Shown: piece after piece, positions 1-64,000 of the stretch
How positions within the stretch are numbered: the first letter of the stretch is position 1
Layout: the number at the start of each line of letters is the position of its first letter
Assembly: GCA_033763315.1 (NCBI GenBank)
Contig: JANRKS010000001.1
Coordinates: forward strand, 247,587-311,586
Source of the DNA: Deltaproteobacteria bacterium
GTDB taxonomy: Bacteria; Myxococcota_A; Polyangia; Fen-1088
Direction of reading: 5' to 3'
Length of the DNA: 64,000 nucleotides
The notes under the pieces: model-generated
The model's input: the letters and a program-made list of their open reading frames with translations, nothing else
The model's database searches: none
Told to the model about the DNA's origin: nothing
Translations under genes and position numbers: made by a program

Positions 1-2088
1 CACGGTTTTGCGCTCACCGCCTTGATTGAACAAGAACCAGGCTTCGCGCTGCTCAAGCACAAGTCGCCGCCTTGGGACGCCATCAAGGTGGTCTGCTTCG
101 ATGCCCAACGTTGCGAACAGCCGCTTGATGAACGCCGCGTTTGCCGTATCTGCATTTAGTTGTCGCGCGATGCCGGGGTGCGTTCCCAGCAGCGTCAACG
201 TGCCGGAGGCCTCGGCGCCTACTTTGGTGGCGGGCACGTGAACGCCAACGATTGTGTTTTGATCTAACAGCACGGGTCGGGCCGCCGAATTGGGCCGCAG
301 CTTGAATTCCTGCAGAACGTGGCCGGGCGCGATTTGGGTGTCCTTGCACGTCGACGATCCAGTGCACATGTGAAATGGCAGTTGGTCGATAGTTGCGTTG
401 CTACCTGAAGCGGCGATCGGTTGCAGCGCCTGGCCATCCACACCCAACCAATCTTGCAACACGGGGTTAAGGAAGGCCGTGGCGGCCACGCCATGCTCAT
501 TGAGGTGGCCTGCACCGGCTTCAAGGATCACATGACCGCCGCCACGGACGTGCGCGATCAACGCTTGCGCCGTGGCGTTCGACATCGCGATGCCAAAAGG
601 CCACCACAAAAGCTTCGGCAGCTTCTCCGTTGTTCCAAGCGAACCCACGTCAACAAACGTTGCGGGCACAGCGGCGTCCCATGCCAAGCGGTAGGCCCCG
701 CGGTAAGCGGCTTTGAACGCACGCAGAACCTCTGCGCCTGTGGCTTGCGCGATGTGCTCTGCGTCTTGCGACACGATGAGGCCAAGTGGAGCGGGTGCAG
801 GAGACGCTTCCGAAAAGAAGTCTGCGTGCGCCGCCAACGCACGCCCCATGTCGCCCGCCGCTTGGGCCCTGGGCCCAACGCTGCCGTCTGCCTCTAAGAG
901 CCCAAACCCATGCGCTTCATTCCACAACAGTTCAGGTCGGTGGTTCCAAAAGCAAATGCCCCGCGCGCCGATTGCCAAACTGCACATCATCCAGCGCCGC
1001 ACATCGCGCGCAGACGGCGTGCGCTTTAGCCCCAGCCCTTCGCCGATGGGCCCACCCTGCAGTTCTGCCGCCCAAAACGGCTTGCCGGCCGCGGCCGCGC
1101 GCGTTTGCTCCAGGGCCATCAGCGGCGATTCCCATTCGCCTGTGGCCCAATCCGGATAAACGGAAGAGCCAAATACATCAACGGAGCGAGCCAAAGCGAA
1201 GTCCGACGACGAGCCCAACGTGGGAGCTGAGACGTGTGTCATCACCGGGCGCCGCAGTGGATCGCCTTTCGCGAAAAAACGCGCCTTCCACGCCAACGCA
1301 TCCTCAAAATAATGCGCGTCCATGAACGCACGCCAATCGGTGGTGGAAGGAACCATGTGAAACACCCGCGGCGGTTGCACATCCGAGAACGCGACGTAGG
1401 GCGTAAGCCACGCCTCGTTGAGGCGCTCAATCGATCCGTATTTTTCCCGTAACCAACGCCGAAAGGCAGTCAGCGTGTGAGGGCAATAACAAAGCTTGCC
1501 GTGACCCGCACGCAGGGCCCACGAATAAAAGCCCACCTCTTGCCACACATTCCACATGGCAATGTTGCTGTGTTTGGCCAGCCGCTTGACCACGGTTGAC
1601 ATGAATCGCCCCGCGGCCGCGCGCACGCCTGGATGATGCCAACACGGACCCGGTTTGCCATCGGCCGGCACCACGTAGGCGCCAGGATCAACGTTGGGCA
1701 ACCCATCCTCGAACACCATCACGGCGTCCGGAAATTTCTGCCACAGCCACACGGGCGCGTGCTCCATCGTCACGCCGAAGAACACGCGCAAGTCGTTCTG
1801 CTTGGCGGCCGCAATCACGCGCTCCACATTCGAAAGATCCACGTCGCCTTCGCGGCGTTCGTCATAAGCCCATGATTCTTGAATCTTGATCATTGAAAAC
1901 CCGAGCTTCTTGAGCGCGGGCAGATCGGCCAGCAACTGCGGCAAGGGCAGGTGTGGCTCGCGATAGATGTGCGTGCCGAATGGAAACCAAGGCGGCTCGG
2001 CTGCGGCGCGTGCCACAAACGGGGAGGAGAGGGCCGCCGCAGACGAGGCCAAGGCCGCTTGCATGCATTGACGGCGGGTTGCTTTCAT
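1..2088 (-). CDS. GH42-like beta-galactosidase with Tat signal peptide (3' end outside window)
   Basis: Not in the ORF track because no stop occurs before the window edge. Manual translation from ATG at 2088 (TGATG overlap with upstream gene): MKATRRQCMQAALASS...FPFGTHIYREP...LKKLGFSMIKIQESWAYDERREGDVDLS...APVWLWQKFPD...PCWHHP...WNVWQE. The window edge reads EAWFLFNQGG, typical of the GH42 C-terminal region. Confidence 0.85.
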   Translation of the reverse strand, partial: MKATRRQCMQAALASSAAALSSPFVARAAAEPPWFPFGTHIYREPHLPLPQLLADLPALKKLGFSMIKIQESWAYDERREGDVDLSNVERVIAAAKQNDLRVFFGVTMEHAPVWLWQKFPDAVMVFEDGLPNVDPGAYVVPADGKPGPCWHHPGVRAAAGRFMSTVVKRLAKHSNIAMWNVWQEVGFYSWALRAGHGKLCYCPHTLTAFRRWLREKYGSIERLNEAWLTPYVAFSDVQPPRVFHMVPSTTDWRAFMDAHYFEDALAWKARFFAKGDPLRRPVMTHVSAPTLGSSSDFALARSVDVFGSSVYPDWATGEWESPLMALEQTRAAAAGKPFWAAELQGGPIGEGLGLKRTPSARDVRRWMMCSLAIGARGICFWNHRPELLWNEAHGFGLLEADGSVGPRAQAAGDMGRALAAHADFFSEASPAPAPLGLIVSQDAEHIAQATGAEVLRAFKAAYRGAYRLAWDAAVPATFVDVGSLGTTEKLPKLLWWPFGIAMSNATAQALIAHVRGGGHVILEAGAGHLNEHGVAATAFLNPVLQDWLGVDGQALQPIAASGSNATIDQLPFHMCTGSSTCKDTQIAPGHVLQEFKLRPNSAARPVLLDQNTIVGVHVPATKVGAEASGTLTLLGTHPGIARQLNADTANAAFIKRLFATLGIEADHLDGVPRRRLVLEQREAWFLFNQGGERKTV

Positions 2089-3257
2089 CATTGCACGGCG
2101 AAGCGCTGAAGAGCCTTCATGTCCAATTCGATTCCCAGGCCTGGCCGCGTGGGCGGATGAATCAAGCCATCTTTCATGGTCAGTTCAACCGAAAGCAAAT
2201 CGCGGCGCAAAGGCGAATCAGACATATCCGCTGGCACATACTCCACGAATGGCACGTGAGGTTGGCTCAAGGCCATGTGCACCGAGGCCGCAATGCCAAT
2301 GCCCGTTTTCCAACAGTGCGGCACAACCAGGCGCCCGTGATCTTCGGCCATGTGGCACACGCGCAAAGCTTCCGTGAGGCCACCAACGCGGCCCACATCG
2401 GGCTGCACCACGGCGAGTTGCCCGCGATGAATGAGATCCGCAAACTCAAAGCGCGTGTTCTGCCACTCGCCCGCGGCGATGCGCATCGGAGCATGCGTGG
2501 CCAGATGCGCGTATCCTGCCAAGTTATCGATTTGCAAAGGCGTCTCCACGAAGAACAAATCAAGATCGCCCCAGTCACGCAAAGTGCGCAAGCACGAATG
2601 CACATCCCACCAGCGGTATTGTACGTCCACCATCAAGGTGAAGTCCCGTCCGGCGGCTTTGCGGCACGCGGTGAGGATTTCGGTCATTTGTTCATCGGTG
2701 CCCGAAAGGCCCGCGTGCCGATACGGCCCCGCCAGCGTGCATTCGCATTTGGCCGCCCGGAAGCCCGCCGCCTTCACCCGTTCGATCCAATCGATCAACG
2801 AGTCGCCATATTCGCGCACGGTGTTGCCATAGGGCTGCAGCGACGCGTAGGGCGTGGCCCCAGGCCTGTGCGCGCCTCCCATCAGCTTGTAGGTGGGCAG
2901 CCCCGTGGCTTTGCCCTTGATGTCCCATAACGCCATGTCGATGGCGCCCATGGCGGCGATCACGGCGCCACGACGTCCGGTCATGCAGGTATACGTGTAA
3001 AGCTTTTGCCACAGCGCGGACGTGTCGAACGGATCGGCGCCGATCAGAAGCTCTTTCATGCCCAACGCCATTGTGTGCGTGCCTGGCGCCTCAATGGCCG
3101 CACGCGCGACGAACGGCCCCGTGTCTGTCTCGCCAACGCCGGTGATGCCTTCGTCGGTGTGCACCAACACCACGATGTCGTCTTGTGCAGAGCTTGTGGC
3201 GTCTTTGCGGATCTGCGGCGACTGCAAGACGAAACATTCGATGTCACGGATCTTCAT
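2088..3257 (-). CDS. Mandelate racemase/muconate lactonizing (enolase superfamily) enzyme, probable sugar-acid dehydratase
   Basis: VHTDEGITGVGE, AIDMALWDIKGK; metal ligands in MVD, VETP, AGE; QPD and PH motifs. Start MKIRDIE overlaps the upstream stop (ATGA). Confidence 0.9.
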   Translation of the reverse strand: MKIRDIECFVLQSPQIRKDATSSAQDDIVVLVHTDEGITGVGETDTGPFVARAAIEAPGTHTMALGMKELLIGADPFDTSALWQKLYTYTCMTGRRGAVIAAMGAIDMALWDIKGKATGLPTYKLMGGAHRPGATPYASLQPYGNTVREYGDSLIDWIERVKAAGFRAAKCECTLAGPYRHAGLSGTDEQMTEILTACRKAAGRDFTLMVDVQYRWWDVHSCLRTLRDWGDLDLFFVETPLQIDNLAGYAHLATHAPMRIAAGEWQNTRFEFADLIHRGQLAVVQPDVGRVGGLTEALRVCHMAEDHGRLVVPHCWKTGIGIAASVHMALSQPHVPFVEYVPADMSDSPLRRDLLSVELTMKDGLIHPPTRPGLGIELDMKALQRFAVQ

Positions 3258-4180
3258 TTCACATTCCTTTGCGATGGACGATTCACGTAAATGCGGCACA
3301 GATGCGGCGCCAGGCCGCGCACCGGTGATCGCAAGTGAAACAACGCGCCGCCGGTCGGCTGCGCCGATGCACTTATGGGGGCCAAGCGGCTGGCCACACG
3401 CTCGGCGGCGGTGGTGATGAACACGTCGCACAGATCATCACCGCCAAAACACAACGACGTCACCTGACTTGCGGGAAGCGCCACGCGTTCGACGATGCAG
3501 CCGGCTGGGTCCAATCGTAGAACACAGCCGCCCCAAAACATCGCGCACCACAAAAAGCCGTCTTCGTCTACGGCGAGTCCATCCGGAACGCCCGCGTCGA
3601 TCCCGAAGGCGTGCAATGTGCGACGGTGCTGAACGCGACCTGTTTCCGCGTCGTATTGATAAGCAAATATCGAACGCCTTACGCTGTCGGTTGCATACAA
3701 CACACGTCCGTCGGGAGACGTGGCGACCCCATTGGCCAAGTGGTACCCACGATCAAGGGCCGTGGCGGTGGCCGTGCGCCCTTCTTCACTGGCAAGGCTC
3801 CACAGCGATCCAGGCGCATAGTCGTGTTCTTCACGAAAATGCTCGGCGCCGCCAATCATACGTCCGCGGGCGTCCACGTAAACGTCATTGAGTGCAGGGC
3901 CAGCATGGCCATGCCCCTGCACCTCGATTGGATGCACCCCTTTATCTAAGTAACGCAGGCCTTCAGGGCCCGCCAGCACGAGCCCTCCGTCGACGTGCTC
4001 GCACACACACGCGGCTTGCCATTCATCGCATAAGGTTGCGGCGCTGGGCTGCGCACCGAGGTTTATCTGCAAAACCTTTTTGTCACTGCAGTCGGTGACG
4101 ACGAGCCTGCGTTGGTGCGGAAGCCACACGGGCGATTCGGCGCACTTCAAATTCAGATCTAGGATTGCAGAGATTTTCAT
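3254..4180 (-). CDS. SMP-30/gluconolactonase family lactonase
   Basis: AESPVW, LND, ANGVATSPDG, PDGLAVDEDGFLW, VTSLCFGG motifs. Confidence 0.9.
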   Translation of the reverse strand: MKISAILDLNLKCAESPVWLPHQRRLVVTDCSDKKVLQINLGAQPSAATLCDEWQAACVCEHVDGGLVLAGPEGLRYLDKGVHPIEVQGHGHAGPALNDVYVDARGRMIGGAEHFREEHDYAPGSLWSLASEEGRTATATALDRGYHLANGVATSPDGRVLYATDSVRRSIFAYQYDAETGRVQHRRTLHAFGIDAGVPDGLAVDEDGFLWCAMFWGGCVLRLDPAGCIVERVALPASQVTSLCFGGDDLCDVFITTAAERVASRLAPISASAQPTGGALFHLRSPVRGLAPHLCRIYVNRPSQRNVK

Positions 4181-5172
4181 GGTTCCGCCGCCCGAGCATC
4201 AAAACGCATTACGAGAAGGGCCCCGGCGAGCGTCAACAAAGCGCCCGGCACCACGGCCCATGTCAGCGGCTCGCGCAGGAACAGGGCGCTCAAGATCACG
4301 CCAAACGCTGGCAGCAAATACGTGGATAGCGACGCCACGGTGACATCGAGCCGCGCCAGCGCGCGGAACCACAGCAGCATCGCCAGCGCCCACGGAAACG
4401 CGGCCAACACGGCCATAGCCACCCACCCGCGAACGGTGAGTGCGCGTAGGGCGTTTACGGCGCCGGGCTCGAACCAAGCCACGGCGATCAAGCCAGCGCC
4501 TGTGGCCACCAGATAGCTGTAAGCGATCAATTCAACGCCTGACCAAACAGTGAGCACCCGCTTCGCAAGCGTGTTGTAGATCGCGCTTGATAAGCATGAA
4601 CCCAGAACCAAAGCCAAACCCAGCGCCGCTTGTGTTGGCGCCTCACCCGACGAAAGCGCGGTGCCATCCCCCGGTTGGGCAAGTGAAAGCCACAGGCCGC
4701 CCGATAAAGACACAACAAGGCCGATGAGACGCACCAGGGTCAAACGTTCGCCGAGCAGGGGCCACGCCACCAGCCCTGTGAGCACGGGCGTTGATAAACC
4801 AATCAGCGCCGCGCGTGAAGCACCAACCTTGCTTTCTCCCCAAGCCAGAAGGCCCACCGCGGGAATGAGGCCCAGCAAACTGGCGGCTGCAAACGCGGCC
4901 CAGAAGGCACCGGTTTGTGGCTGAGCGACTTGCCGCTGTCGCGTGCGGCGCACCGCCACGGGCAAAACCAAGAGGCAAGCGAGGCTGAGGCACACGACGG
5001 TGAGGGTGAGCGGCGGAAGCTGCGCAATCGCTACGCGGCTGGCGGGGTATTGCAACGCCCACAGCGCATTGACCAGCACCAAAAGACCCATGTTGCGAAG
5101 CGCAAGTCCGCGTCGCAAAGTGGTTAAACCACTTGTGGGAACAAAGCTGGGTGAAGTGTGCAACGCCGCCAT
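4177..5172 (-). CDS. DMT/EamA family transporter (start uncertain: 5172 or a later in-frame TTG/ATG, e.g. 5091)
   Basis: About 10 hydrophobic segments in two EamA halves (LLGERLT; LFLREPLT). Confidence 0.85.
   Translation of the reverse strand: MAALHTSPSFVPTSGLTTLRRGLALRNMGLLVLVNALWALQYPASRVAIAQLPPLTLTVVCLSLACLLVLPVAVRRTRQRQVAQPQTGAFWAAFAAASLLGLIPAVGLLAWGESKVGASRAALIGLSTPVLTGLVAWPLLGERLTLVRLIGLVVSLSGGLWLSLAQPGDGTALSSGEAPTQAALGLALVLGSCLSSAIYNTLAKRVLTVWSGVELIAYSYLVATGAGLIAVAWFEPGAVNALRALTVRGWVAMAVLAAFPWALAMLLWFRALARLDVTVASLSTYLLPAFGVILSALFLREPLTWAVVPGALLTLAGALLVMRFDARAAEP
5118..5134. promoter_or_regulatory. Palindromic FadR-type operator AAGTGGT-TAA-ACCACTT
   Basis: Perfect 7-bp inverted arms identical to the site at 6710-6726; TGGT-N3-ACCA core characteristic of FadR-subfamily operators. 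Confidence 0.7.
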
Positions 5173-5183
5173 GGTCAGCAAGC

Positions 5184-5954
5184 TCAGAACGTGATGGTCA
5201 AGCCGCCATCGGCGACCAACGTGTGGCCGGTGACATAGCTGCAATCATCAGAGGCCAAAAACAGCGCCACGGCTGCCACCTCGCTGGCGGTGCCCGGCCG
5301 CGCCAAAGGAATCTTCCGCTTACCTACGTACCATTGCGCGAAGTCTGCGGTGGTGGTCTCGTCGACGCCGTCGACGATCGATAGCGGTGTATGAATGCAA
5401 CCGGGCGCGATGGCGTTCACCAAGATGCCGTCAGGCGCCAGATCAACCGCCAACGATCGCGTGAACGCATGCAGGGCGCCTTTTGACGCCGTATACGCAC
5501 CCAATCTGCCTTCCGTCGCGATCGCCTGCGCCGAACCCACATTGATGATCCGGGCGTGGTTGCTTTGCCGCAAAGCTTCGAGGCTGGCTTTGCAGCCAAG
5601 TCGAACCGCCCCAAGGTTGACGTCCATCACCCGTTGCCAGGCCGCATCTGTATCGTGCGCGATGTGCGCGTACGGCGAAACGGCCGCATTGTTCACCAAA
5701 ATGTCGACGCCGCCGAAGCGCGTGCGGGTTTGCTGCACACAGGCCTGCCACGCCTCGGCGTTCGTGATGTCAAACGGGAAGGCATGTGCACCCAAAGACG
5801 CACACGTTTCCTTGAGCTCCGTCTCTAAAACGTCAATGCCAATAACGTGTGCGCCTTGCTGAACAAAGGTGGCAACGATGCCAGCGCCTATGCCACGCGC
5901 CGCCCCTGTGACGATGGCCACGCGCCCCGCAAGTCGATCTCTGCCAAGATTCAT
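5184..5954 (-). CDS. SDR family NAD(P)-dependent oxidoreductase (probable sugar dehydrogenase)
   Basis: TGAARGIG, VDILVNNA, YTASK, VNAIAPG, DGG. Confidence 0.92.
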   Translation of the reverse strand: MNLGRDRLAGRVAIVTGAARGIGAGIVATFVQQGAHVIGIDVLETELKETCASLGAHAFPFDITNAEAWQACVQQTRTRFGGVDILVNNAAVSPYAHIAHDTDAAWQRVMDVNLGAVRLGCKASLEALRQSNHARIINVGSAQAIATEGRLGAYTASKGALHAFTRSLAVDLAPDGILVNAIAPGCIHTPLSIVDGVDETTTADFAQWYVGKRKIPLARPGTASEVAAVALFLASDDCSYVTGHTLVADGGLTITF

Positions 5955-6709
5955 TGGCGCGCCTTCTGCAGATTGTGGAACTCGAGCGCCGCTTGCTGCA
6001 GATGCTTCGTCATGTGCCGGCTTGCGGCGGCGGCGTCCCGACGTTTCACGGCCTTCAGGATCTGCACATGCTGTTTGAGTGCCTGATCAAGGTCGTGGTG
6101 TTCAGAAATGTGCCGCGCTTCGCGCTCTTCAATGACGTCGAAAAGGACCTTGCACAAAGATGCCAAAACAACGTTCCCGGCAGCCTCAACAAGGGTGCGG
6201 TGAAACGCAACGTCAGCGCGCCAAAACGCTTCGGCGCGACGTTCCTTGCAAGCGGCCTCCATGGCCGTCACCGCCGCCGTAAGAGTGTCTATCTGGACAG
6301 GGCTCGCATGTGTCGCCGACAAAGCCGCGATCGGCGGCTCAAGAATAAGCCGCGTTTCATACATCGTTTGCAGTGGCACCTCGTGCAAGCCGGACAACAT
6401 GGAGAGGCCTTCGCTCGGCAGGCGCGGGGGACCATCGACCACGAAGGTTCCCGAGCCATGGCGTGAATCGATCACGCCCAAGCCAAGAAGCGTGGAGAGC
6501 GCCGTACGAAGGCTGCCCCGCGATACGCCGAACTTTTGCGCCAGCGCACGCTCGGCGGGCAGCCGCGTTCCAGGACGCAACTCACGCCGATGGATCATCT
6601 GGCGGATGCGTGCCACCACCATGTCTGACGTGGCGCCGCCGCTGGGTGCACGCTGCGCCTTTGCCTGCGTGGCGGTGCGGAGCGCGGGAGACAACGATCG
6701 CTGCGGCAT
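5951..6709 (-). CDS. GntR/FadR family transcriptional regulator
   Basis: wHTH LRPGTRLPAERALAQKFGVSRGSLR plus FCD domain (DVAFH...GN, H...H). First gene of a translationally coupled operon. Confidence 0.92.
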   Translation of the reverse strand: MPQRSLSPALRTATQAKAQRAPSGGATSDMVVARIRQMIHRRELRPGTRLPAERALAQKFGVSRGSLRTALSTLLGLGVIDSRHGSGTFVVDGPPRLPSEGLSMLSGLHEVPLQTMYETRLILEPPIAALSATHASPVQIDTLTAAVTAMEAACKERRAEAFWRADVAFHRTLVEAAGNVVLASLCKVLFDVIEEREARHISEHHDLDQALKQHVQILKAVKRRDAAAASRHMTKHLQQAALEFHNLQKARQ

Positions 6710-6751
6710 AAGTGGTTCGACCACTTTGGCGCGCGCCGGAGCCTGGATCAA
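6710..6751 (-). promoter_or_regulatory. sigma70-like promoter (TTGATC-17 nt-CAAAGT) overlapped by FadR operator AAGTGGT-TCG-ACCACTT (6710-6726)
   Basis: The perfect palindrome abuts the FadR ATG and covers the -10 element and predicted TSS, a classic autorepression layout. Confidence 0.7.
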
Positions 6752-6808
6752 GGCGAAATGCAACGCAACATTGGTTTGCCGACTTAGATCAGCGGTGCAA
6801 GATATGTC

Positions 6809-7300
6809 TCAAACCACCTTGGAATAGAAGAGCGACCCGCCCGTTGCGTCGCCATAGACCGCTTGACCTAATCCGAAACGCTCGTAGGTGCGGCGCGCGC
6901 GATGGTTGTTCTCTTGCACTTCAAGCGTGATCTTCACGCAGCCGAGCGCCTGCGCTTTGGCCTGCACGGCACAAAGCAAAGCGTGCCCCACACCACGCCC
7001 ACGATGCTCCGGCAACACCGCCAGATCGTGAATGTTGATGAGCGGCCGCGCCGCAAACGTGGAGAACCCAAGAAAGCATGTGGCGATGCCGACCGCACTG
7101 CCCTGCACCAAAGCCAAGAAGACCATGGTGGTGGGATGCGCCCGCAGCGCTGGAATCAGCCTTTGCAGCACCTCGGGCGCCAAAGGCGCGCCGTTGCCCA
7201 TTGCATCCATGGCGTAAGCGGAGGTGAGTGCGACGATTGACTGTTGATGCGAGGGGTTCGCCAAATCAGCTTCGATGATCTGAGGCAGGGATGTTGTCAT
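6809..7300 (-). CDS. GNAT family N-acetyltransferase
   Basis: IHDLAVLPEHRGRGVG acetyl-CoA motif; LEVQENN..A...YERFG. Confidence 0.9.
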   Translation of the reverse strand: MTTSLPQIIEADLANPSHQQSIVALTSAYAMDAMGNGAPLAPEVLQRLIPALRAHPTTMVFLALVQGSAVGIATCFLGFSTFAARPLINIHDLAVLPEHRGRGVGHALLCAVQAKAQALGCVKITLEVQENNHRARRTYERFGLGQAVYGDATGGSLFYSKVV

Positions 7301-7423
7301 GTCGAAGTCTTCGGGGGTGGATTCCACAAGCGCTGGTTGCGGTCGTGGTCCGGTATTTTGAACTCGGCAACGCGGGGCTTGGATTTGCGTCCCTCACGCT
7401 GCGCTTGCTTTCAGCTGACAGTC

Positions 7424-7705
7424 CTACTTCACACAGCGCCTATAAACGACTTTGCCGCCGTGGCCGACCGCGAATGGCTCCCATCCTTCTGGTGCCGTAT
7501 CAGTGTGCGGTTTGTCCATCTCTGGCAAGGGGGCATTGAGGTCGATCACCGGTGGCAGCGTTGCTGTTTGCCATTGTTTGCACACCGCAGGAGCACCTTC
7601 GTAGCCGGCTTTCGCGAAGGTCGCTTGAAAGGAAGCGGTTGCCAAGATTGTGGCCGCCGCCGTCCCCACGACCCATACCCACACTTTTAAATTGCCATTG
7701 CGCAT
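7424..7705 (-). CDS. Small secreted hypothetical protein
   Basis: Hydrophobic N-terminal signal, two Cys (CKQW...YRRC), GWEPF motif. Confidence 0.6.
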   Translation of the reverse strand: MRNGNLKVWVWVVGTAAATILATASFQATFAKAGYEGAPAVCKQWQTATLPPVIDLNAPLPEMDKPHTDTAPEGWEPFAVGHGGKVVYRRCVK

Positions 7706-7777
7706 GGAGCCTAGTTTCCCCCCGACGTTTCACGTTGGCCAGCGGAACTTACTGTGCTCACCGTTGTGATACCATCG

Positions 7778-8878
7778 ATGACCATGGCGCAGACGACGGC
7801 CCTCGGATCGATCACGGTTGTTTTGTTGATCACGTTGAGCTGCTCGTCAGGGGGCAACACCAGCGAAGATGCAGACGCCGCTGGTGCTGGTTCAGGCGGC
7901 GTGGGTGGCCGCGCTTTCAGTGATGGCGGCACAGCAGGCGATGGTGGCAAAGCGGCCACCACGGGGGCGGCCGGTGGCGGCGGCCAAGCAGGCGGCGGCG
8001 GGGTGGGTGCAGCTGCAGGTGCGATGGCCAGCGGTGGAACGGGGGGCGCAGGATCGGGCACGGGCGGCATGGGGGGTGCGAGCGCTGCAAAACCAAGCGC
8101 TGGTTGTGCGAAAGGCACCGGGCGCCCCGCAGGCGGCGTGGTCGCGGTGGCACAAAATTATTCGTTCACGTTTCCCGCCACGTACGACGGCAAAACGCCG
8201 TTCCCGGTGTTCATTGGCTTTCATGGCTGTGGCGCGGGAAACCGCGGCACCGAAACAAGCAACACGGAATGGATTTCGCTTTCTAAGGGCACCGCGTTTG
8301 AAACCCAATATGTGCGCGCGGTGCCCGTCTCGTCGGACGCCGGTGGCTGTTGGAACTACGCGAACGACATTCCACGCGTCACCAAGATGTTTGACGAGTT
8401 GCTGGCAAATCATTGCGTTGACACAAGCCGCGTGTTCGCAACTGGCCACAGCTCAGGCGCACAACTTCTCGTTCAAATTCTCACCGACAAGCATGTGGCC
8501 GACGCGCAGCATTTGGGCTTTGCAGGTGTGGCGCCCGTGGCCGCTTCCGATTACGGCGTGATCAAGGGACCGATCCCCGTGATGTACATCCAGGGCAAGA
8601 TGGACAAGGAGCGTTCGAACGGTGATGGCCACGAGGCGGTCGCTCGGTTCACCGCCGCGAACACGTGTGGTGGCACCTCTGCCGCTTACACGCAGGTGGT
8701 GGCTTGCAAAAGCCAAGCTGGTGGCGGGCAGGTGAATCCTGGGTGCGTGAAGTACGACGCTTGCAAAGCGCCCACCATCTGGTGCTCGCACAACGATCCG
8801 TTCTACAGCGGCACTATGCACGGCGTGCCTTGCTTTGGCATGAAGGCCATGGTCGACTTTTTTGCCAGCGTGCCGTGA
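7778..8878 (+). CDS. Lipoprotein alpha/beta-hydrolase esterase (feruloyl esterase/PHB-depolymerase-like, CE1-like)
   Basis: Lipobox TLSC, Gly-rich linker, FHG oxyanion motif, CVDTSRVFATGHSSGA nucleophile elbow, QGxxD and late His. Confidence 0.8.
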   Translation: MTMAQTTALGSITVVLLITLSCSSGGNTSEDADAAGAGSGGVGGRAFSDGGTAGDGGKAATTGAAGGGGQAGGGGVGAAAGAMASGGTGGAGSGTGGMGGASAAKPSAGCAKGTGRPAGGVVAVAQNYSFTFPATYDGKTPFPVFIGFHGCGAGNRGTETSNTEWISLSKGTAFETQYVRAVPVSSDAGGCWNYANDIPRVTKMFDELLANHCVDTSRVFATGHSSGAQLLVQILTDKHVADAQHLGFAGVAPVAASDYGVIKGPIPVMYIQGKMDKERSNGDGHEAVARFTAANTCGGTSAAYTQVVACKSQAGGGQVNPGCVKYDACKAPTIWCSHNDPFYSGTMHGVPCFGMKAMVDFFASVP

Positions 8879-8914
8879 TGGTCCGCGCGCTTGAAACGTG
8901 GCTGCGCGACGCTT

Positions 8915-10309
8915 CTAAACTTTGATCTCGCTGTACTCGCCTGGGGGGCCGAACTTGCCGAATTGGTTGATCGGCGCGCCGCCGGGCGTACGTAGGCCCA
9001 TCACGTTGGCAAGCGTGGTGAGCAGCTTGTTGCTGGGGGCGTCTTCGACAAGGGTTTTGTTGCCGAGGGCCAAGGGGTCGGGGTTCTGGCTTAGCTTCAT
9101 GTATGCGCCCTGCTTTAAGCTGCCGCCGCCACTGCCCGCAATGACGAACGGCAAATCGCGATAATGGTGCTCTTTGCCCTCAGACAACTCATTCAGCCAA
9201 AGCACCACGCTGTTATCTAAGATTGTGCCGTCCACATCGATGTAAGCGTTAAGTCGATCCACAAGATAACGAAACTGCTGCGCGTGCCAAGCGTCGATCT
9301 GTGCCAAGAGTGTGCTGGCGCTGGCGAGAACGGGACCACCGAAAGAGACCAAGCGGTGCGAAAGCAGATGGTGCTCTTGTTTGTGGCCAAGCCAACCAAA
9401 CGTATTGGTGTGAGCGCCCGGGCCGAACATCATTGTGGCCACGTGCGTGTGGCCGCACGCGATGGCCAGGCTCATAACGTCCAAATGCAAGCGCGAAAGC
9501 CGCTCGAACCAATCATCGGCCGCCAGTTTGGTTGCATCAATGCCATCCAGCTGGGCCGAGGTGCTGGCGTCCAACGCGCACGTGGCGTTGAGTTGACCTT
9601 CCACTTCACGCAAGCTTGTGAAGTGTAGATCCAGCTTGTCTCGATCGCTTTTGCTCAGCCTCGATGACGCCTGCAACGACGTGAACTGAGCGCGCACGAC
9701 GTCCAAGATGCTTTCGCGGCGTTTGGTGATGCGCGCCAACACTGCGGGATCTGCAGCGGAAAGGCCGGCGAAGTCTTTGTAGATCTTGGCGGGATTTGGC
9801 TCTGTGGGCGTGGGCTTGCGCGGCGCCGTGAACGACAGATACATCGAATCGCCTTGGCCACGCTTGCCAACGATGGCCGCGAGACCGGGGCGTTTGCCTG
9901 GATTGATTTGCGCGGCGATCGCTTGATCCAAAGAGATCCCATCCGCCAATCCGCCCGACACCGAAGACGCCGTCAGCCGCGTGCAGGTGCCCAGCTGGTG
10001 GTCGTTGACGTTCACATCTTTTCCATGGCCGCGCGGCGCCCCATGCAGGCCCCGCAGCACCAGCAGCTTGTCCTCAATGCCTGCCAATGGGGCCAGGCCC
10101 GTGCCCAGCAGCATGTCTTTCGATAAACGACCCGGTTGCCCCTTGGGCCAGAAGCTGGTGACGTCGATGCCGCACGATTGAAACATCACCACGAATCGTT
10201 TCTGTGCCGCCGTGGCCGCGCGTGCGGACGACAACGATTCCAACCAAGGTACAGCCAACGCTACGCCCCCCGCTCCACGCAAAAACAAACGACGAGACGC
10301 TGGTTTCAT
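8915..10309 (-). CDS. DUF1552 (HXXSHH) family Tat-exported protein, copy 1
   Basis: SRRLFLRGAG Tat motif, SLDQ, DxxKLDLHFTSLREVE, HHLLSH, GTILDNS, E...G..H...LP. Confidence 0.9.
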   Translation of the reverse strand: MKPASRRLFLRGAGGVALAVPWLESLSSARAATAAQKRFVVMFQSCGIDVTSFWPKGQPGRLSKDMLLGTGLAPLAGIEDKLLVLRGLHGAPRGHGKDVNVNDHQLGTCTRLTASSVSGGLADGISLDQAIAAQINPGKRPGLAAIVGKRGQGDSMYLSFTAPRKPTPTEPNPAKIYKDFAGLSAADPAVLARITKRRESILDVVRAQFTSLQASSRLSKSDRDKLDLHFTSLREVEGQLNATCALDASTSAQLDGIDATKLAADDWFERLSRLHLDVMSLAIACGHTHVATMMFGPGAHTNTFGWLGHKQEHHLLSHRLVSFGGPVLASASTLLAQIDAWHAQQFRYLVDRLNAYIDVDGTILDNSVVLWLNELSEGKEHHYRDLPFVIAGSGGGSLKQGAYMKLSQNPDPLALGNKTLVEDAPSNKLLTTLANVMGLRTPGGAPINQFGKFGPPGEYSEIKV

Positions 10310-11988
10310 GGGGCCTCCGTTTCGTCGCGGTGAAATAGGAAGGCGTCACTGGTGGCGATGTTGGCCAGCAGTTCCACCAGCGGCAGTTCCTTCGACTTAA
10401 GCGCATCGGTTACCGCTTGCACCGCGCATTCGTCATCGCTGGTCAGGGAACGCGCGAGCGCATAGTTAAGCCAGGCGCTGCCGTAACACGATTTGGCTTC
10501 GTCGCTTTGGGCGATGCCACGGATGAGTTCCAAGGCGTTCGCGAAACCCACATCACCCTTTTCTAAAGACACGCTGCCTTGCGTGTTCACAGGCTGCCCG
10601 TTGTCCGTGGTGCGTCTTTGCCCGACGCCATCGAAGCCTTCGAACGCAAAACCGGGAGGGTTGATCAGCTGGTGGCAGCCATTGCAAGCCGGCGCGGCCG
10701 TTTGCTTGGCGATTAAGTCGCGCGTGGTCATGCCCGCTTCAAGCGGCGGCAGCGTGGTGTCCACATCTGCCGGAGGCGCTGGCGTTTGCATGCAGAGAAT
10801 GTTGCGAAGCACAAAGGCGCCGCGAAGGACCGGTGCCGTTGCATCTGCGTGAGCGTGCGACGCCAAAAAGCCCAGCTGGGTGAGCAGGCCGGCGCGTTGA
10901 TTGGTGTCAAGCTCCACCTGCACCATTTCGGCGTCCGACGCCGCGTTGATCGGCACACCATAGAGTTTCGCCATGCGTCGGTTGGCAAACGTGGTGGTTG
11001 AAGTCAGCAGGCTTTCGAAGCCGAGGTTCTTGTGGAACACGTGGCGCGCGAACAGTTGCACTTCGTTGTCGAAAGCCGGCCCGAGATCGGCGCCGAAATC
11101 TTTGGATAGTTTCGGATCACGTTGCAAATCCAGATAAGCGTCCGTGGCCATGAACTGCGCGTGAAAGTCGCCCACCACATCGTCGGCGCGGGGATCAGAC
11201 AGCATGCGTCTGACTTGTGCTTCAATGTCCCGCCGCGCGGACAAGTGCCCCTGGCGCGCCGCCTCGAACAGTTCGTCGTCGGGCATGCTGTTCCACAACA
11301 GATACGAGAGCGAAGACGCCAATGCATACGGTTCGGGCAACCGCGCGTTTTGACCCACGCTGATGTCCTGCAAGGCGGACCTGTAGATAAACTGGGGCGA
11401 CATCAGCATCGCCTGTACAACCCACGATACGCCGTTTGCGAATGCCTCGTCCGCGGTCCCATCCATCTGCGCTGCGCGAAACAGCGCCTCGAACGATGTC
11501 TGCTCGGGCTCGGTTAGCGGACGCCGAAAGGCCTTGGCGCCGAACGAGCGAACGAACGCAGCACTGCAAGTGGCTTCAGTGGGTGAACAAGGCACCAGCT
11601 TGCCGCGTGTCATTGGATCGCGCATCAGCTTCTGGCCCGCGGCTTCAGCCACGCGTTGATAATCGCGCGCAAGCGGGCCCGGCACAAACAGGGTTTCGTC
11701 GTTGTTGGAAAACCGCGTAAGCGACGGATCTAGGGTCATCGCTCCCACCGCGCTGGTTTCATCGCCCAGCAAGTCTCGGAGTGTGTTGCGGTATTGCCTG
11801 TGGGTCAGCCGCTGCAGCCGAGGCTTAACCACCAGCCGGCTCGGGCAGCCCACCGCGTTGGGGGTGGCCTTGCCGCCCGCATCGTCCTCGCTTGGCAGGG
11901 GGTTGCGAGAGGTTTGCGCACCAGGCGCGCAAGCGGCGACCGCGGCCGAACAGACAATGGCTATGGCACGTGAGGACCGAAACAACAT
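10306..11988 (-). CDS. DUF1587/1595/1592/1588/1585 c-type cytochrome lipoprotein, copy 1
   Basis: Lipobox VAAC, RLT..QY..T.RDL, AFRRPLT, SPQFIY, LSYLLWNSMPD, PVLRG, CNGCH heme motif, GFAFEGFDGVG. RBS GGAGG before ATG 11988. Confidence 0.9.
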   Translation of the reverse strand: MLFRSSRAIAIVCSAAVAACAPGAQTSRNPLPSEDDAGGKATPNAVGCPSRLVVKPRLQRLTHRQYRNTLRDLLGDETSAVGAMTLDPSLTRFSNNDETLFVPGPLARDYQRVAEAAGQKLMRDPMTRGKLVPCSPTEATCSAAFVRSFGAKAFRRPLTEPEQTSFEALFRAAQMDGTADEAFANGVSWVVQAMLMSPQFIYRSALQDISVGQNARLPEPYALASSLSYLLWNSMPDDELFEAARQGHLSARRDIEAQVRRMLSDPRADDVVGDFHAQFMATDAYLDLQRDPKLSKDFGADLGPAFDNEVQLFARHVFHKNLGFESLLTSTTTFANRRMAKLYGVPINAASDAEMVQVELDTNQRAGLLTQLGFLASHAHADATAPVLRGAFVLRNILCMQTPAPPADVDTTLPPLEAGMTTRDLIAKQTAAPACNGCHQLINPPGFAFEGFDGVGQRRTTDNGQPVNTQGSVSLEKGDVGFANALELIRGIAQSDEAKSCYGSAWLNYALARSLTSDDECAVQAVTDALKSKELPLVELLANIATSDAFLFHRDETEAP

Positions 11989-12197
11989 GGCGCCTCCATC
12001 CCACAAGACCGTGGGCTTGATCGTGGATACGGCTGTCCCGACCACAGATCAAGCGGAACTAAACAGAAATGTACCTTATTATCACAAAATATATCGTAAA
12101 CGTCCCAATTTATACCATTGGTCATAGGCGGTCAGGCATAAATGCGATGGCTTTCGGGGTGCTGAAACCGTTGGCCGCGGCGGACGTATACGCTCCC

Positions 12198-12824
12198 ATG
12201 AAAAAATGCGTTTATGTGCTGTGGCTATTGGCGGCTTGCGGTTCAGATGGTGCGCCCGCTGCCGACGATAACGATGCAGGCTCGGGTGGCGCCGCGGCCG
12301 CGGGCGGAAGCGCCGGGGCTTCGGCGGGTGGCGGGGGATCTGCTTTGGCTGGCGTGGACGGCGGCCTTGATGCCTCCGCCGGCGGGGTGGGCATAGACGC
12401 TGGTGGCATAGACGCTGGCGCTTTAGCCGGGTCAGGCGAAGCTCAACTGCCACCTACGAACCGGAAGGCGCTGGAGGCCTGGATCGAAAAGGGCTTTTAT
12501 AAAGCTTGGAAATGCGAAAGCAGCGTCATGAAGGCCAGGCCCAACGGCGCGCATGGACGCAACCGCGTGTGCTCAAACGCGCTTGCCAGCGCGAACGCTG
12601 GTGGTCCCTATGCCGTTGGTGCGGCTTCGATCAAGGAGATCTATTCAGGCGACAAGATCTCCGTTTACGCTGCCAGCGTGAAGGTGAAAGAAGGAACCGC
12701 TGCAAACACCTGGTACTGGTACGAAGGCAGCATTGAAGGCATAGGCATCTCAGCGTGTGCTGGCTGCCACGCGCAAAGCGCACAGTATGGCGGCCACGAC
12801 TATGTTTACATCCAAGTGAAGTGA
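12198..12824 (+). CDS. Cytochrome P460-like monoheme lipoprotein
   Basis: Lipobox LAAC, Gly/Ala linker, G..SIKE..., VK...W.W, C-terminal CAGCH followed by DYVY, the layout of the P460/c'-beta family. Confidence 0.65.
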   Translation: MKKCVYVLWLLAACGSDGAPAADDNDAGSGGAAAAGGSAGASAGGGGSALAGVDGGLDASAGGVGIDAGGIDAGALAGSGEAQLPPTNRKALEAWIEKGFYKAWKCESSVMKARPNGAHGRNRVCSNALASANAGGPYAVGAASIKEIYSGDKISVYAASVKVKEGTAANTWYWYEGSIEGIGISACAGCHAQSAQYGGHDYVYIQVK

Positions 12825-12827
12825 GCT

Positions 12828-14006
12828 TTAGTGCCCGGACACTTCCGCGCCGGTGCCCGCTTTTAAGAAGTTGCCGTAGCCCACGATCACGGTGGAACCG
12901 ACCAACACCGCCAGGCCTAAGATCACCAACGTTCGTGTGCGACGGCTGGCGCCCTTCCATTCACCAAGGCCTACGCCCCAAAGGGTGCTGAAGATGATGA
13001 TGCTGGCCATGTGCAGCGTCCAGCTCGAGAACTCGTACTGGCCCATGCGCGTACTGCCCATCCCGTAGAAGAAAAACTGCATGTACCAAGTGACGCCTGC
13101 GAGGGCGGAGAACAGGTAGTTCATCAACAAGGGCACGGGCAGGCGCTTGCTGGGCGCGCCCGCTGTGCCTGTGCCCGACAGTGCGTTGCCGTGTGAATCC
13201 AACACGGCGCCTTCGTTGCCGGCTTTCACCTGCAAGCTGCTGAAGTATTCGCGTCCGCTGCCGTTGCGAATGTTCAGTATCACGCACCAGATGAAATTGG
13301 TGGTGAAGCCGCCTGCCAACACCACCACCAAGACTGGCAGGTTTTGCCAAAGATCGGCCCTGCCTTGTGCGACCAATTGCGCCTTCGCCAATTCTTTGAT
13401 CGGCGAACCCGCATCCAACCCAAACGCCATGCAGGCGCTCATGATGCCGGAGAAGGTGGCGATAATGAGGCCCTTCACAAAGTTGAATTCCTTGATGACG
13501 GCCTTCTTTTGAGCCTCGGACATCTCCCGCTCTTTGGACATTCCCGCGGCGCCGCTTAAGCCGATGCCCGCCAAACAAAGACCCACGCCCGCCAAAATCA
13601 CTTGCGAGGGCGCTGAAGAAATCAGCGTCTGAATTTGCCCCTTGAAGATCGGCGGTATCAACGTGCCGAAGGCGGCACAGAAACCCAGTGCCACGGCCAT
13701 GCCAAGCGCGATGCCCAAGTAGCGCATGGTGAGGCCAAAGGTCAAACCTCCGATGCCCCACATGGCCCCGAAGAAGTACGCCCAGAAAATGCTCTGGCTA
13801 GGGGCCGCCCGCAACACATCCAGGAAGCCCGGCACCAACAGCGTTGCGAGCAACCAGGGCGCCACGATCCAGCTGAAGATCCCACCCACCAACCAATAGG
13901 TCTCCCATGACCACCGCTTCACGCCGCGGTAGGGAATGTAAAAGCTGGCGGAGGCCAAGCCACCAAGCCAGTGGAAGATCACGCCAATAAAGGGATTGCC
14001 TTGCAT
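12828..14006 (-). CDS. rhaT: L-rhamnose/proton symporter RhaT
   Basis: SFYIPY.GVKRWSWETYW, WGIGGLTFGLTMRYLG, GGFTTNFIWC, WYMQFFFY, SWTLHM. Confidence 0.92.
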   Translation of the reverse strand: MQGNPFIGVIFHWLGGLASASFYIPYRGVKRWSWETYWLVGGIFSWIVAPWLLATLLVPGFLDVLRAAPSQSIFWAYFFGAMWGIGGLTFGLTMRYLGIALGMAVALGFCAAFGTLIPPIFKGQIQTLISSAPSQVILAGVGLCLAGIGLSGAAGMSKEREMSEAQKKAVIKEFNFVKGLIIATFSGIMSACMAFGLDAGSPIKELAKAQLVAQGRADLWQNLPVLVVVLAGGFTTNFIWCVILNIRNGSGREYFSSLQVKAGNEGAVLDSHGNALSGTGTAGAPSKRLPVPLLMNYLFSALAGVTWYMQFFFYGMGSTRMGQYEFSSWTLHMASIIIFSTLWGVGLGEWKGASRRTRTLVILGLAVLVGSTVIVGYGNFLKAGTGAEVSGH

Positions 14007-14220
14007 TACAAGAACTCCTGCCGTGGGGTCGCTGGGGGTATGCAGTAACGGTCTTGGTGATGGCCAGCCGTATGACTTAAGGAAAGGCGCGCACCATACC
14101 GTTTTTCATGGGGCGCGCAAAGCGCCGCGCGTGCCGGAACCTGGCTAAACGTAAAGGGCAAATCCTCCCAGACGAATTGTCTCGGCCAAACGCCAAAGAT
14201 ATATACAATCAGCGCCCCAA

Positions 14221-16050
14221 ATGACGCTCTCTGCCTTACTAGCTGCAATGCCCTCGGGCGCGCCGACCACCTCGTTAACGGGCATCGATTGGTTGATGAT
14301 TGGTGCCTACTTTGCCGTGTTGCTGGGCGTGGCCTGGTGGGTGGTGAGAAGCAGCAAGGACACGGCTGACGATTACTTTCTCGCCGGGCGCAACCTGAGC
14401 TGGTGGATCGTGGGCGCTTCGATTTTCGCCTCGAACGTTGGTTCAGAACACATCGTGGGCCTCGCAGGTTCGGGCGCCCAAGATGGCGTGGCCTTGGCAC
14501 ATTATGAATTGCACGCTTGGTGTTTGCTGGTCCTCGGGTGGGTGTTCGTGCCGTTTTACGCACGCTCGCTGGTGTTTACGATGCCCGAGTTCCTCGAGCG
14601 CCGCTTTTCAGTGAAATCGCGATACGTGCTTTCGATCGTGTCGCTGATCACGTTCGTGGTCTCGAAGATCGCGGTCGGCATCTTCGCGGGCGGCGTGGTG
14701 TTCGGCACCTTGCTGCCGGAAATGCAGATTCACGTTGGCGATTCGGTCATCGATAGCTTCTGGATCGGATCGATCTTGGTGATTGTGCTCACCGGCCTTT
14801 ACACGATGCTGGGGGGCATGCGCGCCGTGGCCTACAACGACGCCGTGCAAGTGGTCGTGTTGATCGGTGGCTCCGCCTTGCTCACTTTGTACGGTTTAGA
14901 CAAGCTGGGGGGATGGTCCGAGCTGCGTCGCTTGTGCGGCTCCGATATGTTCGATTTGTGGCGCCCGTTGACGCCGGCCGGTGTGCAAAGCACATGGGCT
15001 CCCGTGGTGGAACGCAACGCCGCAGGCGCGTTGGTGAAGCAAGCTTGGTACTTCAACAACAACTTTCCTTGGCTGGGCATGGCGATCTGCGCGCCGGTCA
15101 TTGGGCTTTGGTATTGGTGCACAGATCAGTACATCGTGCAGCGCGCGCTCGGTGCCCCCAATGAGCGCGTGGCCCGCCGAGGCAGCATCTTTGCTGCGTT
15201 CTTGAAGCTGTTTCCCGTCTACTTGTTCATCGTGCCGGGCCTGATCTGTTTCGCGCTGGCCAAGAGCGGCAAGATCCCGGCGTTGTCGGAGGTTTATGAT
15301 CCCGCCACGGGCAAGGCCACCGCGCATGCGCAAGCGGCGTTTCCTTTGTTGGTGCAACACTTGCTGCCGCCTGGGTTGCGCGGCATCGTTGTTGCCGGCT
15401 TGCTCTCCGCGTTGATGGGTTCGTTGGCCGGCGTATTTAACGCATGTTCAACCTTATTCACCGTCGACATCTACGAAAAGCTTCGACCGGGGGCCACGCA
15501 GTCACAGATCGTGCGCATGGGCCGCATCGCCACGGGCGTGATGGTTGTGGTGGCGATGGCCTGGATCCCCGTGGTCAAGGGGGCGCATGGCCTTTACAAC
15601 TATTTGCAAGCCGTGCAGGGTTACCTGGCGCCACCCATCTTTGTGGTGTTTTTCTTGGGTGTGTTCTGGAAGCGCTTGAACGCCGCCGGCTGCTTGTGGG
15701 CCATGATCGTCGGGTTTGTGATGGGCATCTTCCGCATGGCTGTGGACACACCGATCACGATCACCGAGAACGCTAACTTTTATGAAGCTGGTTCGTTCTT
15801 GTGGGTGGTGAACAACATCAACTTCCAATACTTCAGCATCCTGATCACGATCGTTTCAGCCATCGTTATGGTGGGCGTGAGCTTGGCCACCCCGGCGCCC
15901 AACCCGGCGCAGATCGTGAGCTTGACGTTCGGCACGCAAACAGACGCTGATCGCGCGCAAACCAAAGCCAGCTGGTCAACGGCAGATCTGTTGGCCTCGC
16001 TGGTTGTGATGGCCGCCATCATCTTCGCTTACATTTATTTCACGGGCTAG
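14221..16050 (+). CDS. Sodium:solute (SGLT-like sugar) symporter
   Basis: YFLAGR, SIFASNVGSEH, TMPEFLERRF, WYWCTDQYIVQR. Confidence 0.92.
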   Translation: MTLSALLAAMPSGAPTTSLTGIDWLMIGAYFAVLLGVAWWVVRSSKDTADDYFLAGRNLSWWIVGASIFASNVGSEHIVGLAGSGAQDGVALAHYELHAWCLLVLGWVFVPFYARSLVFTMPEFLERRFSVKSRYVLSIVSLITFVVSKIAVGIFAGGVVFGTLLPEMQIHVGDSVIDSFWIGSILVIVLTGLYTMLGGMRAVAYNDAVQVVVLIGGSALLTLYGLDKLGGWSELRRLCGSDMFDLWRPLTPAGVQSTWAPVVERNAAGALVKQAWYFNNNFPWLGMAICAPVIGLWYWCTDQYIVQRALGAPNERVARRGSIFAAFLKLFPVYLFIVPGLICFALAKSGKIPALSEVYDPATGKATAHAQAAFPLLVQHLLPPGLRGIVVAGLLSALMGSLAGVFNACSTLFTVDIYEKLRPGATQSQIVRMGRIATGVMVVVAMAWIPVVKGAHGLYNYLQAVQGYLAPPIFVVFFLGVFWKRLNAAGCLWAMIVGFVMGIFRMAVDTPITITENANFYEAGSFLWVVNNINFQYFSILITIVSAIVMVGVSLATPAPNPAQIVSLTFGTQTDADRAQTKASWSTADLLASLVVMAAIIFAYIYFTG

Positions 16051-16066
16051 CAGCCTGCCGATTCGA

Positions 16067-18433
16067 ATGAACGACATCTACCGCCATGAGCAGCAAGGCG
16101 CCGTTTGCATTTTGGCCAGCCCCACCGCTTTGCCTCAAGCGGCGGCGTTTTTGTGGAACCGGCGCATGATGTTGCACGTGAACTGCCGCGGTTACGCCGT
16201 GTCGCAGTTCATGCAGCCCGAGCCCGCGAAATACGCTCATCAACCGGTGCTTGAAGCCAAAACCTTCATGCAGCCCGAGCAGCCGTACTTCACGCACCAC
16301 CCGGGGCGCTTTTTTTATGTGAAGGACGAGGACAGCGGGCGGGTGTTCTCGGTGCCGTTCGAGCCCGTGCGCGCGGCGTTGATCAAGTTCGAGTTTGTGG
16401 TGCGCAAATACGAGGTGGGGTGGCGCGTTCACTGCGACGACTTCGAGGTGCACGCCTTCGTGAGCGTGCCCGTGGATGACGTGGTGGAATTGTGGCGGCT
16501 GACGGTGCGTGACGTTTCAGGCCGAGCCCGCAGGCTAAGCGTCTACGCCTATTTTCCCGTGGGCTACGCGTCGTGGATGAACCAAAGCGGCGAGTGCCGC
16601 CCCGATCTTGGCGGCGTGGTGGCAAGCTGCGTGACGCCCTACCAGAAAGTGCAGGATTACTTCAAAAACCAGCACTTCAAAGACAAGACGTTCTTGTTGG
16701 CGGATGAAGTTCCCACGGCTTACGAGGCCAACCAAGCCGCCTTTGAAGGGTGGGGCGGTCTTGCCGCGCCCACGGGCGTCACGCAGCCAAGTTTATCCGG
16801 CGGCGACGCTCGCTACGAAGTGGCCGCGTGTGTGCTGCAATGGCGACGGCTCATGCCTGCGGATGGCGCATTCGAGGCGCGGCTGATCTTCGGGCCCGCT
16901 GAAACCGTTGATGAGATCCGTGCGTTGCGGGACAAGTATCTTCGCGCCGGCGGCTTCGAGCAAGCGGCGCGCGCGTATGAACAGTATGTAGCGTCTGGCA
17001 GTGGGTGCTTGCAGATCGAAACGCCCGATGAGGCGCTTGATCATTTCGTGAACCACTGGATGGCGCGGCAAACGTTTTACCATTGCGACGTAAATCGTCT
17101 GACGACCGATCCACAAACACGCAATTACCTTCAAGACGCGATGGGCGCCGCGTTCGTGCAGCCGGTGTTGGCGCGGGCGGCGTTTATTCGCGCTTTGTCA
17201 CAGCAGCAATCCTCTGGCGCCATGCCCGATGGCATCTTGTTGGTGGAGGGCGCGGAGCTCAAATACATCAACCAAGTGCCACACATGGATCATTGCGTGT
17301 GGCTGCCGATCTGTTTGTCGGCCTACCTCGATGAAACCAACGACTTTGCGTTGTTGGAACACACGCTTCCGTTTGCCGATGGTGGCAGCGCCAGCGTGCG
17401 CGATCACATTGATCGAGCGATGCAGTGGTTGCACAGATCCCGGGACGAACGTGGCCTCAACTTCATCGCGCAAGGTGATTGGTGCGATCCCATGAACATG
17501 GTGGGCTGGAAGGGGCGTGGCGTTTCGGGTTGGTTGTCGCTGGCCACGGCGTACGCGCACCAAGTGTGGGCGTCGATCTGTGAACGCGTGGGCCGATCCG
17601 ATGAGGCGGCACGCTTGCGCGCGGCGGCCGATGAAGTGAACGCGGCCGTGAACCATCACTTGTGGGACGGCCAGTGGTATGCGCGTGGCATCACCGATGA
17701 TGGTGTGGCGTTCGGCGTGGCGGCCGACGAAGCAGGCAAGGTGTTTCTCAACCCGCAAAGTTGGTCGATGTTGAGTGGCGCTGCTGATGCGTTCAAGCGC
17801 AGGCTGTTGATGCAAGCGGTGCAAGACTGGTTGGACACGCCGTTTGGGGTGATGAAACTGGCGCCGCCTTACCAGGCTATGCGCGAAGATGTGGGCCGCG
17901 TGACGCAGAAGCATCCGGGGTCGGCCGAAAATGGCGCTGTATACAATCACGCGGCCGCGTTTTACGCCTACGCGCTTTATGAAGTGAAGGAAGCTGACGC
18001 TGCGTTCAAGGTGCTGCGCCAGATGCTGCCTGGACCGGATGTGGATGACATCGTGGCGCGCGGTCAGTTGCCGGTGTTCATTCCCAACTACTATCGGGGC
18101 GCCTACCGAGAATTCCCGCGCACGGCGGGGCGTTCAAGCCAGCTGTTCAACACGGGCACGGTGGCGTGGTTCTACCGCTGCCTGGTAGAGCGGCTGTTCG
18201 GGTTGCAGGGCACGCCCGAGGGTTTGCTTGTGCAGCCACAGCTGCCCGCTGCGTGGCAGCGCGCCCGCGCTGTGCGCCAGTTTCGCGGGGCGACGTTCGA
18301 CGTGACGTATGAGCGGCGGCAGGCGCCACCCGAAATAACGTTGGTGCTTGATGGCGAACCCGTGGCAGGCACACTGGTGAGGAACATCCAAGCGGGCGCC
18401 ACGTATCATCTGCAGGTGCTGCTGCCGGCATAG
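16067..18433 (+). CDS. GH94 phosphorylase, cellobionic acid phosphorylase-like
   Basis: WN..MM..VNCRGYAV.QFMQPEPAKY, RLTTDPQTRNYLQD, QGDWCDPMN, SAENGAVYNHAA, NTGT. Motifs and length (788 aa) recall Saccharophagus/Xanthomonas CBAP. Confidence 0.85.
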   Translation: MNDIYRHEQQGAVCILASPTALPQAAAFLWNRRMMLHVNCRGYAVSQFMQPEPAKYAHQPVLEAKTFMQPEQPYFTHHPGRFFYVKDEDSGRVFSVPFEPVRAALIKFEFVVRKYEVGWRVHCDDFEVHAFVSVPVDDVVELWRLTVRDVSGRARRLSVYAYFPVGYASWMNQSGECRPDLGGVVASCVTPYQKVQDYFKNQHFKDKTFLLADEVPTAYEANQAAFEGWGGLAAPTGVTQPSLSGGDARYEVAACVLQWRRLMPADGAFEARLIFGPAETVDEIRALRDKYLRAGGFEQAARAYEQYVASGSGCLQIETPDEALDHFVNHWMARQTFYHCDVNRLTTDPQTRNYLQDAMGAAFVQPVLARAAFIRALSQQQSSGAMPDGILLVEGAELKYINQVPHMDHCVWLPICLSAYLDETNDFALLEHTLPFADGGSASVRDHIDRAMQWLHRSRDERGLNFIAQGDWCDPMNMVGWKGRGVSGWLSLATAYAHQVWASICERVGRSDEAARLRAAADEVNAAVNHHLWDGQWYARGITDDGVAFGVAADEAGKVFLNPQSWSMLSGAADAFKRRLLMQAVQDWLDTPFGVMKLAPPYQAMREDVGRVTQKHPGSAENGAVYNHAAAFYAYALYEVKEADAAFKVLRQMLPGPDVDDIVARGQLPVFIPNYYRGAYREFPRTAGRSSQLFNTGTVAWFYRCLVERLFGLQGTPEGLLVQPQLPAAWQRARAVRQFRGATFDVTYERRQAPPEITLVLDGEPVAGTLVRNIQAGATYHLQVLLPA

Positions 18434-18533
18434 GCCGTGACGGCAACGGACTGGCGCCCAGGACGCCCCTTCCCACGCCAACGCTGGCACGGGAGCCCCT
18501 CGTGCAGCTCTTGCTGGTTATTGGCGGGGCACA

Positions 18534-19928
18534 ATGTTATGCCAATCCACTGTGTCCCTCGCCCAACCCGCACAAGCTCACAAACCCCTGCGCTGGCCCG
18601 AAATGCTGGGCTACGCCTCGGGCGACTTCGGCTTTAGCTTTTATTGGAAGGTGTTCGAGTTCTACCTTCTGATCTTTTACACCGACACATTTGGGATATC
18701 TCCGGCCCAGGCGGGCACCATGTTTTTGGTGACGCGTGTGTTAGACGCCGCCATCGATCCGTTTATGGGCATGATTGCGGATCGCACGAAGACCCGGTGG
18801 GGCAAGTTCAGGCCTTATCTGCTGTGGTTCTCGTTGCCGCTGGCAGGCGCGGGCATCTTGACCTTCACCACGCCTGATCTGGATCATTCGGGCAAGCTGG
18901 CGTGGGCGTACGCGACGTACACGTTCATGATGTTGATGTACACGGCGGCCAACATCCCTTACGGCGCGATGCTGGGGGTGTTGACGCCGGATGTGCAAAA
19001 GCGAACGACGCTGGCAACATTCAAACTCGTGGGCGCCAACGCCGGTGGTACAGCGGTGACCTGGGCGACCTTGCCGCTCGTGAAGTGGCTGGGCAAAAGC
19101 AACGCCTCGACGGGCTGGCAAATCACAATGGCGATTTACGGCGTTGTGGCGCTTGTGATGTTGTTCATTGCCTTTTCGTCCACGCGCGAACGTGTGCGCC
19201 CACCGGTGGATCAGCAAACGTCTATGGGCCGCGACGTGGTTGATCTGCTGCGTAACGGTCCTTGGCTGACGTTGTTTGTGTTGGGGTTGATCGTCATCTT
19301 GACGATCGCCATTCGCAACGGTGCCGGCGCCTATTTCTTGAAGTACTACGCAGGACGTGAAGATCTGGTCAGTTGGTTCAACACCGTGTCGAGCATTGCG
19401 TATCTGCTGGGCGCCGCGTGCACCCCTTTGTTGACGCGATTCTTCAGTAAAAAAGCCTTGTTCACTATGTTGATGACGGTGGTGGCGGCGCTTTGTGGCG
19501 TGCTGTATCTGGTTCCGCCCAAGATGGTATGGCTGCTGTTCAGCGTGAACACTTGCATCTCGTTTGTGCTTGGCCCGAAGTCGCCTTTGTCATGGTCGAT
19601 GTTCGCTGACACCGCCGATTATGGCGAGTGGAAGAACAACCGGCGCGCCACTGCGTTGGTCTTTGCGGCCGCCACGTTCTCGATTAAGGCCGGCGCGGGC
19701 TTCGCCCAAGCGGTCACCGGTTGGCTGTTGTCCGCGTTTGGCTATGTGGCCAACCAGGTGCAAACGCCCGAGGCCATGCGTGGCATCTTGATGCTGGCCA
19801 CAGTGATTCCTGGCGGCTTCGCATTGCTGGCCGCTTTGGTGGTGCGTGTGTATTCGCTCGACAGCACGCGTTTGGCCAACATTCAAACCGAGCTGCAGGC
19901 ACGACGCGTGTCGCGCGGTGAGGCCTAG
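18534..19928 (+). CDS. GPH-family (MelB-like) MFS glycoside:cation symporter
   Basis: GYASGD, DAAIDPFMGMIADRTKTRWGKFRPY, NIPY, DTADYGEWK. Confidence 0.92.
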   Translation: MLCQSTVSLAQPAQAHKPLRWPEMLGYASGDFGFSFYWKVFEFYLLIFYTDTFGISPAQAGTMFLVTRVLDAAIDPFMGMIADRTKTRWGKFRPYLLWFSLPLAGAGILTFTTPDLDHSGKLAWAYATYTFMMLMYTAANIPYGAMLGVLTPDVQKRTTLATFKLVGANAGGTAVTWATLPLVKWLGKSNASTGWQITMAIYGVVALVMLFIAFSSTRERVRPPVDQQTSMGRDVVDLLRNGPWLTLFVLGLIVILTIAIRNGAGAYFLKYYAGREDLVSWFNTVSSIAYLLGAACTPLLTRFFSKKALFTMLMTVVAALCGVLYLVPPKMVWLLFSVNTCISFVLGPKSPLSWSMFADTADYGEWKNNRRATALVFAAATFSIKAGAGFAQAVTGWLLSAFGYVANQVQTPEAMRGILMLATVIPGGFALLAALVVRVYSLDSTRLANIQTELQARRVSRGEA

Positions 19929-19964
19929 AGCACGGCTGGCATTGCCCCGCTATAGTCCCGCCCG

Positions 19965-20369
19965 ATGAACGCAAAAGAGTTTGAGACGGCGCTCAACGAG
20001 TTGCGCGAACAACTTTTGGGGCCCGGCGGCAACCAAGCCAGCCTCAACTGTCGCGAATGCGAGAACTGCATCCGTTGTATGTTCTGCACAACCTGCGACG
20101 ATTGCTACCACTGCACCCACTGCACCCTGTGCCGTGGCTGCACCGAGTGCTCGCACTGTGAACGCAGCAGCGCATGCCATGGCTGCACGCACCTGACTGA
20201 CTGCGAGAGCTGCCACGGTTCGGCCTATCTTGTGGCGTGCGCCAATTGCAGCGATTGTACGTATTGCTTGGGCTGTGTGGGCTTACAAAACAAAGAGTTT
20301 CACATTCTCAATAAGCCATACTCGCGCAAAGAGTACTTCGAGACGCTGCGCTCGTTGTCGCTCGGATGA
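19965..20369 (+). CDS. Cys-rich CxxCxxC repeat protein
   Basis: 22 Cys in period-3 register ending in CLGCVGL..KEFHILN..YS..EY. Confidence 0.8.
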   Translation: MNAKEFETALNELREQLLGPGGNQASLNCRECENCIRCMFCTTCDDCYHCTHCTLCRGCTECSHCERSSACHGCTHLTDCESCHGSAYLVACANCSDCTYCLGCVGLQNKEFHILNKPYSRKEYFETLRSLSLG

Positions 20370-20494
20370 CACGCTGCGCATACTTGGGCCTTTGGCGCCC
20401 GCTTTTGCCCCCCAGGCCCACCCAATGGTAGATTTTCCGTCGTGAGATTTTCTGGAGCCGCTCGGCCTCCTGCAACCCCAGCTCTGAGGCGCCC

Positions 20495-21427
20495 ATGAGG
20501 GTGAGGTTTTGGGGCGTGCGGGGCTCGGTGCCGGTGCCAGGGGCGGCCACTGTCCGTTACGGCGGAAACACGTCCTGCGTGGAGGTGGAATCGGCGGCGG
20601 GGACCCGGGTGATCATCGACGCGGGCACGGGGTTGCGGCGGTTGGGCAAACAGTGGGCGAAGGGCGATTTCGCCGAAGGCAAAGGCCAAGCGCACATTCT
20701 CATCAGCCACACCCATTGGGATCACATCCAAGGCCTGCCGTTTTTCGCGCCGCTTTACCAGCCCGGCAACAAGCTGAAAATTTACGCGCGTGCGCGCGAC
20801 GATCTGCGGCTTCGCACCGTGCTGGCCGGTCAAACAGACGCGCCATTTTTCCCCGTGGGCATTGATGCCGTGCGGGCCGATCTAGATTTTGCGGAGCTGC
20901 CCGATGGCCATCGCTTTAACGTGGCCGAGATCAAAGTGAGCACCGCGCGCTTGAACCACCCCTACATCGCCACCGCGTACGCCTTGGAGTCAGCGGGCCG
21001 CAAGGTGGCTTATGTTTCGGATACGGCGCCGTTCGAGCAGATCTTGTTTGGTGAGGAGTTCATCGCGAAGCCGCCTGCACCGGGCACCGTGCTTTCACAC
21101 ACCGATCAAGTGAAGCTGGCGGCGATGCGCGACGACGTGGTTCGTCTTTGCGAGGGCGCCGACCTTGTGATTTACGACACCATGTTCACCGACGCTGATT
21201 ATCAGCGCGTGCCGCATTTCGGACACTCGCGCCCGCTTGATGCCATCACCGTGTGCAAACAAGCTGGCGTGCGACGTTTGGCGCTGTTTCACCACGCGCC
21301 CGAACGCAGCGATGATGATGTGGACAAGATGCGCGATGACGCGCGCCAAATGGCCGCCTCTGTGGCGCCTGGCTTAGAAGTGATCGCTGCGTTCGAGGGT
21401 TTGGATCTAGGTCTGGGGCTGGCTTAG
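20495..21427 (+). CDS. MBL-fold metallo-hydrolase (RNase Z/phosphodiesterase-like)
   Basis: FWGVRGS, YGGNTSC, DAGTG, SHTHWDH, NHP, SDT, GHS, FHH: complete ligand set. Confidence 0.9.
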   Translation: MRVRFWGVRGSVPVPGAATVRYGGNTSCVEVESAAGTRVIIDAGTGLRRLGKQWAKGDFAEGKGQAHILISHTHWDHIQGLPFFAPLYQPGNKLKIYARARDDLRLRTVLAGQTDAPFFPVGIDAVRADLDFAELPDGHRFNVAEIKVSTARLNHPYIATAYALESAGRKVAYVSDTAPFEQILFGEEFIAKPPAPGTVLSHTDQVKLAAMRDDVVRLCEGADLVIYDTMFTDADYQRVPHFGHSRPLDAITVCKQAGVRRLALFHHAPERSDDDVDKMRDDARQMAASVAPGLEVIAAFEGLDLGLGLA

Positions 21428-21581
21428 CCGCGCTTTGTGTACTGTTGTACAGGAGATCGATAGGCCTTTCGATGGGCTTACCGTGATCTGAAACATGCGT
21501 TTGAGGCCGAAGCGTAAAAGGTGGGTGAGGGTTGCGGCAAGGTGATGCACGGGGCGCGAACTTTGTTCACTCTTTGCGCCC

Positions 21582-24254
21582 ATGCCGTTGCTTTCATCTT
21601 TGCGATTGCCTTGCACGTTTTGCCTAGCCCTCACTGCGTCTTTTGTGGCCTGCACCGCCGCGCCACTGCCGCCGCCGTCGCTGGCTCCCGTTCGCTTGCA
21701 GATGACCTTGTCGACGCCCGCCGCGCAACCGCTTGATGTGGTGGTTGCCAAGCTTGGGGCGTCGCCCTCGCCGGGGGCCGTTTTGCAGGTGCGCGATGGT
21801 GCTGGACGCGTTTACGCGCAGCTGCCGATCGCAAGTGGTGATGCTTCCTTTGCCGTGGCGGGTGCGCTGGGCATTCACCAGCTGACTGTGCTTGATGACG
21901 AGGGGCGCTTGTTGGCTGAGGCCATCTTGCCCGTGGATTGCACCACGGGACTGCAAGGCGAGCAACACGCAAACAACGAAGGACAACCTTACACGCAGTT
22001 GTTGGCGGCGCTTTACAACACCATGAGCCGCACGGGCACCACGATGATGAATGGCAAAGCTCATCATGTGTTTGTGCCGTGGATTCGCGACCACAACCAT
22101 GTGCTCAAGTCGATGAAGTACTTCTACGACGACGTGCTCACGGGCGTGGATCTATACCGCGACACACAGAAGCCCAATGGCATGATTTGGGACAACCATT
22201 CGCGTGCGCCCAAACTCAACCATTGGGACGAGCGCTTCGCCGAGTTCGGTTTTGTGGGCCGCTTCGACAACAACAACATGCAGTTCCGCCGCATCCCGGT
22301 GGAAGCGGACGTGGAATACCTCTATGTCGAGGCAATGTGGCACGCGTGGAAGGCCACGGGCGACGATGGTTGGCTGGCAAAGACGTTGCCAAGCGGCGAA
22401 CGCGCTTTGCAATATTCCCTTTCAGATCCGATGCGCTGGTCATCGTCCCTGCGATTGGTCAAGCGTGGCTACACCATCGACACGTGGGATTTTCAGAACG
22501 AAGAAGACGCACAACGCACGGGCGACCCGATGAAGATCGATCCCAACAAAACCCGCTTCGGCGTGATGTTTGGCGACAACACAGGCGTTTATCACAGCGC
22601 CTTGCTGCTGGCCGAGATGCTGGATCACGTGGGCCAAAAAGATCGCGCCGCGAAATGGCGTACGGACGCTGCAGCTTTGCGCCAGCGCTTGGATGCGTTG
22701 TCCTGGAACGGCAAGTTCTACACGCATCACGTGCCTGAAGAGGCATCGGTGCATCGCGATTTGGGCGTGGATGAAAAAACACAAGTGTCGCTTTCGAACG
22801 CCTATTCGCTCAATCGCGGCATCGAGCTTGAGAAACGTCAAGCCATCATCAAGACGTACCAAGACATCCGCGATCACTTGCCGCAAGGCTCGCCTGGCGA
22901 GTGGTACACCATTTACCCCACGTTCAAGAAGGGCTATGGCGGCCACAACGACGAATGGCAATACATGAACGGTGGCGTGGTGAGCATCGTGGCCGGCGAG
23001 TTGGCGCACGGAGCCTTTGAGGCGGGATTCGAGGATTATGGCGCCGACATTCTCACGCGCGTGTTGGCGCTGACGAAGAAGTACGGTGGGCGTTTGCCCG
23101 TCACACTCAAGGGGGCCAATCCGCCTCAAGGCAAACCGCAGTTTGTGCCGGTGTCTTTGGCCGCGAAAGCAAACATCGCGCTGACGGTAGACGCCGCCAA
23201 CGCTCATGGCGGCAAAGCAAAACCATTTGCCTGGATCGGTGAAGAGGGCAACGATTTGCCCGGTTTTCCGCGCGGCCAACAAGACTTCAAAGGCGTGCCT
23301 TTCGACGTGTTGGCTGACGACGCCAACCGTGCGCGTGTGGCCATCGGATTGTCGAAGGCTGCGGGGCGGCCTCCCAAGGGTATGGTTGTGCCGAAACCTT
23401 ACGCAGAAGAGGCGACGCTCAAGGTGGCCGGTAAGGCCGCCACTGTGTTCCTGTTGCACGCTGTTTCGAACGCCGCGGACGTGGCGGGCCTGGTGGAGCT
23501 GCAATACAAGGACGGCGGCAGCAGCATTGCCTCTGTGAAAGTGGGAAGCGATGTTTTTGGATGGTGGTATCCAGAGCCCGCCGCCCCGGCGCGCGAGGGT
23601 GAGGGACGCGGCGGTGCGACGCGCGCGCTGGTGGCGTGGGAAGGCAAGAACGCGCGCGCCCTACGCGTGGGCGTGAGCCTGCTTGGCGTGCGCAACCCTC
23701 ACCCCGAGCGTGAGCTCAGCGGCATCAAATTCACAGCGGCTCCCAATGGTTCGCGTTGGATGATCTTGGGCGTGACGTTGTCGGATCAAGTGGCCGCCTT
23801 CGGCGACACCAGCGTTTCGTTTGGCATTCCCGACAATTGGGGCGCGGCCGCGGTGGCGTATGCGTTGCTTGAAGGGCTGGCGGGCGTCAAAGACACCAGC
23901 ACAAAGATGCAAACCGTGGCGTTGGCGCCCCGTTGGGCAGCCACGCCCGTGACCGCGATGACCAGCACTGTGAAGTACCCCGCGTCGCAGGGCTACGTGA
24001 AGTATCAATTCAAGAGCGACGGGCAAACCATTCGCTTGGCGATCACGGGCAGTGGCCGCCAGGCCGACGTGGCGCTGTATCTGCCGCCCGGCAAGACCGC
24101 GGCAAAGGTCGTCCGTCGTTCATCCGACGGCAAGCCGCAAGACCTTGCTTTCACCACGAGCACCATCGGCAAATCAAGCTACGCGAAGTTCGGCGTGCCG
24201 CTGAACGCGAGCGAGGGCGTCGAACAGATCGAAGTGTATTTGGCGCAACCTTGA
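21582..24254 (+). CDS. Lipoprotein with probable (alpha/alpha)6 glycoside hydrolase-like domain and inserted beta-sandwich
   Basis: Lipobox FVAC; WIRDH, EADVEY, TIDTWDF, GDN, YMNGG, ALLEGLAGV, LAPRW; C-terminal beta domain. Family not assignable by eye. Confidence 0.65.
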   Translation: MPLLSSLRLPCTFCLALTASFVACTAAPLPPPSLAPVRLQMTLSTPAAQPLDVVVAKLGASPSPGAVLQVRDGAGRVYAQLPIASGDASFAVAGALGIHQLTVLDDEGRLLAEAILPVDCTTGLQGEQHANNEGQPYTQLLAALYNTMSRTGTTMMNGKAHHVFVPWIRDHNHVLKSMKYFYDDVLTGVDLYRDTQKPNGMIWDNHSRAPKLNHWDERFAEFGFVGRFDNNNMQFRRIPVEADVEYLYVEAMWHAWKATGDDGWLAKTLPSGERALQYSLSDPMRWSSSLRLVKRGYTIDTWDFQNEEDAQRTGDPMKIDPNKTRFGVMFGDNTGVYHSALLLAEMLDHVGQKDRAAKWRTDAAALRQRLDALSWNGKFYTHHVPEEASVHRDLGVDEKTQVSLSNAYSLNRGIELEKRQAIIKTYQDIRDHLPQGSPGEWYTIYPTFKKGYGGHNDEWQYMNGGVVSIVAGELAHGAFEAGFEDYGADILTRVLALTKKYGGRLPVTLKGANPPQGKPQFVPVSLAAKANIALTVDAANAHGGKAKPFAWIGEEGNDLPGFPRGQQDFKGVPFDVLADDANRARVAIGLSKAAGRPPKGMVVPKPYAEEATLKVAGKAATVFLLHAVSNAADVAGLVELQYKDGGSSIASVKVGSDVFGWWYPEPAAPAREGEGRGGATRALVAWEGKNARALRVGVSLLGVRNPHPERELSGIKFTAAPNGSRWMILGVTLSDQVAAFGDTSVSFGIPDNWGAAAVAYALLEGLAGVKDTSTKMQTVALAPRWAATPVTAMTSTVKYPASQGYVKYQFKSDGQTIRLAITGSGRQADVALYLPPGKTAAKVVRRSSDGKPQDLAFTTSTIGKSSYAKFGVPLNASEGVEQIEVYLAQP

Positions 24255-24382
24255 GCAAAGCAGCTAAATGGAGACATGGCACCCGCGCCTTGACCTGCAC
24301 ACCGTGAAGGCTGGGGCAAACTTGCGGGCCAAGCTCGATCATAGGTTTGGGACACGCCGCCGGGTGCGATACAATAGGGGGC

Positions 24383-25222
24383 ATGGAGGTCACCTTTTGG
24401 GGCGTGCGCGGGTCGATACCGGCGCCGGGCCCCGGCACGGTTCGGTACGGCGGCAACACCGCGTGTGTTTCTGTGCGGCTGCAAAACGGCGAACTGGTGA
24501 TCTTGGATCTGGGCACCGGCGCGCGCAGCCTGGGAACCACGCTGATGGAAGGGCCGTTCGGCAAAGGACAGGGACGTGCCACGGTGTTGTTGTCGCTGTC
24601 GCAGTGGGATCACATTCAAGGGTTTCCGTTCTTCATGCCGCTCTATGTGCCCGGCAACGAGTTCACGGTTTACGGTGGCACGAACCACACCAACGAGCTT
24701 GAAGACATCCTGGAGCGGCAGATGGCCGCGCAGTATTTCCCTGTGCAGACCTACAAGAACATGGCTGCGCGCATTTCGCTGCAGGCCTTGCCCGCGGGCA
24801 ACACCTTCAAGGTGGGTGACGCCACCGTGCGCGCCGTGCGACAAGATCAAGGCCCACTCGGGGCCACGATCTATCGCATTGATGACGGCGGCCACAGCTT
24901 CGCGTACGCTGGCCACGGCACGTGCCGCGACGGCGACGCGCGCACCGAACTTTTGCGCGACGTGGATTTGATGGTGCATGAATGCTCGTATAGCCATGGC
25001 GATTGGGAGCGGTATGCGGATCGCGGTTTGTCGTCGGTGGATCAAGCGGTGGCGTGTGCCATGAGCGTGCACGCAAAGCGCTTGGCGCTGTTCCACTATG
25101 ACCAGGACTACACCGACGCGGAAGTGGACGCGTTGTTGGCACGTGGGCAACGTTTGGCGCAAGAGCAAGGCAGCTCCACCCAGGTGGTGGCGGCCACAGA
25201 GCGCCAGACGTTGACGGTGTAG
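24383..25222 (+). CDS. MBL-fold protein with degenerate metal ligands (pseudo-hydrolase)
   Basis: Paralog of 20495-21427 (FWGVRGS, YGGNT.C, DLGTG) but SLSQWDH replaces SHTHWDH, and other His/Asp ligands are lost. Confidence 0.8.
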   Translation: MEVTFWGVRGSIPAPGPGTVRYGGNTACVSVRLQNGELVILDLGTGARSLGTTLMEGPFGKGQGRATVLLSLSQWDHIQGFPFFMPLYVPGNEFTVYGGTNHTNELEDILERQMAAQYFPVQTYKNMAARISLQALPAGNTFKVGDATVRAVRQDQGPLGATIYRIDDGGHSFAYAGHGTCRDGDARTELLRDVDLMVHECSYSHGDWERYADRGLSSVDQAVACAMSVHAKRLALFHYDQDYTDAEVDALLARGQRLAQEQGSSTQVVAATERQTLTV

Positions 25223-25236
25223 CTTGAACCAGCGCC

Positions 25237-26190
25237 TTACGACGCTTGCAGGTAGCCGCGATCGAGCAGGCTCTTGAGCGCTTCGCCTGTTTCGAGATCG
25301 GGCATTTTAGATCGATCGAACAGGCTTTGCAGCGTGCCGCCGGCCAAGGCGAGTTGAATTATGTCCAGCTCATCTGGCTTGAGATCACGCAGCTTGGCTT
25401 CCAACGGCCGCGCCAAGGCGATGACGGCCGAAGGCGCGGGCAGCTTTTCGCTGACCACCTTCAACTCATCCATCTGCCGCATGCCTTCCATGAGCAAGGC
25501 TTCCGTGGATTCTTGAATCTCTTCAAGCACGGTGCGGTCATCTGGCGGTTCAAGCTCGAAGAAACCCGTGGTCCACGAGAGCATGCGGTACATGGCTTTG
25601 CGTGGGCTCACGTCGAAGCCTTCGTCGATGCTGGCGAAATAGATTTGGCCGGTGCGAAAGTAGATGCGACCCGTGCCGAGATCCGAACGCAACACCAACA
25701 AGCCGGACTTGCGGCTGGTGGAAAGCAACTGAATGAGATCAGGCAGCGGAATCTCTTCGATGCTGCCCGACATCGTGCGCGAAGGTGGCCGGCGCGTGGC
25801 CTCCACCTGCATCTTTGAGCGGGCTTCGTTCTCAGAAATGTTGGCGGCGGCCAATTCACCCGAAAGGCCGACCAGCTTAATGATCGACGTGCCGATCAAG
25901 ATCCGATCACCGTCTTTGAGCTCAACGCTGCGAATCTTTTCGCCGTTCACGAACGTTCCGTTTGTGGAACCGAGATCGGCGATCGTGATGCTTTTTTCGT
26001 TTGTGGTGATCTTGGCGTGCTTGCGCGACACCATGTCTTCCACGAGCACCATGTCCAAATCAGACGAGCGGCCGATAATGATTTCCCGGTTGGGGCGAAG
26101 TGGAAACTCGCCGCCTTGGTACTTGCCGGAAATGAACCGCAACGCCCAAAGCGCTGTGTCCGTTGCCCCACTGTTGTCGTTGTCTTGCAC
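25237..26190 (-). CDS. FHA domain + DUF4388 protein
   Basis: IGRS...VSRKHA...DLGSTNGT (FHA); SGSIEEIPLPDLIQLL...KSG.L, W..G.F, LLMEGMR..DE (DUF4388). Confidence 0.88.
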   Translation of the reverse strand: MQDNDNSGATDTALWALRFISGKYQGGEFPLRPNREIIIGRSSDLDMVLVEDMVSRKHAKITTNEKSITIADLGSTNGTFVNGEKIRSVELKDGDRILIGTSIIKLVGLSGELAAANISENEARSKMQVEATRRPPSRTMSGSIEEIPLPDLIQLLSTSRKSGLLVLRSDLGTGRIYFRTGQIYFASIDEGFDVSPRKAMYRMLSWTTGFFELEPPDDRTVLEEIQESTEALLMEGMRQMDELKVVSEKLPAPSAVIALARPLEAKLRDLKPDELDIIQLALAGGTLQSLFDRSKMPDLETGEALKSLLDRGYLQAS

Positions 26191-26276
26191 GCGCGTGATT
26201 CGGCTTTAAGTCTGGCCAGTTAAGAGACTCACCGTCATGGTAAGGCCGCTTGCACACCCCGTCAACTGAACGCACA

Positions 26277-27077
26277 TTAAGGCACGCTGGATGACGGTGG
26301 GTTTGGCGCCGACGGCACGGATTGGCCCCGCAGCAGGCGATCGAGGGCATCCGCGACCGGCTCCTCCACCAGCAGACCTGAATGGGTCGTTGGCAGCGTT
26401 ACGTGGCGCGCCCCCTGAAGGATGGTGGTGCGCATGGGTGCGAAGAAGTCGCGATCGCCTGAGATTGTGACCAGATCCACGCCGGCGGGCAAAGGGGCTT
26501 CCTGCAACTCGCGCAGAAAGCTGCTTCCTGGCAGCAGCTGCCGGCTGGCGGCGCCCAACGGCACCGTGACGAGGCCAAAGACGGCGGACCACGTGCCCGC
26601 GGCGGGGGAGCCCAACAGGATCAGGCGGCGCACGCGGTGGCGCCCGCCCAAACGTTTGAGGTAGTAAAGCCCCACCAAACCGCCCATTGAATGCCCCACG
26701 ATGTCCACCTGGGACACGCCCGTTTGCTGCACAAGCGACTCCACTTTGCGGGCCACGAGACCGGCGGTGTCGCGGATGTCGTGCAGGTTCATGCCGCCGC
26801 CCAGCTTATAGGTCATCACCACGTGGCCGCGCTCGTGCAAGCGCCGGGCGAGCAGGTGCACCGAGCCTCGGTTGGCCAAATACCCCTGCAGCAACAGCAC
26901 TGGGGCTGGGGGCGTGAGGGGGTCAGCGGGCGCGGGAACGGGGCTGACGACGCTGGCGGCGTGGGGCCCGCGGTTGCCCCGCATCAGCTGACGGACGTAA
27001 ACCGCAGCTTGGCTGGTGTCGCTGACTTGTTGCTCGATAGTCCGCGCGGCGTCGCGGAGGCGGTCCAGAAACCCCAT
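26277..27077 (-). CDS. Alpha/beta hydrolase (lipase/esterase)
   Basis: PVLLLQG, VDIVGHSMGG, LGSP..GT, D and H of the catalytic triad. Confidence 0.88.
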   Translation of the reverse strand: MGFLDRLRDAARTIEQQVSDTSQAAVYVRQLMRGNRGPHAASVVSPVPAPADPLTPPAPVLLLQGYLANRGSVHLLARRLHERGHVVMTYKLGGGMNLHDIRDTAGLVARKVESLVQQTGVSQVDIVGHSMGGLVGLYYLKRLGGRHRVRRLILLGSPAAGTWSAVFGLVTVPLGAASRQLLPGSSFLRELQEAPLPAGVDLVTISGDRDFFAPMRTTILQGARHVTLPTTHSGLLVEEPVADALDRLLRGQSVPSAPNPPSSSVP

Positions 27078-27112
27078 CTATCTGTCGATGGTAGCACCCC
27101 GTGGACGCTTCC

Positions 27113-29944
27113 ATGAGATCCAACGCCGCCGAGACGCGGCCGCAATACAAGATCTTGGGACGCTTCCATTGCCAAGAGGCATTGGAGAGCGTTCCGCCGT
27201 TTGTGACCTACCGGGCCCGCACGCAGGGGCTGGCTGGGTTCGAGCGCGTTTTTGCGGTGAAGGTGTTGCCGGCCGATGCGCCTGTCACCCGCATTGATGC
27301 TGGGCAACGCTTGCTTGAGGCCGCGGCGCGCGCCACCGCGGCCAAGGACGTGCGCCTCGGCCAGGTCGTGGATTCAGGCACGGCGCCCGACGGTTCAATC
27401 TATGTCGCCACGGAATTCGTTTTCGGCCTGAACCTGGCCTCTTTGCGCACGGGACTGCTGGTGGATTCGACCGGTGAGCGAACGGCGATGACGATGCTGT
27501 TGGCGCATCTGGCAGCGGAAATTGCCGGGGCGTTGGCCGCCGCGCACGAGATGAAGCCGCCGTTGGTGCACGGCGCCTTGGGGCCCAACAACATCTTTTT
27601 GACCGTACGGGGCGCGGTGAAAGTCATCGACTTTGGGCAACGGATGGCGGTGGCGCCTGGTCGTTTGGCAGGAGCCAAGCGGCAGCTATCGGCTTATGCG
27701 GCGCCTGAATTGTTGTTGGCTGGCGACGGATCGGCGGAAGCCGACGTGTTTGCCTTGGGATCGATGTTGTTCGAGATAGCCACCGGCAAAACGCCTCCTT
27801 CGGCGCGCAACCCACGCAGCGCATCCGACTTGGCGCGGTCGCTGAGTGTGTTGCCGCCCGATCTGGCCGAAGTGTTGACGTCGCTGCTGCGGGCGGATCC
27901 CGCCAAGCGGCCGACCGCGCGCGCGGCGGAAGTGGCACTTCGTCAGTCGGCCACGGGCTTGTCGGAACCTGAGCTTCGCGCGCACCTTGCAGGGCTGGCA
28001 CGCAGGTTGACCTCACCGGCGGCGGCGCCTGCCACTTCGGCTGAAAGCATGGTGGTGCCAATGCCTATGCCGGTGCAGAGCAATCCCACCGCCGTCGCTG
28101 CGCCCGCCACAGCGTCGCGCGAGGATCTGCGCAAAACACGCCCGGCGCGGTTGCCCAGCGAAGCGGATCCCGTGCGCCACACAGCACCCACGGCACGGCC
28201 GCCGGAGCCGATGATGCCGGCCGAGCTTGAGGCTCGTGGTGCGGTGGCGCCCGAGCCGATGAACACGCTGCCGTTCGCGGCCCTGATCGAAAGCGGTTTG
28301 GCGGGCGCCGTTCCCGGGCAAAGCAGCCAAGCGGGTCAAACGGCCGAAGTGGCACCGAGTTTGGCCGATGTGGCCTTGACGGCCGAGGGCGCCGCGGCCG
28401 ATGGCGGCGTGCAGGCGGCGGTGGTGGGCGAGGGCTCAAGCATGCTCGAGCTGTCGCTTGACGACCTTGAGGCGGTGCCTGCGCCGGAAGCAGAAGGGCT
28501 GGCGCCGGTGGCGGCCCAAGCGGTGCGCGAGACCTCGGGGCCTACGGCGCCTCTGCGACCGCCCAAAGTTCCGCCGTCACCTGTGGCCGGCATGGCTGCC
28601 GCCAGCGTCAAGCCGAACATGGAGAACATCACGACGGGCGAGATGAACGCGATGTTCGCGCCAGGAGTTATGGGCGACGTGTTCGACCCGGGTGCCACAA
28701 CCGAGGCCCCCGGTCTTTCGGAGGCGAGCGATGACGACTTTGAGGATGCCGAGACGGGCGCGTTTCGGCGCGGCATGTTTGCCAAGCTGATGGGCAACGA
28801 CGCCGAGACGCCCGTGCGCCCACCGCCGCCGATGGAGTTGGTGTTTCCACAAGACGCGGACGATCCCGCGAACGCTTCAACGCCTTGGAACCTTGAGGCC
28901 GAAGCGCCAAGCGGCTTTCACAGCGCGGCTGTGGAAGGCACAAATGAAGTGGGCGACGAGCAGCTTGTCATTTCAGGCGTGCATGCGGCCGCGCCACCGC
29001 CTCATCTTGAGGGCCCCAGCGCCACGCCGGCCTACGAAGAGCCGGCCGAAGAGGACGCCGGGGGGGCAGATTCCGACGAAGGCCCAGACGCTGATGAGCC
29101 TGAAGCCGGGGCGTACGTGCACCAGGCCTTGTCGGACGACAGCGACTTGGACGTTGCGCCGAAGGGCAGCGGCAAGCGACGTCTGGCCATCACGCTGGCC
29201 ACAGCCGCGGTTGTGGCTTCGCTGGGCGGCCTGGTGGGCGGTTACTTCGTGGGCCGCAAACCCGCGGGCGTGCGACAGCGGCCGGCTTTGCCCGAAGGTT
29301 TGGCCTCTGCGCCGATCGCGGCGCCGAGCCCGGCCGAAGAGCCAACCCCGGTAAGGGCAGCAGAGGCGGAAGCCGAGCCTACCCCGCAAGCCAAGCCAAC
29401 CCCGGTGAGGGCGGAAGCCGAGCCGCAGGCGGAAGCCAAGCCAACCCCGGTGACGGCGGGGTCAACCCCGGTGGGAGTGGGGCAAGGGGGGCCAGCGCCG
29501 CGGGATGTGCAAGGTCGGTTGCATGTGACGTTCAAGACGCAGCCCGTGGGAGCTGTGTTGTGGATCAACGGCGGGGAGCGCGGTTTGACTCCCGTGCGCA
29601 CCGAACTCAAAGAGCGACACAAGACGTTGGTTCTGATCAAAGCTGGGTTCCGGCACATTGTTGAAGAGTTGGATCACAGCACGTTGATGGCGGAACGTGT
29701 CTATGAGCTGCAGCCGGTGGCGGCGCCGCAAGGGTCCGCGGCCGTGCGCGTGGAGTGCGAGCAAGAGGGCAAGTATCCGATCCTCATTGACGGTGACGAC
29801 ACGGGTCTGTTGTGCCCTGCGCTGGTGCGTGCCAGCGCGGGTGAACACATCGTGTCGATCTATGTGCCGTGGCGTTTTAAAGCGTACGAAAACAAGCTGA
29901 CGTTGAGCGCAGGCAGAACGAAGATCACCAAGTTCGCAAAGTAA
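27113..29944 (+). CDS. Membrane-anchored Ser/Thr pseudokinase with long acidic/Pro-rich linker and C-terminal PEGA-like domains
   Basis: GFERVFAVK, DFG, YAAPE, ADVFALG present; HRD replaced by HGA; no Gly-loop. One TM segment (RRLAITLATAAVVASLGGLVGGYFV); T.P.GA..WING..RG.TP. Confidence 0.8.
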   Translation: MRSNAAETRPQYKILGRFHCQEALESVPPFVTYRARTQGLAGFERVFAVKVLPADAPVTRIDAGQRLLEAAARATAAKDVRLGQVVDSGTAPDGSIYVATEFVFGLNLASLRTGLLVDSTGERTAMTMLLAHLAAEIAGALAAAHEMKPPLVHGALGPNNIFLTVRGAVKVIDFGQRMAVAPGRLAGAKRQLSAYAAPELLLAGDGSAEADVFALGSMLFEIATGKTPPSARNPRSASDLARSLSVLPPDLAEVLTSLLRADPAKRPTARAAEVALRQSATGLSEPELRAHLAGLARRLTSPAAAPATSAESMVVPMPMPVQSNPTAVAAPATASREDLRKTRPARLPSEADPVRHTAPTARPPEPMMPAELEARGAVAPEPMNTLPFAALIESGLAGAVPGQSSQAGQTAEVAPSLADVALTAEGAAADGGVQAAVVGEGSSMLELSLDDLEAVPAPEAEGLAPVAAQAVRETSGPTAPLRPPKVPPSPVAGMAAASVKPNMENITTGEMNAMFAPGVMGDVFDPGATTEAPGLSEASDDDFEDAETGAFRRGMFAKLMGNDAETPVRPPPPMELVFPQDADDPANASTPWNLEAEAPSGFHSAAVEGTNEVGDEQLVISGVHAAAPPPHLEGPSATPAYEEPAEEDAGGADSDEGPDADEPEAGAYVHQALSDDSDLDVAPKGSGKRRLAITLATAAVVASLGGLVGGYFVGRKPAGVRQRPALPEGLASAPIAAPSPAEEPTPVRAAEAEAEPTPQAKPTPVRAEAEPQAEAKPTPVTAGSTPVGVGQGGPAPRDVQGRLHVTFKTQPVGAVLWINGGERGLTPVRTELKERHKTLVLIKAGFRHIVEELDHSTLMAERVYELQPVAAPQGSAAVRVECEQEGKYPILIDGDDTGLLCPALVRASAGEHIVSIYVPWRFKAYENKLTLSAGRTKITKFAK

Positions 29945-29947
29945 CTT

Positions 29948-32900
29948 TTGCCGCGGCGGGCTCAAGGCGCCTCAAGCTTTGGTGGCGTTCTTGCGATCTA
30001 TGGGCGGTGCTCTTTTACCGTTGAGCTGGCCAAACGCACGTCGCAAACGCTTTTGGTATGGGCGTTCGCTGTGTGTGTCATTGCAAGCGTGTTTGGTGGC
30101 TGCGATGTCGCGCCTGCAGGCAACCAAACCACCGTTGTGTCGCAAGCTTTAACGTGCGTGGCGCCCGCGGTTGAAGTGGCGTGCGTGAACGATTCTGATT
30201 GCAACCGGCCCTGCGCCACGGGGCTGTGCTCGAAGGCCACGGGCACGTGCCAATTTTGTTTATTGGATGCGAGCACGCAGTGCCGCGCGGCTGATCCAAC
30301 TAAGGCGTGCGACGCCGCTGATTTTTGTAACCCCGCGGGTGCCACGCCATGGTTGTGCCCCGGTGATGCACCGAAAGCCGCCGGCAGCGTGTGCCGGCCG
30401 ACGGCGGGATCGTGTGACCTTGCCGAGACGTGCGACGGCACATCATTCGCGTGCCCGGCAGATAAGTTCAGCAGCGCGGCCACCACGTGTCGTGCCGCTG
30501 TGGCCGGCGGTTGTGACGTGGCCGAATCCTGCACAGGCACCTCGGCGGCGTGTCCGGCGGACGCGGTGAAGAGCGCGGGCACTGTGTGTCGCGCCTCCGC
30601 TGGCGCGTGCGACGTTGCCGCTGAGACATGCGATGGCACAAGCAACACGTGCCCCGCAGATGTTTTCAAACCATCGGGCACTGTGTGCCGTCCTTTGAAC
30701 GGCGCGTGCGACGCGGTGGCGGAAACCTGCAATGGCAGCACGGGTGTGTGCCCTGCCGATTCGTTCTTGCCTGCAGGCACCGTGTGCCGCGCCGACAATG
30801 GCGGTGGCTGCGACGTGGCTGAAACGTGCACGGGCAGTTCAACGTCGTGCCCCAGCGACGGTGGCAAGGCCAATGGCACCGTGTGCCGGGCCAAAGCCGA
30901 TCTGTGCGATCAAGCTGAAACCTGCAACGGCACTTCCCAGGTTTGCCCGGCCGACAAACTTGCGGCCGCGGGCACCACGTGTCGTGCGGCCGGCGCGGGT
31001 GGCTGTGACGCGGCGGAGGTGTGCACAGGTGCCAGCATCAGTTGTCCCGCTGATGCCTTCGCCGCCGCGGGCACCATCTGTCGCGCGGCCGCGGCGGGTG
31101 GCTGTGACGTGGCTGAAGCTTGCACGGGTGCAACCGGCACGTGCCCGGCCGACGTCGTACAACCAGCAGGCACCGTGTGCCGTGCGCTCAATGGTGCGTG
31201 TGACGTGGCTGCCGAAACCTGCACGGGCAGCAGCAACGCGTGCCCCGCCGATAGCTTTCGACCAAGTTCATTCGTGTGTCGCCCTGACAACGGCATGGGC
31301 TGCGACGTGGCTGAGAGATGCCCAGGCAACAGCAACGCGTGCCCCGCGGACGCGGGCAAAGCGACGGGCACCGTGTGCCGCGCGAAGGCGGATTTGTGCG
31401 ACGCCGCGGAAACGTGCAATGGCACACCCGCGGCCTGCCCCGCGGACGTGATCGCATCGGCGGGCACCGTGTGCCGCGCCGCTGTGGCGGGCGGGTGCGA
31501 CGTGGCTGAAACGTGTTCAGGCAGCGGCATCGCGTGCCCTGCGGATGTGGTGCGACCCGCAGGCACCGTGTGCCGTGCGCTCAATGGCGCGTGTGACGTG
31601 GCTGCCGAAACCTGCACAGGCAGCAGCAACGCCTGCCCGGCCAATACGTTTGCGCCCAACACAACGGTGTGCCGACCCGACAACGGTGGCGGGTGTGACG
31701 TGGCGGAGATGTGTCCCGGCAACGCCGCCGCATGCCCCTCCGACAAAGGCAAAGGTTCAGGCGTTGTGTGCCGCGCCGCCAGCGATCTGTGCGATGTGGC
31801 TGAGACCTGTGGTGCCACTTCCGCTGCATGCCCCACCGACAAGCTGGCCACGGCGGGCACAACATGTCGCGCGGCTGCACCCAATAGCTGCGACGCCCCT
31901 GAGGTGTGCTCTGGCATGACGGCCGCGTGCCCTGCGGACGTGTTGAAACCAGCGGGCAGCGTGTGTCGCGCGCTCAACGGCGCCTGCGACGTGGTGGCTG
32001 AGACGTGTGATGGAGCCACGAGCACGTGCCCGGCCGATACATTCAAACCCGCAGGCACAGTGTGCCGCGCCGACAATGGTGGTGGTTGCGACGTGCCCGA
32101 AGCTTGCACAGGCAGCAGCAACGCGTGTCCCGCTGACGCAGGCAAGGCCACAGGCACTGTGTGTCGCGCCGCGATCGATACATGCGATGTGGCTGAAGCG
32201 TGTGCAGGCACCTCTGCGGCGTGTGGCACCGATAAGTTTGTGTCCGCGGGCACCACATGCCGAACGGCGGCGGGCGCCTGTGACGCGCCCGAGGTGTGCA
32301 CAGGAATGACGGGCTCGTGCCCCGGCGACATCGTGAAAACATCAGGCACTGTGTGCCGTGCGGCCGCCGCGGGTGGTTGCGATCTCGCGGAGACGTGCAA
32401 CGGCACAGCCATCACGTGCCCCGTCGATGGCTTTCAACCGGCGTCTACCGTGTGCCGAGCCACCGCGGGCGCGTGCGACGTCGAGGAAAACTGCACGGGC
32501 TCGGCGGCGGCGTGCCCCGCGGATGCGTTTGCCGCGGCGGGCGTGACGTGTCGTGCGGCCACCGGCGTGTGCGATGCATCCGAAGCGTGCCCTGGCAACG
32601 CGGCCGCGTGCCCCGCCGACGCCAGTGCGCCCAACAACACGTTGTGTGACGACGGCAACGTATGCAACGGCATCAGCAAATGCCTAAGCGGCGCTTGCAA
32701 GCCCGGCACACCGCCCGTTTGCGACACGGGCAACCCCTGTGTCACCGACAGCTGCGATCCCGGCACCGGATGCAAAAGCGCTCAGCTGCCCAACGGCACG
32801 GCGTGTTCCGATGGGCGCTATTGCACGATCAACGACGTGTGCACCAACGGCACCTGTGGCGGCAACGCACGCGATTGCGGCACGCCGGCCCAAAGCTGCC

Positions 32901-35629
32901 TGCTGGCCGCTTGTGACGACGCCACCTCAAGCTGCAAGTTGCAAGCGAACCCTTCGGGCCCCGCCTGCAAAGACGACTCAATCAAGCCGTACATGATGGT
33001 GATCGTGGATACCTCAGGCTCGATGGACGCCAGCACGGGCGTGGGCAAAAACTCGTGTGGGCGCACCAAGAGCCGTCTTTCCGACGCCAAATGCGTGCTC
33101 ACCGACATCGTGAATTCATACGGCGATGTGGTGTTCGGCCTTGAACGCTTCAAGGAGAACACAAGCGGCACACCCATGTCGGGTGCCAATGGCTGCGGGG
33201 CGCATGATTGCCAATCGTCATGTCCCGAAAGTTGCAATGCCTGCACCGTGAACACGTTGTTGTGCAACACCTGTGATCCCACAGCGGCCACGCCCGCCGC
33301 AGGCAATTGTCCGGCGTTGGGTGGCGACGCTTCACAAGGTGAGATCTTGGCGCCCATCGTGGATCACCAGCACGATCAGCTGCTGAAGTGGGTGAACTAC
33401 ACCGTCAATGGTTGTGAATCCACGGCCACGGATCCCGAGCTATCGGCCGATACGTGGACGCCCATTGGCGGCGCTCTGCGCGGGGCACGCCGGTATTTTC
33501 AAGGCGGCGATTCAGTGTTTGCCCAAAGCCCCATCGATCCCACGAACGCTTGCCGGCCGTATTACGTGATCTTGCTGACCGACGGTGACGAATCGTGCAC
33601 CACGTTTACCGAAACGTTAGCGGCCACCGATGAACTGCGCGCCACGGCCTATGGTGGACGCACGTACGACATCAAAACGTACACGATCGGCATCGGCATC
33701 ACGCCCGCAAGCCCGTCAGGCACGCGGCTGCAAACCATCGCGAGCCATGGCGGAACCACCGCGTATTACGCAAGTGATGAGCAGTCGCTGGCCCTGGCGT
33801 TCGCGAAGATCTTGAAGGACTCGCTGCTTGTGGAAGTGTGTGACGGCAAAGACAACAACTGCAACGGCCTGGTGGACGAGGGCTTCACGCTTTACTGCGA
33901 CAAGAAGACCAATCACCCCACGGCCGATCTGTGCGCGAACCCAGGCGATCCTTGTGACGGCGTGGACGACAATTGTTTTGGTGGCGTGACGGATGAAGTG
34001 CACAACGCGTGCGGCACGTGTGGCGCGGCGCCCACTGAAGTGTGCAATAGCCTGGACGACAATTGCGACGGACGCGTTGACGAAGGGTTGAACTGCACGT
34101 GCATCGTGCAGCCTGAGATCTGCGACAACGTCGACAACGATTGCGACGGCGAGACCGACGAAACCCTGACGCGCGCCTGCGGCTCAAACGTTGGCGCGTG
34201 CACGCCTGGCGTTGAGACGTGCCAGGCAGGCGTGTGGCAAGGCTGCACCGCCAATAATGGCATGCCAGAGTTGTGCAACGGCATCGACGATGATTGCGAT
34301 GGCGTGACCGACGGCATCGCGCAGGCGTGTGGCCACCCGGCCGTGGGCACGTGCCAACCGGGAACTCAGGTGTGCAAAGGCGGCGCGTGGAACGCGTGTG
34401 CGGGCAACGTGGAGCCCGTTGCCGAATTGTGTGACGGCCTCGACAACGATTGTGACGGCGAAACCGATGAGGGCAACCCCGGCGGTGGCGCCGCGTGCGA
34501 CACCTTGTGTGGCGCGGGTGCAGTGACGTGTGTGCAAGGCAAGCTCAGCTGCGTGAGCGCCGCCGGCAGCGGCAAGCCCGAACTGTGCAATGGCGAAGAC
34601 GACAACTGCAACGGGCTCGTAGACGAGGGCCTGGATATGTTGGGCTCGTGTGACAACAACGGCCTGCTGTGCGTGCCTGGCCAATCCAAGTGCCTTGCGG
34701 GCAAAGTGCAATGCGTAGGCGGTGCGCCTCCCGAAGTTGAAGTGTGCGATTGCAAAGACAACAACTGCGATGGCCAAGTGGACAACGGCAACCTGTGCGG
34801 TGCGGGCGCCACGTGTTTGGGTGCGGGTTACTGCCAGTGCGCGTTTCCATGCGCCGGCGGTGAATTCCCGTGCCCCGCGGGATACCGCTGCGCCGATGCC
34901 AGCGCCACGGCGCCCGGCTTTTGTGTTCAGGATCCGTGCGCGCAGGTGCGTTGCCCGCGTTTGCCCAATGGCACCACGCAGACGTGCGTGGACGGTGCGT
35001 GTGTGCCCCTGTGCAACATCATCACGTGCAACGCGGGATCGGTGTGCCGTGCGAATGATGGCCAATGCGTTGCCAACAACTGTCTGGGTTTGCCCGAGTT
35101 GTGCGGCCCCACGCAATTGTGCGCGGGTGGCACATGTGTTGAGAATTTGTGCAAAGACGTCACCTGCCCCGCGGGACAATTCTGCCGTCAAGGCGCGTGT
35201 GTGGGCAGTTGCAGCGGCGTCGTTTGCGCAGGCAAAACCAGTTGTCGAGACGGCACCTGCCAAAGCGATCTCTGCGCAGGTGTCGGGTGTCCCGCCAACG
35301 CTGTTTGTGATTCCGGCACAGGGCAGTGTGTGGCTGACGCGTGCTTGTTGGTGGTGTGCGGGCAAGGGCGTGTGTGCAACAACCTGTCAGGCCAATGCGA
35401 GGCGGATCCATGTACGGGCATCACGTGCCCTGCTGGACAGTTCTGCGCCAAAGGCAACTGCTTCTCCCCGCCAAACCCGGACGGCGACACGCCACGGCAG
35501 TACGTGGGCGTGCGCGGCACAGGCGTGCTGGGATGTGCCTACGCAAGCAAGGGACATGACCACAGCGGTCTGTGGCTGTGGCTCGCCATGGCGCTCGCCG
35601 CGGGCCGCGTGATCAGGAGGAAGCGATGA
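29948..35629 (+). CDS. Giant Cys-rich surface protein: 24 disintegrin-like repeats, VWA, 8 MopE-like repeats, EGF/FOLN-like repeats, MYXO-CTERM-like anchor (start uncertain)
   Basis: Repeats CR-x5/6-CD(V/L/A)xExCxGxxxxCPxD; MIDAS DTSGS, TPIG, LLTDG; E.C.G.D..C.G..DE repeats; C-terminus GCAY...LWLWLAMALAAGRVIRRKR. Confidence 0.85.
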   Translation: MPRRAQGASSFGGVLAIYGRCSFTVELAKRTSQTLLVWAFAVCVIASVFGGCDVAPAGNQTTVVSQALTCVAPAVEVACVNDSDCNRPCATGLCSKATGTCQFCLLDASTQCRAADPTKACDAADFCNPAGATPWLCPGDAPKAAGSVCRPTAGSCDLAETCDGTSFACPADKFSSAATTCRAAVAGGCDVAESCTGTSAACPADAVKSAGTVCRASAGACDVAAETCDGTSNTCPADVFKPSGTVCRPLNGACDAVAETCNGSTGVCPADSFLPAGTVCRADNGGGCDVAETCTGSSTSCPSDGGKANGTVCRAKADLCDQAETCNGTSQVCPADKLAAAGTTCRAAGAGGCDAAEVCTGASISCPADAFAAAGTICRAAAAGGCDVAEACTGATGTCPADVVQPAGTVCRALNGACDVAAETCTGSSNACPADSFRPSSFVCRPDNGMGCDVAERCPGNSNACPADAGKATGTVCRAKADLCDAAETCNGTPAACPADVIASAGTVCRAAVAGGCDVAETCSGSGIACPADVVRPAGTVCRALNGACDVAAETCTGSSNACPANTFAPNTTVCRPDNGGGCDVAEMCPGNAAACPSDKGKGSGVVCRAASDLCDVAETCGATSAACPTDKLATAGTTCRAAAPNSCDAPEVCSGMTAACPADVLKPAGSVCRALNGACDVVAETCDGATSTCPADTFKPAGTVCRADNGGGCDVPEACTGSSNACPADAGKATGTVCRAAIDTCDVAEACAGTSAACGTDKFVSAGTTCRTAAGACDAPEVCTGMTGSCPGDIVKTSGTVCRAAAAGGCDLAETCNGTAITCPVDGFQPASTVCRATAGACDVEENCTGSAAACPADAFAAAGVTCRAATGVCDASEACPGNAAACPADASAPNNTLCDDGNVCNGISKCLSGACKPGTPPVCDTGNPCVTDSCDPGTGCKSAQLPNGTACSDGRYCTINDVCTNGTCGGNARDCGTPAQSCLLAACDDATSSCKLQANPSGPACKDDSIKPYMMVIVDTSGSMDASTGVGKNSCGRTKSRLSDAKCVLTDIVNSYGDVVFGLERFKENTSGTPMSGANGCGAHDCQSSCPESCNACTVNTLLCNTCDPTAATPAAGNCPALGGDASQGEILAPIVDHQHDQLLKWVNYTVNGCESTATDPELSADTWTPIGGALRGARRYFQGGDSVFAQSPIDPTNACRPYYVILLTDGDESCTTFTETLAATDELRATAYGGRTYDIKTYTIGIGITPASPSGTRLQTIASHGGTTAYYASDEQSLALAFAKILKDSLLVEVCDGKDNNCNGLVDEGFTLYCDKKTNHPTADLCANPGDPCDGVDDNCFGGVTDEVHNACGTCGAAPTEVCNSLDDNCDGRVDEGLNCTCIVQPEICDNVDNDCDGETDETLTRACGSNVGACTPGVETCQAGVWQGCTANNGMPELCNGIDDDCDGVTDGIAQACGHPAVGTCQPGTQVCKGGAWNACAGNVEPVAELCDGLDNDCDGETDEGNPGGGAACDTLCGAGAVTCVQGKLSCVSAAGSGKPELCNGEDDNCNGLVDEGLDMLGSCDNNGLLCVPGQSKCLAGKVQCVGGAPPEVEVCDCKDNNCDGQVDNGNLCGAGATCLGAGYCQCAFPCAGGEFPCPAGYRCADASATAPGFCVQDPCAQVRCPRLPNGTTQTCVDGACVPLCNIITCNAGSVCRANDGQCVANNCLGLPELCGPTQLCAGGTCVENLCKDVTCPAGQFCRQGACVGSCSGVVCAGKTSCRDGTCQSDLCAGVGCPANAVCDSGTGQCVADACLLVVCGQGRVCNNLSGQCEADPCTGITCPAGQFCAKGNCFSPPNPDGDTPRQYVGVRGTGVLGCAYASKGHDHSGLWLWLAMALAAGRVIRRKR
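30281..32644 (+). repeat. Coding tandem array of 24 units of about 99 bp (disintegrin-like)
   Basis: Units counted in the translation, 4 Cys each, with near-identical nucleotide blocks (e.g. GCAGGCACCGTGTGCCGTGCGCTCAATGG). Confidence 0.9.
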
Positions 35630-37551
35630 ACGCTTTGCGCGCCTGGGCCATGTTGGGTTTGGCCACGCTTGCTTTGCTTGCCTTGCCTGCGTGCCAACAG
35701 CGTCTGTTCTGCGTAAACTGCGGCGACGCCGGCGTTGGTTGGTTCGATGCGGCCGTGCCACCTCCCGGCGACGACGGCGGCGTTGATCCGGGCGGCGATG
35801 CTGGGGTGATTTGTGTGCCGGCCGCGGAAACATGCAACGGCAAAGACGACAACTGCAACGGTCTGATCGATGACGGCGTGCTTGTGGACGTGGGCGTGGT
35901 TTGCGGATCCGTGCTCGGCGTATGTAAGCAAGGCGTAACGGCGTGCGAACAAGGGCGATTGGTGTGCCAAGGCGAAACGCCGCGCGCCCCAGAAACGTGC
36001 AATGGTTTGGATGATGATTGTGATGGCGTGGTTGACAACGGCAACCCCGGCGCAGGCGTGCTGTGTGGCAACGGAACCGGCGAATGCGTGCAGGGCCTCA
36101 CGATGTGCCAAGCGGGCATGATCGTGTGCGAAGGTGGCACCGGCCCCACGCCTGAGGTGTGTGACGGCTTTGACAACAACTGCGATGGCACGATCGACGA
36201 AGGCGATCCCGGCGGAGGCGCCCAATGCGGGGCAGGCGCTGACGTGTGCGTGCCCGGCAAGATCCGCTGCACGGGCGGCCAACTTGTGTGCGTGGGCGCA
36301 GGGCCTGCCATCGCCGAGCTGTGTAATGGTGTTGACGACAACTGCAACGGCCAAGTGGATGAAGGTTTCAACACAGCGATCGATCCCAACAACTGCGGTG
36401 TGTGCGGCAAGGTTTGTGGGTTGCCGTTTGCGCGCGCCGCGTGCGGCGCGGGCGCGTGCCAGATCGAACGCTGCACAACGGATCACTGGGATCTGGATCG
36501 TGATCCAAACAATGGCTGTGAATACGCGTGTGCGCTGCGTGGCGTGGAATTGTGCAACGGCTACGATGACGACTGCGATGGCGTGATCGACAACGGCGTG
36601 ACCGCGCCCGACAACTGCGCCAAACTTGGCGAATGCGCCGGCACGAAGCCCTCATGTGATGGCAAGAGCGGTTGGGTTTGCCGTTATGGCGGGCTCGTGA
36701 GCACGAATGGCTCGGGGCAGATCGTTCCGGAAACCAACTGCGACGATCGCGACAACGACTGCAACGGCCGCACCGATGATTTGTTCCCCAACCGCCAAAA
36801 GGGCTGCACCGCCGGTACCGGGGCGTGCGTGGCCCAAGGCAAACAGGTGTGCAACGCCACCCACGACGCCTTGATCTGCGACGCCCCCACACCCGCGCCG
36901 GGCAGCGCCGAGATCTGCAATGGCATCGATGATGATTGCAACGGCCAAACGGATGAAGGCGCACCAGACGCGTGGGTCACGTTCCGCGTGGGGGGCGCGA
37001 CAAAGCAGATCTATAAGTACGAAGCGTCGCACCCGGATGCCACGGCGACCAGCATCGGTGCGTTGGTGCACCGCTCGTGTTCGCAAGCGTTGCGTCTGCC
37101 GTGGATCAACGTGACCTATCCAGAAGCGCAAGCGGCCTGCGCCCAGGCTGGCGCGCGCTTGTGCACCGAAACGGAATGGCAAGCGGCGTGTGAAGCCGAG
37201 GCCCCGCAGGCGTGTGCGTGGTCGTTTGCGAACAGCTGCATGACTTATCAACCCGGCGTATGTGCCGACGCCAACTACGATCTGGACCCGGCGTTGCCCG
37301 GCTACCAGAATGGCTTGGTGGCCACCGGATCGCTCGCAAGCTGCAACACAAGCTGGGGCGCGGCCGGCGGCATCTATGATCTTTCCGGCAATGTGAAAGA
37401 ATGGACCGCCGCGCGCGCGCCCGGCATCAACCCCTTGCGTGGCGGCGCATACAACAACCCCGTGGGGGGCGCCACGTGTGGCAGCAAGTTCGTGGTGGCG
37501 GACGATACGTTCTTGTTCGGCGATGTCGGATTCCGCTGCTGCAAGGATTAA
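35626..37551 (+). CDS. Lipoprotein with 7 MopE-like repeats and C-terminal FGE-sulfatase (C-type lectin fold) domain
   Basis: Lipobox LPAC; E.CNG.DD.C.G..D repeats; DPNNCG.CG..C; YEAS, PW.NVT..EA..AC...G.RLC.E.EW..AC, DLSGNVKEW, RGG, GFRCC. ATGA overlap with the upstream gene. Confidence 0.88.
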   Translation: MNALRAWAMLGLATLALLALPACQQRLFCVNCGDAGVGWFDAAVPPPGDDGGVDPGGDAGVICVPAAETCNGKDDNCNGLIDDGVLVDVGVVCGSVLGVCKQGVTACEQGRLVCQGETPRAPETCNGLDDDCDGVVDNGNPGAGVLCGNGTGECVQGLTMCQAGMIVCEGGTGPTPEVCDGFDNNCDGTIDEGDPGGGAQCGAGADVCVPGKIRCTGGQLVCVGAGPAIAELCNGVDDNCNGQVDEGFNTAIDPNNCGVCGKVCGLPFARAACGAGACQIERCTTDHWDLDRDPNNGCEYACALRGVELCNGYDDDCDGVIDNGVTAPDNCAKLGECAGTKPSCDGKSGWVCRYGGLVSTNGSGQIVPETNCDDRDNDCNGRTDDLFPNRQKGCTAGTGACVAQGKQVCNATHDALICDAPTPAPGSAEICNGIDDDCNGQTDEGAPDAWVTFRVGGATKQIYKYEASHPDATATSIGALVHRSCSQALRLPWINVTYPEAQAACAQAGARLCTETEWQAACEAEAPQACAWSFANSCMTYQPGVCADANYDLDPALPGYQNGLVATGSLASCNTSWGAAGGIYDLSGNVKEWTAARAPGINPLRGGAYNNPVGGATCGSKFVVADDTFLFGDVGFRCCKD

Positions 37552-37564
37552 GGCAGCACGGCGG

Positions 37565-38911
37565 CTAGGCTTCTGGATCGCGCAACCCGTGCTTCCTTAG
37601 TAGCTCACGCAAATGTTTGCGATCCAGCTCGGCGGCGCGTGACGCCGCCGATAAGTTGCCTTTGTGGGCCTCGAGCAGATGCGCCAAGTACTCTCGCTCG
37701 AACGCCTCCACCATCACGGCCTTGGCTTCTTTGAACGGCAGATCAAATGGCACGTGTGCGGGCGTGGGCGTGCTGGAAGGCGATCCATCACCAAACGTCT
37801 TTGTGAAATCGAGTTCGTCGTCGCGCGACAGCGCAACCACGCGTTCAATCAAGTTGCGCAGCTCGCGCACATTGCCGGGCCACGGGTATTGTTTGAGCTG
37901 CTCAAGATCGTGGGTCCGCGCGCGCAGCGAACGGCCCCGCGACAACTCTTTAATGAAGTGCTGCGCCAGCAGCGGCACGTCTTCGAGCCGGTCGCGCAAC
38001 GGCGGAATGGTGATGCGTACGACCGCCAGGCGATAATACAAATCCTCTCGAAAGCGCTTCTCGGCCACTTCTGCCCGCAGATCGCGGTTCGTGGCCGCCA
38101 CCACACGCACGTTCACCTTGCGATAGGCGTCCCCGCCCACGGGGCGCACCATTTGTTTGTCGAGCACACGCAGCAACGTTGGCTGCAGATCCAGATGAAG
38201 CTCGCCGATCTCGTCTAAGAATAAGGTGCCGCCGTCAGCTTCACCAAAGGCGCCGCGGCGTTCGCTGATGGCGCCCGTGAACGCACCCTTGACGTGGCCA
38301 AACAACGCCGACTCGATCAATTCGTGCGGCACCGCCGCACAATCGAACACCACCAAAGATTGTTTGTTGCGGTGGCTGTGCCTGTGAATTTCTTCGGCGA
38401 AGCGCTCTTTGCCCGAACCGGTTTCGCCTTCGAGCAACACCGTGGCGTCGGTTTGCGCCACATCTTCGAGCAGCGAAAACAGCCGCCGCATTTTTGGGTC
38501 GCGGCCAAACAACGATCCAAAGCGTTCTTTGTCACCGGGCGCCACATCAACGGCTTGTTCGTCCGGCACGTACTTGATGATGGTTTGGCCAACTTGAATT
38601 TCAGTGCCGTAACCCAGCTCCAGTTCGCGGAAGCGCGCGCCCTTGAGGAACGAGCCGTTGGTCGAGCCGAGGTCGCGCAGCAGCAAACCGCCTTCGCCCA
38701 ATCGGATCTCCATGTGCCGCCGCGACACTGTGGGATCAGTGAGTTGGATTTGGCACTCGCTGCCTGAGCCTAACGTCAGCGGGCTTTTGTCGAGCGCGAA
38801 CGATTCGCCCCGGTCTTGCCCATGCAGCACGATGAACCGCCCGCGCCCCGACTGCCGCACGATTGAGGCTTCGGGGTTGATGATCCGGGTGGGCGATTTC
38901 GGAATGGTCAT
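37565..38911 (-). CDS. sigma54-dependent enhancer-binding protein with N-terminal FHA domain and Fis-type HTH
   Basis: [13 protein letters not shown]; GETGSGKE; [15 protein letters not shown]; FLDEIGE; WPGNVREL; C-terminal HTH. Confidence 0.95.
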
Positions 38912-40011
38912 TCGCGCGGGGAGGGCGCCGACGGAAGCCGGTTGCGGATCGTGTCGCCCATGGCATCGATTCCATCAATGGGCGTGGCCTCTTTGCCCAA
39001 CTGCGCGTGCATCGCCGGCGCGGCGCCCAAATCCAACCGCTGGGTGTCTCCTGTGACCGCTTCGTCGTGCGCCCATCTTTCAGGATCAGGGCCAAGCAAA
39101 GAGGTCAGTTCGTTGGACAAATCTTTGGTGGAATACACCAAGCCATAACGTTGCGTCACATCGCGCAGCTGCTGCGAGAACTCAAGCGCCGAGCCATAAC
39201 GTTGTTCGGGATCGGGTGCCAACGCACGCGCAAACACCATATCCACCTCCGGCGGAATGTCGGGCGTGAGCTGGGACAAGCTTGGCAGCGGGCGGCCATA
39301 AACCTCATCAGGCGGCGTTTGCAGATCGCCCACGAACAGCCGCGAGCCCAAGAACGTTTCGAACACACACACAGCCACGGAGAACAGATCGCTGCGGGCG
39401 TCTATGACTTCGCTGCGTGCCTGTTCGGGCGACATATAGCCCACCTTGCCGCGCACCTTGTAGAACACCGACGCAAACGCTGTGGCTTTGGCGATGCCGA
39501 AGTCCGAAAGCTTCACTTCGCCACGTGTGGAACACAAAATATTCGAGGGCGAGACGTCGCGGTGGATGATGCCCAGCGATTGCCCCCCTGAATCCGTTTT
39601 GCCGTGCATATACGCAAGGCCCGCCAAGACCTCTTGCGCCACGAACAGAACCGCGGCTGTGGACAGCGGCCGGCGTTTGCGGCGCGCGCGCCAGCTTATG
39701 GTGCGCAGATCCGTGCCAGGCACGTACTCCATCACGATGAACAGCGTATCGTCCGAGCGCACGAGATCGTAGGTGCGCACGATGTTCACGTGATCAAGCG
39801 ACGCGGAGATGCGTGCTTCCCGGAAAAACAGATCGCGGAATTCGGGGCGCGTTGTGAATTCAGGCAGCAACTGCTTGAGCACCACGGGGCGCTCGAAGCC
39901 CACGGCCCCCAGCTTCTTGCCCAAGTAGATTGCACCCATGCCGCCTTCCGTCAGGTAACGCTCGATACGGTATCGACGCATCGCTGGTTGTGGCGTGGGC
40001 GTAGGCAACAT
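38908..40011 (-). CDS. Cytoplasmic Ser/Thr protein kinase
   Basis: GGMG, VVLK, HRDVSPSN, DFG, YMSPEQ; no TM segment; overlaps the FHA-EBP start. Confidence 0.93.
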   Translation of the reverse strand: MLPTPTPQPAMRRYRIERYLTEGGMGAIYLGKKLGAVGFERPVVLKQLLPEFTTRPEFRDLFFREARISASLDHVNIVRTYDLVRSDDTLFIVMEYVPGTDLRTISWRARRKRRPLSTAAVLFVAQEVLAGLAYMHGKTDSGGQSLGIIHRDVSPSNILCSTRGEVKLSDFGIAKATAFASVFYKVRGKVGYMSPEQARSEVIDARSDLFSVAVCVFETFLGSRLFVGDLQTPPDEVYGRPLPSLSQLTPDIPPEVDMVFARALAPDPEQRYGSALEFSQQLRDVTQRYGLVYSTKDLSNELTSLLGPDPERWAHDEAVTGDTQRLDLGAAPAMHAQLGKEATPIDGIDAMGDTIRNRLPSAPSPRE

Positions 40012-40088
40012 ACGTACCCGCCAGCCTAGGGGCTGGCTTTGCAAGAAGCAAACAGAACTGACAGCGCGGTCGCGTGACCGCACCGGGG

Positions 40089-41567
40089 TTAGCGAGTGGC
40101 GAGCACCGCCAAATGGGGGCGCCCCGGCAGCGGCACGGTCTGTCCGGCCTTTGCGGATTTGGCCAGCAGGGTCCGCTTGCCTGACCAAGTGTCCAGCAGC
40201 TCAAGGCGGAAGCGCCCTTGCGGCAACGCAAAATCCCATCCGCTTGGCTGGTTCACGCCGAAGTAGAACAGATGCCAATCGCTGCCTCTGCTGGCCGCCC
40301 AGGGCGACACCTTGCGGCCGCTCGGGGTCAGCGGGGCGTCGGGTCCTGACTCAACGATCTGGCGCAGAAACGCGAGGCGGGTTGGGCTTTTGCCACGCAG
40401 CACACCGCCATGCGACCACCAGAACTGTTCGCTTGGGTGCATGATGGTTTCGCTGTGTCCGTTGTACCCGCCCGTGATGGTGGCCATCCAGAACCTGTGC
40501 ACAAGGGCGGGTGCCGGCAAGGAGCCCCAATCGGTGGGCACGTTGCCTTCGTAGCGGTTCTCATCAATGACAATCGGCTTGCCATACGCCCGGCGCGCGG
40601 CCGCCATATCTTCGTAGAGCGGGTCGTCAAATAGTTGCAACGATGCGTGCGTGATCCAATCACGGCTGTGGTCATAAACTTTCCAACAATTGTGGATGGA
40701 GCGCAGGCGTTGGTGCGGATCGATCGCCTGCACGAAGCGCCCCAGGCGATCAAAGTCTTCAGCGGATTTCGTTTTGAACAGATCCCATTCGTTGGCGAGC
40801 GACCACCACACGTGGTTATAAGCACCGAAGCGCGCGATCACGTAGCGCAGATACCGGCGATCTTCGTCGGCGTTCATCATCGAAAACCCCCAGCGATCGT
40901 AGGGATGAAACAAGATTATGTCGGCTTGCACGCCAAGTGGCTGCAACGCTTGGATGCGCTCATCGAGCGTCTGAAAATACGCTGGGTTGATGTCGGAAAA
41001 ATCCCAAGCCCAATTTTTGGGATCGGCTTTGGCGGCTTGGCCGCGTGCAATGGTGCGTGCACCAAACGGATACGCGGCAGGCTCTTGCAGGTTCCACCTG
41101 TAGTGCTTCGGGAACAAGCACATGCGCATTTTGTTAAACGGACTGCGGGCCAGCGTGCGCAGCGTTTGGGTGGCACGCGCGGGTGGCTGCAACGCCCAAA
41201 CATACGAAGTGGTACCCACGCACGAATGCGGCGTGCCGTCGGCGTGGCGGAAGGCGAATGGGTTCTTGCCATCCACGTGGACGGGGCCGTGATCATTTCG
41301 CGCGGGGGGGCCCACCGTGAAGGTGCCCGTGTGGCCCGCAAGCGCGGCGATGTTGCTTTGTGTGACGTAGGAAACGCGGCCGCGGGCGCTCGGGGAAAAG
41401 CGCACACGAAACACATCGTCACCATCCCAAAAACCGTCCACCGTGACGGTGTGTTTGCCTTGCCGAAAGGTGGCGCTCAATTGAACGTCGATGAGCGGTC
41501 TTGGCGGCGCGGACGCGCGCAGGGTGAGCTCAAAGACGCCCCATTGGGGAATGGTGCTGCTGGGCAT
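40089..41567 (-). CDS. DUF5060-DUF4038-DUF5605 protein (apiosidase/GH140-like TIM barrel)
   Basis: QWGVFEL, GFWDG, GTTSYVW, FNKMRM, HPYDRWGF, WWSLANEWD, SIHN, DE..YEG. Confidence 0.85.
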   Translation of the reverse strand: MPSSTIPQWGVFELTLRASAPPRPLIDVQLSATFRQGKHTVTVDGFWDGDDVFRVRFSPSARGRVSYVTQSNIAALAGHTGTFTVGPPARNDHGPVHVDGKNPFAFRHADGTPHSCVGTTSYVWALQPPARATQTLRTLARSPFNKMRMCLFPKHYRWNLQEPAAYPFGARTIARGQAAKADPKNWAWDFSDINPAYFQTLDERIQALQPLGVQADIILFHPYDRWGFSMMNADEDRRYLRYVIARFGAYNHVWWSLANEWDLFKTKSAEDFDRLGRFVQAIDPHQRLRSIHNCWKVYDHSRDWITHASLQLFDDPLYEDMAAARRAYGKPIVIDENRYEGNVPTDWGSLPAPALVHRFWMATITGGYNGHSETIMHPSEQFWWSHGGVLRGKSPTRLAFLRQIVESGPDAPLTPSGRKVSPWAASRGSDWHLFYFGVNQPSGWDFALPQGRFRLELLDTWSGKRTLLAKSAKAGQTVPLPGRPHLAVLATR

Positions 41568-41661
41568 TCCTAGGCTGTAACGGAATCCGTTGGCCCTGTC
41601 GAATAACAAACGACATGCGAATGTTTATGCTCGCCTGCCAAGAATTTTTGCATGCGGTAAG

Positions 41662-41700
41662 TTGACGTGCACTGAACATATGTTTAGTCTGGTTGGACCA
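41662..41700 (+). promoter_or_regulatory. sigma70-like promoter TTGACG-17 nt-TAGTCT with overlapping TGGT-TGG-ACCA operator core
   Basis: -35 at 41662-41667, -10 at 41685-41690, palindromic core at 41690-41700, in an AT-rich divergent intergenic region. Confidence 0.55.
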
Positions 41701-41820
41701 ATGACTCTTCCCCCTCGGCGGGGCGACGTGCGCCACGACAGTGAACCTTCTTTGGGCGTGCGTCGCCTTGTCCGAGGACGGACGGGACCTGCGCCACAGC
41801 ACGCGTGGTAACTTGGGAGC

Positions 41821-42285
41821 GTGTCTGGGCCGTTCAAGCTGCAAACTCTCCTGTCGCTGCGCGAGCAGGCGCAGGCAGAGGCTGAGCTGAAATTGCGGGG
41901 CGCCGTTGAGCACCTTGACGCGATGGTCACCGAGCAGCGTCGGCTGACCACTCTATTGCAGAGTTACGAAACCCATTTGCTGCAGCTTATGAACGGTGTG
42001 GCACCAGGTCGCACGGCTGCGGCGTTGCAGGCGCGCGATCAATTTATGGTGCGTCTGCGCGCGGACGTGCAGGCCGCAAAGCAGGCGCTGGCACACCACC
42101 AACAGGGGCCCTTGGCGCAGGCGCTTCGGGACGAGCAGCAAGCGCGCGATGAGCTGCTGTTGGCCAAACAAGAGCTGGAACTGCTTCACCGTCACAAAGA
42201 TCAAGCCGAGGCGGTTGAGCGCAAGATCGCCGAACGCCGCGAAGACCACGCTGTGGATGACTGGGTGATCAGCAAGCGGCGATAG
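41821..42285 (+). CDS. FliJ/YscO-like coiled-coil protein (orphan)
   Basis: N-terminal FKLQTLLSLRE, about 150 aa all-helical, C-terminal ERRE...DD as in FliJ. Confidence 0.6.
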   Translation: MSGPFKLQTLLSLREQAQAEAELKLRGAVEHLDAMVTEQRRLTTLLQSYETHLLQLMNGVAPGRTAAALQARDQFMVRLRADVQAAKQALAHHQQGPLAQALRDEQQARDELLLAKQELELLHRHKDQAEAVERKIAERREDHAVDDWVISKRR

Positions 42286-42323
42286 AAAACAGCGCCGCAG
42301 TTTCCTGAGAAGCTGCGACGCTG
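42286..42323 (-). terminator. Intrinsic terminator hairpin between convergent genes
   Basis: CAGCGCCGCAGTTTC-ctga-GAAGCTGCGACGCTG, a 15-bp imperfect stem followed by TTTT on the minus strand. Confidence 0.65.
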
Positions 42324-42343
42324 CGGTAGCCTAGAGGCAAAGC

Positions 42344-42763
42344 CTATAGGCCTGTGCCTGTGGTGCCCGTGCCTGTTCCGGTGCCCGAAGTGCCCGTGCC
42401 TGTTCCCGTGCCCGTGCCGCTTGTTCCAGTACCTGTACCACCGCCGATGCCAGTACCCGTGCCCGTACCACCGCCCGTGCTCGTGCCCGTACCGCCGCCC
42501 GTGCCCGTGCCAGTACCCGTACCGCCGCCGATGCCCGTGCCCGTACCGCCGCCGATGCCGGTGCCCGTACCGCCGCCGACGCCCGTGGTGCCGCCGGTGC
42601 CTGTGCCCGTCGCACTCGTTCCGCCTCCACCTCCGCGCCCGAGCAGGCCACCGCTGCCCCCGTTGTTGTTGTCATCGTCATCGCAGGCGGGGGTTGAAAC
42701 AAGCAGAGCTCCGCCGAACAAACTTGCCAACGCCACGAACCCTAATTTGTGAAGTCTCTTCAT
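42344..42763 (-). CDS. Gly/Thr-repeat lipoprotein
   Basis: MKRLHK...TPAC lipobox, DDDDNNN, then about 90 residues of GGGTGT/GT repeats; AGGAG RBS. Confidence 0.75.
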   Translation of the reverse strand: MKRLHKLGFVALASLFGGALLVSTPACDDDDNNNGGSGGLLGRGGGGGTSATGTGTGGTTGVGGGTGTGIGGGTGTGIGGGTGTGTGTGGGTGTSTGGGTGTGTGIGGGTGTGTSGTGTGTGTGTSGTGTGTGTTGTGL

Positions 42764-42838
42764 ACGCCATCTCCTTGCAGGCTTAGGTGACCTTGCAAGG
42801 ACGATGCTCACGCGAATAAGGACCCGCCCTTTTCTGTT

Positions 42839-44227
42839 TTACGTCAGATCCAGCGGCATTTTGGCTTCTTTTCCAGGCGCGCCCCACGTCCTCACGTCAG
42901 TCACGCCCAGCACGTTGAGCATGCTCAGGAACAAACGGTTCACATCCACCCACGATTCAATCGGCGCGGTGAACTTGCCGGGCTCCAACGTGGGCGCGTA
43001 GTTCACGTGACGTCCTGTTTTGATTTTGCCACCGGCGCCACCCAACAACAGGACAGGCAGGTTGTTGTAGTTGTGTGCGTTGCCATGTGAAATCTCGCTA
43101 CTAACGTAGATCAGCGTGTTATCGAGGACGTTGCCGGTGCCATCGGGGCGCGCCTTCAAACGATCCATCAAACGCACGATCAGTTCCATTTGCTTGGCAC
43201 AGTAGGCGGTTTGGATCTTCTTCGTGCTGTCGTCGTGTGAGATCTGATGATGACCACGATCGTCAGTAAACTGTTCCTTGATCCAATCGCCGATGTTGGT
43301 CCACAGCGGGTACATGATGTAACGAGTGGCATCGCATTGAAACGCCGCTGCCATCAAATCAAACAGAAGATCCAATCGATCCAAGGGCGGGCCACCATAA
43401 GAATAAGTCCATTGCCACGGTATATCCCCCGCCTCGGGCCGCGTGGGAGGCGTGCACGCCGGCACCGTTTGGCTAGCATCCACCTCCAACCGCCGCTCCA
43501 GCTCGCGCACAGCCGTGAGGTGAGCTTGCACACGCAACTTATCGTTGGCTCCCAGTTGCTTGTCTAAGCGTGTGGCATCGGCCTTTACAAAGTCGAGCAC
43601 GCTTTGCCGTTTCTTACGTATCACTTCGGCGCGCGCCTTGGCCTCGGGATCGCTGCCCGTGGGTGTGTTCATGAACAACTTATCGAACACCTGTTGCGGC
43701 TGCGTGTCGTAGGGAAAGTATTGGCCCTTATCCACCCAGGATAAATATTGCGTGGTGCCGCCCTGCAGGTCTGCCGCTGATAACGCCAACGCAGGGATCT
43801 TCGTTTGCTTGCCGAAGCGCTTGGCGGCCACCTGATCCAAACTTGGGCCGCCCGCCAGCTTGCCACCACTGGCCGGCGGCATGCCGGTGGCGAAGCACAG
43901 CCTGCCCTTTTCGTGGCTATCACCTTCACCTATCTGCGCACCCATGTTCGCCAAGCCCGAGAGCACAAGCGTTTGCGCGCGGTGTTTCTCAAGCGGCGCC
44001 AAGCTCGCCGGCATAACGTAAGTGGCGCCCACCGTGGTGGGCGTCCATGTCGACATTTCGGCCCCGTAAGGGAAGTGCAACATGATCAGACGCACGGGTG
44101 GAGGCGCAGCGGCAGCAAAGGCAGACCCTGCCACGTGACCCTTGCTGTCCAACATGGCCTCCAGCAACGGCAACCCAACGGCCACCTTGCCAACCCCACG
44201 CAACAACGTTCGGCGATGCATTTTCAT
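42839..44227 (-). CDS. DUF1552 family Tat-exported protein, copy 2
   Basis: HRRTLLRG, PSLDQ, HLTAVRELE, HHQISH, GNVLDNT, SEISHGNAH. Confidence 0.9.
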   Translation of the reverse strand: MKMHRRTLLRGVGKVAVGLPLLEAMLDSKGHVAGSAFAAAAPPPVRLIMLHFPYGAEMSTWTPTTVGATYVMPASLAPLEKHRAQTLVLSGLANMGAQIGEGDSHEKGRLCFATGMPPASGGKLAGGPSLDQVAAKRFGKQTKIPALALSAADLQGGTTQYLSWVDKGQYFPYDTQPQQVFDKLFMNTPTGSDPEAKARAEVIRKKRQSVLDFVKADATRLDKQLGANDKLRVQAHLTAVRELERRLEVDASQTVPACTPPTRPEAGDIPWQWTYSYGGPPLDRLDLLFDLMAAAFQCDATRYIMYPLWTNIGDWIKEQFTDDRGHHQISHDDSTKKIQTAYCAKQMELIVRLMDRLKARPDGTGNVLDNTLIYVSSEISHGNAHNYNNLPVLLLGGAGGKIKTGRHVNYAPTLEPGKFTAPIESWVDVNRLFLSMLNVLGVTDVRTWGAPGKEAKMPLDLT

Positions 44228-44243
44228 GATGGCTCCTCGGGCG

Positions 44244-46001
44244 CTAAAGCTTCGTCTCGGCCGCGGTTTGGGTGGACAAAGCCGGACGCAAGCGAAACGC
44301 GTCGCTTGCCACGAACGAGGCCAGCCAGGCGGGAAAGTTCTCTTTGGCGTCGACGAACGCTTGGGTTTGCCGCGCGATTGCGCAGCGATCTTGTTCAACC
44401 TCGCGGCGGCCGAGGGCAAAGCGGAACGCCTGCGTCACCATGCACCTTTGCACTTCGGGCGATGTTGCGAGTGCCTCCGACAGCTCAGCCGCACCCTTGA
44501 ACTTAAGGTCGATGAGATCACCACCACGTTCAAATCCCATCACGATGCCTTCATCGTTGATCGGCTGTCCGCGGTCGTCAGCCATCTGCTGCCCAATCGC
44601 GTTGAAGCGCGACAGGCCGAACCCCACGGGGTCCAATAAACGGTGGCAGCCTGCGCAGGCCGGATCCTTTGTGTGTCGTTCGAACCGTTGGCGTTCGGTT
44701 TCCTTTCCCTGCGCCGGTTCAAGCGGTGGCACCGAAGGGGGCGGTGGCGGAATGTCCGAGCACAGCACTTGCTCGCGAACAAAGCGTCCTCGACGAATCG
44801 CTGAGGCGTGATCTGGCTTCGACGTCTGCGTGAGCACACTTCCTTGCGTGAGCAGTCCCACGCGTTCGCTGTTGTTGTCCCACTCTATCCGTTGCCATTC
44901 GCTGCTTGGCGCGGGCACGCCATAGAACTTGGCAAGTTCAGCGTTAACGAAGCTGTGTTTTGCTGTGAACGCCGACAGTAGGCGACCCTCGGTGTTCCAG
45001 ATGTAGCCTTCGATAAAGCGCGACGTTTCTTGCCGCATGGAATCGGCGAGCGTGGGCTTCCAATCGGGGAACAACTGGCTATCGAACGCCACGCCGCGCA
45101 GGGCATCAAGCTGCAACCACTGCTCATAAAAGTGTGCCACCGCCGCCTTGGCTTGCGGCTGCTTCAGCAGCGCCTCGGCCTGGCTGCGCACGCCTTGCGG
45201 TGAATCCAGCTCCCCGCGCATCGCTGCATCCAGCAGAGTGGGCGACGGCGTGGTGCCCGACAACATATACGAAAGCCGTGTGGCCACTTCGTATCCCGTC
45301 AAAGCCACCAAGCCCTCATCGCTGCCGCGCCCGACTTCGGGGCGAAACAAAAAGTGGGGTGACAGCAGCACGCCTTGGATGACTTGCACGATCGCATCGG
45401 TGTTGCTTTCACCCGTGGCCGCAAGCTCATTCAACGCTGTCAGTTCATCGCTTGTGAGTGGTCGGCGAAAGGCATTGCGTCCAAACGTGCGAACGAAGCT
45501 TGTCACGCAATCCTTGGCCGCCACATCACACTTGGCTAAGCGATTCGCGGCTGCCATGGTGCCAGCCACCTTTTGGGCCAGGCCTTCAACGGCGATCTGC
45601 AGCTTCTCAAGAACAGGCGTTGATATCGTGATGCCTTCGGCATTGTTGTCGAAGCTCGCCACGAGCGCGTCATTAACCAGGCCGAATTCTTTGGTGACGC
45701 TGCCCGTGTAGCCAAGGAGATCGCGCACGGTGTTGTCCAATTCCCAGTTGCTTAAGCGGCGCAGAAACATCGGTCCGAGATCAAGGGGCGCATCGGTGCA
45801 GCCGTCTGCCACTTCGGTGCCCGTGCCCCCGTTCCCAAGATCCCGCCGGCCACCGTGGCCACCGTCGTTGGCGTTGGTTTGGGGGCCCATGTCTGGGGAC
45901 TGGCCGCTGATGGTGCCTGTGCAGGCGGCGTGTGAAGAAACCACCAGAGCAAACAATGCAAAGGTGGCTGCGTGTGTGCCGGAACTTCGGGGCGCGCGCA
46001 T
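44244..46001 (-). CDS. DUF1592-family c-type cytochrome lipoprotein, copy 2
   Basis: Lipobox HAAC, RRLS..ELDNTVRDL, AFRRPLT, SPHFLF, RRG, CAGCH. Confidence 0.9.
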   Translation of the reverse strand: MRAPRSSGTHAATFALFALVVSSHAACTGTISGQSPDMGPQTNANDGGHGGRRDLGNGGTGTEVADGCTDAPLDLGPMFLRRLSNWELDNTVRDLLGYTGSVTKEFGLVNDALVASFDNNAEGITISTPVLEKLQIAVEGLAQKVAGTMAAANRLAKCDVAAKDCVTSFVRTFGRNAFRRPLTSDELTALNELAATGESNTDAIVQVIQGVLLSPHFLFRPEVGRGSDEGLVALTGYEVATRLSYMLSGTTPSPTLLDAAMRGELDSPQGVRSQAEALLKQPQAKAAVAHFYEQWLQLDALRGVAFDSQLFPDWKPTLADSMRQETSRFIEGYIWNTEGRLLSAFTAKHSFVNAELAKFYGVPAPSSEWQRIEWDNNSERVGLLTQGSVLTQTSKPDHASAIRRGRFVREQVLCSDIPPPPPSVPPLEPAQGKETERQRFERHTKDPACAGCHRLLDPVGFGLSRFNAIGQQMADDRGQPINDEGIVMGFERGGDLIDLKFKGAAELSEALATSPEVQRCMVTQAFRFALGRREVEQDRCAIARQTQAFVDAKENFPAWLASFVASDAFRLRPALSTQTAAETKL

Positions 46002-46205
46002 GGACCGTCCTTGGGGAAAAGGAAATACTGATCAGCGTTTGTTAATGCGGCCATCTGCAACCGCCTTCACACAAAAACGTTGTCGTCCCGCCGGGCGCTC
46101 CCTCCCGGCAACATTTGGGCACAAATACGGCGGGTTACGCGCGGGCCGTGGGGTGTGGGTGACTTAAGCCTCGCCTGCCACCTGCCGAACCCTTAGGCAG
46201 GTTTC

Positions 46206-47102
46206 ATGCTCGCTGCCAAACAAGCCGCCACCACCTTCACCGCTGCCGCGTCGCCCGCCGACATCGGCGGCCTGGCTTTGGCTGTGGATGACTTGGTCAA
46301 AAGCGGCTCCGTCAAAGTGCCTATGCTGCCGCAGGTGGCAACCCAGGTGTTGCAGGCCGCCAGCGATGATAAGTGTGATGCCGCCCGCTTGTCGGGGCTC
46401 ATTCACAAAGATCCCGCATTGGCGGGGCGTGTGCTGAAGATCGCAAACTCACCGCTTTATATGGCCAAGTCGCCGCTTGTGTCGCTTCAGCAGGCGGTGG
46501 CACGTTTGGGTTTTGCCACGCTCACTGAGATCGCGTTGGCCGCTTCCGTTGAAAGCGGGGTGTTCGCGGTGCCTGGGTTCGAGCATGAAATTCAAGCCTT
46601 GTGGCACGAATCATTGGCCACCGCCGCGTTTGCGAAAGAGATCGCGCGCCTGCGCCGCTTGAACGTTGAAACGGCGTTTTTGTGTGGCTTGCTCGCCGAC
46701 ATCGGACGCCCCGTGGTGTTGCAGGCGGTGGTGGATCTGGCGCGCAAGCAGAAGCTTTCGACCGGCGCACCAGAGGTGCGCGCTTGTTTGTTAGATCTGG
46801 CGTCTCGCTTTGCGGGGGCCACCACGCAATCTGTAGTGAAGGCGTGGCAGTTGCCTGCCGCCGTGCAAGCGGCCGCTTCGCATCGTGATGAACCCGCCGC
46901 TGCAGGGCCGCACGTGAAGGACGCGGCCATCGCCGGCGCGGCACGCTGGTTGGCGTTGAACCTCCTGCACCCATCGGCAGACGCGGTGCCGTTGCACGAA
47001 CAAGGCGCGTTTGTGCTTTTGAACCTCTACCGTGACGATGCGGCGGCGTTGGTTGCCAAAGGTGACGCGGTCAAGAAGGCCGTCTTGGGCCTTGCGAGCT
47101 GA
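46206..47102 (+). CDS. HDOD domain protein
   Basis: P.LP.VA, DPALAGRVLKIANS, SLQQAVARLG, LW.ES, GLLADIG (HD replaced by AD), WQLP. Confidence 0.88.
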   Translation: MLAAKQAATTFTAAASPADIGGLALAVDDLVKSGSVKVPMLPQVATQVLQAASDDKCDAARLSGLIHKDPALAGRVLKIANSPLYMAKSPLVSLQQAVARLGFATLTEIALAASVESGVFAVPGFEHEIQALWHESLATAAFAKEIARLRRLNVETAFLCGLLADIGRPVVLQAVVDLARKQKLSTGAPEVRACLLDLASRFAGATTQSVVKAWQLPAAVQAAASHRDEPAAAGPHVKDAAIAGAARWLALNLLHPSADAVPLHEQGAFVLLNLYRDDAAALVAKGDAVKKAVLGLAS

Positions 47103-47103
47103 G

Positions 47104-48513
47104 ATGATGGAACCAGCCGAATCGTTTGACGTTGTGATCATTGGCAGTGGCCCTTCAGGACAAAAGGCGGCGATTCAAGCTCGCAAGGCCGGACAGAAAA
47201 CCGCCGTCATCGAGCGCGAAGCGGGCGTGGGTGGTGCGTGTGTTCATCAAGGCACCATTCCCAGCAAGACCTTGCGCGAAACCGCCGTGCAGATGGTGCG
47301 GTTGCGTCGTGGCGCCGATGTGTTCAACGCCACGATAGGCGCCGGCACGGAAATCAACCGCTTGCTCACGCGCCTTGATCGGGTTGTCAACGCGCACGTG
47401 ACGTACATGCACGATCAACTCGTGCGCAACGGTGTGGTGGTGATGAAGGGGCGCGCGCGGTTTGCTTCGCCCACCACCATCGATGTTGAAGCGGTCACAG
47501 GGGAGGTCAAACGCCTGCACGCCAAGTTGGTGGTGATCGCCACGGGCTCGCGGCCGCGCAACCCGCCTGAGATCAACGTCGATCACGAAAACGTGCTCGA
47601 TAGCGACTCCATCTTGTCGCTGGCGTATCTACCCGAATCTATGGTGGTGTTGGGCGCGGGCGTGATCGCCAGCGAATACGCTTCAGTGTTTGCACTCCTG
47701 GGCGTCAAGGTCACCATGGTTGATAAAACCGATCGACCGCTGAAGTTTCTCGATCCCGATCTCACAACGCGCTTTCTGCGTGAACTGGAACGCAACGACG
47801 GCCGCTTTATCGGCGGCTGCAGCGCCAGCGCGGTGTCCTTCGATGGCGTGGCGCACGTGCAGACGCATCTGACAAATGGCGAGACTTTGACCAGCGAGAA
47901 GGTGCTGGTGGCCCTGGGGCGCGAAGCGAACCTTGAAGGGCTTGAACTGTCGGCCGCGGGTCTTGTGCCCACGGCGCGCGGTCTGCTGCAGGTCGACGCC
48001 CACTGCCGCACGGCCGTGCCTCATATCTATGCTGTGGGCGACGTGATTGGCCCGCCTTCGTTGGCGTCCGCCTCCATGGAACAGGGGCGCCGCGCGATCT
48101 GCCACGCGTTGGGTTTGCCACCCAGCGCCAGCGCCGATCTCATTCCCACAGGTGTTTACACCGTGCCTGAAATATCCAGCGTGGGCCTTTCCGCAGAGGA
48201 AGCGCAACGCCGCGGGCAAAAGGTGATCGTGGGCCGCGCCAGTTTTGATCAAGTGGCGCGCGGCCAGATCTCTGGCATTGATGACGGTTTGCTCAAACTT
48301 GTGGCCGACGAGCACGGCAAGAAGTTATTGGGTGTGCAGATTGTGGGTGATGGATCCACCGATCTTGTGCACGTCGGCATGATGGCGCTGTTGGCGGGGC
48401 AGGATGTGGACGTGTTTGTCGAAAACATTTTCAATTTCCCGACGCTGGCCGAAGCTTACCGCGTGGCTGCGTTCGATGTCATCGAGCAGCGCTCGCGCTT
48501 GCCGCAGCCTTAA
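47104..48513 (+). CDS. sthA: Soluble Si-specific NAD(P)+ transhydrogenase
   Basis: GSGPSG, GGACVHQGTIPSKTLRE (single Cys), GAGVIASEYAS, ASASMEQGR, FNFPTLAEAYRVAA. Confidence 0.9.
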   Translation: MMEPAESFDVVIIGSGPSGQKAAIQARKAGQKTAVIEREAGVGGACVHQGTIPSKTLRETAVQMVRLRRGADVFNATIGAGTEINRLLTRLDRVVNAHVTYMHDQLVRNGVVVMKGRARFASPTTIDVEAVTGEVKRLHAKLVVIATGSRPRNPPEINVDHENVLDSDSILSLAYLPESMVVLGAGVIASEYASVFALLGVKVTMVDKTDRPLKFLDPDLTTRFLRELERNDGRFIGGCSASAVSFDGVAHVQTHLTNGETLTSEKVLVALGREANLEGLELSAAGLVPTARGLLQVDAHCRTAVPHIYAVGDVIGPPSLASASMEQGRRAICHALGLPPSASADLIPTGVYTVPEISSVGLSAEEAQRRGQKVIVGRASFDQVARGQISGIDDGLLKLVADEHGKKLLGVQIVGDGSTDLVHVGMMALLAGQDVDVFVENIFNFPTLAEAYRVAAFDVIEQRSRLPQP

Positions 48514-48518
48514 CGGCG

Positions 48519-49919
48519 CTAACCGAGCACGCCATAAGCGCCGTCGTAAGGTCCCGCTTGCAGACCGGCCCCATCGACGCCCATCGCGTGGCAAAGGTCC
48601 AATAGGAGCCCGCTGTGCGGCTTGTAACTTTTGTTGGCCGCCCCGGGCACATAGCGAACCAAACGGCCGGGCTTGAGCTTGCCATTGCCCCCGCCCGCGA
48701 TCACAAACGGTATGTCGTTCGCGCTGTGCCAGTAACCGTCGCTCATTTGGTTGGCGAGCACGACGATGCTGTGATCAAGCATGGTGCCGTCGCCCTCCTT
48801 CACGTTGTCCATGGCTTGCAGCAGATACGCGAACTCGCCTGCAAACCAACGATCCACCAACTGCTTTTGTCGAACCGCTTCGGGGCCTTTGGAGACGTCA
48901 TGGGCGATGCCATGCTCGTCTTTGTAAGGACCCGTCGTGTTCGCATCTTGCACCTGTGCCTCACCGTTGGCGGGGAAGCTGAACTGCCACGAATCGCCGG
49001 TCCAACCGATGCACGCCACGCGGGTGAGATCGCAGCGCAACGCTGCGACAGTGATGTCTGAGAACGCGCGCGCGATGCGGCCCTGGTAGCGAACCTCACC
49101 CGCTGCATAACCCGAGGGCGCCGCAGGAACCATACATCCGGTGCCGCCGCTGCCCATCACGCGCGTCTTGAGAGCCGCCACCGCGTCCCAATGCGCAGCA
49201 ACCGTGCTTGCGTTTTGCTTGCCCACCCGTTTCGCTAGCACGTCCAAACGGCGGCTGGCATGGGCCAAGACGGCTGCGTCTTCGGCCTTGCCACGGCTTG
49301 CAGCGTCGCTGGTCAAATCAAGATTGCCAAACAAGCGCGTGAACAAGCTTTTGGGATCGGTGTCGGGCGTGGGTGCGTTGACCTTGTTGTTGATGGGTGG
49401 TCCTGCGATCGAAAGATAACTGTCGTTGCCGCGGTATTCGCCCGTGCGCAACACCAACGAAGAGACGGGCGATTGAACGCCTTGCGCTTTGAGCTGCTTT
49501 GCCACGTGCAAATCGATGGATGGTGCGCCGCCCGTGAATTTCATGCCGTCCCATGCGCCTTCAAAAGGGGCGCCGGGTGCGGCCGTCAACACGAATGGCG
49601 TTGAGCTGTGTGCCCAGGACGCTTTGGCGTCGTACATGTTGGTGAGCGCCAACCCTCCAACCACGAGCAGCTTCTTTTCAAATGGTTTGAGCGGCGCCAG
49701 ACTTGAGTTCGGTCCCGCATCGATCACCAAGTCTCCTACCGTCCTGGGCCAAAAAGTATCGTGGCGCACGCCGTTCGGCATCACCACCACAACCAAGCGT
49801 GTGGGAAAGCCACTGTCAGCCGCGCGCGCCGGCCGCGCCAAGCCTTCTGCCAGCAACGGCAAAGACGCCGCACCCAGCCCCAAACCGCGCAGCAACGCTC
49901 GTCGATCAAGCCCCTTCAT
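48519..49919 (-). CDS. DUF1552 family Tat-exported protein, copy 3
   Basis: DRRALLRG, PSID, EHGIAH, GTMLDHS, G.WH. Confidence 0.88.
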   Translation of the reverse strand: MKGLDRRALLRGLGLGAASLPLLAEGLARPARAADSGFPTRLVVVVMPNGVRHDTFWPRTVGDLVIDAGPNSSLAPLKPFEKKLLVVGGLALTNMYDAKASWAHSSTPFVLTAAPGAPFEGAWDGMKFTGGAPSIDLHVAKQLKAQGVQSPVSSLVLRTGEYRGNDSYLSIAGPPINNKVNAPTPDTDPKSLFTRLFGNLDLTSDAASRGKAEDAAVLAHASRRLDVLAKRVGKQNASTVAAHWDAVAALKTRVMGSGGTGCMVPAAPSGYAAGEVRYQGRIARAFSDITVAALRCDLTRVACIGWTGDSWQFSFPANGEAQVQDANTTGPYKDEHGIAHDVSKGPEAVRQKQLVDRWFAGEFAYLLQAMDNVKEGDGTMLDHSIVVLANQMSDGYWHSANDIPFVIAGGGNGKLKPGRLVRYVPGAANKSYKPHSGLLLDLCHAMGVDGAGLQAGPYDGAYGVLG

Positions 49920-51532
49920 TGTGAAACCTCCTCAAGCTTTTCTTGTCGAAACGCAGCGGAACGCGTGACCTCGGCAAACAGGTCTTTGATGTTGCCGTCG
50001 GCAAAACCTGTGAACAGGCGTTCCATGCCCGCGCTGTCGGCCGCCGTCACTTGGCGCCCGAGCGCGAACCTCACCCATTGCGTTGCAAAACAACGCCGTG
50101 CCTGATCGCTTTGCGCGAGCTTTGCGAACAAATCGTCTTTGTTGGCGAAGCGGCTCGTCGTGCCATCGACATCCACCAGCTTGCCTGACGTATCAACTGA
50201 GCCTGCCACCGCACGCCCGAGGTGATCATACCCGGCGAAGGCAAATCCGATTGGATCCATTCGTTCATGGCACACGTTGCACGAGGGGTTCCGGCTGTGC
50301 TCGGCGAATCGTTCGCGTTCCGACACGGGTGTTTGTCCAGGCTCAGGCAACACGGGCACGTTGGGTGGTGGCGCGGGCATCGGGTCGCACAAGATCCGCT
50401 CGCGCACCAAACGTCCTCGCTTGATGGGCGACGCTTCGTTGCTTTGCGACTGCGCAGCCATCACCGCGCCGGCCGCCAGAAGGCCCTTGTTGATCAACGT
50501 AACCAAGCGTCCGTCGCCGGTCACGAGCGTATCGTGAATCAGCTTTGCCAGGTCGTCGGCAAGTGCGCTTGCGCGTTCGGCGGTCCAAGCCTTGTCTGCG
50601 CTCGTGCGCGTCACGGAAGCCAAGTTGGCGGTGCCCAAGAGTTCATCGAAGAAGGCGATCAGACCGCGCTCGCTGCGTGGATCCTCGCTTAATCGTTTCA
50701 CTTCGGAAGCCAACACGTCTGGGTTGTGCAGCTTCTGTTGTGTGGCCAACGCTGTTAAAGCGGCGTCGGGTGTGGATCGCCAGAAGGTGGCGGCCAACTT
50801 TGCGGCCAACGCTGTGTCCGTCACCACAGCCACACCCGGAGGTCGCTGGTCTGGGTCCTCATCGTGGTAAAGAAACGCGGGCGACGTGAACACGGCAGTT
50901 ACGCCCGTGTGCAACGCGGTTAAGAATGTCGAGCCTGTGGCGGCCCGCGCGTCGGCGAACACCTGCACGAGATCTGCTTTCTCGTCGGTCAGCAAAGGCC
51001 GCCGGTAGGCACGCGTCGCCAGCGCTGCGAGCGTTGCGGTGGCACACGTGGCTTCCGCTTGTCCAGCGGCCACGGTGGCGCTGCAAGCGATCAACGGCTT
51101 TCCGTCGACGCGTGTTTCAAAGCCAACGGTGGCTGCCGCGAGCTTGGCTTTTTCAAGCAGGCGATCCACCTCCACCAAGCCGAGCGGCCCGGGCTGCGCA
51201 AAGCCGTGTTCGCCCACCGATTCAAGCGGCATGCCCTTTTGCAACGACTGACGAAGAGCCTCGCTGCCGTTAACGAGATCCACCAGGCTCCACACGAATT
51301 CGTCGTTGCCGATGCGCTGCAAACGCCGTGGCATCACAACCAAGTCTTCAATCGAAGGCGTTTGGCCCCCTTGGCTTGGTTGCCCTGCCTGGCCACCGGT
51401 GGTGGGCCCCCCGCCAGTCCCCCCCGACGCGTCTTCACCCGAAAGCGCGGCCACACGGCCCGTGCATGCAACGCCAAAAACAAGCGCGAGGCTGACCCGC
51501 GCAAAACGTACCGCATGAACTGCATCGGCCAT
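49916..51532 (-). CDS. DUF1592-family c-type cytochrome lipoprotein, copy 3 (internal deletion)
   Basis: Lipobox GVAC, AYRRPL, SPAFLY, SPIKRG, CNVCH, GFAF..YD..G. Confidence 0.85.
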   Translation of the reverse strand: MADAVHAVRFARVSLALVFGVACTGRVAALSGEDASGGTGGGPTTGGQAGQPSQGGQTPSIEDLVVMPRRLQRIGNDEFVWSLVDLVNGSEALRQSLQKGMPLESVGEHGFAQPGPLGLVEVDRLLEKAKLAAATVGFETRVDGKPLIACSATVAAGQAEATCATATLAALATRAYRRPLLTDEKADLVQVFADARAATGSTFLTALHTGVTAVFTSPAFLYHDEDPDQRPPGVAVVTDTALAAKLAATFWRSTPDAALTALATQQKLHNPDVLASEVKRLSEDPRSERGLIAFFDELLGTANLASVTRTSADKAWTAERASALADDLAKLIHDTLVTGDGRLVTLINKGLLAAGAVMAAQSQSNEASPIKRGRLVRERILCDPMPAPPPNVPVLPEPGQTPVSERERFAEHSRNPSCNVCHERMDPIGFAFAGYDHLGRAVAGSVDTSGKLVDVDGTTSRFANKDDLFAKLAQSDQARRCFATQWVRFALGRQVTAADSAGMERLFTGFADGNIKDLFAEVTRSAAFRQEKLEEVSQ

Positions 51533-51545
51533 GGTTGACCGTCAC

Positions 51546-51561
51546 TGCAAAGGACCTGCCA
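51546..51561 (-). promoter_or_regulatory. sigma54 (-24/-12) promoter TGGCAGGTCCTTTGCA
   Basis: One mismatch to TGGCACG-N4-TTGCW with exact GG-N10-GC spacing, directly upstream of DUF1592 copy 3. Confidence 0.75.
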
Positions 51562-51599
51562 AGAAAATGCGCAGGCAAGGCGCCGGTGTTCTCACAGCG

Positions 51600-51649
51600 T
51601 TGCGCCAATCTTGGCGCAAGCGTGCGCGATCTTGGCGCAAGCGCGCGCG
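51600..51649. repeat. Three TTGGCGCAA boxes (one inverted) within a 21-bp tandem duplication
   Basis: TTGCGCCAA-tc-TTGGCGCAA palindrome (51600-51619); ATCTTGGCGCAAGCGYGCGCG at 51608-51628 and 51629-51649. Confidence 0.8.
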
Positions 51650-52612
51650 TTAAGCGCCGCGGTGAACTTCGACCGTCAAATGCGACAAGTTCACGACGGC
51701 CAGCAGTTTGCTGCGGTATTCGCCCACGTCGCGCGGTGTGTTTGTGACCAATGAAACCACGCAGCCAAAACGTCCCGGGCCGATCTCCCACAAATGCAGA
51801 TCGGTGATGCGCACATCATCGATCGCGCCCAACACCTGGCGTATTTTCGTCTCTGTGGCCACCGAAGGCGCCAAATCCAAGAGTTGGCGCGCCGCCGATC
51901 GGCACAGATTCACCGACCATTTCAAGATCACAGCGCTGCCCAACAAAGCGATCGCCGGATCAAAAACGGTGAAGCCCCACAAACCCGCGGCCGCCAAGCC
52001 GGCGATCGCCAGCACGCTGGTCAGGGCGTCCGCCAGCACATGCATGTAGGCGCCGCGCAGGTTGTGATCCGTATGATGATGATCGCCGTGGCTGTGGTGA
52101 TCATGGTCATGATGTTCATGCGCGTGCGAGTGGGTGTGCGCATGAACTTCGTCCCCACCACCCAGAAGCCACGCGCTGAACAAATTCACCAGCAGTCCCA
52201 ACACCGCCACAGGCAACGCTTCGCGCACGGCGATGGCTTCGGGATGCTGCAGGCGGTGCACAGCCTCGATGCCCATCCACACCGCCACGATGGCCAGCAC
52301 CACGGCGTTGGTGTAACCCGCCAAGGCATAGACCTTGCCCGTGCCAAACACGAACATGCGCTGCGTGGCACGCGCGCGCGCCAACCAATAAGCGCCCGCC
52401 GACAAGCCAAGCGCCCCGGCATGTGAGCCCATGTGCCAACCGTCGGCCACCAAGGCCAACGACGAAGACCAATACCCCGCCGCCAACTCCATCACCATCA
52501 TCACGAGGGTGAGACCCACCACCCACAACACGCGCCGTTCGGCAGGCGGCGCGCTTTCATGCGCGTCGTGTAGGCAGCAGTCCCAAGGCTTCGTGGTGGG
52601 TGCTGTGGACAT
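51650..52612 (-). CDS. dmeF: CDF family Co/Ni efflux transporter, DmeF-like
   Basis: ALVADGWHM.SH, FGTGKV..LAGY, His-rich loop, DHNLRGAYMHVLADALTS, DLHLWEIG, HLTVEV. Confidence 0.88.
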   Translation of the reverse strand: MSTAPTTKPWDCCLHDAHESAPPAERRVLWVVGLTLVMMVMELAAGYWSSSLALVADGWHMGSHAGALGLSAGAYWLARARATQRMFVFGTGKVYALAGYTNAVVLAIVAVWMGIEAVHRLQHPEAIAVREALPVAVLGLLVNLFSAWLLGGGDEVHAHTHSHAHEHHDHDHHSHGDHHHTDHNLRGAYMHVLADALTSVLAIAGLAAAGLWGFTVFDPAIALLGSAVILKWSVNLCRSAARQLLDLAPSVATETKIRQVLGAIDDVRITDLHLWEIGPGRFGCVVSLVTNTPRDVGEYRSKLLAVVNLSHLTVEVHRGA

Positions 52613-52617
52613 CGGTG

Positions 52618-53607
52618 TTATCCGGCCACAGTCAACACTTCCACACCCGTTTCCGTCACCAACACAGTGTGCTCGAATTGCGCCGATCGCCGGCCATCCG
52701 AAGTCACCACGGTCCACCCGTCATTCCACAGCCGATCCTTCCACGAGCCTTCGTTAATCATGGGCTCGATCGTGAACGTCATGCCCGGCACGAATTGAAC
52801 CGTGGCGCGTGGATCGAAGTAATGCGGGATCTGCATGCGGCTGTGAAACACCTCGCCGATGCCGTGGCCACAATAGCTGCGCACCACCGAGAAGTTGTGA
52901 AGTTTGGCGTGCGCTTCGATGGCGCGCCCAATGTCGCGCACCATGCCGCCGGGCTTGACCGCGGCGATGCCCAAGTCGCACGCCTGCCGCGTGACTTCCA
53001 CCAAACGCCGCGACGCTGCGTCTACCTCGCCCACGAAGAATGTGGCGTTCGTGTCGCCGTGCATACCGTCGAGGTAAACCGTGACGTCCAGATCCACGAT
53101 GTCGCCCTCTTGCAAAGGTCGGCTGTCCGGGATGCCGTGGCAAATCACTTCGTTGACCGACGTGCACAACGATTTGGGAAAGCCACGATAATTCAACGGG
53201 CTTGGGTACGCGCCGCCACGAATCGTTTCTTCGTGGCAAATGGCGTCGAGTTCATCGGTGGTGACACCCGGGCGAATCCACGCCGCGGTTTTCTCCATCA
53301 CCTGGGCGGCGAGGCGGCACGCGCGGCGCATGCGTTCGATGCGTTCGGCGTCTTTGACGTCGGGGAAATTGTTCGGTCCCGGGCGCCCTGTTTCGGCGTA
53401 GTCAGGCCTAGGGATGTGCGGCGGCACGGGGCGCATCGGGCTGATGGTGCCGGGCGCGATCGGCGTTGAACGGCGCCGCGGCAAGCCTTCGCGGGCGGCG
53501 TCGGCGTCCTGGTCGCGGTGGCACCGCTTGTATTTTTTGCCACTGCCGCACCAGCAGGGTTCGTTGGCCCCCACCTTGGCTCGCCCTGTTGTTTCAACGT
53601 CTCGCAA
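52618..53607 (-). CDS. map: Type I methionine aminopeptidase with N-terminal SEC-C Zn motif
   Basis: CWCGSGKKYKRCH; PxxP connector; CTSVNEVICHGIPD, D.T...G.HGD, CGHGIG, FTIEPMI, SAQFEHT. Confidence 0.95.
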   Translation of the reverse strand: MRDVETTGRAKVGANEPCWCGSGKKYKRCHRDQDADAAREGLPRRRSTPIAPGTISPMRPVPPHIPRPDYAETGRPGPNNFPDVKDAERIERMRRACRLAAQVMEKTAAWIRPGVTTDELDAICHEETIRGGAYPSPLNYRGFPKSLCTSVNEVICHGIPDSRPLQEGDIVDLDVTVYLDGMHGDTNATFFVGEVDAASRRLVEVTRQACDLGIAAVKPGGMVRDIGRAIEAHAKLHNFSVVRSYCGHGIGEVFHSRMQIPHYFDPRATVQFVPGMTFTIEPMINEGSWKDRLWNDGWTVVTSDGRRSAQFEHTVLVTETGVEVLTVAG

Positions 53608-53658
53608 AGCCGGTTGATCGTAGTCGATGCCGGCCCTTCCCGCTAGCGAACCCGCCGG

Positions 53659-55527
53659 TTACAACGGCTTGCTGGGGCGATCGGCGTGCAGGCTGGGAAC
53701 CGGCGCGGGCTTGATGGCCCCCACCCTCACGGCTGCCACAGTGGCGTCCTGGCGGGCCTCAACGTAGCTTCGTCGTGCCGATTCAAAGGCCGGCATCCAC
53801 ACGGGTACAGGGCACCCTTCGATCCCTGGCGTCTCGCAGCGGCTGCCCAGAGACACCAGTTTTTGGGCGAGGCTTTCCACCAACAGCGCATACCGCACGG
53901 CTTCGCCATATTTTTGCTGGCTTTGCAAAGTGGGCTTGGCGTTCAAAAGCGATGTCACCAAGCGCATGTGCGTGGCAAGGCCGTCCATCAGGCTGGCAGG
54001 CAACCCCCGCCCCGGATCGCCCGGCGATTTTGCGTCGAGCACGCACTGCTTGGGTCGACACGCCCCGTTGCTGCACACTTCGTCATTGGTCTCGCAACGA
54101 AGGGCCGGGTCACCGCAGCCACCGCGGCACAGCCCAAAGCGCAGGCCTTGCCGGTAATCGGTTTGCGTGGGATCGATCAGGTATTCGAGCGCGTTGTTGC
54201 CCAACAGCTGCAGCACGGCCGCCCAGCCGTCTTGCATTTGATCCACGCGCTGTTCGCCGCCCAACCCCGCGTGGTTGCTGGCGATGAAGGAATGCAAGGC
54301 GATCCATTGCTGCAAAAGCCGCGACAACGTTCGGCGTGAAACCTGTGCGCGTTCCTGTTCAGGTCCGTTGTCGAAGATCCCGGCTTGCGCCAAGTGCACA
54401 AGCGCCGAGACGTGCCCCATGCTCACACAATCTGCTTCGTAATTGAGGTAGCCGTCGCGAAAGCCCGTGAACCCCGCGGTGCTTTCGCCGAAGCGGCCCG
54501 CAAAACCCAGCGGTGGGCGGCGTTCAAGTTCGTTGAGGCACACCTTTGACAAGCGATCGGCGTCAAGCGGCGTCACGATGCCCACGTCTTCGAGATCGGC
54601 GCGGTTCACAAGCGGCACAGGGCCGCGCGCACGGGCCCGCAGCGCGGGATCGGCGGGATCCAAACAAAACAGATCTCCGGAGCGTGGCATCACCGGCCGC
54701 GCCATCGTGCTCATGGTTGGCACAGTCCACTCGCCACGGAAACCCAGGGCGTCGCTGGCGCACCAGACGTTGGCGGCACCCAATGACGACGGAACTTCGG
54801 GGCCATACGACCACTGGCTCAGCCCGTCGTGCACAGCGTGCAGTTCGAGATCGCCGCGAAACTCACCTGGCGCAAAAAGCTGTTCGGCACAAAAGCCCGT
54901 GATCGGATCGCATTGGCTGCCTGCACCGCAGCTGAGGTCGCACGCCGCAAGGTCGCGCGGGCGCAAATAAAAGCTTAGGCGAAGCGGCTCGAGATCCGCC
55001 CCCGACGACGGCACCCGCATATACGCTTGCCCCTTCACATCCCCGCTCGTCGCGTGTTGCAATACCTTCCACCCAGGTGACTGAAGAACATCGCGATCAA
55101 GCGAGATCACTTCGGCTTGCACGAACGCCCGCCCATCATCGCGCTGCAACCATTGCGAGGCGCCTGATTTGAGGGCCAACTGCCCCGTGGCGGAAAGCGT
55201 TTTGGTGGCGTCGAAGAAGTACAGATCCCAACCAAGGGCCGGATCCACACTGCGGCCGGCGCGCGCCGAAACGTTGACGCCCACCACATCGCCCGCGGGA
55301 GAAGAAATCCAGACGGTGCCCTCGAACGTGCCCTTAAGGTCGGTGGCGGGACGAAAGCCAAGCGCCGCTGCCGCTTCGTCGGCCTCAGGCGCTTCTATCG
55401 GTGCCGCAGGGCCTGCCGCCGCTTCGTCTTGCGGTGGTACGGGAGCCGTCGAGCCATTGTCACAGCCCGTCGCGATACAGCCCGATAGAATTGCTACGCA
55501 CACCCAGCCAGCGCCTGGTTGACCCAC
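53659..55527 (-). CDS. Hypothetical Cys-containing lipoprotein
   Basis: Long ORF with typical codon use; AGGGAG RBS before GTG 55527; lipobox-like LSGC/ATGC; EGF-like Cys clusters; no recognisable family. Confidence 0.7.
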   Translation of the reverse strand: MGQPGAGWVCVAILSGCIATGCDNGSTAPVPPQDEAAAGPAAPIEAPEADEAAAALGFRPATDLKGTFEGTVWISSPAGDVVGVNVSARAGRSVDPALGWDLYFFDATKTLSATGQLALKSGASQWLQRDDGRAFVQAEVISLDRDVLQSPGWKVLQHATSGDVKGQAYMRVPSSGADLEPLRLSFYLRPRDLAACDLSCGAGSQCDPITGFCAEQLFAPGEFRGDLELHAVHDGLSQWSYGPEVPSSLGAANVWCASDALGFRGEWTVPTMSTMARPVMPRSGDLFCLDPADPALRARARGPVPLVNRADLEDVGIVTPLDADRLSKVCLNELERRPPLGFAGRFGESTAGFTGFRDGYLNYEADCVSMGHVSALVHLAQAGIFDNGPEQERAQVSRRTLSRLLQQWIALHSFIASNHAGLGGEQRVDQMQDGWAAVLQLLGNNALEYLIDPTQTDYRQGLRFGLCRGGCGDPALRCETNDEVCSNGACRPKQCVLDAKSPGDPGRGLPASLMDGLATHMRLVTSLLNAKPTLQSQQKYGEAVRYALLVESLAQKLVSLGSRCETPGIEGCPVPVWMPAFESARRSYVEARQDATVAAVRVGAIKPAPVPSLHADRPSKPL

Positions 55528-55762
55528 GATCGTCTCCCTTTTTCCCTTACCCCCGAACAACCCGGCTAAGTGGATTCGTTAATCTGGCGCTGATGTAAAC
55601 GAGGACCGATGTAGGGTCAAGGAAGAAGATGTAGATTTTGATCCAGCGTCCGTCACACCTCGGCGATTCCGTCGACTGGCTTACAAATGACGCAGGACCC
55701 GCCTGTTGCGCCACGTGGCCGGCGCCGACGCAGCTTGGCAGCGCCTCCGGGTGAGGAGACGC

Positions 55763-56896
55763 CTAAAGGAAAATCAGATTGTCGTAGCGAAAGGTGCCCA
55801 CGGCCTCGTGCAAGACCGAGAACTGGCAATCCAGATGCGGCTCTTTGAGCGCTTTGACCACCTCCGCTGGCAAATCGAAAACGACCTGGTTCCAGCCCAT
55901 CACCAGCCCCCTGAGCCCCTTGTAGCCGCAGTACGCGTTGTACACCATCGCGCTGGGGCAGTTGAAAGACAGCTGGATGTTCTCCTGATACGACATCGTG
56001 GGCTCCATGTACACGGAGATGCCCAACTTGCTTGTGGCACCGGGCACTTCTGCCGTGCTGAACGCGCGGCTGCGGAGGGTGGCTTTGTCGGCCACCGTGA
56101 AACCCACGGAACCCGTGCCTTGCGCTTTGACCGTTGTGTCTTGGGTCAGCGTGGTTCCGATTGCAGACCAATCAGCCACGTTGTCGAACGAGAACACGGC
56201 GTTGATCACCACGGGCGCGGCGTCAGGCGCCACCACCGCGGCGTCGGGCGCGGCGCCACCCGTGCCAGTCATGCCAGCCACGCTGGCATCGCTCACACCG
56301 GCATCGAGCTTTGCGCTGCCGCCGTTGCCACCGCTGCCCGGGTTGCCGCCCGATCCAGGGCCGCCGCCTGAACCAAACCCGCCCCCCATGCCGGCCCCAC
56401 CGCCTCCGCCGCTGCCACCCACGTTCGCCACGGCGTTGGGATCGCACATGTCGAAGTCACCGTTGCATTTGCAATCTTGCACTTGATTGGCCGAGAACGC
56501 GGCCGCCACGGGCGCCAACGTGAGCGTGGCTTTGTTCTGTGCGTTTGCGGCCACTTTGAAGCAAGCAAAGCTGCGCGCATAAGCGACCGCGGCGCCCGAT
56601 GCACTTTCCGCCCACACAAATACACCCAAGCGGCCTTGTCCCGCGGGCACCTGAAAATCAATCGTTCCGGGCAGCGATAATGGTTTGCCTGCTTCGGGGA
56701 AGGTGAACGTGCTTGGCAGCGCGCCCGTGCCATCCACCACGCGCAGCTTCAGGGTTTGCGCGCCGGACGCCTCGCCTTCGAGCCGCAGCAGAATCGTGGT
56801 GTCGCCTTGGCAAGACACAAAGCACGACGCCACGACGGCCCACAAGCAGCCCAAGCCGCACAGCCACAGCACGCGTCGCACGATAGGTGAAGTCAT
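55763..56896 (-). CDS. Lipoprotein with Ig-like N-domain, Gly-rich linker and C-terminal CBM-like beta-sandwich
   Basis: Signal ending VSC; C-terminal FSFD..ADW...QG.GS...W..V.F...YDNL.F pattern of galactose-binding-like folds. Confidence 0.65.
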   Translation of the reverse strand: MTSPIVRRVLWLCGLGCLWAVVASCFVSCQGDTTILLRLEGEASGAQTLKLRVVDGTGALPSTFTFPEAGKPLSLPGTIDFQVPAGQGRLGVFVWAESASGAAVAYARSFACFKVAANAQNKATLTLAPVAAAFSANQVQDCKCNGDFDMCDPNAVANVGGSGGGGGAGMGGGFGSGGGPGSGGNPGSGGNGGSAKLDAGVSDASVAGMTGTGGAAPDAAVVAPDAAPVVINAVFSFDNVADWSAIGTTLTQDTTVKAQGTGSVGFTVADKATLRSRAFSTAEVPGATSKLGISVYMEPTMSYQENIQLSFNCPSAMVYNAYCGYKGLRGLVMGWNQVVFDLPAEVVKALKEPHLDCQFSVLHEAVGTFRYDNLIFL

Positions 56897-56950
56897 GTTC
56901 TTGCACGATGATAGAGCACGGCCAACGCTCAACGCCAGCCGCGGCTGCGA

Positions 56951-58207
56951 TCAATCTGGATTGAAGACGCCACACGGGAACGAGATGAACACACCTTTGC
57001 TGTCATCGCTTTGGATCTTGCTGCACGCGGCGCCCAGCAATTCCACTTCGGTGGCGGAGTTCAGCTTCCATCCATCGGGCTCATTGTATTTCACCGGCAT
57101 GCCATCAATGGCCACCAAGCCTTCGGGCGCGCGGTTCATTTCCACTTCGCCCTTCAAGCGGAATTTGCAATCGCGCACGGTGCCAATGACTTTTTGCAAG
57201 TCACGCGCAAGGCCCGCGGGATCATCGGGGCGGTAAGCGGTGGCGTTGGCGGGCGGTTGCGCCGGTGCCATCACGCGAATCTCTTGCGAGTTTGGATCTT
57301 TAGCGAGATCCGCGTATTTGCCTTTCAAGTTGGCCGGAGCAATGTTGCAAGAATAACGAAGCCAATCGTATTTCATCTGGCCCAAGATTGGCTGCAGACC
57401 TTGGCCCACGTTTGCGAGCGCCTGCAGGTGGTCTTGGCCCACTTCGTTGCCTATGGCCACCACGAACGTCTTGATGCCTTTGCTGTAGGCATCGGCGACG
57501 GCCGCCACCGATTCATCTTGGCCGCAGTTCGGATCGCGCACGGGGCCGCAGCCATCGGGTTCACCGTCCGTGGCCAGCAAAATATATTTGGGGCCTTGTT
57601 CTTTGATCGCCACAAGCTTATCGGTCACCGCGCGAATCGTTTCGGCCGTGGGCGTCTCACCTTTGCCGTTGGGTGTGGTGGCGGGGCCATAAACCGCGTT
57701 GATCGCGTCGAAGTTGCCAAGCGCGAAGTCCACTGAACCCAGCATCGGGCACGTGGGCTCGCTCAGAATGCTGGTGTACATCGCCAAGCCAAAGCGAATC
57801 TCGCCTTCGAGTGACTTGAGCACACCCAGTTTTGGATCAGGGTTCAGCAACACCTGCTTAAGCACGTCCCAGCGGTTGCCTGTGCCATACGTGGTGGTCA
57901 TGCTGCTTGAGCGATCGATCACCAAAGCCACAGTGGGGATGGTGCGCTCAAACTTCACGGATGTATCGTTGCAGCCTTGTCCGCCCTCGGTGGGCACGCC
58001 CATCAATGTGCCGCTAAAGCCGCCCAAGGTGAAGCCACCGGTGGCGCCGCTGCCATTGCTAGCACCCGCACCGTTGCCACCTTTGCCATTGCCGCCGGCA
58101 GCACCATCGACGTCGGCCTGCGCGCACGCCAGCCCCAACGCCAAACACGCCGCGGGCAACGCCCAGCGAACCATCGATCCACACATAAGTTTGTTTTTCA
58201 TGACCAC
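56951..58207 (-). CDS. vWA-domain lipoprotein, CglB-like
   Basis: Lipobox GLAC; MIDAS DRSSSM, RW, RFGL, TPT, LLATDGEP, HLQALANVG. Confidence 0.8.
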   Translation of the reverse strand: MVMKNKLMCGSMVRWALPAACLALGLACAQADVDGAAGGNGKGGNGAGASNGSGATGGFTLGGFSGTLMGVPTEGGQGCNDTSVKFERTIPTVALVIDRSSSMTTTYGTGNRWDVLKQVLLNPDPKLGVLKSLEGEIRFGLAMYTSILSEPTCPMLGSVDFALGNFDAINAVYGPATTPNGKGETPTAETIRAVTDKLVAIKEQGPKYILLATDGEPDGCGPVRDPNCGQDESVAAVADAYSKGIKTFVVAIGNEVGQDHLQALANVGQGLQPILGQMKYDWLRYSCNIAPANLKGKYADLAKDPNSQEIRVMAPAQPPANATAYRPDDPAGLARDLQKVIGTVRDCKFRLKGEVEMNRAPEGLVAIDGMPVKYNEPDGWKLNSATEVELLGAACSKIQSDDSKGVFISFPCGVFNPD

Positions 58208-58228
58208 GACCTCGGGTAAGACGTGCGT

Positions 58229-59728
58229 TTAAAAAGTGGCGCGCAGACCAGCGTTGACATCGAACGCCAACGCGAAATCCGGCGCTCCGGCCAACAAATT
58301 CGTTTCGAGCGTGAAGTCGAGTGTCTCGGTCAGGCCATAGGCGTAACCGCCGCCCGCGCCGGCGACCAGGGGCCCGCCACGCACGGTGTCTTGTTCACGC
58401 GTGGTGGTGCCGGTGGCCGCGTTCTTCACCACGGGCGACATCTTCAGGCGAAAGCCTTCACCACCACCCGCTTGCAAGATGCCGTAAAACCGCGAGGGCC
58501 CCGTGCCCGTGAAGAACAACGCCCGCACAAAAGCCGCAAACGCGCCGCCGGCACTCACCGTGTTGGGTCGCGGGATGTATTGCACGCGGCCTTGCACGCT
58601 GATGCCCACGTGATCACTCACCATGTATCCGACCTCTGGCAACGCGTGACCACCGCCAGCGAACAACATGCCCGGCGTCACGCTGCCGCCGTATTGCCCA
58701 TACACTTCAAGCTTGGGATCGGGGGAATAACCCGCGCCTGATCCTAAGCCTAAGCCGATGAACCAACGGCCGGCGTATACACCTTCTTCCTCGCCCTTTT
58801 TCCCCTTCTCAAGCGGGTTTTCTTCGTCGTCACCGTTCGCAGGATCTTCTTGCGGCCGCTTGCGTGCGGATTTGCGCACACTGGTGTCTTCACCTTTGAC
58901 CGTCAAAATGTTCGGGCTTTCGTACCGCCCGGCCAACGCGAGCGTTTCGCCGCCTTGGTCTTTGGCTTCAAAGTAAAACGGCACCCACTTGCCTGAGACG
59001 TCGCGCGCGGGAATGCTGGCGCTCCACATGGCTTTGTTGTTGCGCGCGGCCTTGGACCGCATCGGCAACGCGGTGAAATCTTCTTCACCCGGAGCTTTGT
59101 AATAGAGCACCACGCTGGCCGGGGTGAAGCCCGGCGTGGTCACGCAGCGAAGGGTGACGTCGTCGCCTGCGAAAACGTCGCCCGAACTCGGGCAACGCAA
59201 CGTGGCCGCTTCGCTGCTGCCCTTGGCGCGCGTGGTTGCGGCCTCGGGCTCTTTGTTGATGGCTGCGGCTTCCTTTGCCACCGCAGGCCCCGATCGTGCG
59301 GCCTGCAGCGCCGCCACCGCTTCGGGCGTGGTGAATTCCTTGGGCAGCTGGTAATCGGCTTTGACGGCCAAGGCTGATTGAAAATAGGCAGCGGCCTTCT
59401 CGGCATCCTTGAAGCCAGCCGCAAACAAGATCCCCAAGTTGCCGTAGGTTTTCGCGGCCACCATGTGCGATTCGAGCTGCGCCGAGCGAATCGTGGCCAC
59501 GGCTTCATCAAGGCTGCGCTTGGCAAGCTCAAACTCCAGCTCTTCGTAAAGCTCCATCGCTTCGCGGTTGAGCGTCAGCACCTTTGACGCCTGTTCGAGG
59601 CCCGCGGCATGGGCCACCGGCGCGCTTAGAAAGAGGGGCCAATGGAGACCGCGCGCGGGCGTCAGCGACGTCAGCGCAGGGGCGGCGAAAGCCATGCACA
59701 GCACAGACAAGCGGCGGGCGTTCTTCAT
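58229..59728 (-). CDS. Secreted TPR + Ig-like + outer-membrane beta-barrel protein
   Basis: Signal peptide, TPR (KTYGNLG...AAAYFQSAL), alternating beta-strands ending in C-terminal Phe (GLRATF). Confidence 0.7.
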   Translation of the reverse strand: MKNARRLSVLCMAFAAPALTSLTPARGLHWPLFLSAPVAHAAGLEQASKVLTLNREAMELYEELEFELAKRSLDEAVATIRSAQLESHMVAAKTYGNLGILFAAGFKDAEKAAAYFQSALAVKADYQLPKEFTTPEAVAALQAARSGPAVAKEAAAINKEPEAATTRAKGSSEAATLRCPSSGDVFAGDDVTLRCVTTPGFTPASVVLYYKAPGEEDFTALPMRSKAARNNKAMWSASIPARDVSGKWVPFYFEAKDQGGETLALAGRYESPNILTVKGEDTSVRKSARKRPQEDPANGDDEENPLEKGKKGEEEGVYAGRWFIGLGLGSGAGYSPDPKLEVYGQYGGSVTPGMLFAGGGHALPEVGYMVSDHVGISVQGRVQYIPRPNTVSAGGAFAAFVRALFFTGTGPSRFYGILQAGGGEGFRLKMSPVVKNAATGTTTREQDTVRGGPLVAGAGGGYAYGLTETLDFTLETNLLAGAPDFALAFDVNAGLRATF

Positions 59729-59919
59729 ACGGCAGCACTCCACGAGGTAGGGACCGCGAGCCTGCAACTGGCAGTACCCGCGAAGTGATTCACACCCAGA
59801 CCCGGCAAAGTGGGAAAACCGCCAGCGCGGCGCGCCGTGATATCTCGTGCCCAGCGTGCGGCCGCGCTCGGTCGGCGTTCCCGCTCCGTCGTGCCCCGCG
59901 GTTACGCACCCGCCCGTGT

Positions 59920-61476
59920 TTACGCGCGCAGGCCCGGCAACGGGTCGCTGGCCATCGTGAAATAGCGGGACGACGTATCTACATAGTGGTTGCGGTAGTC
60001 TTTGACGTACGACTCCTGCGATACGTAGGGGTATCCATAGCCTTTATGCCCCCAGCGCTCCCATTCCGACGCGGGCAAGCCCATCGCACCCAAGACGGTG
60101 GCCAGCCACTGGTTGTAGAGCAGGCCCTGGTACGTGGAACTGGACGCTGACTTCGGGTTCCCCGTGCGCCGGTAGTCGAACAACATACCGGTCTTGAACG
60201 CGCCGGCCGCGCTGCCGAACGTGATGACGGGGATGGACGTGGCGCTGTGGGTTGTGGATCCGCACTCTTGGGTCCACGCCATGAGCGTGTTATCAAGCAC
60301 CGTTTTGCCGCCGCCATCCGCGATGCCATCAAGCTTGCGCGCCAGATCCAGAAACAGCCCTTCGAACACCACACGGTACGCTTGCACGAGCTTGGCTTGG
60401 CTGTCGGGCTCTGCCGCCCGGTGCGCGATGTCTTGGTGCCAACTACCGCCGTAGGCCACGGCGCGGGCTTGCTCATTCCAGGCGCTGCCGTGAACGGCCA
60501 ATCGGCTGGCCCCGCACGCAAACGCGGCTGCGATGACGTCGTTATATAGACGCGCTTGCGCCACATAATCGGTGGGGTTGTTGCCGCCATGGCGGTCGGC
60601 ATCGTCGGTGGGCGTGGACATCGATCCACACGCGGCACTTGTGCCCACGGTGAGTTTGCGTTGCAGTTCGCTCAACGCGGCCATGTGGTTGTCCAAGCGC
60701 ACTTTATCTTCTGCCGACAACCGCTTGTTGGATTGACTCAGGCTTTTGTAATTCGCGAGCACACGATCCACAATCGGTGGCCGTGTTGCCATCATCTTTG
60801 GCGTTTCACCGGGAACAAACACACGCCCGAACAACGCCAATGTGCTGCGCGTGACGGTGGCGGGAATGATCCCACCTGAGCGGGCCATGGGGTTGGCGTA
60901 ATTCCACGAATAATCCCCAGGGCCACCCACCACGATCACGCGCTCTTTGACGCCCGCGAGGCTTGAATAAAACTGCGGCGACCAAGCGAGGATTTGATCA
61001 ATCGTGGGCCGCGGAAAACCCTGCACGAATTGCCCGCTGGGCGCATCGCCGTTGTTGCGCGCGTAGTTGCCCAGATGCAGCCCTGTGTTGTGCGCGATGG
61101 AAAACGGCACATCCAAGCCGCGCAACACATTCATCTTTCGCAGCAGCGTGGGCGTGAGATTGGCGCTGCTTGCTTGCAAGATGGGCGACACGCCAAACGA
61201 TCCACCATTCGTTGCTCCCTGCAGTGCCCCCACGCGCACAGGATGATCCGGGAACAAGCTGATCGTGTTGTCGGCCATGCTCGCGCTCGGAAACATGTTT
61301 GCTTCGGATGCTGCCCCGTGGCCGGTGCAAATCCAAAAGAGTCTGGGCAACCCAGTGCTGGCGGCCTGCGCTTCGCGCGGAAGCAGCGAAGGCAAAAACG
61401 GCAACGCCAACGCAAAACCATTCGCGCCCACGAGGAACTGCCGACGGCTGGAGGGCGGCAACGATGAACGGCTCAT
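59920..61476 (-). CDS. DUF1552 family Tat-exported protein, copy 4 (divergent subtype, no adjacent DUF1592)
   Basis: SRRQFLVG, PTIDQ, DKVRLDNH..LSELQ, WHQDIAH, GKTVLDNT, E.G..TH. Confidence 0.85.
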   Translation of the reverse strand: MSRSSLPPSSRRQFLVGANGFALALPFLPSLLPREAQAASTGLPRLFWICTGHGAASEANMFPSASMADNTISLFPDHPVRVGALQGATNGGSFGVSPILQASSANLTPTLLRKMNVLRGLDVPFSIAHNTGLHLGNYARNNGDAPSGQFVQGFPRPTIDQILAWSPQFYSSLAGVKERVIVVGGPGDYSWNYANPMARSGGIIPATVTRSTLALFGRVFVPGETPKMMATRPPIVDRVLANYKSLSQSNKRLSAEDKVRLDNHMAALSELQRKLTVGTSAACGSMSTPTDDADRHGGNNPTDYVAQARLYNDVIAAAFACGASRLAVHGSAWNEQARAVAYGGSWHQDIAHRAAEPDSQAKLVQAYRVVFEGLFLDLARKLDGIADGGGKTVLDNTLMAWTQECGSTTHSATSIPVITFGSAAGAFKTGMLFDYRRTGNPKSASSSTYQGLLYNQWLATVLGAMGLPASEWERWGHKGYGYPYVSQESYVKDYRNHYVDTSSRYFTMASDPLPGLRA

Positions 61477-61716
61477 GCGCGGCTCCGGGGCTTTGCGCTG
61501 GTGGCACTTCGCGCGGCGCAGGCAAGGGCTGCGAAGCAAGCATCGGGGTGAGACGCGCCTCGTTCGTACAACGTCATGAACAGCTCTCCGTTGTTTTTTT
61601 TGCGCTGGCGGCAGCGGCCCATCCACACCGCCAGCGACAACGGTTAGCCTGTGCGATTGCCAGCAAGCGGAGTACGGAAGATCCTCCGGAGAAGCGGCCG
61701 GAAAATACCGTGCGCC

Positions 61717-63039
61717 TTACGCGCCAACCCCGCGCCGCCCTTGGAACGTGAAGTGCCCCGGCACGGGCTTCACAACCATGTGAGGCAAAAATTGCTCAAG
61801 CTTATCGAGCACACGCAATTGACGGCCGGCGTGTTGATCGGCGCGCAGATGCACACCGAGGCCGAAGCGAATAAACAGCTCGTCGATCAACAATGTGCGA
61901 AGGCTTTGACGAACGTGGGGCGATCGCAGCGCCAACAAACTTTGCGCGGGATCGGCGGGGTGACCCAGGCGGTAGCGAATGCCAGGCGAAAGTTTCAACG
62001 GGGCGCGCTGCAGGGCTTGTGACCAAACCTGCTGCGAGACCGCCAACTGCCATGCGGGTTCGTCTGTATCAACGAAGGGCGGCTCGTCAGGGTCTGCTAC
62101 GGGCGGTGTGCGCTGGCGTTGTTCTTGGGGCGCCAAGCCGGTAAGCAAGTGCAACGCTTGAGCGCTGGCGGTGGCTTGCTCTGGGTTGGCCAGCGCAGCG
62201 AGCAGCACGTCAACGCCGCCGCCATCACCCAGCAAACCCGCCGCGGTCACAGCGAACACGTCGCCTGTTTCGATGTGTTTGCTCAACACGGGCAGCGCAC
62301 GGGGGCCGCCCAAGAACGCCAACACGATCGGCGCCCACAATTGATTCAACGCTTGAGCCACAAGCCATGCCGCCATTTGATCTTCTTCGGTGCGGCACAG
62401 CGCCAAGGCGGCCGCGCGACAGATCTCGGCATCGGCCTCTTCGAGAAACGGCAACAAGGTGTCTCGCGCTTGCGCTTCGCCAATTTGCCCAAGCGCCCAC
62501 AGCCACGTGGCAGGCTCGGCAACGCCGGCCTTTAGCCCAGCTTGCAGAGCGGCTGCCGCGTCCCATCGTTGATAACCGGCGGCATAGGCCAAACACGTGG
62601 TCAGCGGCGAATCGCCGCCGGTTGAAAGCAGACGCTGTGCTTCTTGCAGATCACCTACCCACGCTTCGTGCGCAGATGCGGCTTTAAGCGCAGCCAAGCG
62701 CGGGGGCTCGCCATTGGCCAAACGATCGGGATCATCGGGCGTGGCGAGAACCGTTTCCGTGAGATCGCTCCACGCAGCCACTTGACCTTGCCGCAAAAGC
62801 GCACGGGCGCCTGTGTAGCCGCCGCCGGCGGATTCGGCTGCAGTGGCGGCGACGCCGGTTAATGCATCGTCGCCACCGGCGCACAGCAAGTCGAGATGCG
62901 CTTCGATGCGCACGTCCACATCCAGCACGTGATGAAGGCCAACCGTAGGCGGATCGAGATCCTGGCAGCGCTGCGTGTAAAGCGCTGCCGCCTCGTCGAG
63001 GCTTTCGCCAAGAAGCTCTTCATGAAACCGAACAGGCAT
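61717..63039 (-). CDS. TIGR02270-like HEAT-repeat protein
   Basis: LDEAAALYTQR...RIEAHLDLL N-terminal signature, HEAT-like repeats, A.GLLG, LTGL, RYRLG.P. Confidence 0.75.
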   Translation of the reverse strand: MPVRFHEELLGESLDEAAALYTQRCQDLDPPTVGLHHVLDVDVRIEAHLDLLCAGGDDALTGVAATAAESAGGGYTGARALLRQGQVAAWSDLTETVLATPDDPDRLANGEPPRLAALKAASAHEAWVGDLQEAQRLLSTGGDSPLTTCLAYAAGYQRWDAAAALQAGLKAGVAEPATWLWALGQIGEAQARDTLLPFLEEADAEICRAAALALCRTEEDQMAAWLVAQALNQLWAPIVLAFLGGPRALPVLSKHIETGDVFAVTAAGLLGDGGGVDVLLAALANPEQATASAQALHLLTGLAPQEQRQRTPPVADPDEPPFVDTDEPAWQLAVSQQVWSQALQRAPLKLSPGIRYRLGHPADPAQSLLALRSPHVRQSLRTLLIDELFIRFGLGVHLRADQHAGRQLRVLDKLEQFLPHMVVKPVPGHFTFQGRRGVGA

Positions 63040-64000
63040 GCGGCAAGCATCATAAGCGAGGGGAGGGAAGAGTGGGGGCAAGAATAGGTTTGCCGGCGGG
63101 AACGTGCGCCTGCGGCCGCACGAACAATTAGGTTAGCGCTGAACACCAGTATTGGCTTATCAAGACTTTTGGCGGGACCATTAGGTTATCGACACTTTCG
63201 AGTGAGGCCCCGCCTAGTGGTTCGAGTTGCGCGGCCACGGCTTTCCCTGCACAAAGTCGAGAACATGGGATATCGTGAACGGTACAATTCACGTTGGCCA
63301 GACACGTAACAAAGCCTGAAAGTTTCGGCCATGAGCGGGCCGCGATCCAAATCGCGCTTTCTTTCTAAGCTGCTCAGGCAGAACCACACATCTACGAAGG
63401 CCACCTTGGGCAACGTCTGCTCACAGGCCTAACGGGCGTGTCGCACGGGCGAGCTCGGTACCGGTGAATCGTTGATGGTGTGGCGCTGCCGGGCCAAGTA
63501 TCTCTCCTTTCATTGTGGCTCATGCTCGCAACCGGCGATGTACGCACGGGCTCAGTAGTCGGTGCTCAGTGATGGGCGGCGGGCAACTTCGCCTCGATAC
63601 TCAACGACACGAAGGGGCATGCGCCAATGCCAGCATGCTGCAAGTGGCGGCGGTGGCATATTGTTGCCAGGCCACCAACTCGAAACTCGGGAATGTACCG
63701 CTGCATGGTCCCCACATTGATTTCACCTCCCCCGCTGTCCAACCGGGCCTTGAACTTGACGAAGCCCGCGGGCGCCTCCGAAAACCTAGACACGCTCCTG
63801 CTGTGCGGGCACTATGGGGTCGCGGGCACTTGCGGTTTGGGCTTCGCAAGTTAACGCCACACACGTTAGCCAGATAGGTCCGCGACTCGATGACGCTTGC
63901 TTTGACATTCGGAGCCCCCTGCCACGGATGGCTGCGCGTGGGGGTGGCGGGGCCAGGGGGCGAACAATCCTTGGATGTGGCCGACGTACCTGGCGATTCC

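What the first reader, a model, noticed from the sequence alone, without database searches (positions are those of the whole stretch)
29948..37551. Two-gene surface module: 24x disintegrin-like stalk + VWA + MYXO-CTERM protein coupled to a MopE-repeat/FGE-lectin-fold lipoprotein
Seen: the 1893-aa ORF has 24 tandem CRxxxxxCDxxExCxGxxxxCPxD units, a MIDAS-intact VWA domain with a Cys-rich insertion, 8 acidic MopE-like repeats, about 8 EGF/FOLN-like repeats and a MYXO-CTERM-like tail. The next gene overlaps it (ATGA), shares the MopE-like repeats and ends in an FGE-fold domain. Established: this Cys pattern matches the C-terminal half of ADAM/snake-venom disintegrin-like domains; integrin I-domains are VWA/MIDAS folds; FGE/CLec folds act as ligand-binding heads; MYXO-CTERM anchors surface proteins such as TraA. 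Inference: a co-expressed receptor/adhesin pair joining a disintegrin-like array and an integrin-like VWA in one chain, possibly for cell-cell, kin or prey recognition. I know of no characterised system with this architecture.
Basis: partly seen in the sequence, partly recalled or inferred. Interest (0 to 1): 0.8.

Follow-up and report, generated by a model that had tools for sequence, protein, structure and literature searches.

The report
Disintegrin-repeat VWA adhesin with lipoprotein partner
A myxobacterium carries a tightly coupled gene pair for a very large cysteine-rich surface protein (24 half-disintegrin repeats plus an integrin-like VWA domain) and a lipoprotein partner; it belongs to a large, unstudied family of probable surface adhesins.

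Summary
ORF 29948-35629 encodes 1893 aa with 23 regular and 1 degenerate disintegrin-like unit (Pfam Disintegrin, 254 bits). It also has a VWA domain with an intact MIDAS (confirmed by fold), 8 MopE motifs, about 8 four-Cys repeats and a sub-threshold MYXO-CTERM-like tail. Gene 2 starts at ATG 35626 (ATGA overlap) and is a lipoprotein with 7 MopE motifs and an FGE-fold domain that lacks the CxxxxC catalytic pair.

The pair is not unique. VWA/MopE/MYXO-CTERM protein plus MopE/FGE lipoprotein is a large family in Polyangia, with 3 copies in this genome. The genes are adjacent, overlap by 4 nt, or are fused in frame with both sorting signals kept. The disintegrin array is an optional N-terminal add-on; relatives have no extension or a DUF11-type one. 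Disintegrin-type units occur in 151 of 401 genomes of the class.

Here the 7.6-kb pair sits between convergent genes that abut in 4 of 4 relatives. Metagenome contigs from a run that holds a 93-96% identical relative bridge both junctions.

Best reading: a two-part, metal-dependent surface adhesin. Kin recognition and strain-level hypervariability find no support. Verdict: a new variant of known myxobacterial integrin-like adhesins.

The parts
29948..35629 (+). Gene 1: 1893-aa Cys-rich protein (216 Cys, 11.4%). The start codon is uncertain: TTG 29948 lies 3 nt after the stop of the upstream kinase gene, and a CTG at codon 27 would give a textbook lipoprotein signal.
30026..30103 (+). Signal peptide with lipobox-like end (..ASVFGGC). 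The three other full-length array-bearing homologues also end their hydrophobic region in [GAS]C. Six array-less relatives have AxA-type sites instead.
   Evidence: read; no signal-peptide predictor was available
30104..30391 (+). N-terminal Cys-rich cap and one degenerate disintegrin-like unit (residues 112-140)
   Evidence: cap conserved in P0016 and L032
30392..32620 (+). 23 tandem disintegrin-like units (CRx5-6CDxxExCxGxxxxCPxD, period 32-33 aa) with a four-unit super-repeat
32621..32977 (+). Cys-rich linker between array and VWA (sub-threshold Dicty_CTDC, 22.4 vs 27 bits), conserved in array-bearing homologues (49-58% identity)
32978..33835 (+). VWA domain with MIDAS D1021-x-S1023-x-S1025...T1171...D1212
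33152..33337 (+). Cys-rich insertion within the VWA domain, between strand 2 and the next strand; partly low model confidence
33836..34792 (+). 8 acidic MopE-type motifs (CxGxDNDCDG) interleaved with Cys-rich hairpin modules
34793..35482 (+). About 8 four-Cys repeats forming the membrane-proximal stalk. No library model hit was returned when residues 1600-1850 were scanned alone. In the C-terminal 74 residues (1820-1893), TIGR04201 scores 11 vs 25 bits on the last unit.
35513..35626 (+). MYXO-CTERM-like tail: Cys1863, hydrophobic helix, RRKR terminus
35615..35629 (+). Coupling site: AGGAGG, then ATG of gene 2 overlapping TGA of gene 1 (ATGA)
   Evidence: the same 4-nt overlap occurs in L033, L035, L087 and L092
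35626..37551 (+). Gene 2: 641-aa lipoprotein (signal MNALRAWAMLGLATLALLALPAC, Cys23)
35833..36981 (+). 7 MopE-type motifs with Cys-rich hairpins in gene 2
36982..37548 (+). FGE-fold (SUMF/pFGE-like) C-terminal domain with 9 invariant Cys and DLSGNxxEW, RGG and GFRCC motifs. No CxxxxC pair follows RGG.
27101..29944 (+). Left flank: Ser/Thr kinase with PEGA domain. This adjacency is specific to this lineage and is not part of the conserved module.
37565..38911 (-). Right flank: FHA/sigma-54 activator, convergent. In relatives it abuts the kinase gene (22-25 bp apart in the two same-genus genomes).

Best explanation
The two genes encode the two parts of a metal-dependent cell-surface adhesin of a Polyangia (probably Sandaracinaceae) myxobacterium.

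Gene 1 is exported. It becomes tethered by its C-terminal MYXO-CTERM-like signal, which is cleaved and lipid-anchored by the genome's myxosortase; surface display by type II secretion is inferred by analogy. From the membrane outwards it presents a four-Cys-repeat and MopE (probably Ca2+-binding) stalk, then a MIDAS-bearing VWA head.

In this lineage a further ~800-aa rod of 24 disulfide-locked half-disintegrin units follows. It ends in an N-terminal Cys that may be a second lipid anchor. If so, the VWA head would sit at the apex of a loop.

Gene 2 is translated in step with gene 1 through the ATGA overlap. It is a lipoprotein with the same MopE modules and a non-catalytic FGE-fold head, and probably stays associated 1:1 with gene 1, possibly docking on the VWA domain.

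Shown here: domain content, VWA fold, MIDAS, conserved coupling and fusion, presence of the myxosortase, and the insertion at this locus. Inferred: surface location, lipidation, Ca2+ binding, the physical complex, and adhesion as the function.
For: Domains:
- Disintegrin 254 bits, MopE 42.8 and 108.4 bits, FGE-sulfatase 43 bits.
- VWA model pLDDT 86.2, pTM 0.87. Foldseek top hits are pilus-tip and other adhesin VWA domains, Bacteroides BatB and integrin I domains: PitA 7w6b E 9e-9, BatB 3ibs, CD11b 8ce6, SpaC 6m48. 346 hits reach E<=1e-3 among the best 500 counted.
- Four of the five MIDAS columns (D, first S, T, last D) are invariant in 39 sequences and the fifth (S1025) is at least 90% conserved.

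Sorting:
- The tail has Cys, a hydrophobic helix and RRKR. Homologues carry classic GGGGCxC...RRRR tails.
- Myxosortase core NF040914 scores 135.8 bits against a cut-off of 100 in the same genome.
- 6 other frames in the genome exceed the MYXO-CTERM cut-off.

Coupling:
- An FGE gene is adjacent or fused in 16 of 24 assessable VWA-anchored loci.
- Of 11 FGE-anchored loci, 2 are cut by contig ends, 8 of 8 with upstream DNA in a separate ORF have a VWA/MYXO-CTERM gene directly upstream, and 1 (L091) is fused.
- 4-nt overlaps occur in L033, L035, L087 and L092.
- Six fused ORFs read (P0012, P0013, P0063, L042, L050, L091) all keep the internal MYXO-CTERM and the lipoprotein signal.
- 40 of the 120 listed homologues carry both MopE and FGE Pfam domains.

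Complex prediction, VWA + FGE head: weak support. Score 0.41 (median of three runs) with best control 0.00. The mark was reached by 116 of 157 solved complexes and 2 of 215 mismatched pairs. At 0.60 or under it was reached by only 18 of those 157, and by both mismatches that passed. The runs agree in at least 85% of contacts and partner pLDDT is at least 80. My own alignments were used, so these counts hold only roughly.

Analogy: the M. xanthus surface lipoproteins CglB and CglD combine a VWA/MIDAS domain with Cys-rich structure. CglD also has Ca2+-binding repeats and EGF-like repeats. Both act as adhesins (passages read in PMC9946355, and bioRxiv 10.1101/2023.10.19.562135).
Against: - No experiment or expression data exist.
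- The tail is below the MYXO-CTERM cut-off (14 vs 20 bits).
- The VWA Pfam scores are below threshold.
- The repeat model is of low confidence (pLDDT 63.9), so rod shape and disulfide pattern are not shown.
- The complex score is in the weak band, where passes are more often wrong than right unless the guess was likely beforehand.
- 8 of 24 assessable VWA loci have no FGE neighbour.
- In 3 loci the FGE gene lies upstream of the VWA gene rather than downstream.
- No ligand is known.
- The N-terminal lipobox was read by eye only.
Confidence: 0.55

Rival explanations
1. Polymorphic cell-cell (kin or prey) recognition receptor in the manner of TraA/TraB. A variable distal head on a Cys-rich stalk with a MYXO-CTERM anchor would mediate homotypic or selective recognition, with gene 2 as the co-receptor.
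For: The layout parallels TraA: head, Cys-rich repeats, MYXO-CTERM, and a two-gene operon (layout recalled; TraA paper PMC6372800 seen only as a search listing and abstract start). The N-terminal region differs radically between homologues: none, a disintegrin array, a DUF11/NEW3 domain block, or other. Repeat number varies between the window and homologues: 24 here, 17 to 31-33 by my counts (regular expression and my own unit HMM) in P0016, P0023 and L032. The pair is present in this lineage and absent at the same locus in 4 of 4 relatives.
Against: No PA14 domain is present, and TIGR04201 scores only 11 vs 25 bits. The VWA and MopE parts are the most conserved (76% and 75% vs 39% for the array). 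A 93-96% identical relative in run X1 differs by 4.4% over 31724-35094 against 6-7% in the pieces covering the flanks, so there is no strain-level hypervariability there. The partner is not OmpA-like.
Confidence: 0.1
2. Enzyme and substrate. The FGE-like lipoprotein would be an active Cys-modifying oxidase (formylglycine or a related modification) that matures the Cys-rich gene 1 product in the periplasm.
For: FGE-sulfatase Pfam hit above cut-off. Gene 1 has 216 Cys. Tight co-translation would suit a dedicated maturase.
Against: The best solved relative by sequence is SUMF2/pFGE (1y4j, E 2e-5), not FGE itself (E 0.17); that pFGE is the inactive paralogue is my recall. The alignment of 28 domains shows one invariant Cys after RGG and no CxxxxC pair (the catalytic motif of FGE is recalled, not checked against a sequence). 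No CxPxR or Cx[PA]xR substrate motif occurs in either protein. Only profile positions 85-191 of 255 are matched.
Confidence: 0.07
3. Envelope-internal structural pair. The two proteins would be part of a periplasmic or outer-membrane machine (for example a PorK/GldK-like ring lipoprotein with a partner) or a matrix scaffold, rather than an outward-facing adhesin.
For: PorK/GldK are FGE-fold lipoproteins; the domain gives a faint GldK match (E 0.0046). Two possible lipid anchors on gene 1 could hold it within the envelope (read).
Against: The GldK score is 16.3 against a cut-off of 350. No secretion or motility genes flank any of the loci inspected, and the neighbours are not conserved. MYXO-CTERM proteins studied so far are surface-displayed (passage in bioRxiv 10.1101/2023.06.07.544157).
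Confidence: 0.1

Closest known systems
CglD (and CglB) of Myxococcus xanthus: integrin-like VWA surface lipoprotein adhesins of the gliding machinery
   Same: Myxobacterial and Cys-rich with disulfide-stabilised structure. A VWA domain carries the DxSxS...T...D MIDAS. CglD also has acidic Ca2+-binding repeats and EGF-like Cys-rich stalk repeats. Both are lipid-anchored at the surface (passages read).
   Different: Domain order and anchor differ. CglD has an N-terminal lipid anchor, Ca2+ repeats at the N-terminus and VWA at the C-terminus. Here there is a C-terminal MYXO-CTERM-like anchor, MopE rather than COMP-type repeats, a 24-unit disintegrin-like array and an obligate FGE-fold lipoprotein partner. 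There is no link to Glt genes. The NCBIfam CglB model scores only 15.3 vs 200. Homology to CglD was not tested.
ADAM / P-III snake-venom metalloproteinase disintegrin-like domain (Pfam PF00200)
   Same: Each unit matches the loop-bearing C-terminal half, CRx..CDxxExCxGxSxxCPxD. Foldseek's best matches to the low-confidence repeat model are these domains: 2e3x, 2erq, ADAM22 (5y2z, 3g5c) and ecarin (9clp), at 33-39% identity, E 0.05-0.4 and none at E<=1e-3. A full Reprolysin + Disintegrin + MYXO-CTERM protein exists in the same bacterial class (L019).
   Different: Only half of the domain is present, iterated 24 times head to tail. There is no metalloprotease and no RGD/KGD/ECD-type tripeptide. 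The cysteines of the N-terminal half, which pair with this half in animal domains, are missing, so the disulfide pattern must differ (inference).
TraA/TraB outer-membrane-exchange receptor of myxobacteria
   Same: Head, then Cys-rich repeat stalk, then MYXO-CTERM-type anchor, encoded in a two-gene operon with a partner protein.
   Different: No PA14 head. The stalk repeats are below the TIGR04201 cut-off (11 vs 25). The partner is a MopE/FGE lipoprotein, not an OmpA-type protein. There is no strain-level hypervariability in the part examined.
Gram-positive pilus-tip VWA adhesins (PitA, SpaC, PilB)
   Same: Closest solved folds to the VWA model (7w6b E 9e-9, 6m48, 7ba2). They are MIDAS-dependent adhesion heads at the end of a stalk.
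   Different: Sequence identity is 12-15%. They are sortase-assembled pilus subunits, not lipid-anchored single chains, and they have no FGE partner.
pFGE/SUMF2 and other non-catalytic FGE-fold (C-type-lectin-like) domains
   Same: Best solved sequence relative of the gene 2 head (1y4j, E 2e-5). It shares the DxxGNxxEW and RGG motifs.
   Different: The domain here is shorter (about 190 aa), carries 9 invariant Cys and a GFRCC end, and is fused to MopE repeats and a lipid anchor.

Membership tests
Pfam Disintegrin (PF00200) | Score above the gathering cut-off | tested here: met
   254 bits vs 35.1, 23 stretches. 0 of 14 control genomes hit.
Pfam Disintegrin (PF00200) | Whole ~75-residue domain present | tested here: not met
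   All stretches cover profile positions ~44-75 only. Full-length matches exist elsewhere in the class, for example L019 at positions 3-75.
Functional disintegrin (integrin antagonist) | RGD/KGD/MVD/MLD/VGD/WGD or ECD tripeptide at the loop tip | tested here: not met
   None of these motifs occurs in either protein.
Disintegrin fold | Structural similarity of a unit to solved disintegrin(-like) domains | tested here: inconclusive
   Model pLDDT 63.9, pTM 0.35. Top Foldseek hits are ADAM/SVMP disintegrin-like domains, but with E 0.05-0.4 and none at E<=1e-3.
VWA domain | Pfam gathering score | tested here: not met
   PF00092 21.6 vs 23.8; PF13519 19.4 vs 27. The match is split by the insertion.
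VWA domain | Rossmann-like VWA fold | tested here: met
   pLDDT 86.2, pTM 0.87. 346 PDB matches at E<=1e-3 among the best 500 counted; all 47 rows listed are VWA-containing proteins.
VWA domain | MIDAS DxSxS...T...D | tested here: met
   D1021, S1023, S1025, T1171 and D1212 are present. D, the first S, T and the last D are invariant in 39 sequences; S1025 is at least 90% conserved.
MYXO-CTERM (TIGR03901) | Score above the curated cut-off | tested here: not met
   14 bits vs 20, E 0.05 on the last 74 residues.
MYXO-CTERM (TIGR03901) | Tripartite tail at the extreme C-terminus (invariant Cys, hydrophobic helix, basic cluster), with a cognate myxosortase in the genome | tested here: met
   ..GVLGC..LWLWLAMALAAG..RRKR*. 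NF040914 scores 135.8 vs 100. Homologues carry canonical tails.
Formylglycine-generating enzyme (FGE/SUMF1) | FGE-sulfatase domain (PF03781) above cut-off | tested here: met
   43 bits vs 23.3, but only profile positions 85-191 of 255 are matched.
Formylglycine-generating enzyme (FGE/SUMF1) | Catalytic Cys pair (CxxxxC after the RGG motif; motif recalled, not taken from a call) | tested here: not met
   One invariant Cys (C166) after RGG and no CxxxxC in 28 aligned domains. The best solved relative is SUMF2/pFGE.
Cu-binding_MopE repeat (PF11617) | Score above cut-off, repeated | tested here: met
   Gene 1: 42.8 bits (113.5 on residues 1297-1617). Gene 2: 108.4 bits. Cut-off 27. 8 and 7 core motifs respectively. 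Metal binding itself was not tested.
Bacterial lipoprotein (gene 2) | Signal peptide ending in a lipobox with Cys | tested here: met
   MNALRAWAMLGLATLALLALPAC read from the sequence. Comparable lipoboxes were found in the partners of 8 of 13 relatives scanned with my pattern. No predictor was run.
TraA | PA14-type variable head and TIGR04201 stalk repeats | tested here: not met
   No PA14 hit. TIGR04201 scores 11 vs 25.
T9SS PorK/GldK | TIGR03525 equivalog score | tested here: not met
   16.3 bits vs 350.
CglD-type beta-integrin-like adhesin | Sequence homology to CglD | not tested
The likeness is by domain content only.

The most novel reading that the evidence does not exclude
The family is a bacterial two-subunit, integrin-like surface receptor made from one coupled or fused precursor. 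The precursor would be split by two different lipid-anchoring pathways: Lsp at an internal lipobox, and myxosortase at an internal MYXO-CTERM. The FGE-fold head of one subunit would occupy the MIDAS of the other until a ligand displaces it. The half-disintegrin arrays would be a native bacterial module, related to the full Reprolysin-Disintegrin proteins of the same class. That would make Polyangia a place where the origin of the ADAM disintegrin domain, and its pairing with I-domain-like receptors, can be studied.
Probability: 0.15. Interest if true: 0.8.

Novelty: new variant of a known kind. Interest (0 to 1): 0.5.

Why it matters
Myxobacteria are the bacterial model for integrin-like adhesion (CglB, CglD) and for surface-receptor sorting by MYXO-CTERM. 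This locus exposes a much larger, unstudied family of VWA adhesins in the sister class Polyangia.

- The family always travels with an FGE-fold lipoprotein. It is sometimes made as one polypeptide that keeps an internal C-terminal-type sorting signal followed by a lipoprotein signal. That makes a testable case of a membrane-split polyprotein.
- Half-disintegrin units are a common building block of bacterial surface proteins: 151 of 401 genomes of the class. Complete reprolysin-disintegrin proteins also exist there. Both points bear on where the animal ADAM module came from.
- I found only a one-line Pfam listing of this in the literature searched.
- The practical value is a set of defined domains for structural and adhesion work in a culturable relative such as Sandaracinus amylolyticus, which has the array-less fused form.

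Tried and rejected
- Expression: no RNA holder was listed for the stretch, so nothing can be said about expression.
- Earlier notes of this scan: nothing by place, by the five-word query or by sequence.
- Kinase link: the upstream STK-PEGA gene is not found next to the paralogous pairs (C5, C19), nor in most related loci; only L047, L050 and L063 have some kinase nearby. It abuts the sigma-54 gene in relatives, so I dropped the idea of a three-gene unit.
- Foreign composition: GC3 of the pair (0.72-0.73) equals that of host genes (0.73-0.75) and of the paralogous pairs (0.69-0.75). There is no compositional sign of recent foreign origin. No mobile-element genes or flanking repeats were seen at the junctions by eye.
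- Recent duplication of the genome's own paralogues: rejected. They score 83-102 bits on my VWA profile against 506 for the window copy.
- Repeat structure: AlphaFold2 on four units with 42 in-register rows gave pLDDT 63.9 and pTM 0.35, with four of five models at or below 40. This is too weak to read disulfides or shape.
- Sequence search of the PDB with the VWA profile gave only E 0.02 to complement factor B. The fold search was needed.
- Literature: 'disintegrin' + 'Myxococcota' gave 0 papers. 'disintegrin' + 'myxobacteria' gave 5, of which only PMC8436480 is relevant, a Pfam list entry for Minicystis rosea; PMC2938197 concerns Monosiga. The MopE/FGE/VWA/MYXO-CTERM query gave no description of this pair. 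Searches were too loose to be informative. One search gave one unrelated preprint.
- Short VWA proteins of about 900 aa without an FGE neighbour (L045, L046, L047, L056, L059, L062) appear to be a separate subfamily and were not pursued.

Full report
**1. What is there**

The window holds two co-directional ORFs, 29948-35629 (1893 aa) and 35572-37551. The DNA shows that the second gene really starts at ATG 35626. That ATG overlaps the TGA of gene 1 (ATGA) and lies six bases after an AGGAGG. It gives MNALRAWAMLGLATLALLALPAC, a lipoprotein signal.

The start of gene 1 is less clear. TTG 29948 lies 3 nt after the stop of the upstream kinase gene. A CTG at codon 27 would give MAKRTSQTLLVWAFAVCVIASVFGGC (reading only).

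Pfam gives the following for gene 1:
- Disintegrin: 254 bits (cut-off 35.1), 23 stretches.
- MopE: 42.8 bits.

Pfam gives the following for gene 2:
- MopE: 108.4 bits.
- FGE-sulfatase: 43 bits (cut-off 23.3).

A pattern search finds 23 units with a 32-33 aa period at residues 149-891, and a 24th degenerate unit at 112-140. All Pfam stretches cover only profile positions ~44-75 of 75, the loop-bearing C-terminal half of the domain. The same model hits 0 of 14 control genomes.

Unit DNA is 49-86% identical, with a four-unit super-repeat (units 9 and 13 at 86%, 5 and 18 at 81%). The array is therefore old and not an assembly artefact. Gene 1 has 216 Cys in 1893 residues.

**2. VWA, tail and FGE head**

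*VWA.* The region is below Pfam thresholds because a Cys-rich insertion splits it (21.6 vs 23.8 and 19.4 vs 27). A PDB sequence search with a six-sequence profile gave only E 0.02. With a 39-row alignment built from related loci (A3), AlphaFold2 gave pLDDT 86.2 and pTM 0.87; only the insertion (model residues 69-98) fell below 50.

Foldseek found 346 PDB matches at E<=1e-3 among the best 500 counted, and every row listed is a VWA-containing protein. The matches include the pilus adhesin PitA (7w6b, 9e-9), BatB, the CD11b and alpha-X I domains, SpaC and complement factor B. MIDAS residues D1021, S1023, S1025, T1171 and D1212 are present. Four of these columns are invariant across the 39 sequences and the S1025 column is at least 90% conserved.

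*Tail.* The C-terminal tail scores 14 bits against a cut-off of 20 for TIGR03901. It still has Cys1863, a hydrophobic helix and a terminal RRKR. Homologues carry canonical GGGGCxC...RRRR tails. The genome encodes a myxosortase core domain (NF040914, 135.8 bits vs 100), and six other frames exceed the MYXO-CTERM cut-off.

*FGE head.* The gene 2 head is most like SUMF2/pFGE among solved proteins (1y4j, E 2e-5; FGE itself E 0.17). An alignment of 28 such heads shows nine invariant Cys and the DLSGNxxEW, RGG and GFRCC motifs. Only one Cys follows RGG, not the CxxxxC pair that I recall as catalytic in FGE. Neither protein contains a CxPxR-type FGE substrate motif, nor any RGD, KGD, MVD, MLD, VGD, WGD, ECD or LDV tripeptide.

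**3. The pair belongs to a large family**

This genome has three such pairs: the window, C5 (1137 + 923 aa frames) and C19 (1426 + 1167 aa frames). The other two lack the disintegrin array and start directly with signal peptide plus VWA.

A database search with residues 1000-1893 found 3547 proteins at E<=1e-3 among 8000 scored. Source names include 'MopE-related protein' and 'vWA domain-containing protein', from Sandaracinus amylolyticus and from Sandaracinaceae and Polyangiales MAGs. I infer the organism's placement from those names.

I counted adjacency in two sets of loci:
- *VWA-anchored loci.* Of 51 loci fetched with the VWA alignment, 32 score at least 75 bits on my VWA profile, and 8 of these are cut too close to the gene to judge. 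Of the 24 assessable, 16 have an FGE-head gene adjacent on the same strand: 11 downstream, 2 fused and 3 upstream. The other 8 have none, mostly a ~900-aa short subfamily.
- *FGE-anchored loci.* Of 11 loci fetched around the best gene 2 relatives, 2 are cut. 8 of 8 with upstream DNA in a separate ORF have a VWA...MYXO-CTERM gene directly upstream. One (L091) is a single 2233-aa ORF.

Start and stop codons overlap by 4 nt in L033, L035, L087 and L092, as in the window. They overlap by 1 nt in L074, and an 11-nt gap separates them in L039. For 5 of the 13 pairs my pattern found no start.

40 of the 120 listed homologues carry both MopE and FGE Pfam domains. I read three of them (P0012, P0013, P0063) and three fused loci (L042, L050, L091). 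All six keep an internal MYXO-CTERM (GGCxC, helix, RRRR) followed directly by a lipoprotein signal ending in Cys.

This is strong genomic evidence for a 1:1 functional unit. It suggests (inference) that the fused forms are split in the membrane by signal peptidase II and myxosortase.

**4. The array is an optional head**

Homologues with the same array + VWA + MopE architecture exist:
- P0006: 68% identity, N-terminally cut.
- P0011: 52%, partial.
- P0016: 51%, 1753 aa.
- P0023: 46%, 1957 aa.
- L032, from an uncultured Sandaracinus MAG: 31 units by my regular expression and 33 stretches by my unit HMM; cut by the contig end.

Other family members have no extension, or a ~900-aa block with DUF11/NEW3-type domains plus four acidic repeats. 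That block is seen in L090, L092 and L093, and L093 comes from a same-genus genome. L089 has yet another block.

The four full-length array-bearing proteins end their signal peptide in [GAS]C, whereas six array-less ones have AxA-type sites (read). The array may therefore be anchored at its N-terminus as well; this is a hypothesis only.

Identity to the closest homologue is highest in VWA (76%) and MopE (75%), and lowest in the array (39%) and tail (28%).

**5. Disintegrin units in the class**

PF00200 matches 151 of 401 genomes sampled from the class (132 over the cut-off; 77 of 162 genera). It matches 0 of 2 same-genus genomes. One of the 151 is the unpublished genome G366; without it the tally is 150 of 400. 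Most matches again cover positions 45-75.

A few are full length. L019 is an 821-aa lipoprotein with Reprolysin (89.4 bits), a complete Disintegrin domain (53.5 bits, positions 3-75), an HEMGHNLWMPHD zinc site and a MYXO-CTERM tail. It is a bacterial ADAM-like protein.

Notes from other windows of this scan report prokaryotic multi-repeat Disintegrin forms in CPR bacteria and disintegrin-like four-Cys units in DPANN archaea. These are unchecked AI notes.

The four-unit AlphaFold2 model was weak (pLDDT 63.9, pTM 0.35). Its best Foldseek matches are all ADAM/SVMP disintegrin-like domains, but at E 0.05-0.4 and none at E<=1e-3. The fold test is therefore inconclusive, and the call rests on sequence.

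**6. Locus history**

In both same-genus genomes the orthologue of the upstream kinase (55% identity) is followed after 22-25 bp by the convergent sigma-54/FHA activator (83-85% identity). The same order without the pair holds in two other genera of the family: L094 (gap at most about 300 bp by my estimate) and L095 (a few tens of bp). That makes 4 of 4 relatives with both flanks on one contig; three further contigs end too early.

The 7.6-kb pair is thus an insertion in this lineage, with only 3 and 13 nt of spacer. Its GC3 (0.72-0.73) matches host genes. It is not a recent copy of the genome's own paralogues.

Contigs of run X1 hold a 93-96% identical relative. They bridge the left junction (29385-30261), the gene 1/gene 2 junction and the right junction (35075-38500). 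Runs X2 and X3 hold near-identical short pieces. The arrangement is real. In X1 the stretch 31724-35094 differs by 148 of 3371 positions (4.4%), against 6-7% for the pieces covering the left flank and the gene-2-to-right-flank stretch. The VWA/MopE part is therefore not hypervariable between these strains.

**7. Mechanism**

The best-supported reading is a two-part, metal-dependent surface adhesin.

- A C-terminal lipid anchor would be made by the myxosortase pathway. Surface display by type II secretion is stated for M. xanthus MYXO-CTERM proteins in the preprint 10.1101/2023.06.07.544157 (passages read).
- From the membrane outwards would come a four-Cys and MopE stalk, a MIDAS VWA head, and here a distal or looped half-disintegrin rod.
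- The co-translated MopE/FGE-fold lipoprotein would be the partner.

The complex test of VWA against the FGE head gave weak support:
- Score 0.41 (median of three runs), best control 0.00.
- The mark was reached by 116 of 157 solved complexes and 2 of 215 mismatched pairs.
- At 0.60 or under, it was reached by only 18 of the 157 and by both mismatches that passed.
- The runs agree in at least 85% of contacts, and partner pLDDT is at least 80.
- My own alignments were used, so the counts hold only roughly.

The closest characterised analogues are the M. xanthus adhesins CglB and CglD. Both have VWA/MIDAS and Cys-rich structure, and CglD adds Ca2+ repeats and EGF-like repeats (passages read). 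Surface location, lipidation, Ca2+ binding, complex formation and the ligand remain untested.

**8. Novelty**

I found no description of this pair or of myxobacterial disintegrin arrays. Searches: 0 papers; 5 papers. The only relevant line is a Pfam listing for Minicystis rosea (PMC8436480, passage read). The library lacks most subscription journals.

I rate the finding a new variant of a known kind, namely myxobacterial integrin-like, lipid-anchored VWA adhesins.

Noticed in passing
L019 (G297:C42), locus 238-2700 +: 821-aa lipoprotein with a Reprolysin domain (89.4 bits, HEMGHNLWMPHD), a complete Disintegrin domain (53.5 bits, profile 3-75), acidic repeats and a MYXO-CTERM tail. This is a bacterial ADAM-like protein in the same class, and a possible source of the half-disintegrin unit.
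   Followed up: partly
window 29945-29947 and 37552-37564 (junctions): The whole two-gene pair is an insertion between convergent kinase and sigma-54 activator genes. Those genes lie 22-25 bp apart in both same-genus genomes and are also adjacent, without the pair, in two other genera of the family. No mobile-element gene or flanking repeat was seen.
   Followed up: yes
P0012, P0013, P0063; L042 4568-8218, L050 9455-13636, L091 7294-13992: Single ORFs that fuse both genes yet keep an internal MYXO-CTERM signal followed at once by a lipoprotein signal peptide. This suggests a precursor that is split in the membrane by two sorting pathways.
   Followed up: partly
L093 (G002, same genus) 10733-16237 -, L092, L090: Family members whose VWA domain is preceded by a ~900-aa block with DUF11 and NEW3-type domains and four CxDGxDNDxDGxxDFPxDPGC repeats instead of disintegrin units. 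The distal head is exchangeable.
   Followed up: partly
own genome C31:3919-5433 +: A second, unrelated probable lipoprotein (..LGAC) with two disintegrin-like units. It is the only other PF00200 hit in the genome.
   Followed up: partly
window 25237-26190 (-), 27101-29944 (+), 37565-38911 (-), 38908-40188 (-): The insertion site lies in a conserved cluster of Ser/Thr-kinase signalling genes: FHA-DUF4388, STK with PEGA domain, FHA-sigma-54 activator and a second STK. The order is kept in four relatives.
   Followed up: partly
window 29948-30103: Gene 1 has no ATG or GTG start upstream of its signal peptide. The options are TTG 3 nt after the kinase stop codon, or a CTG that would give an ideal lipoprotein signal.
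   Followed up: no
window 42839-46001 (-): Adjacent DUF1552 (HXXSHH) and DUF1592/1588/1585/1595/1587 genes, a pair typical of planctomycete-type secreted or periplasmic proteins. Unrelated to the finding.
   Followed up: no
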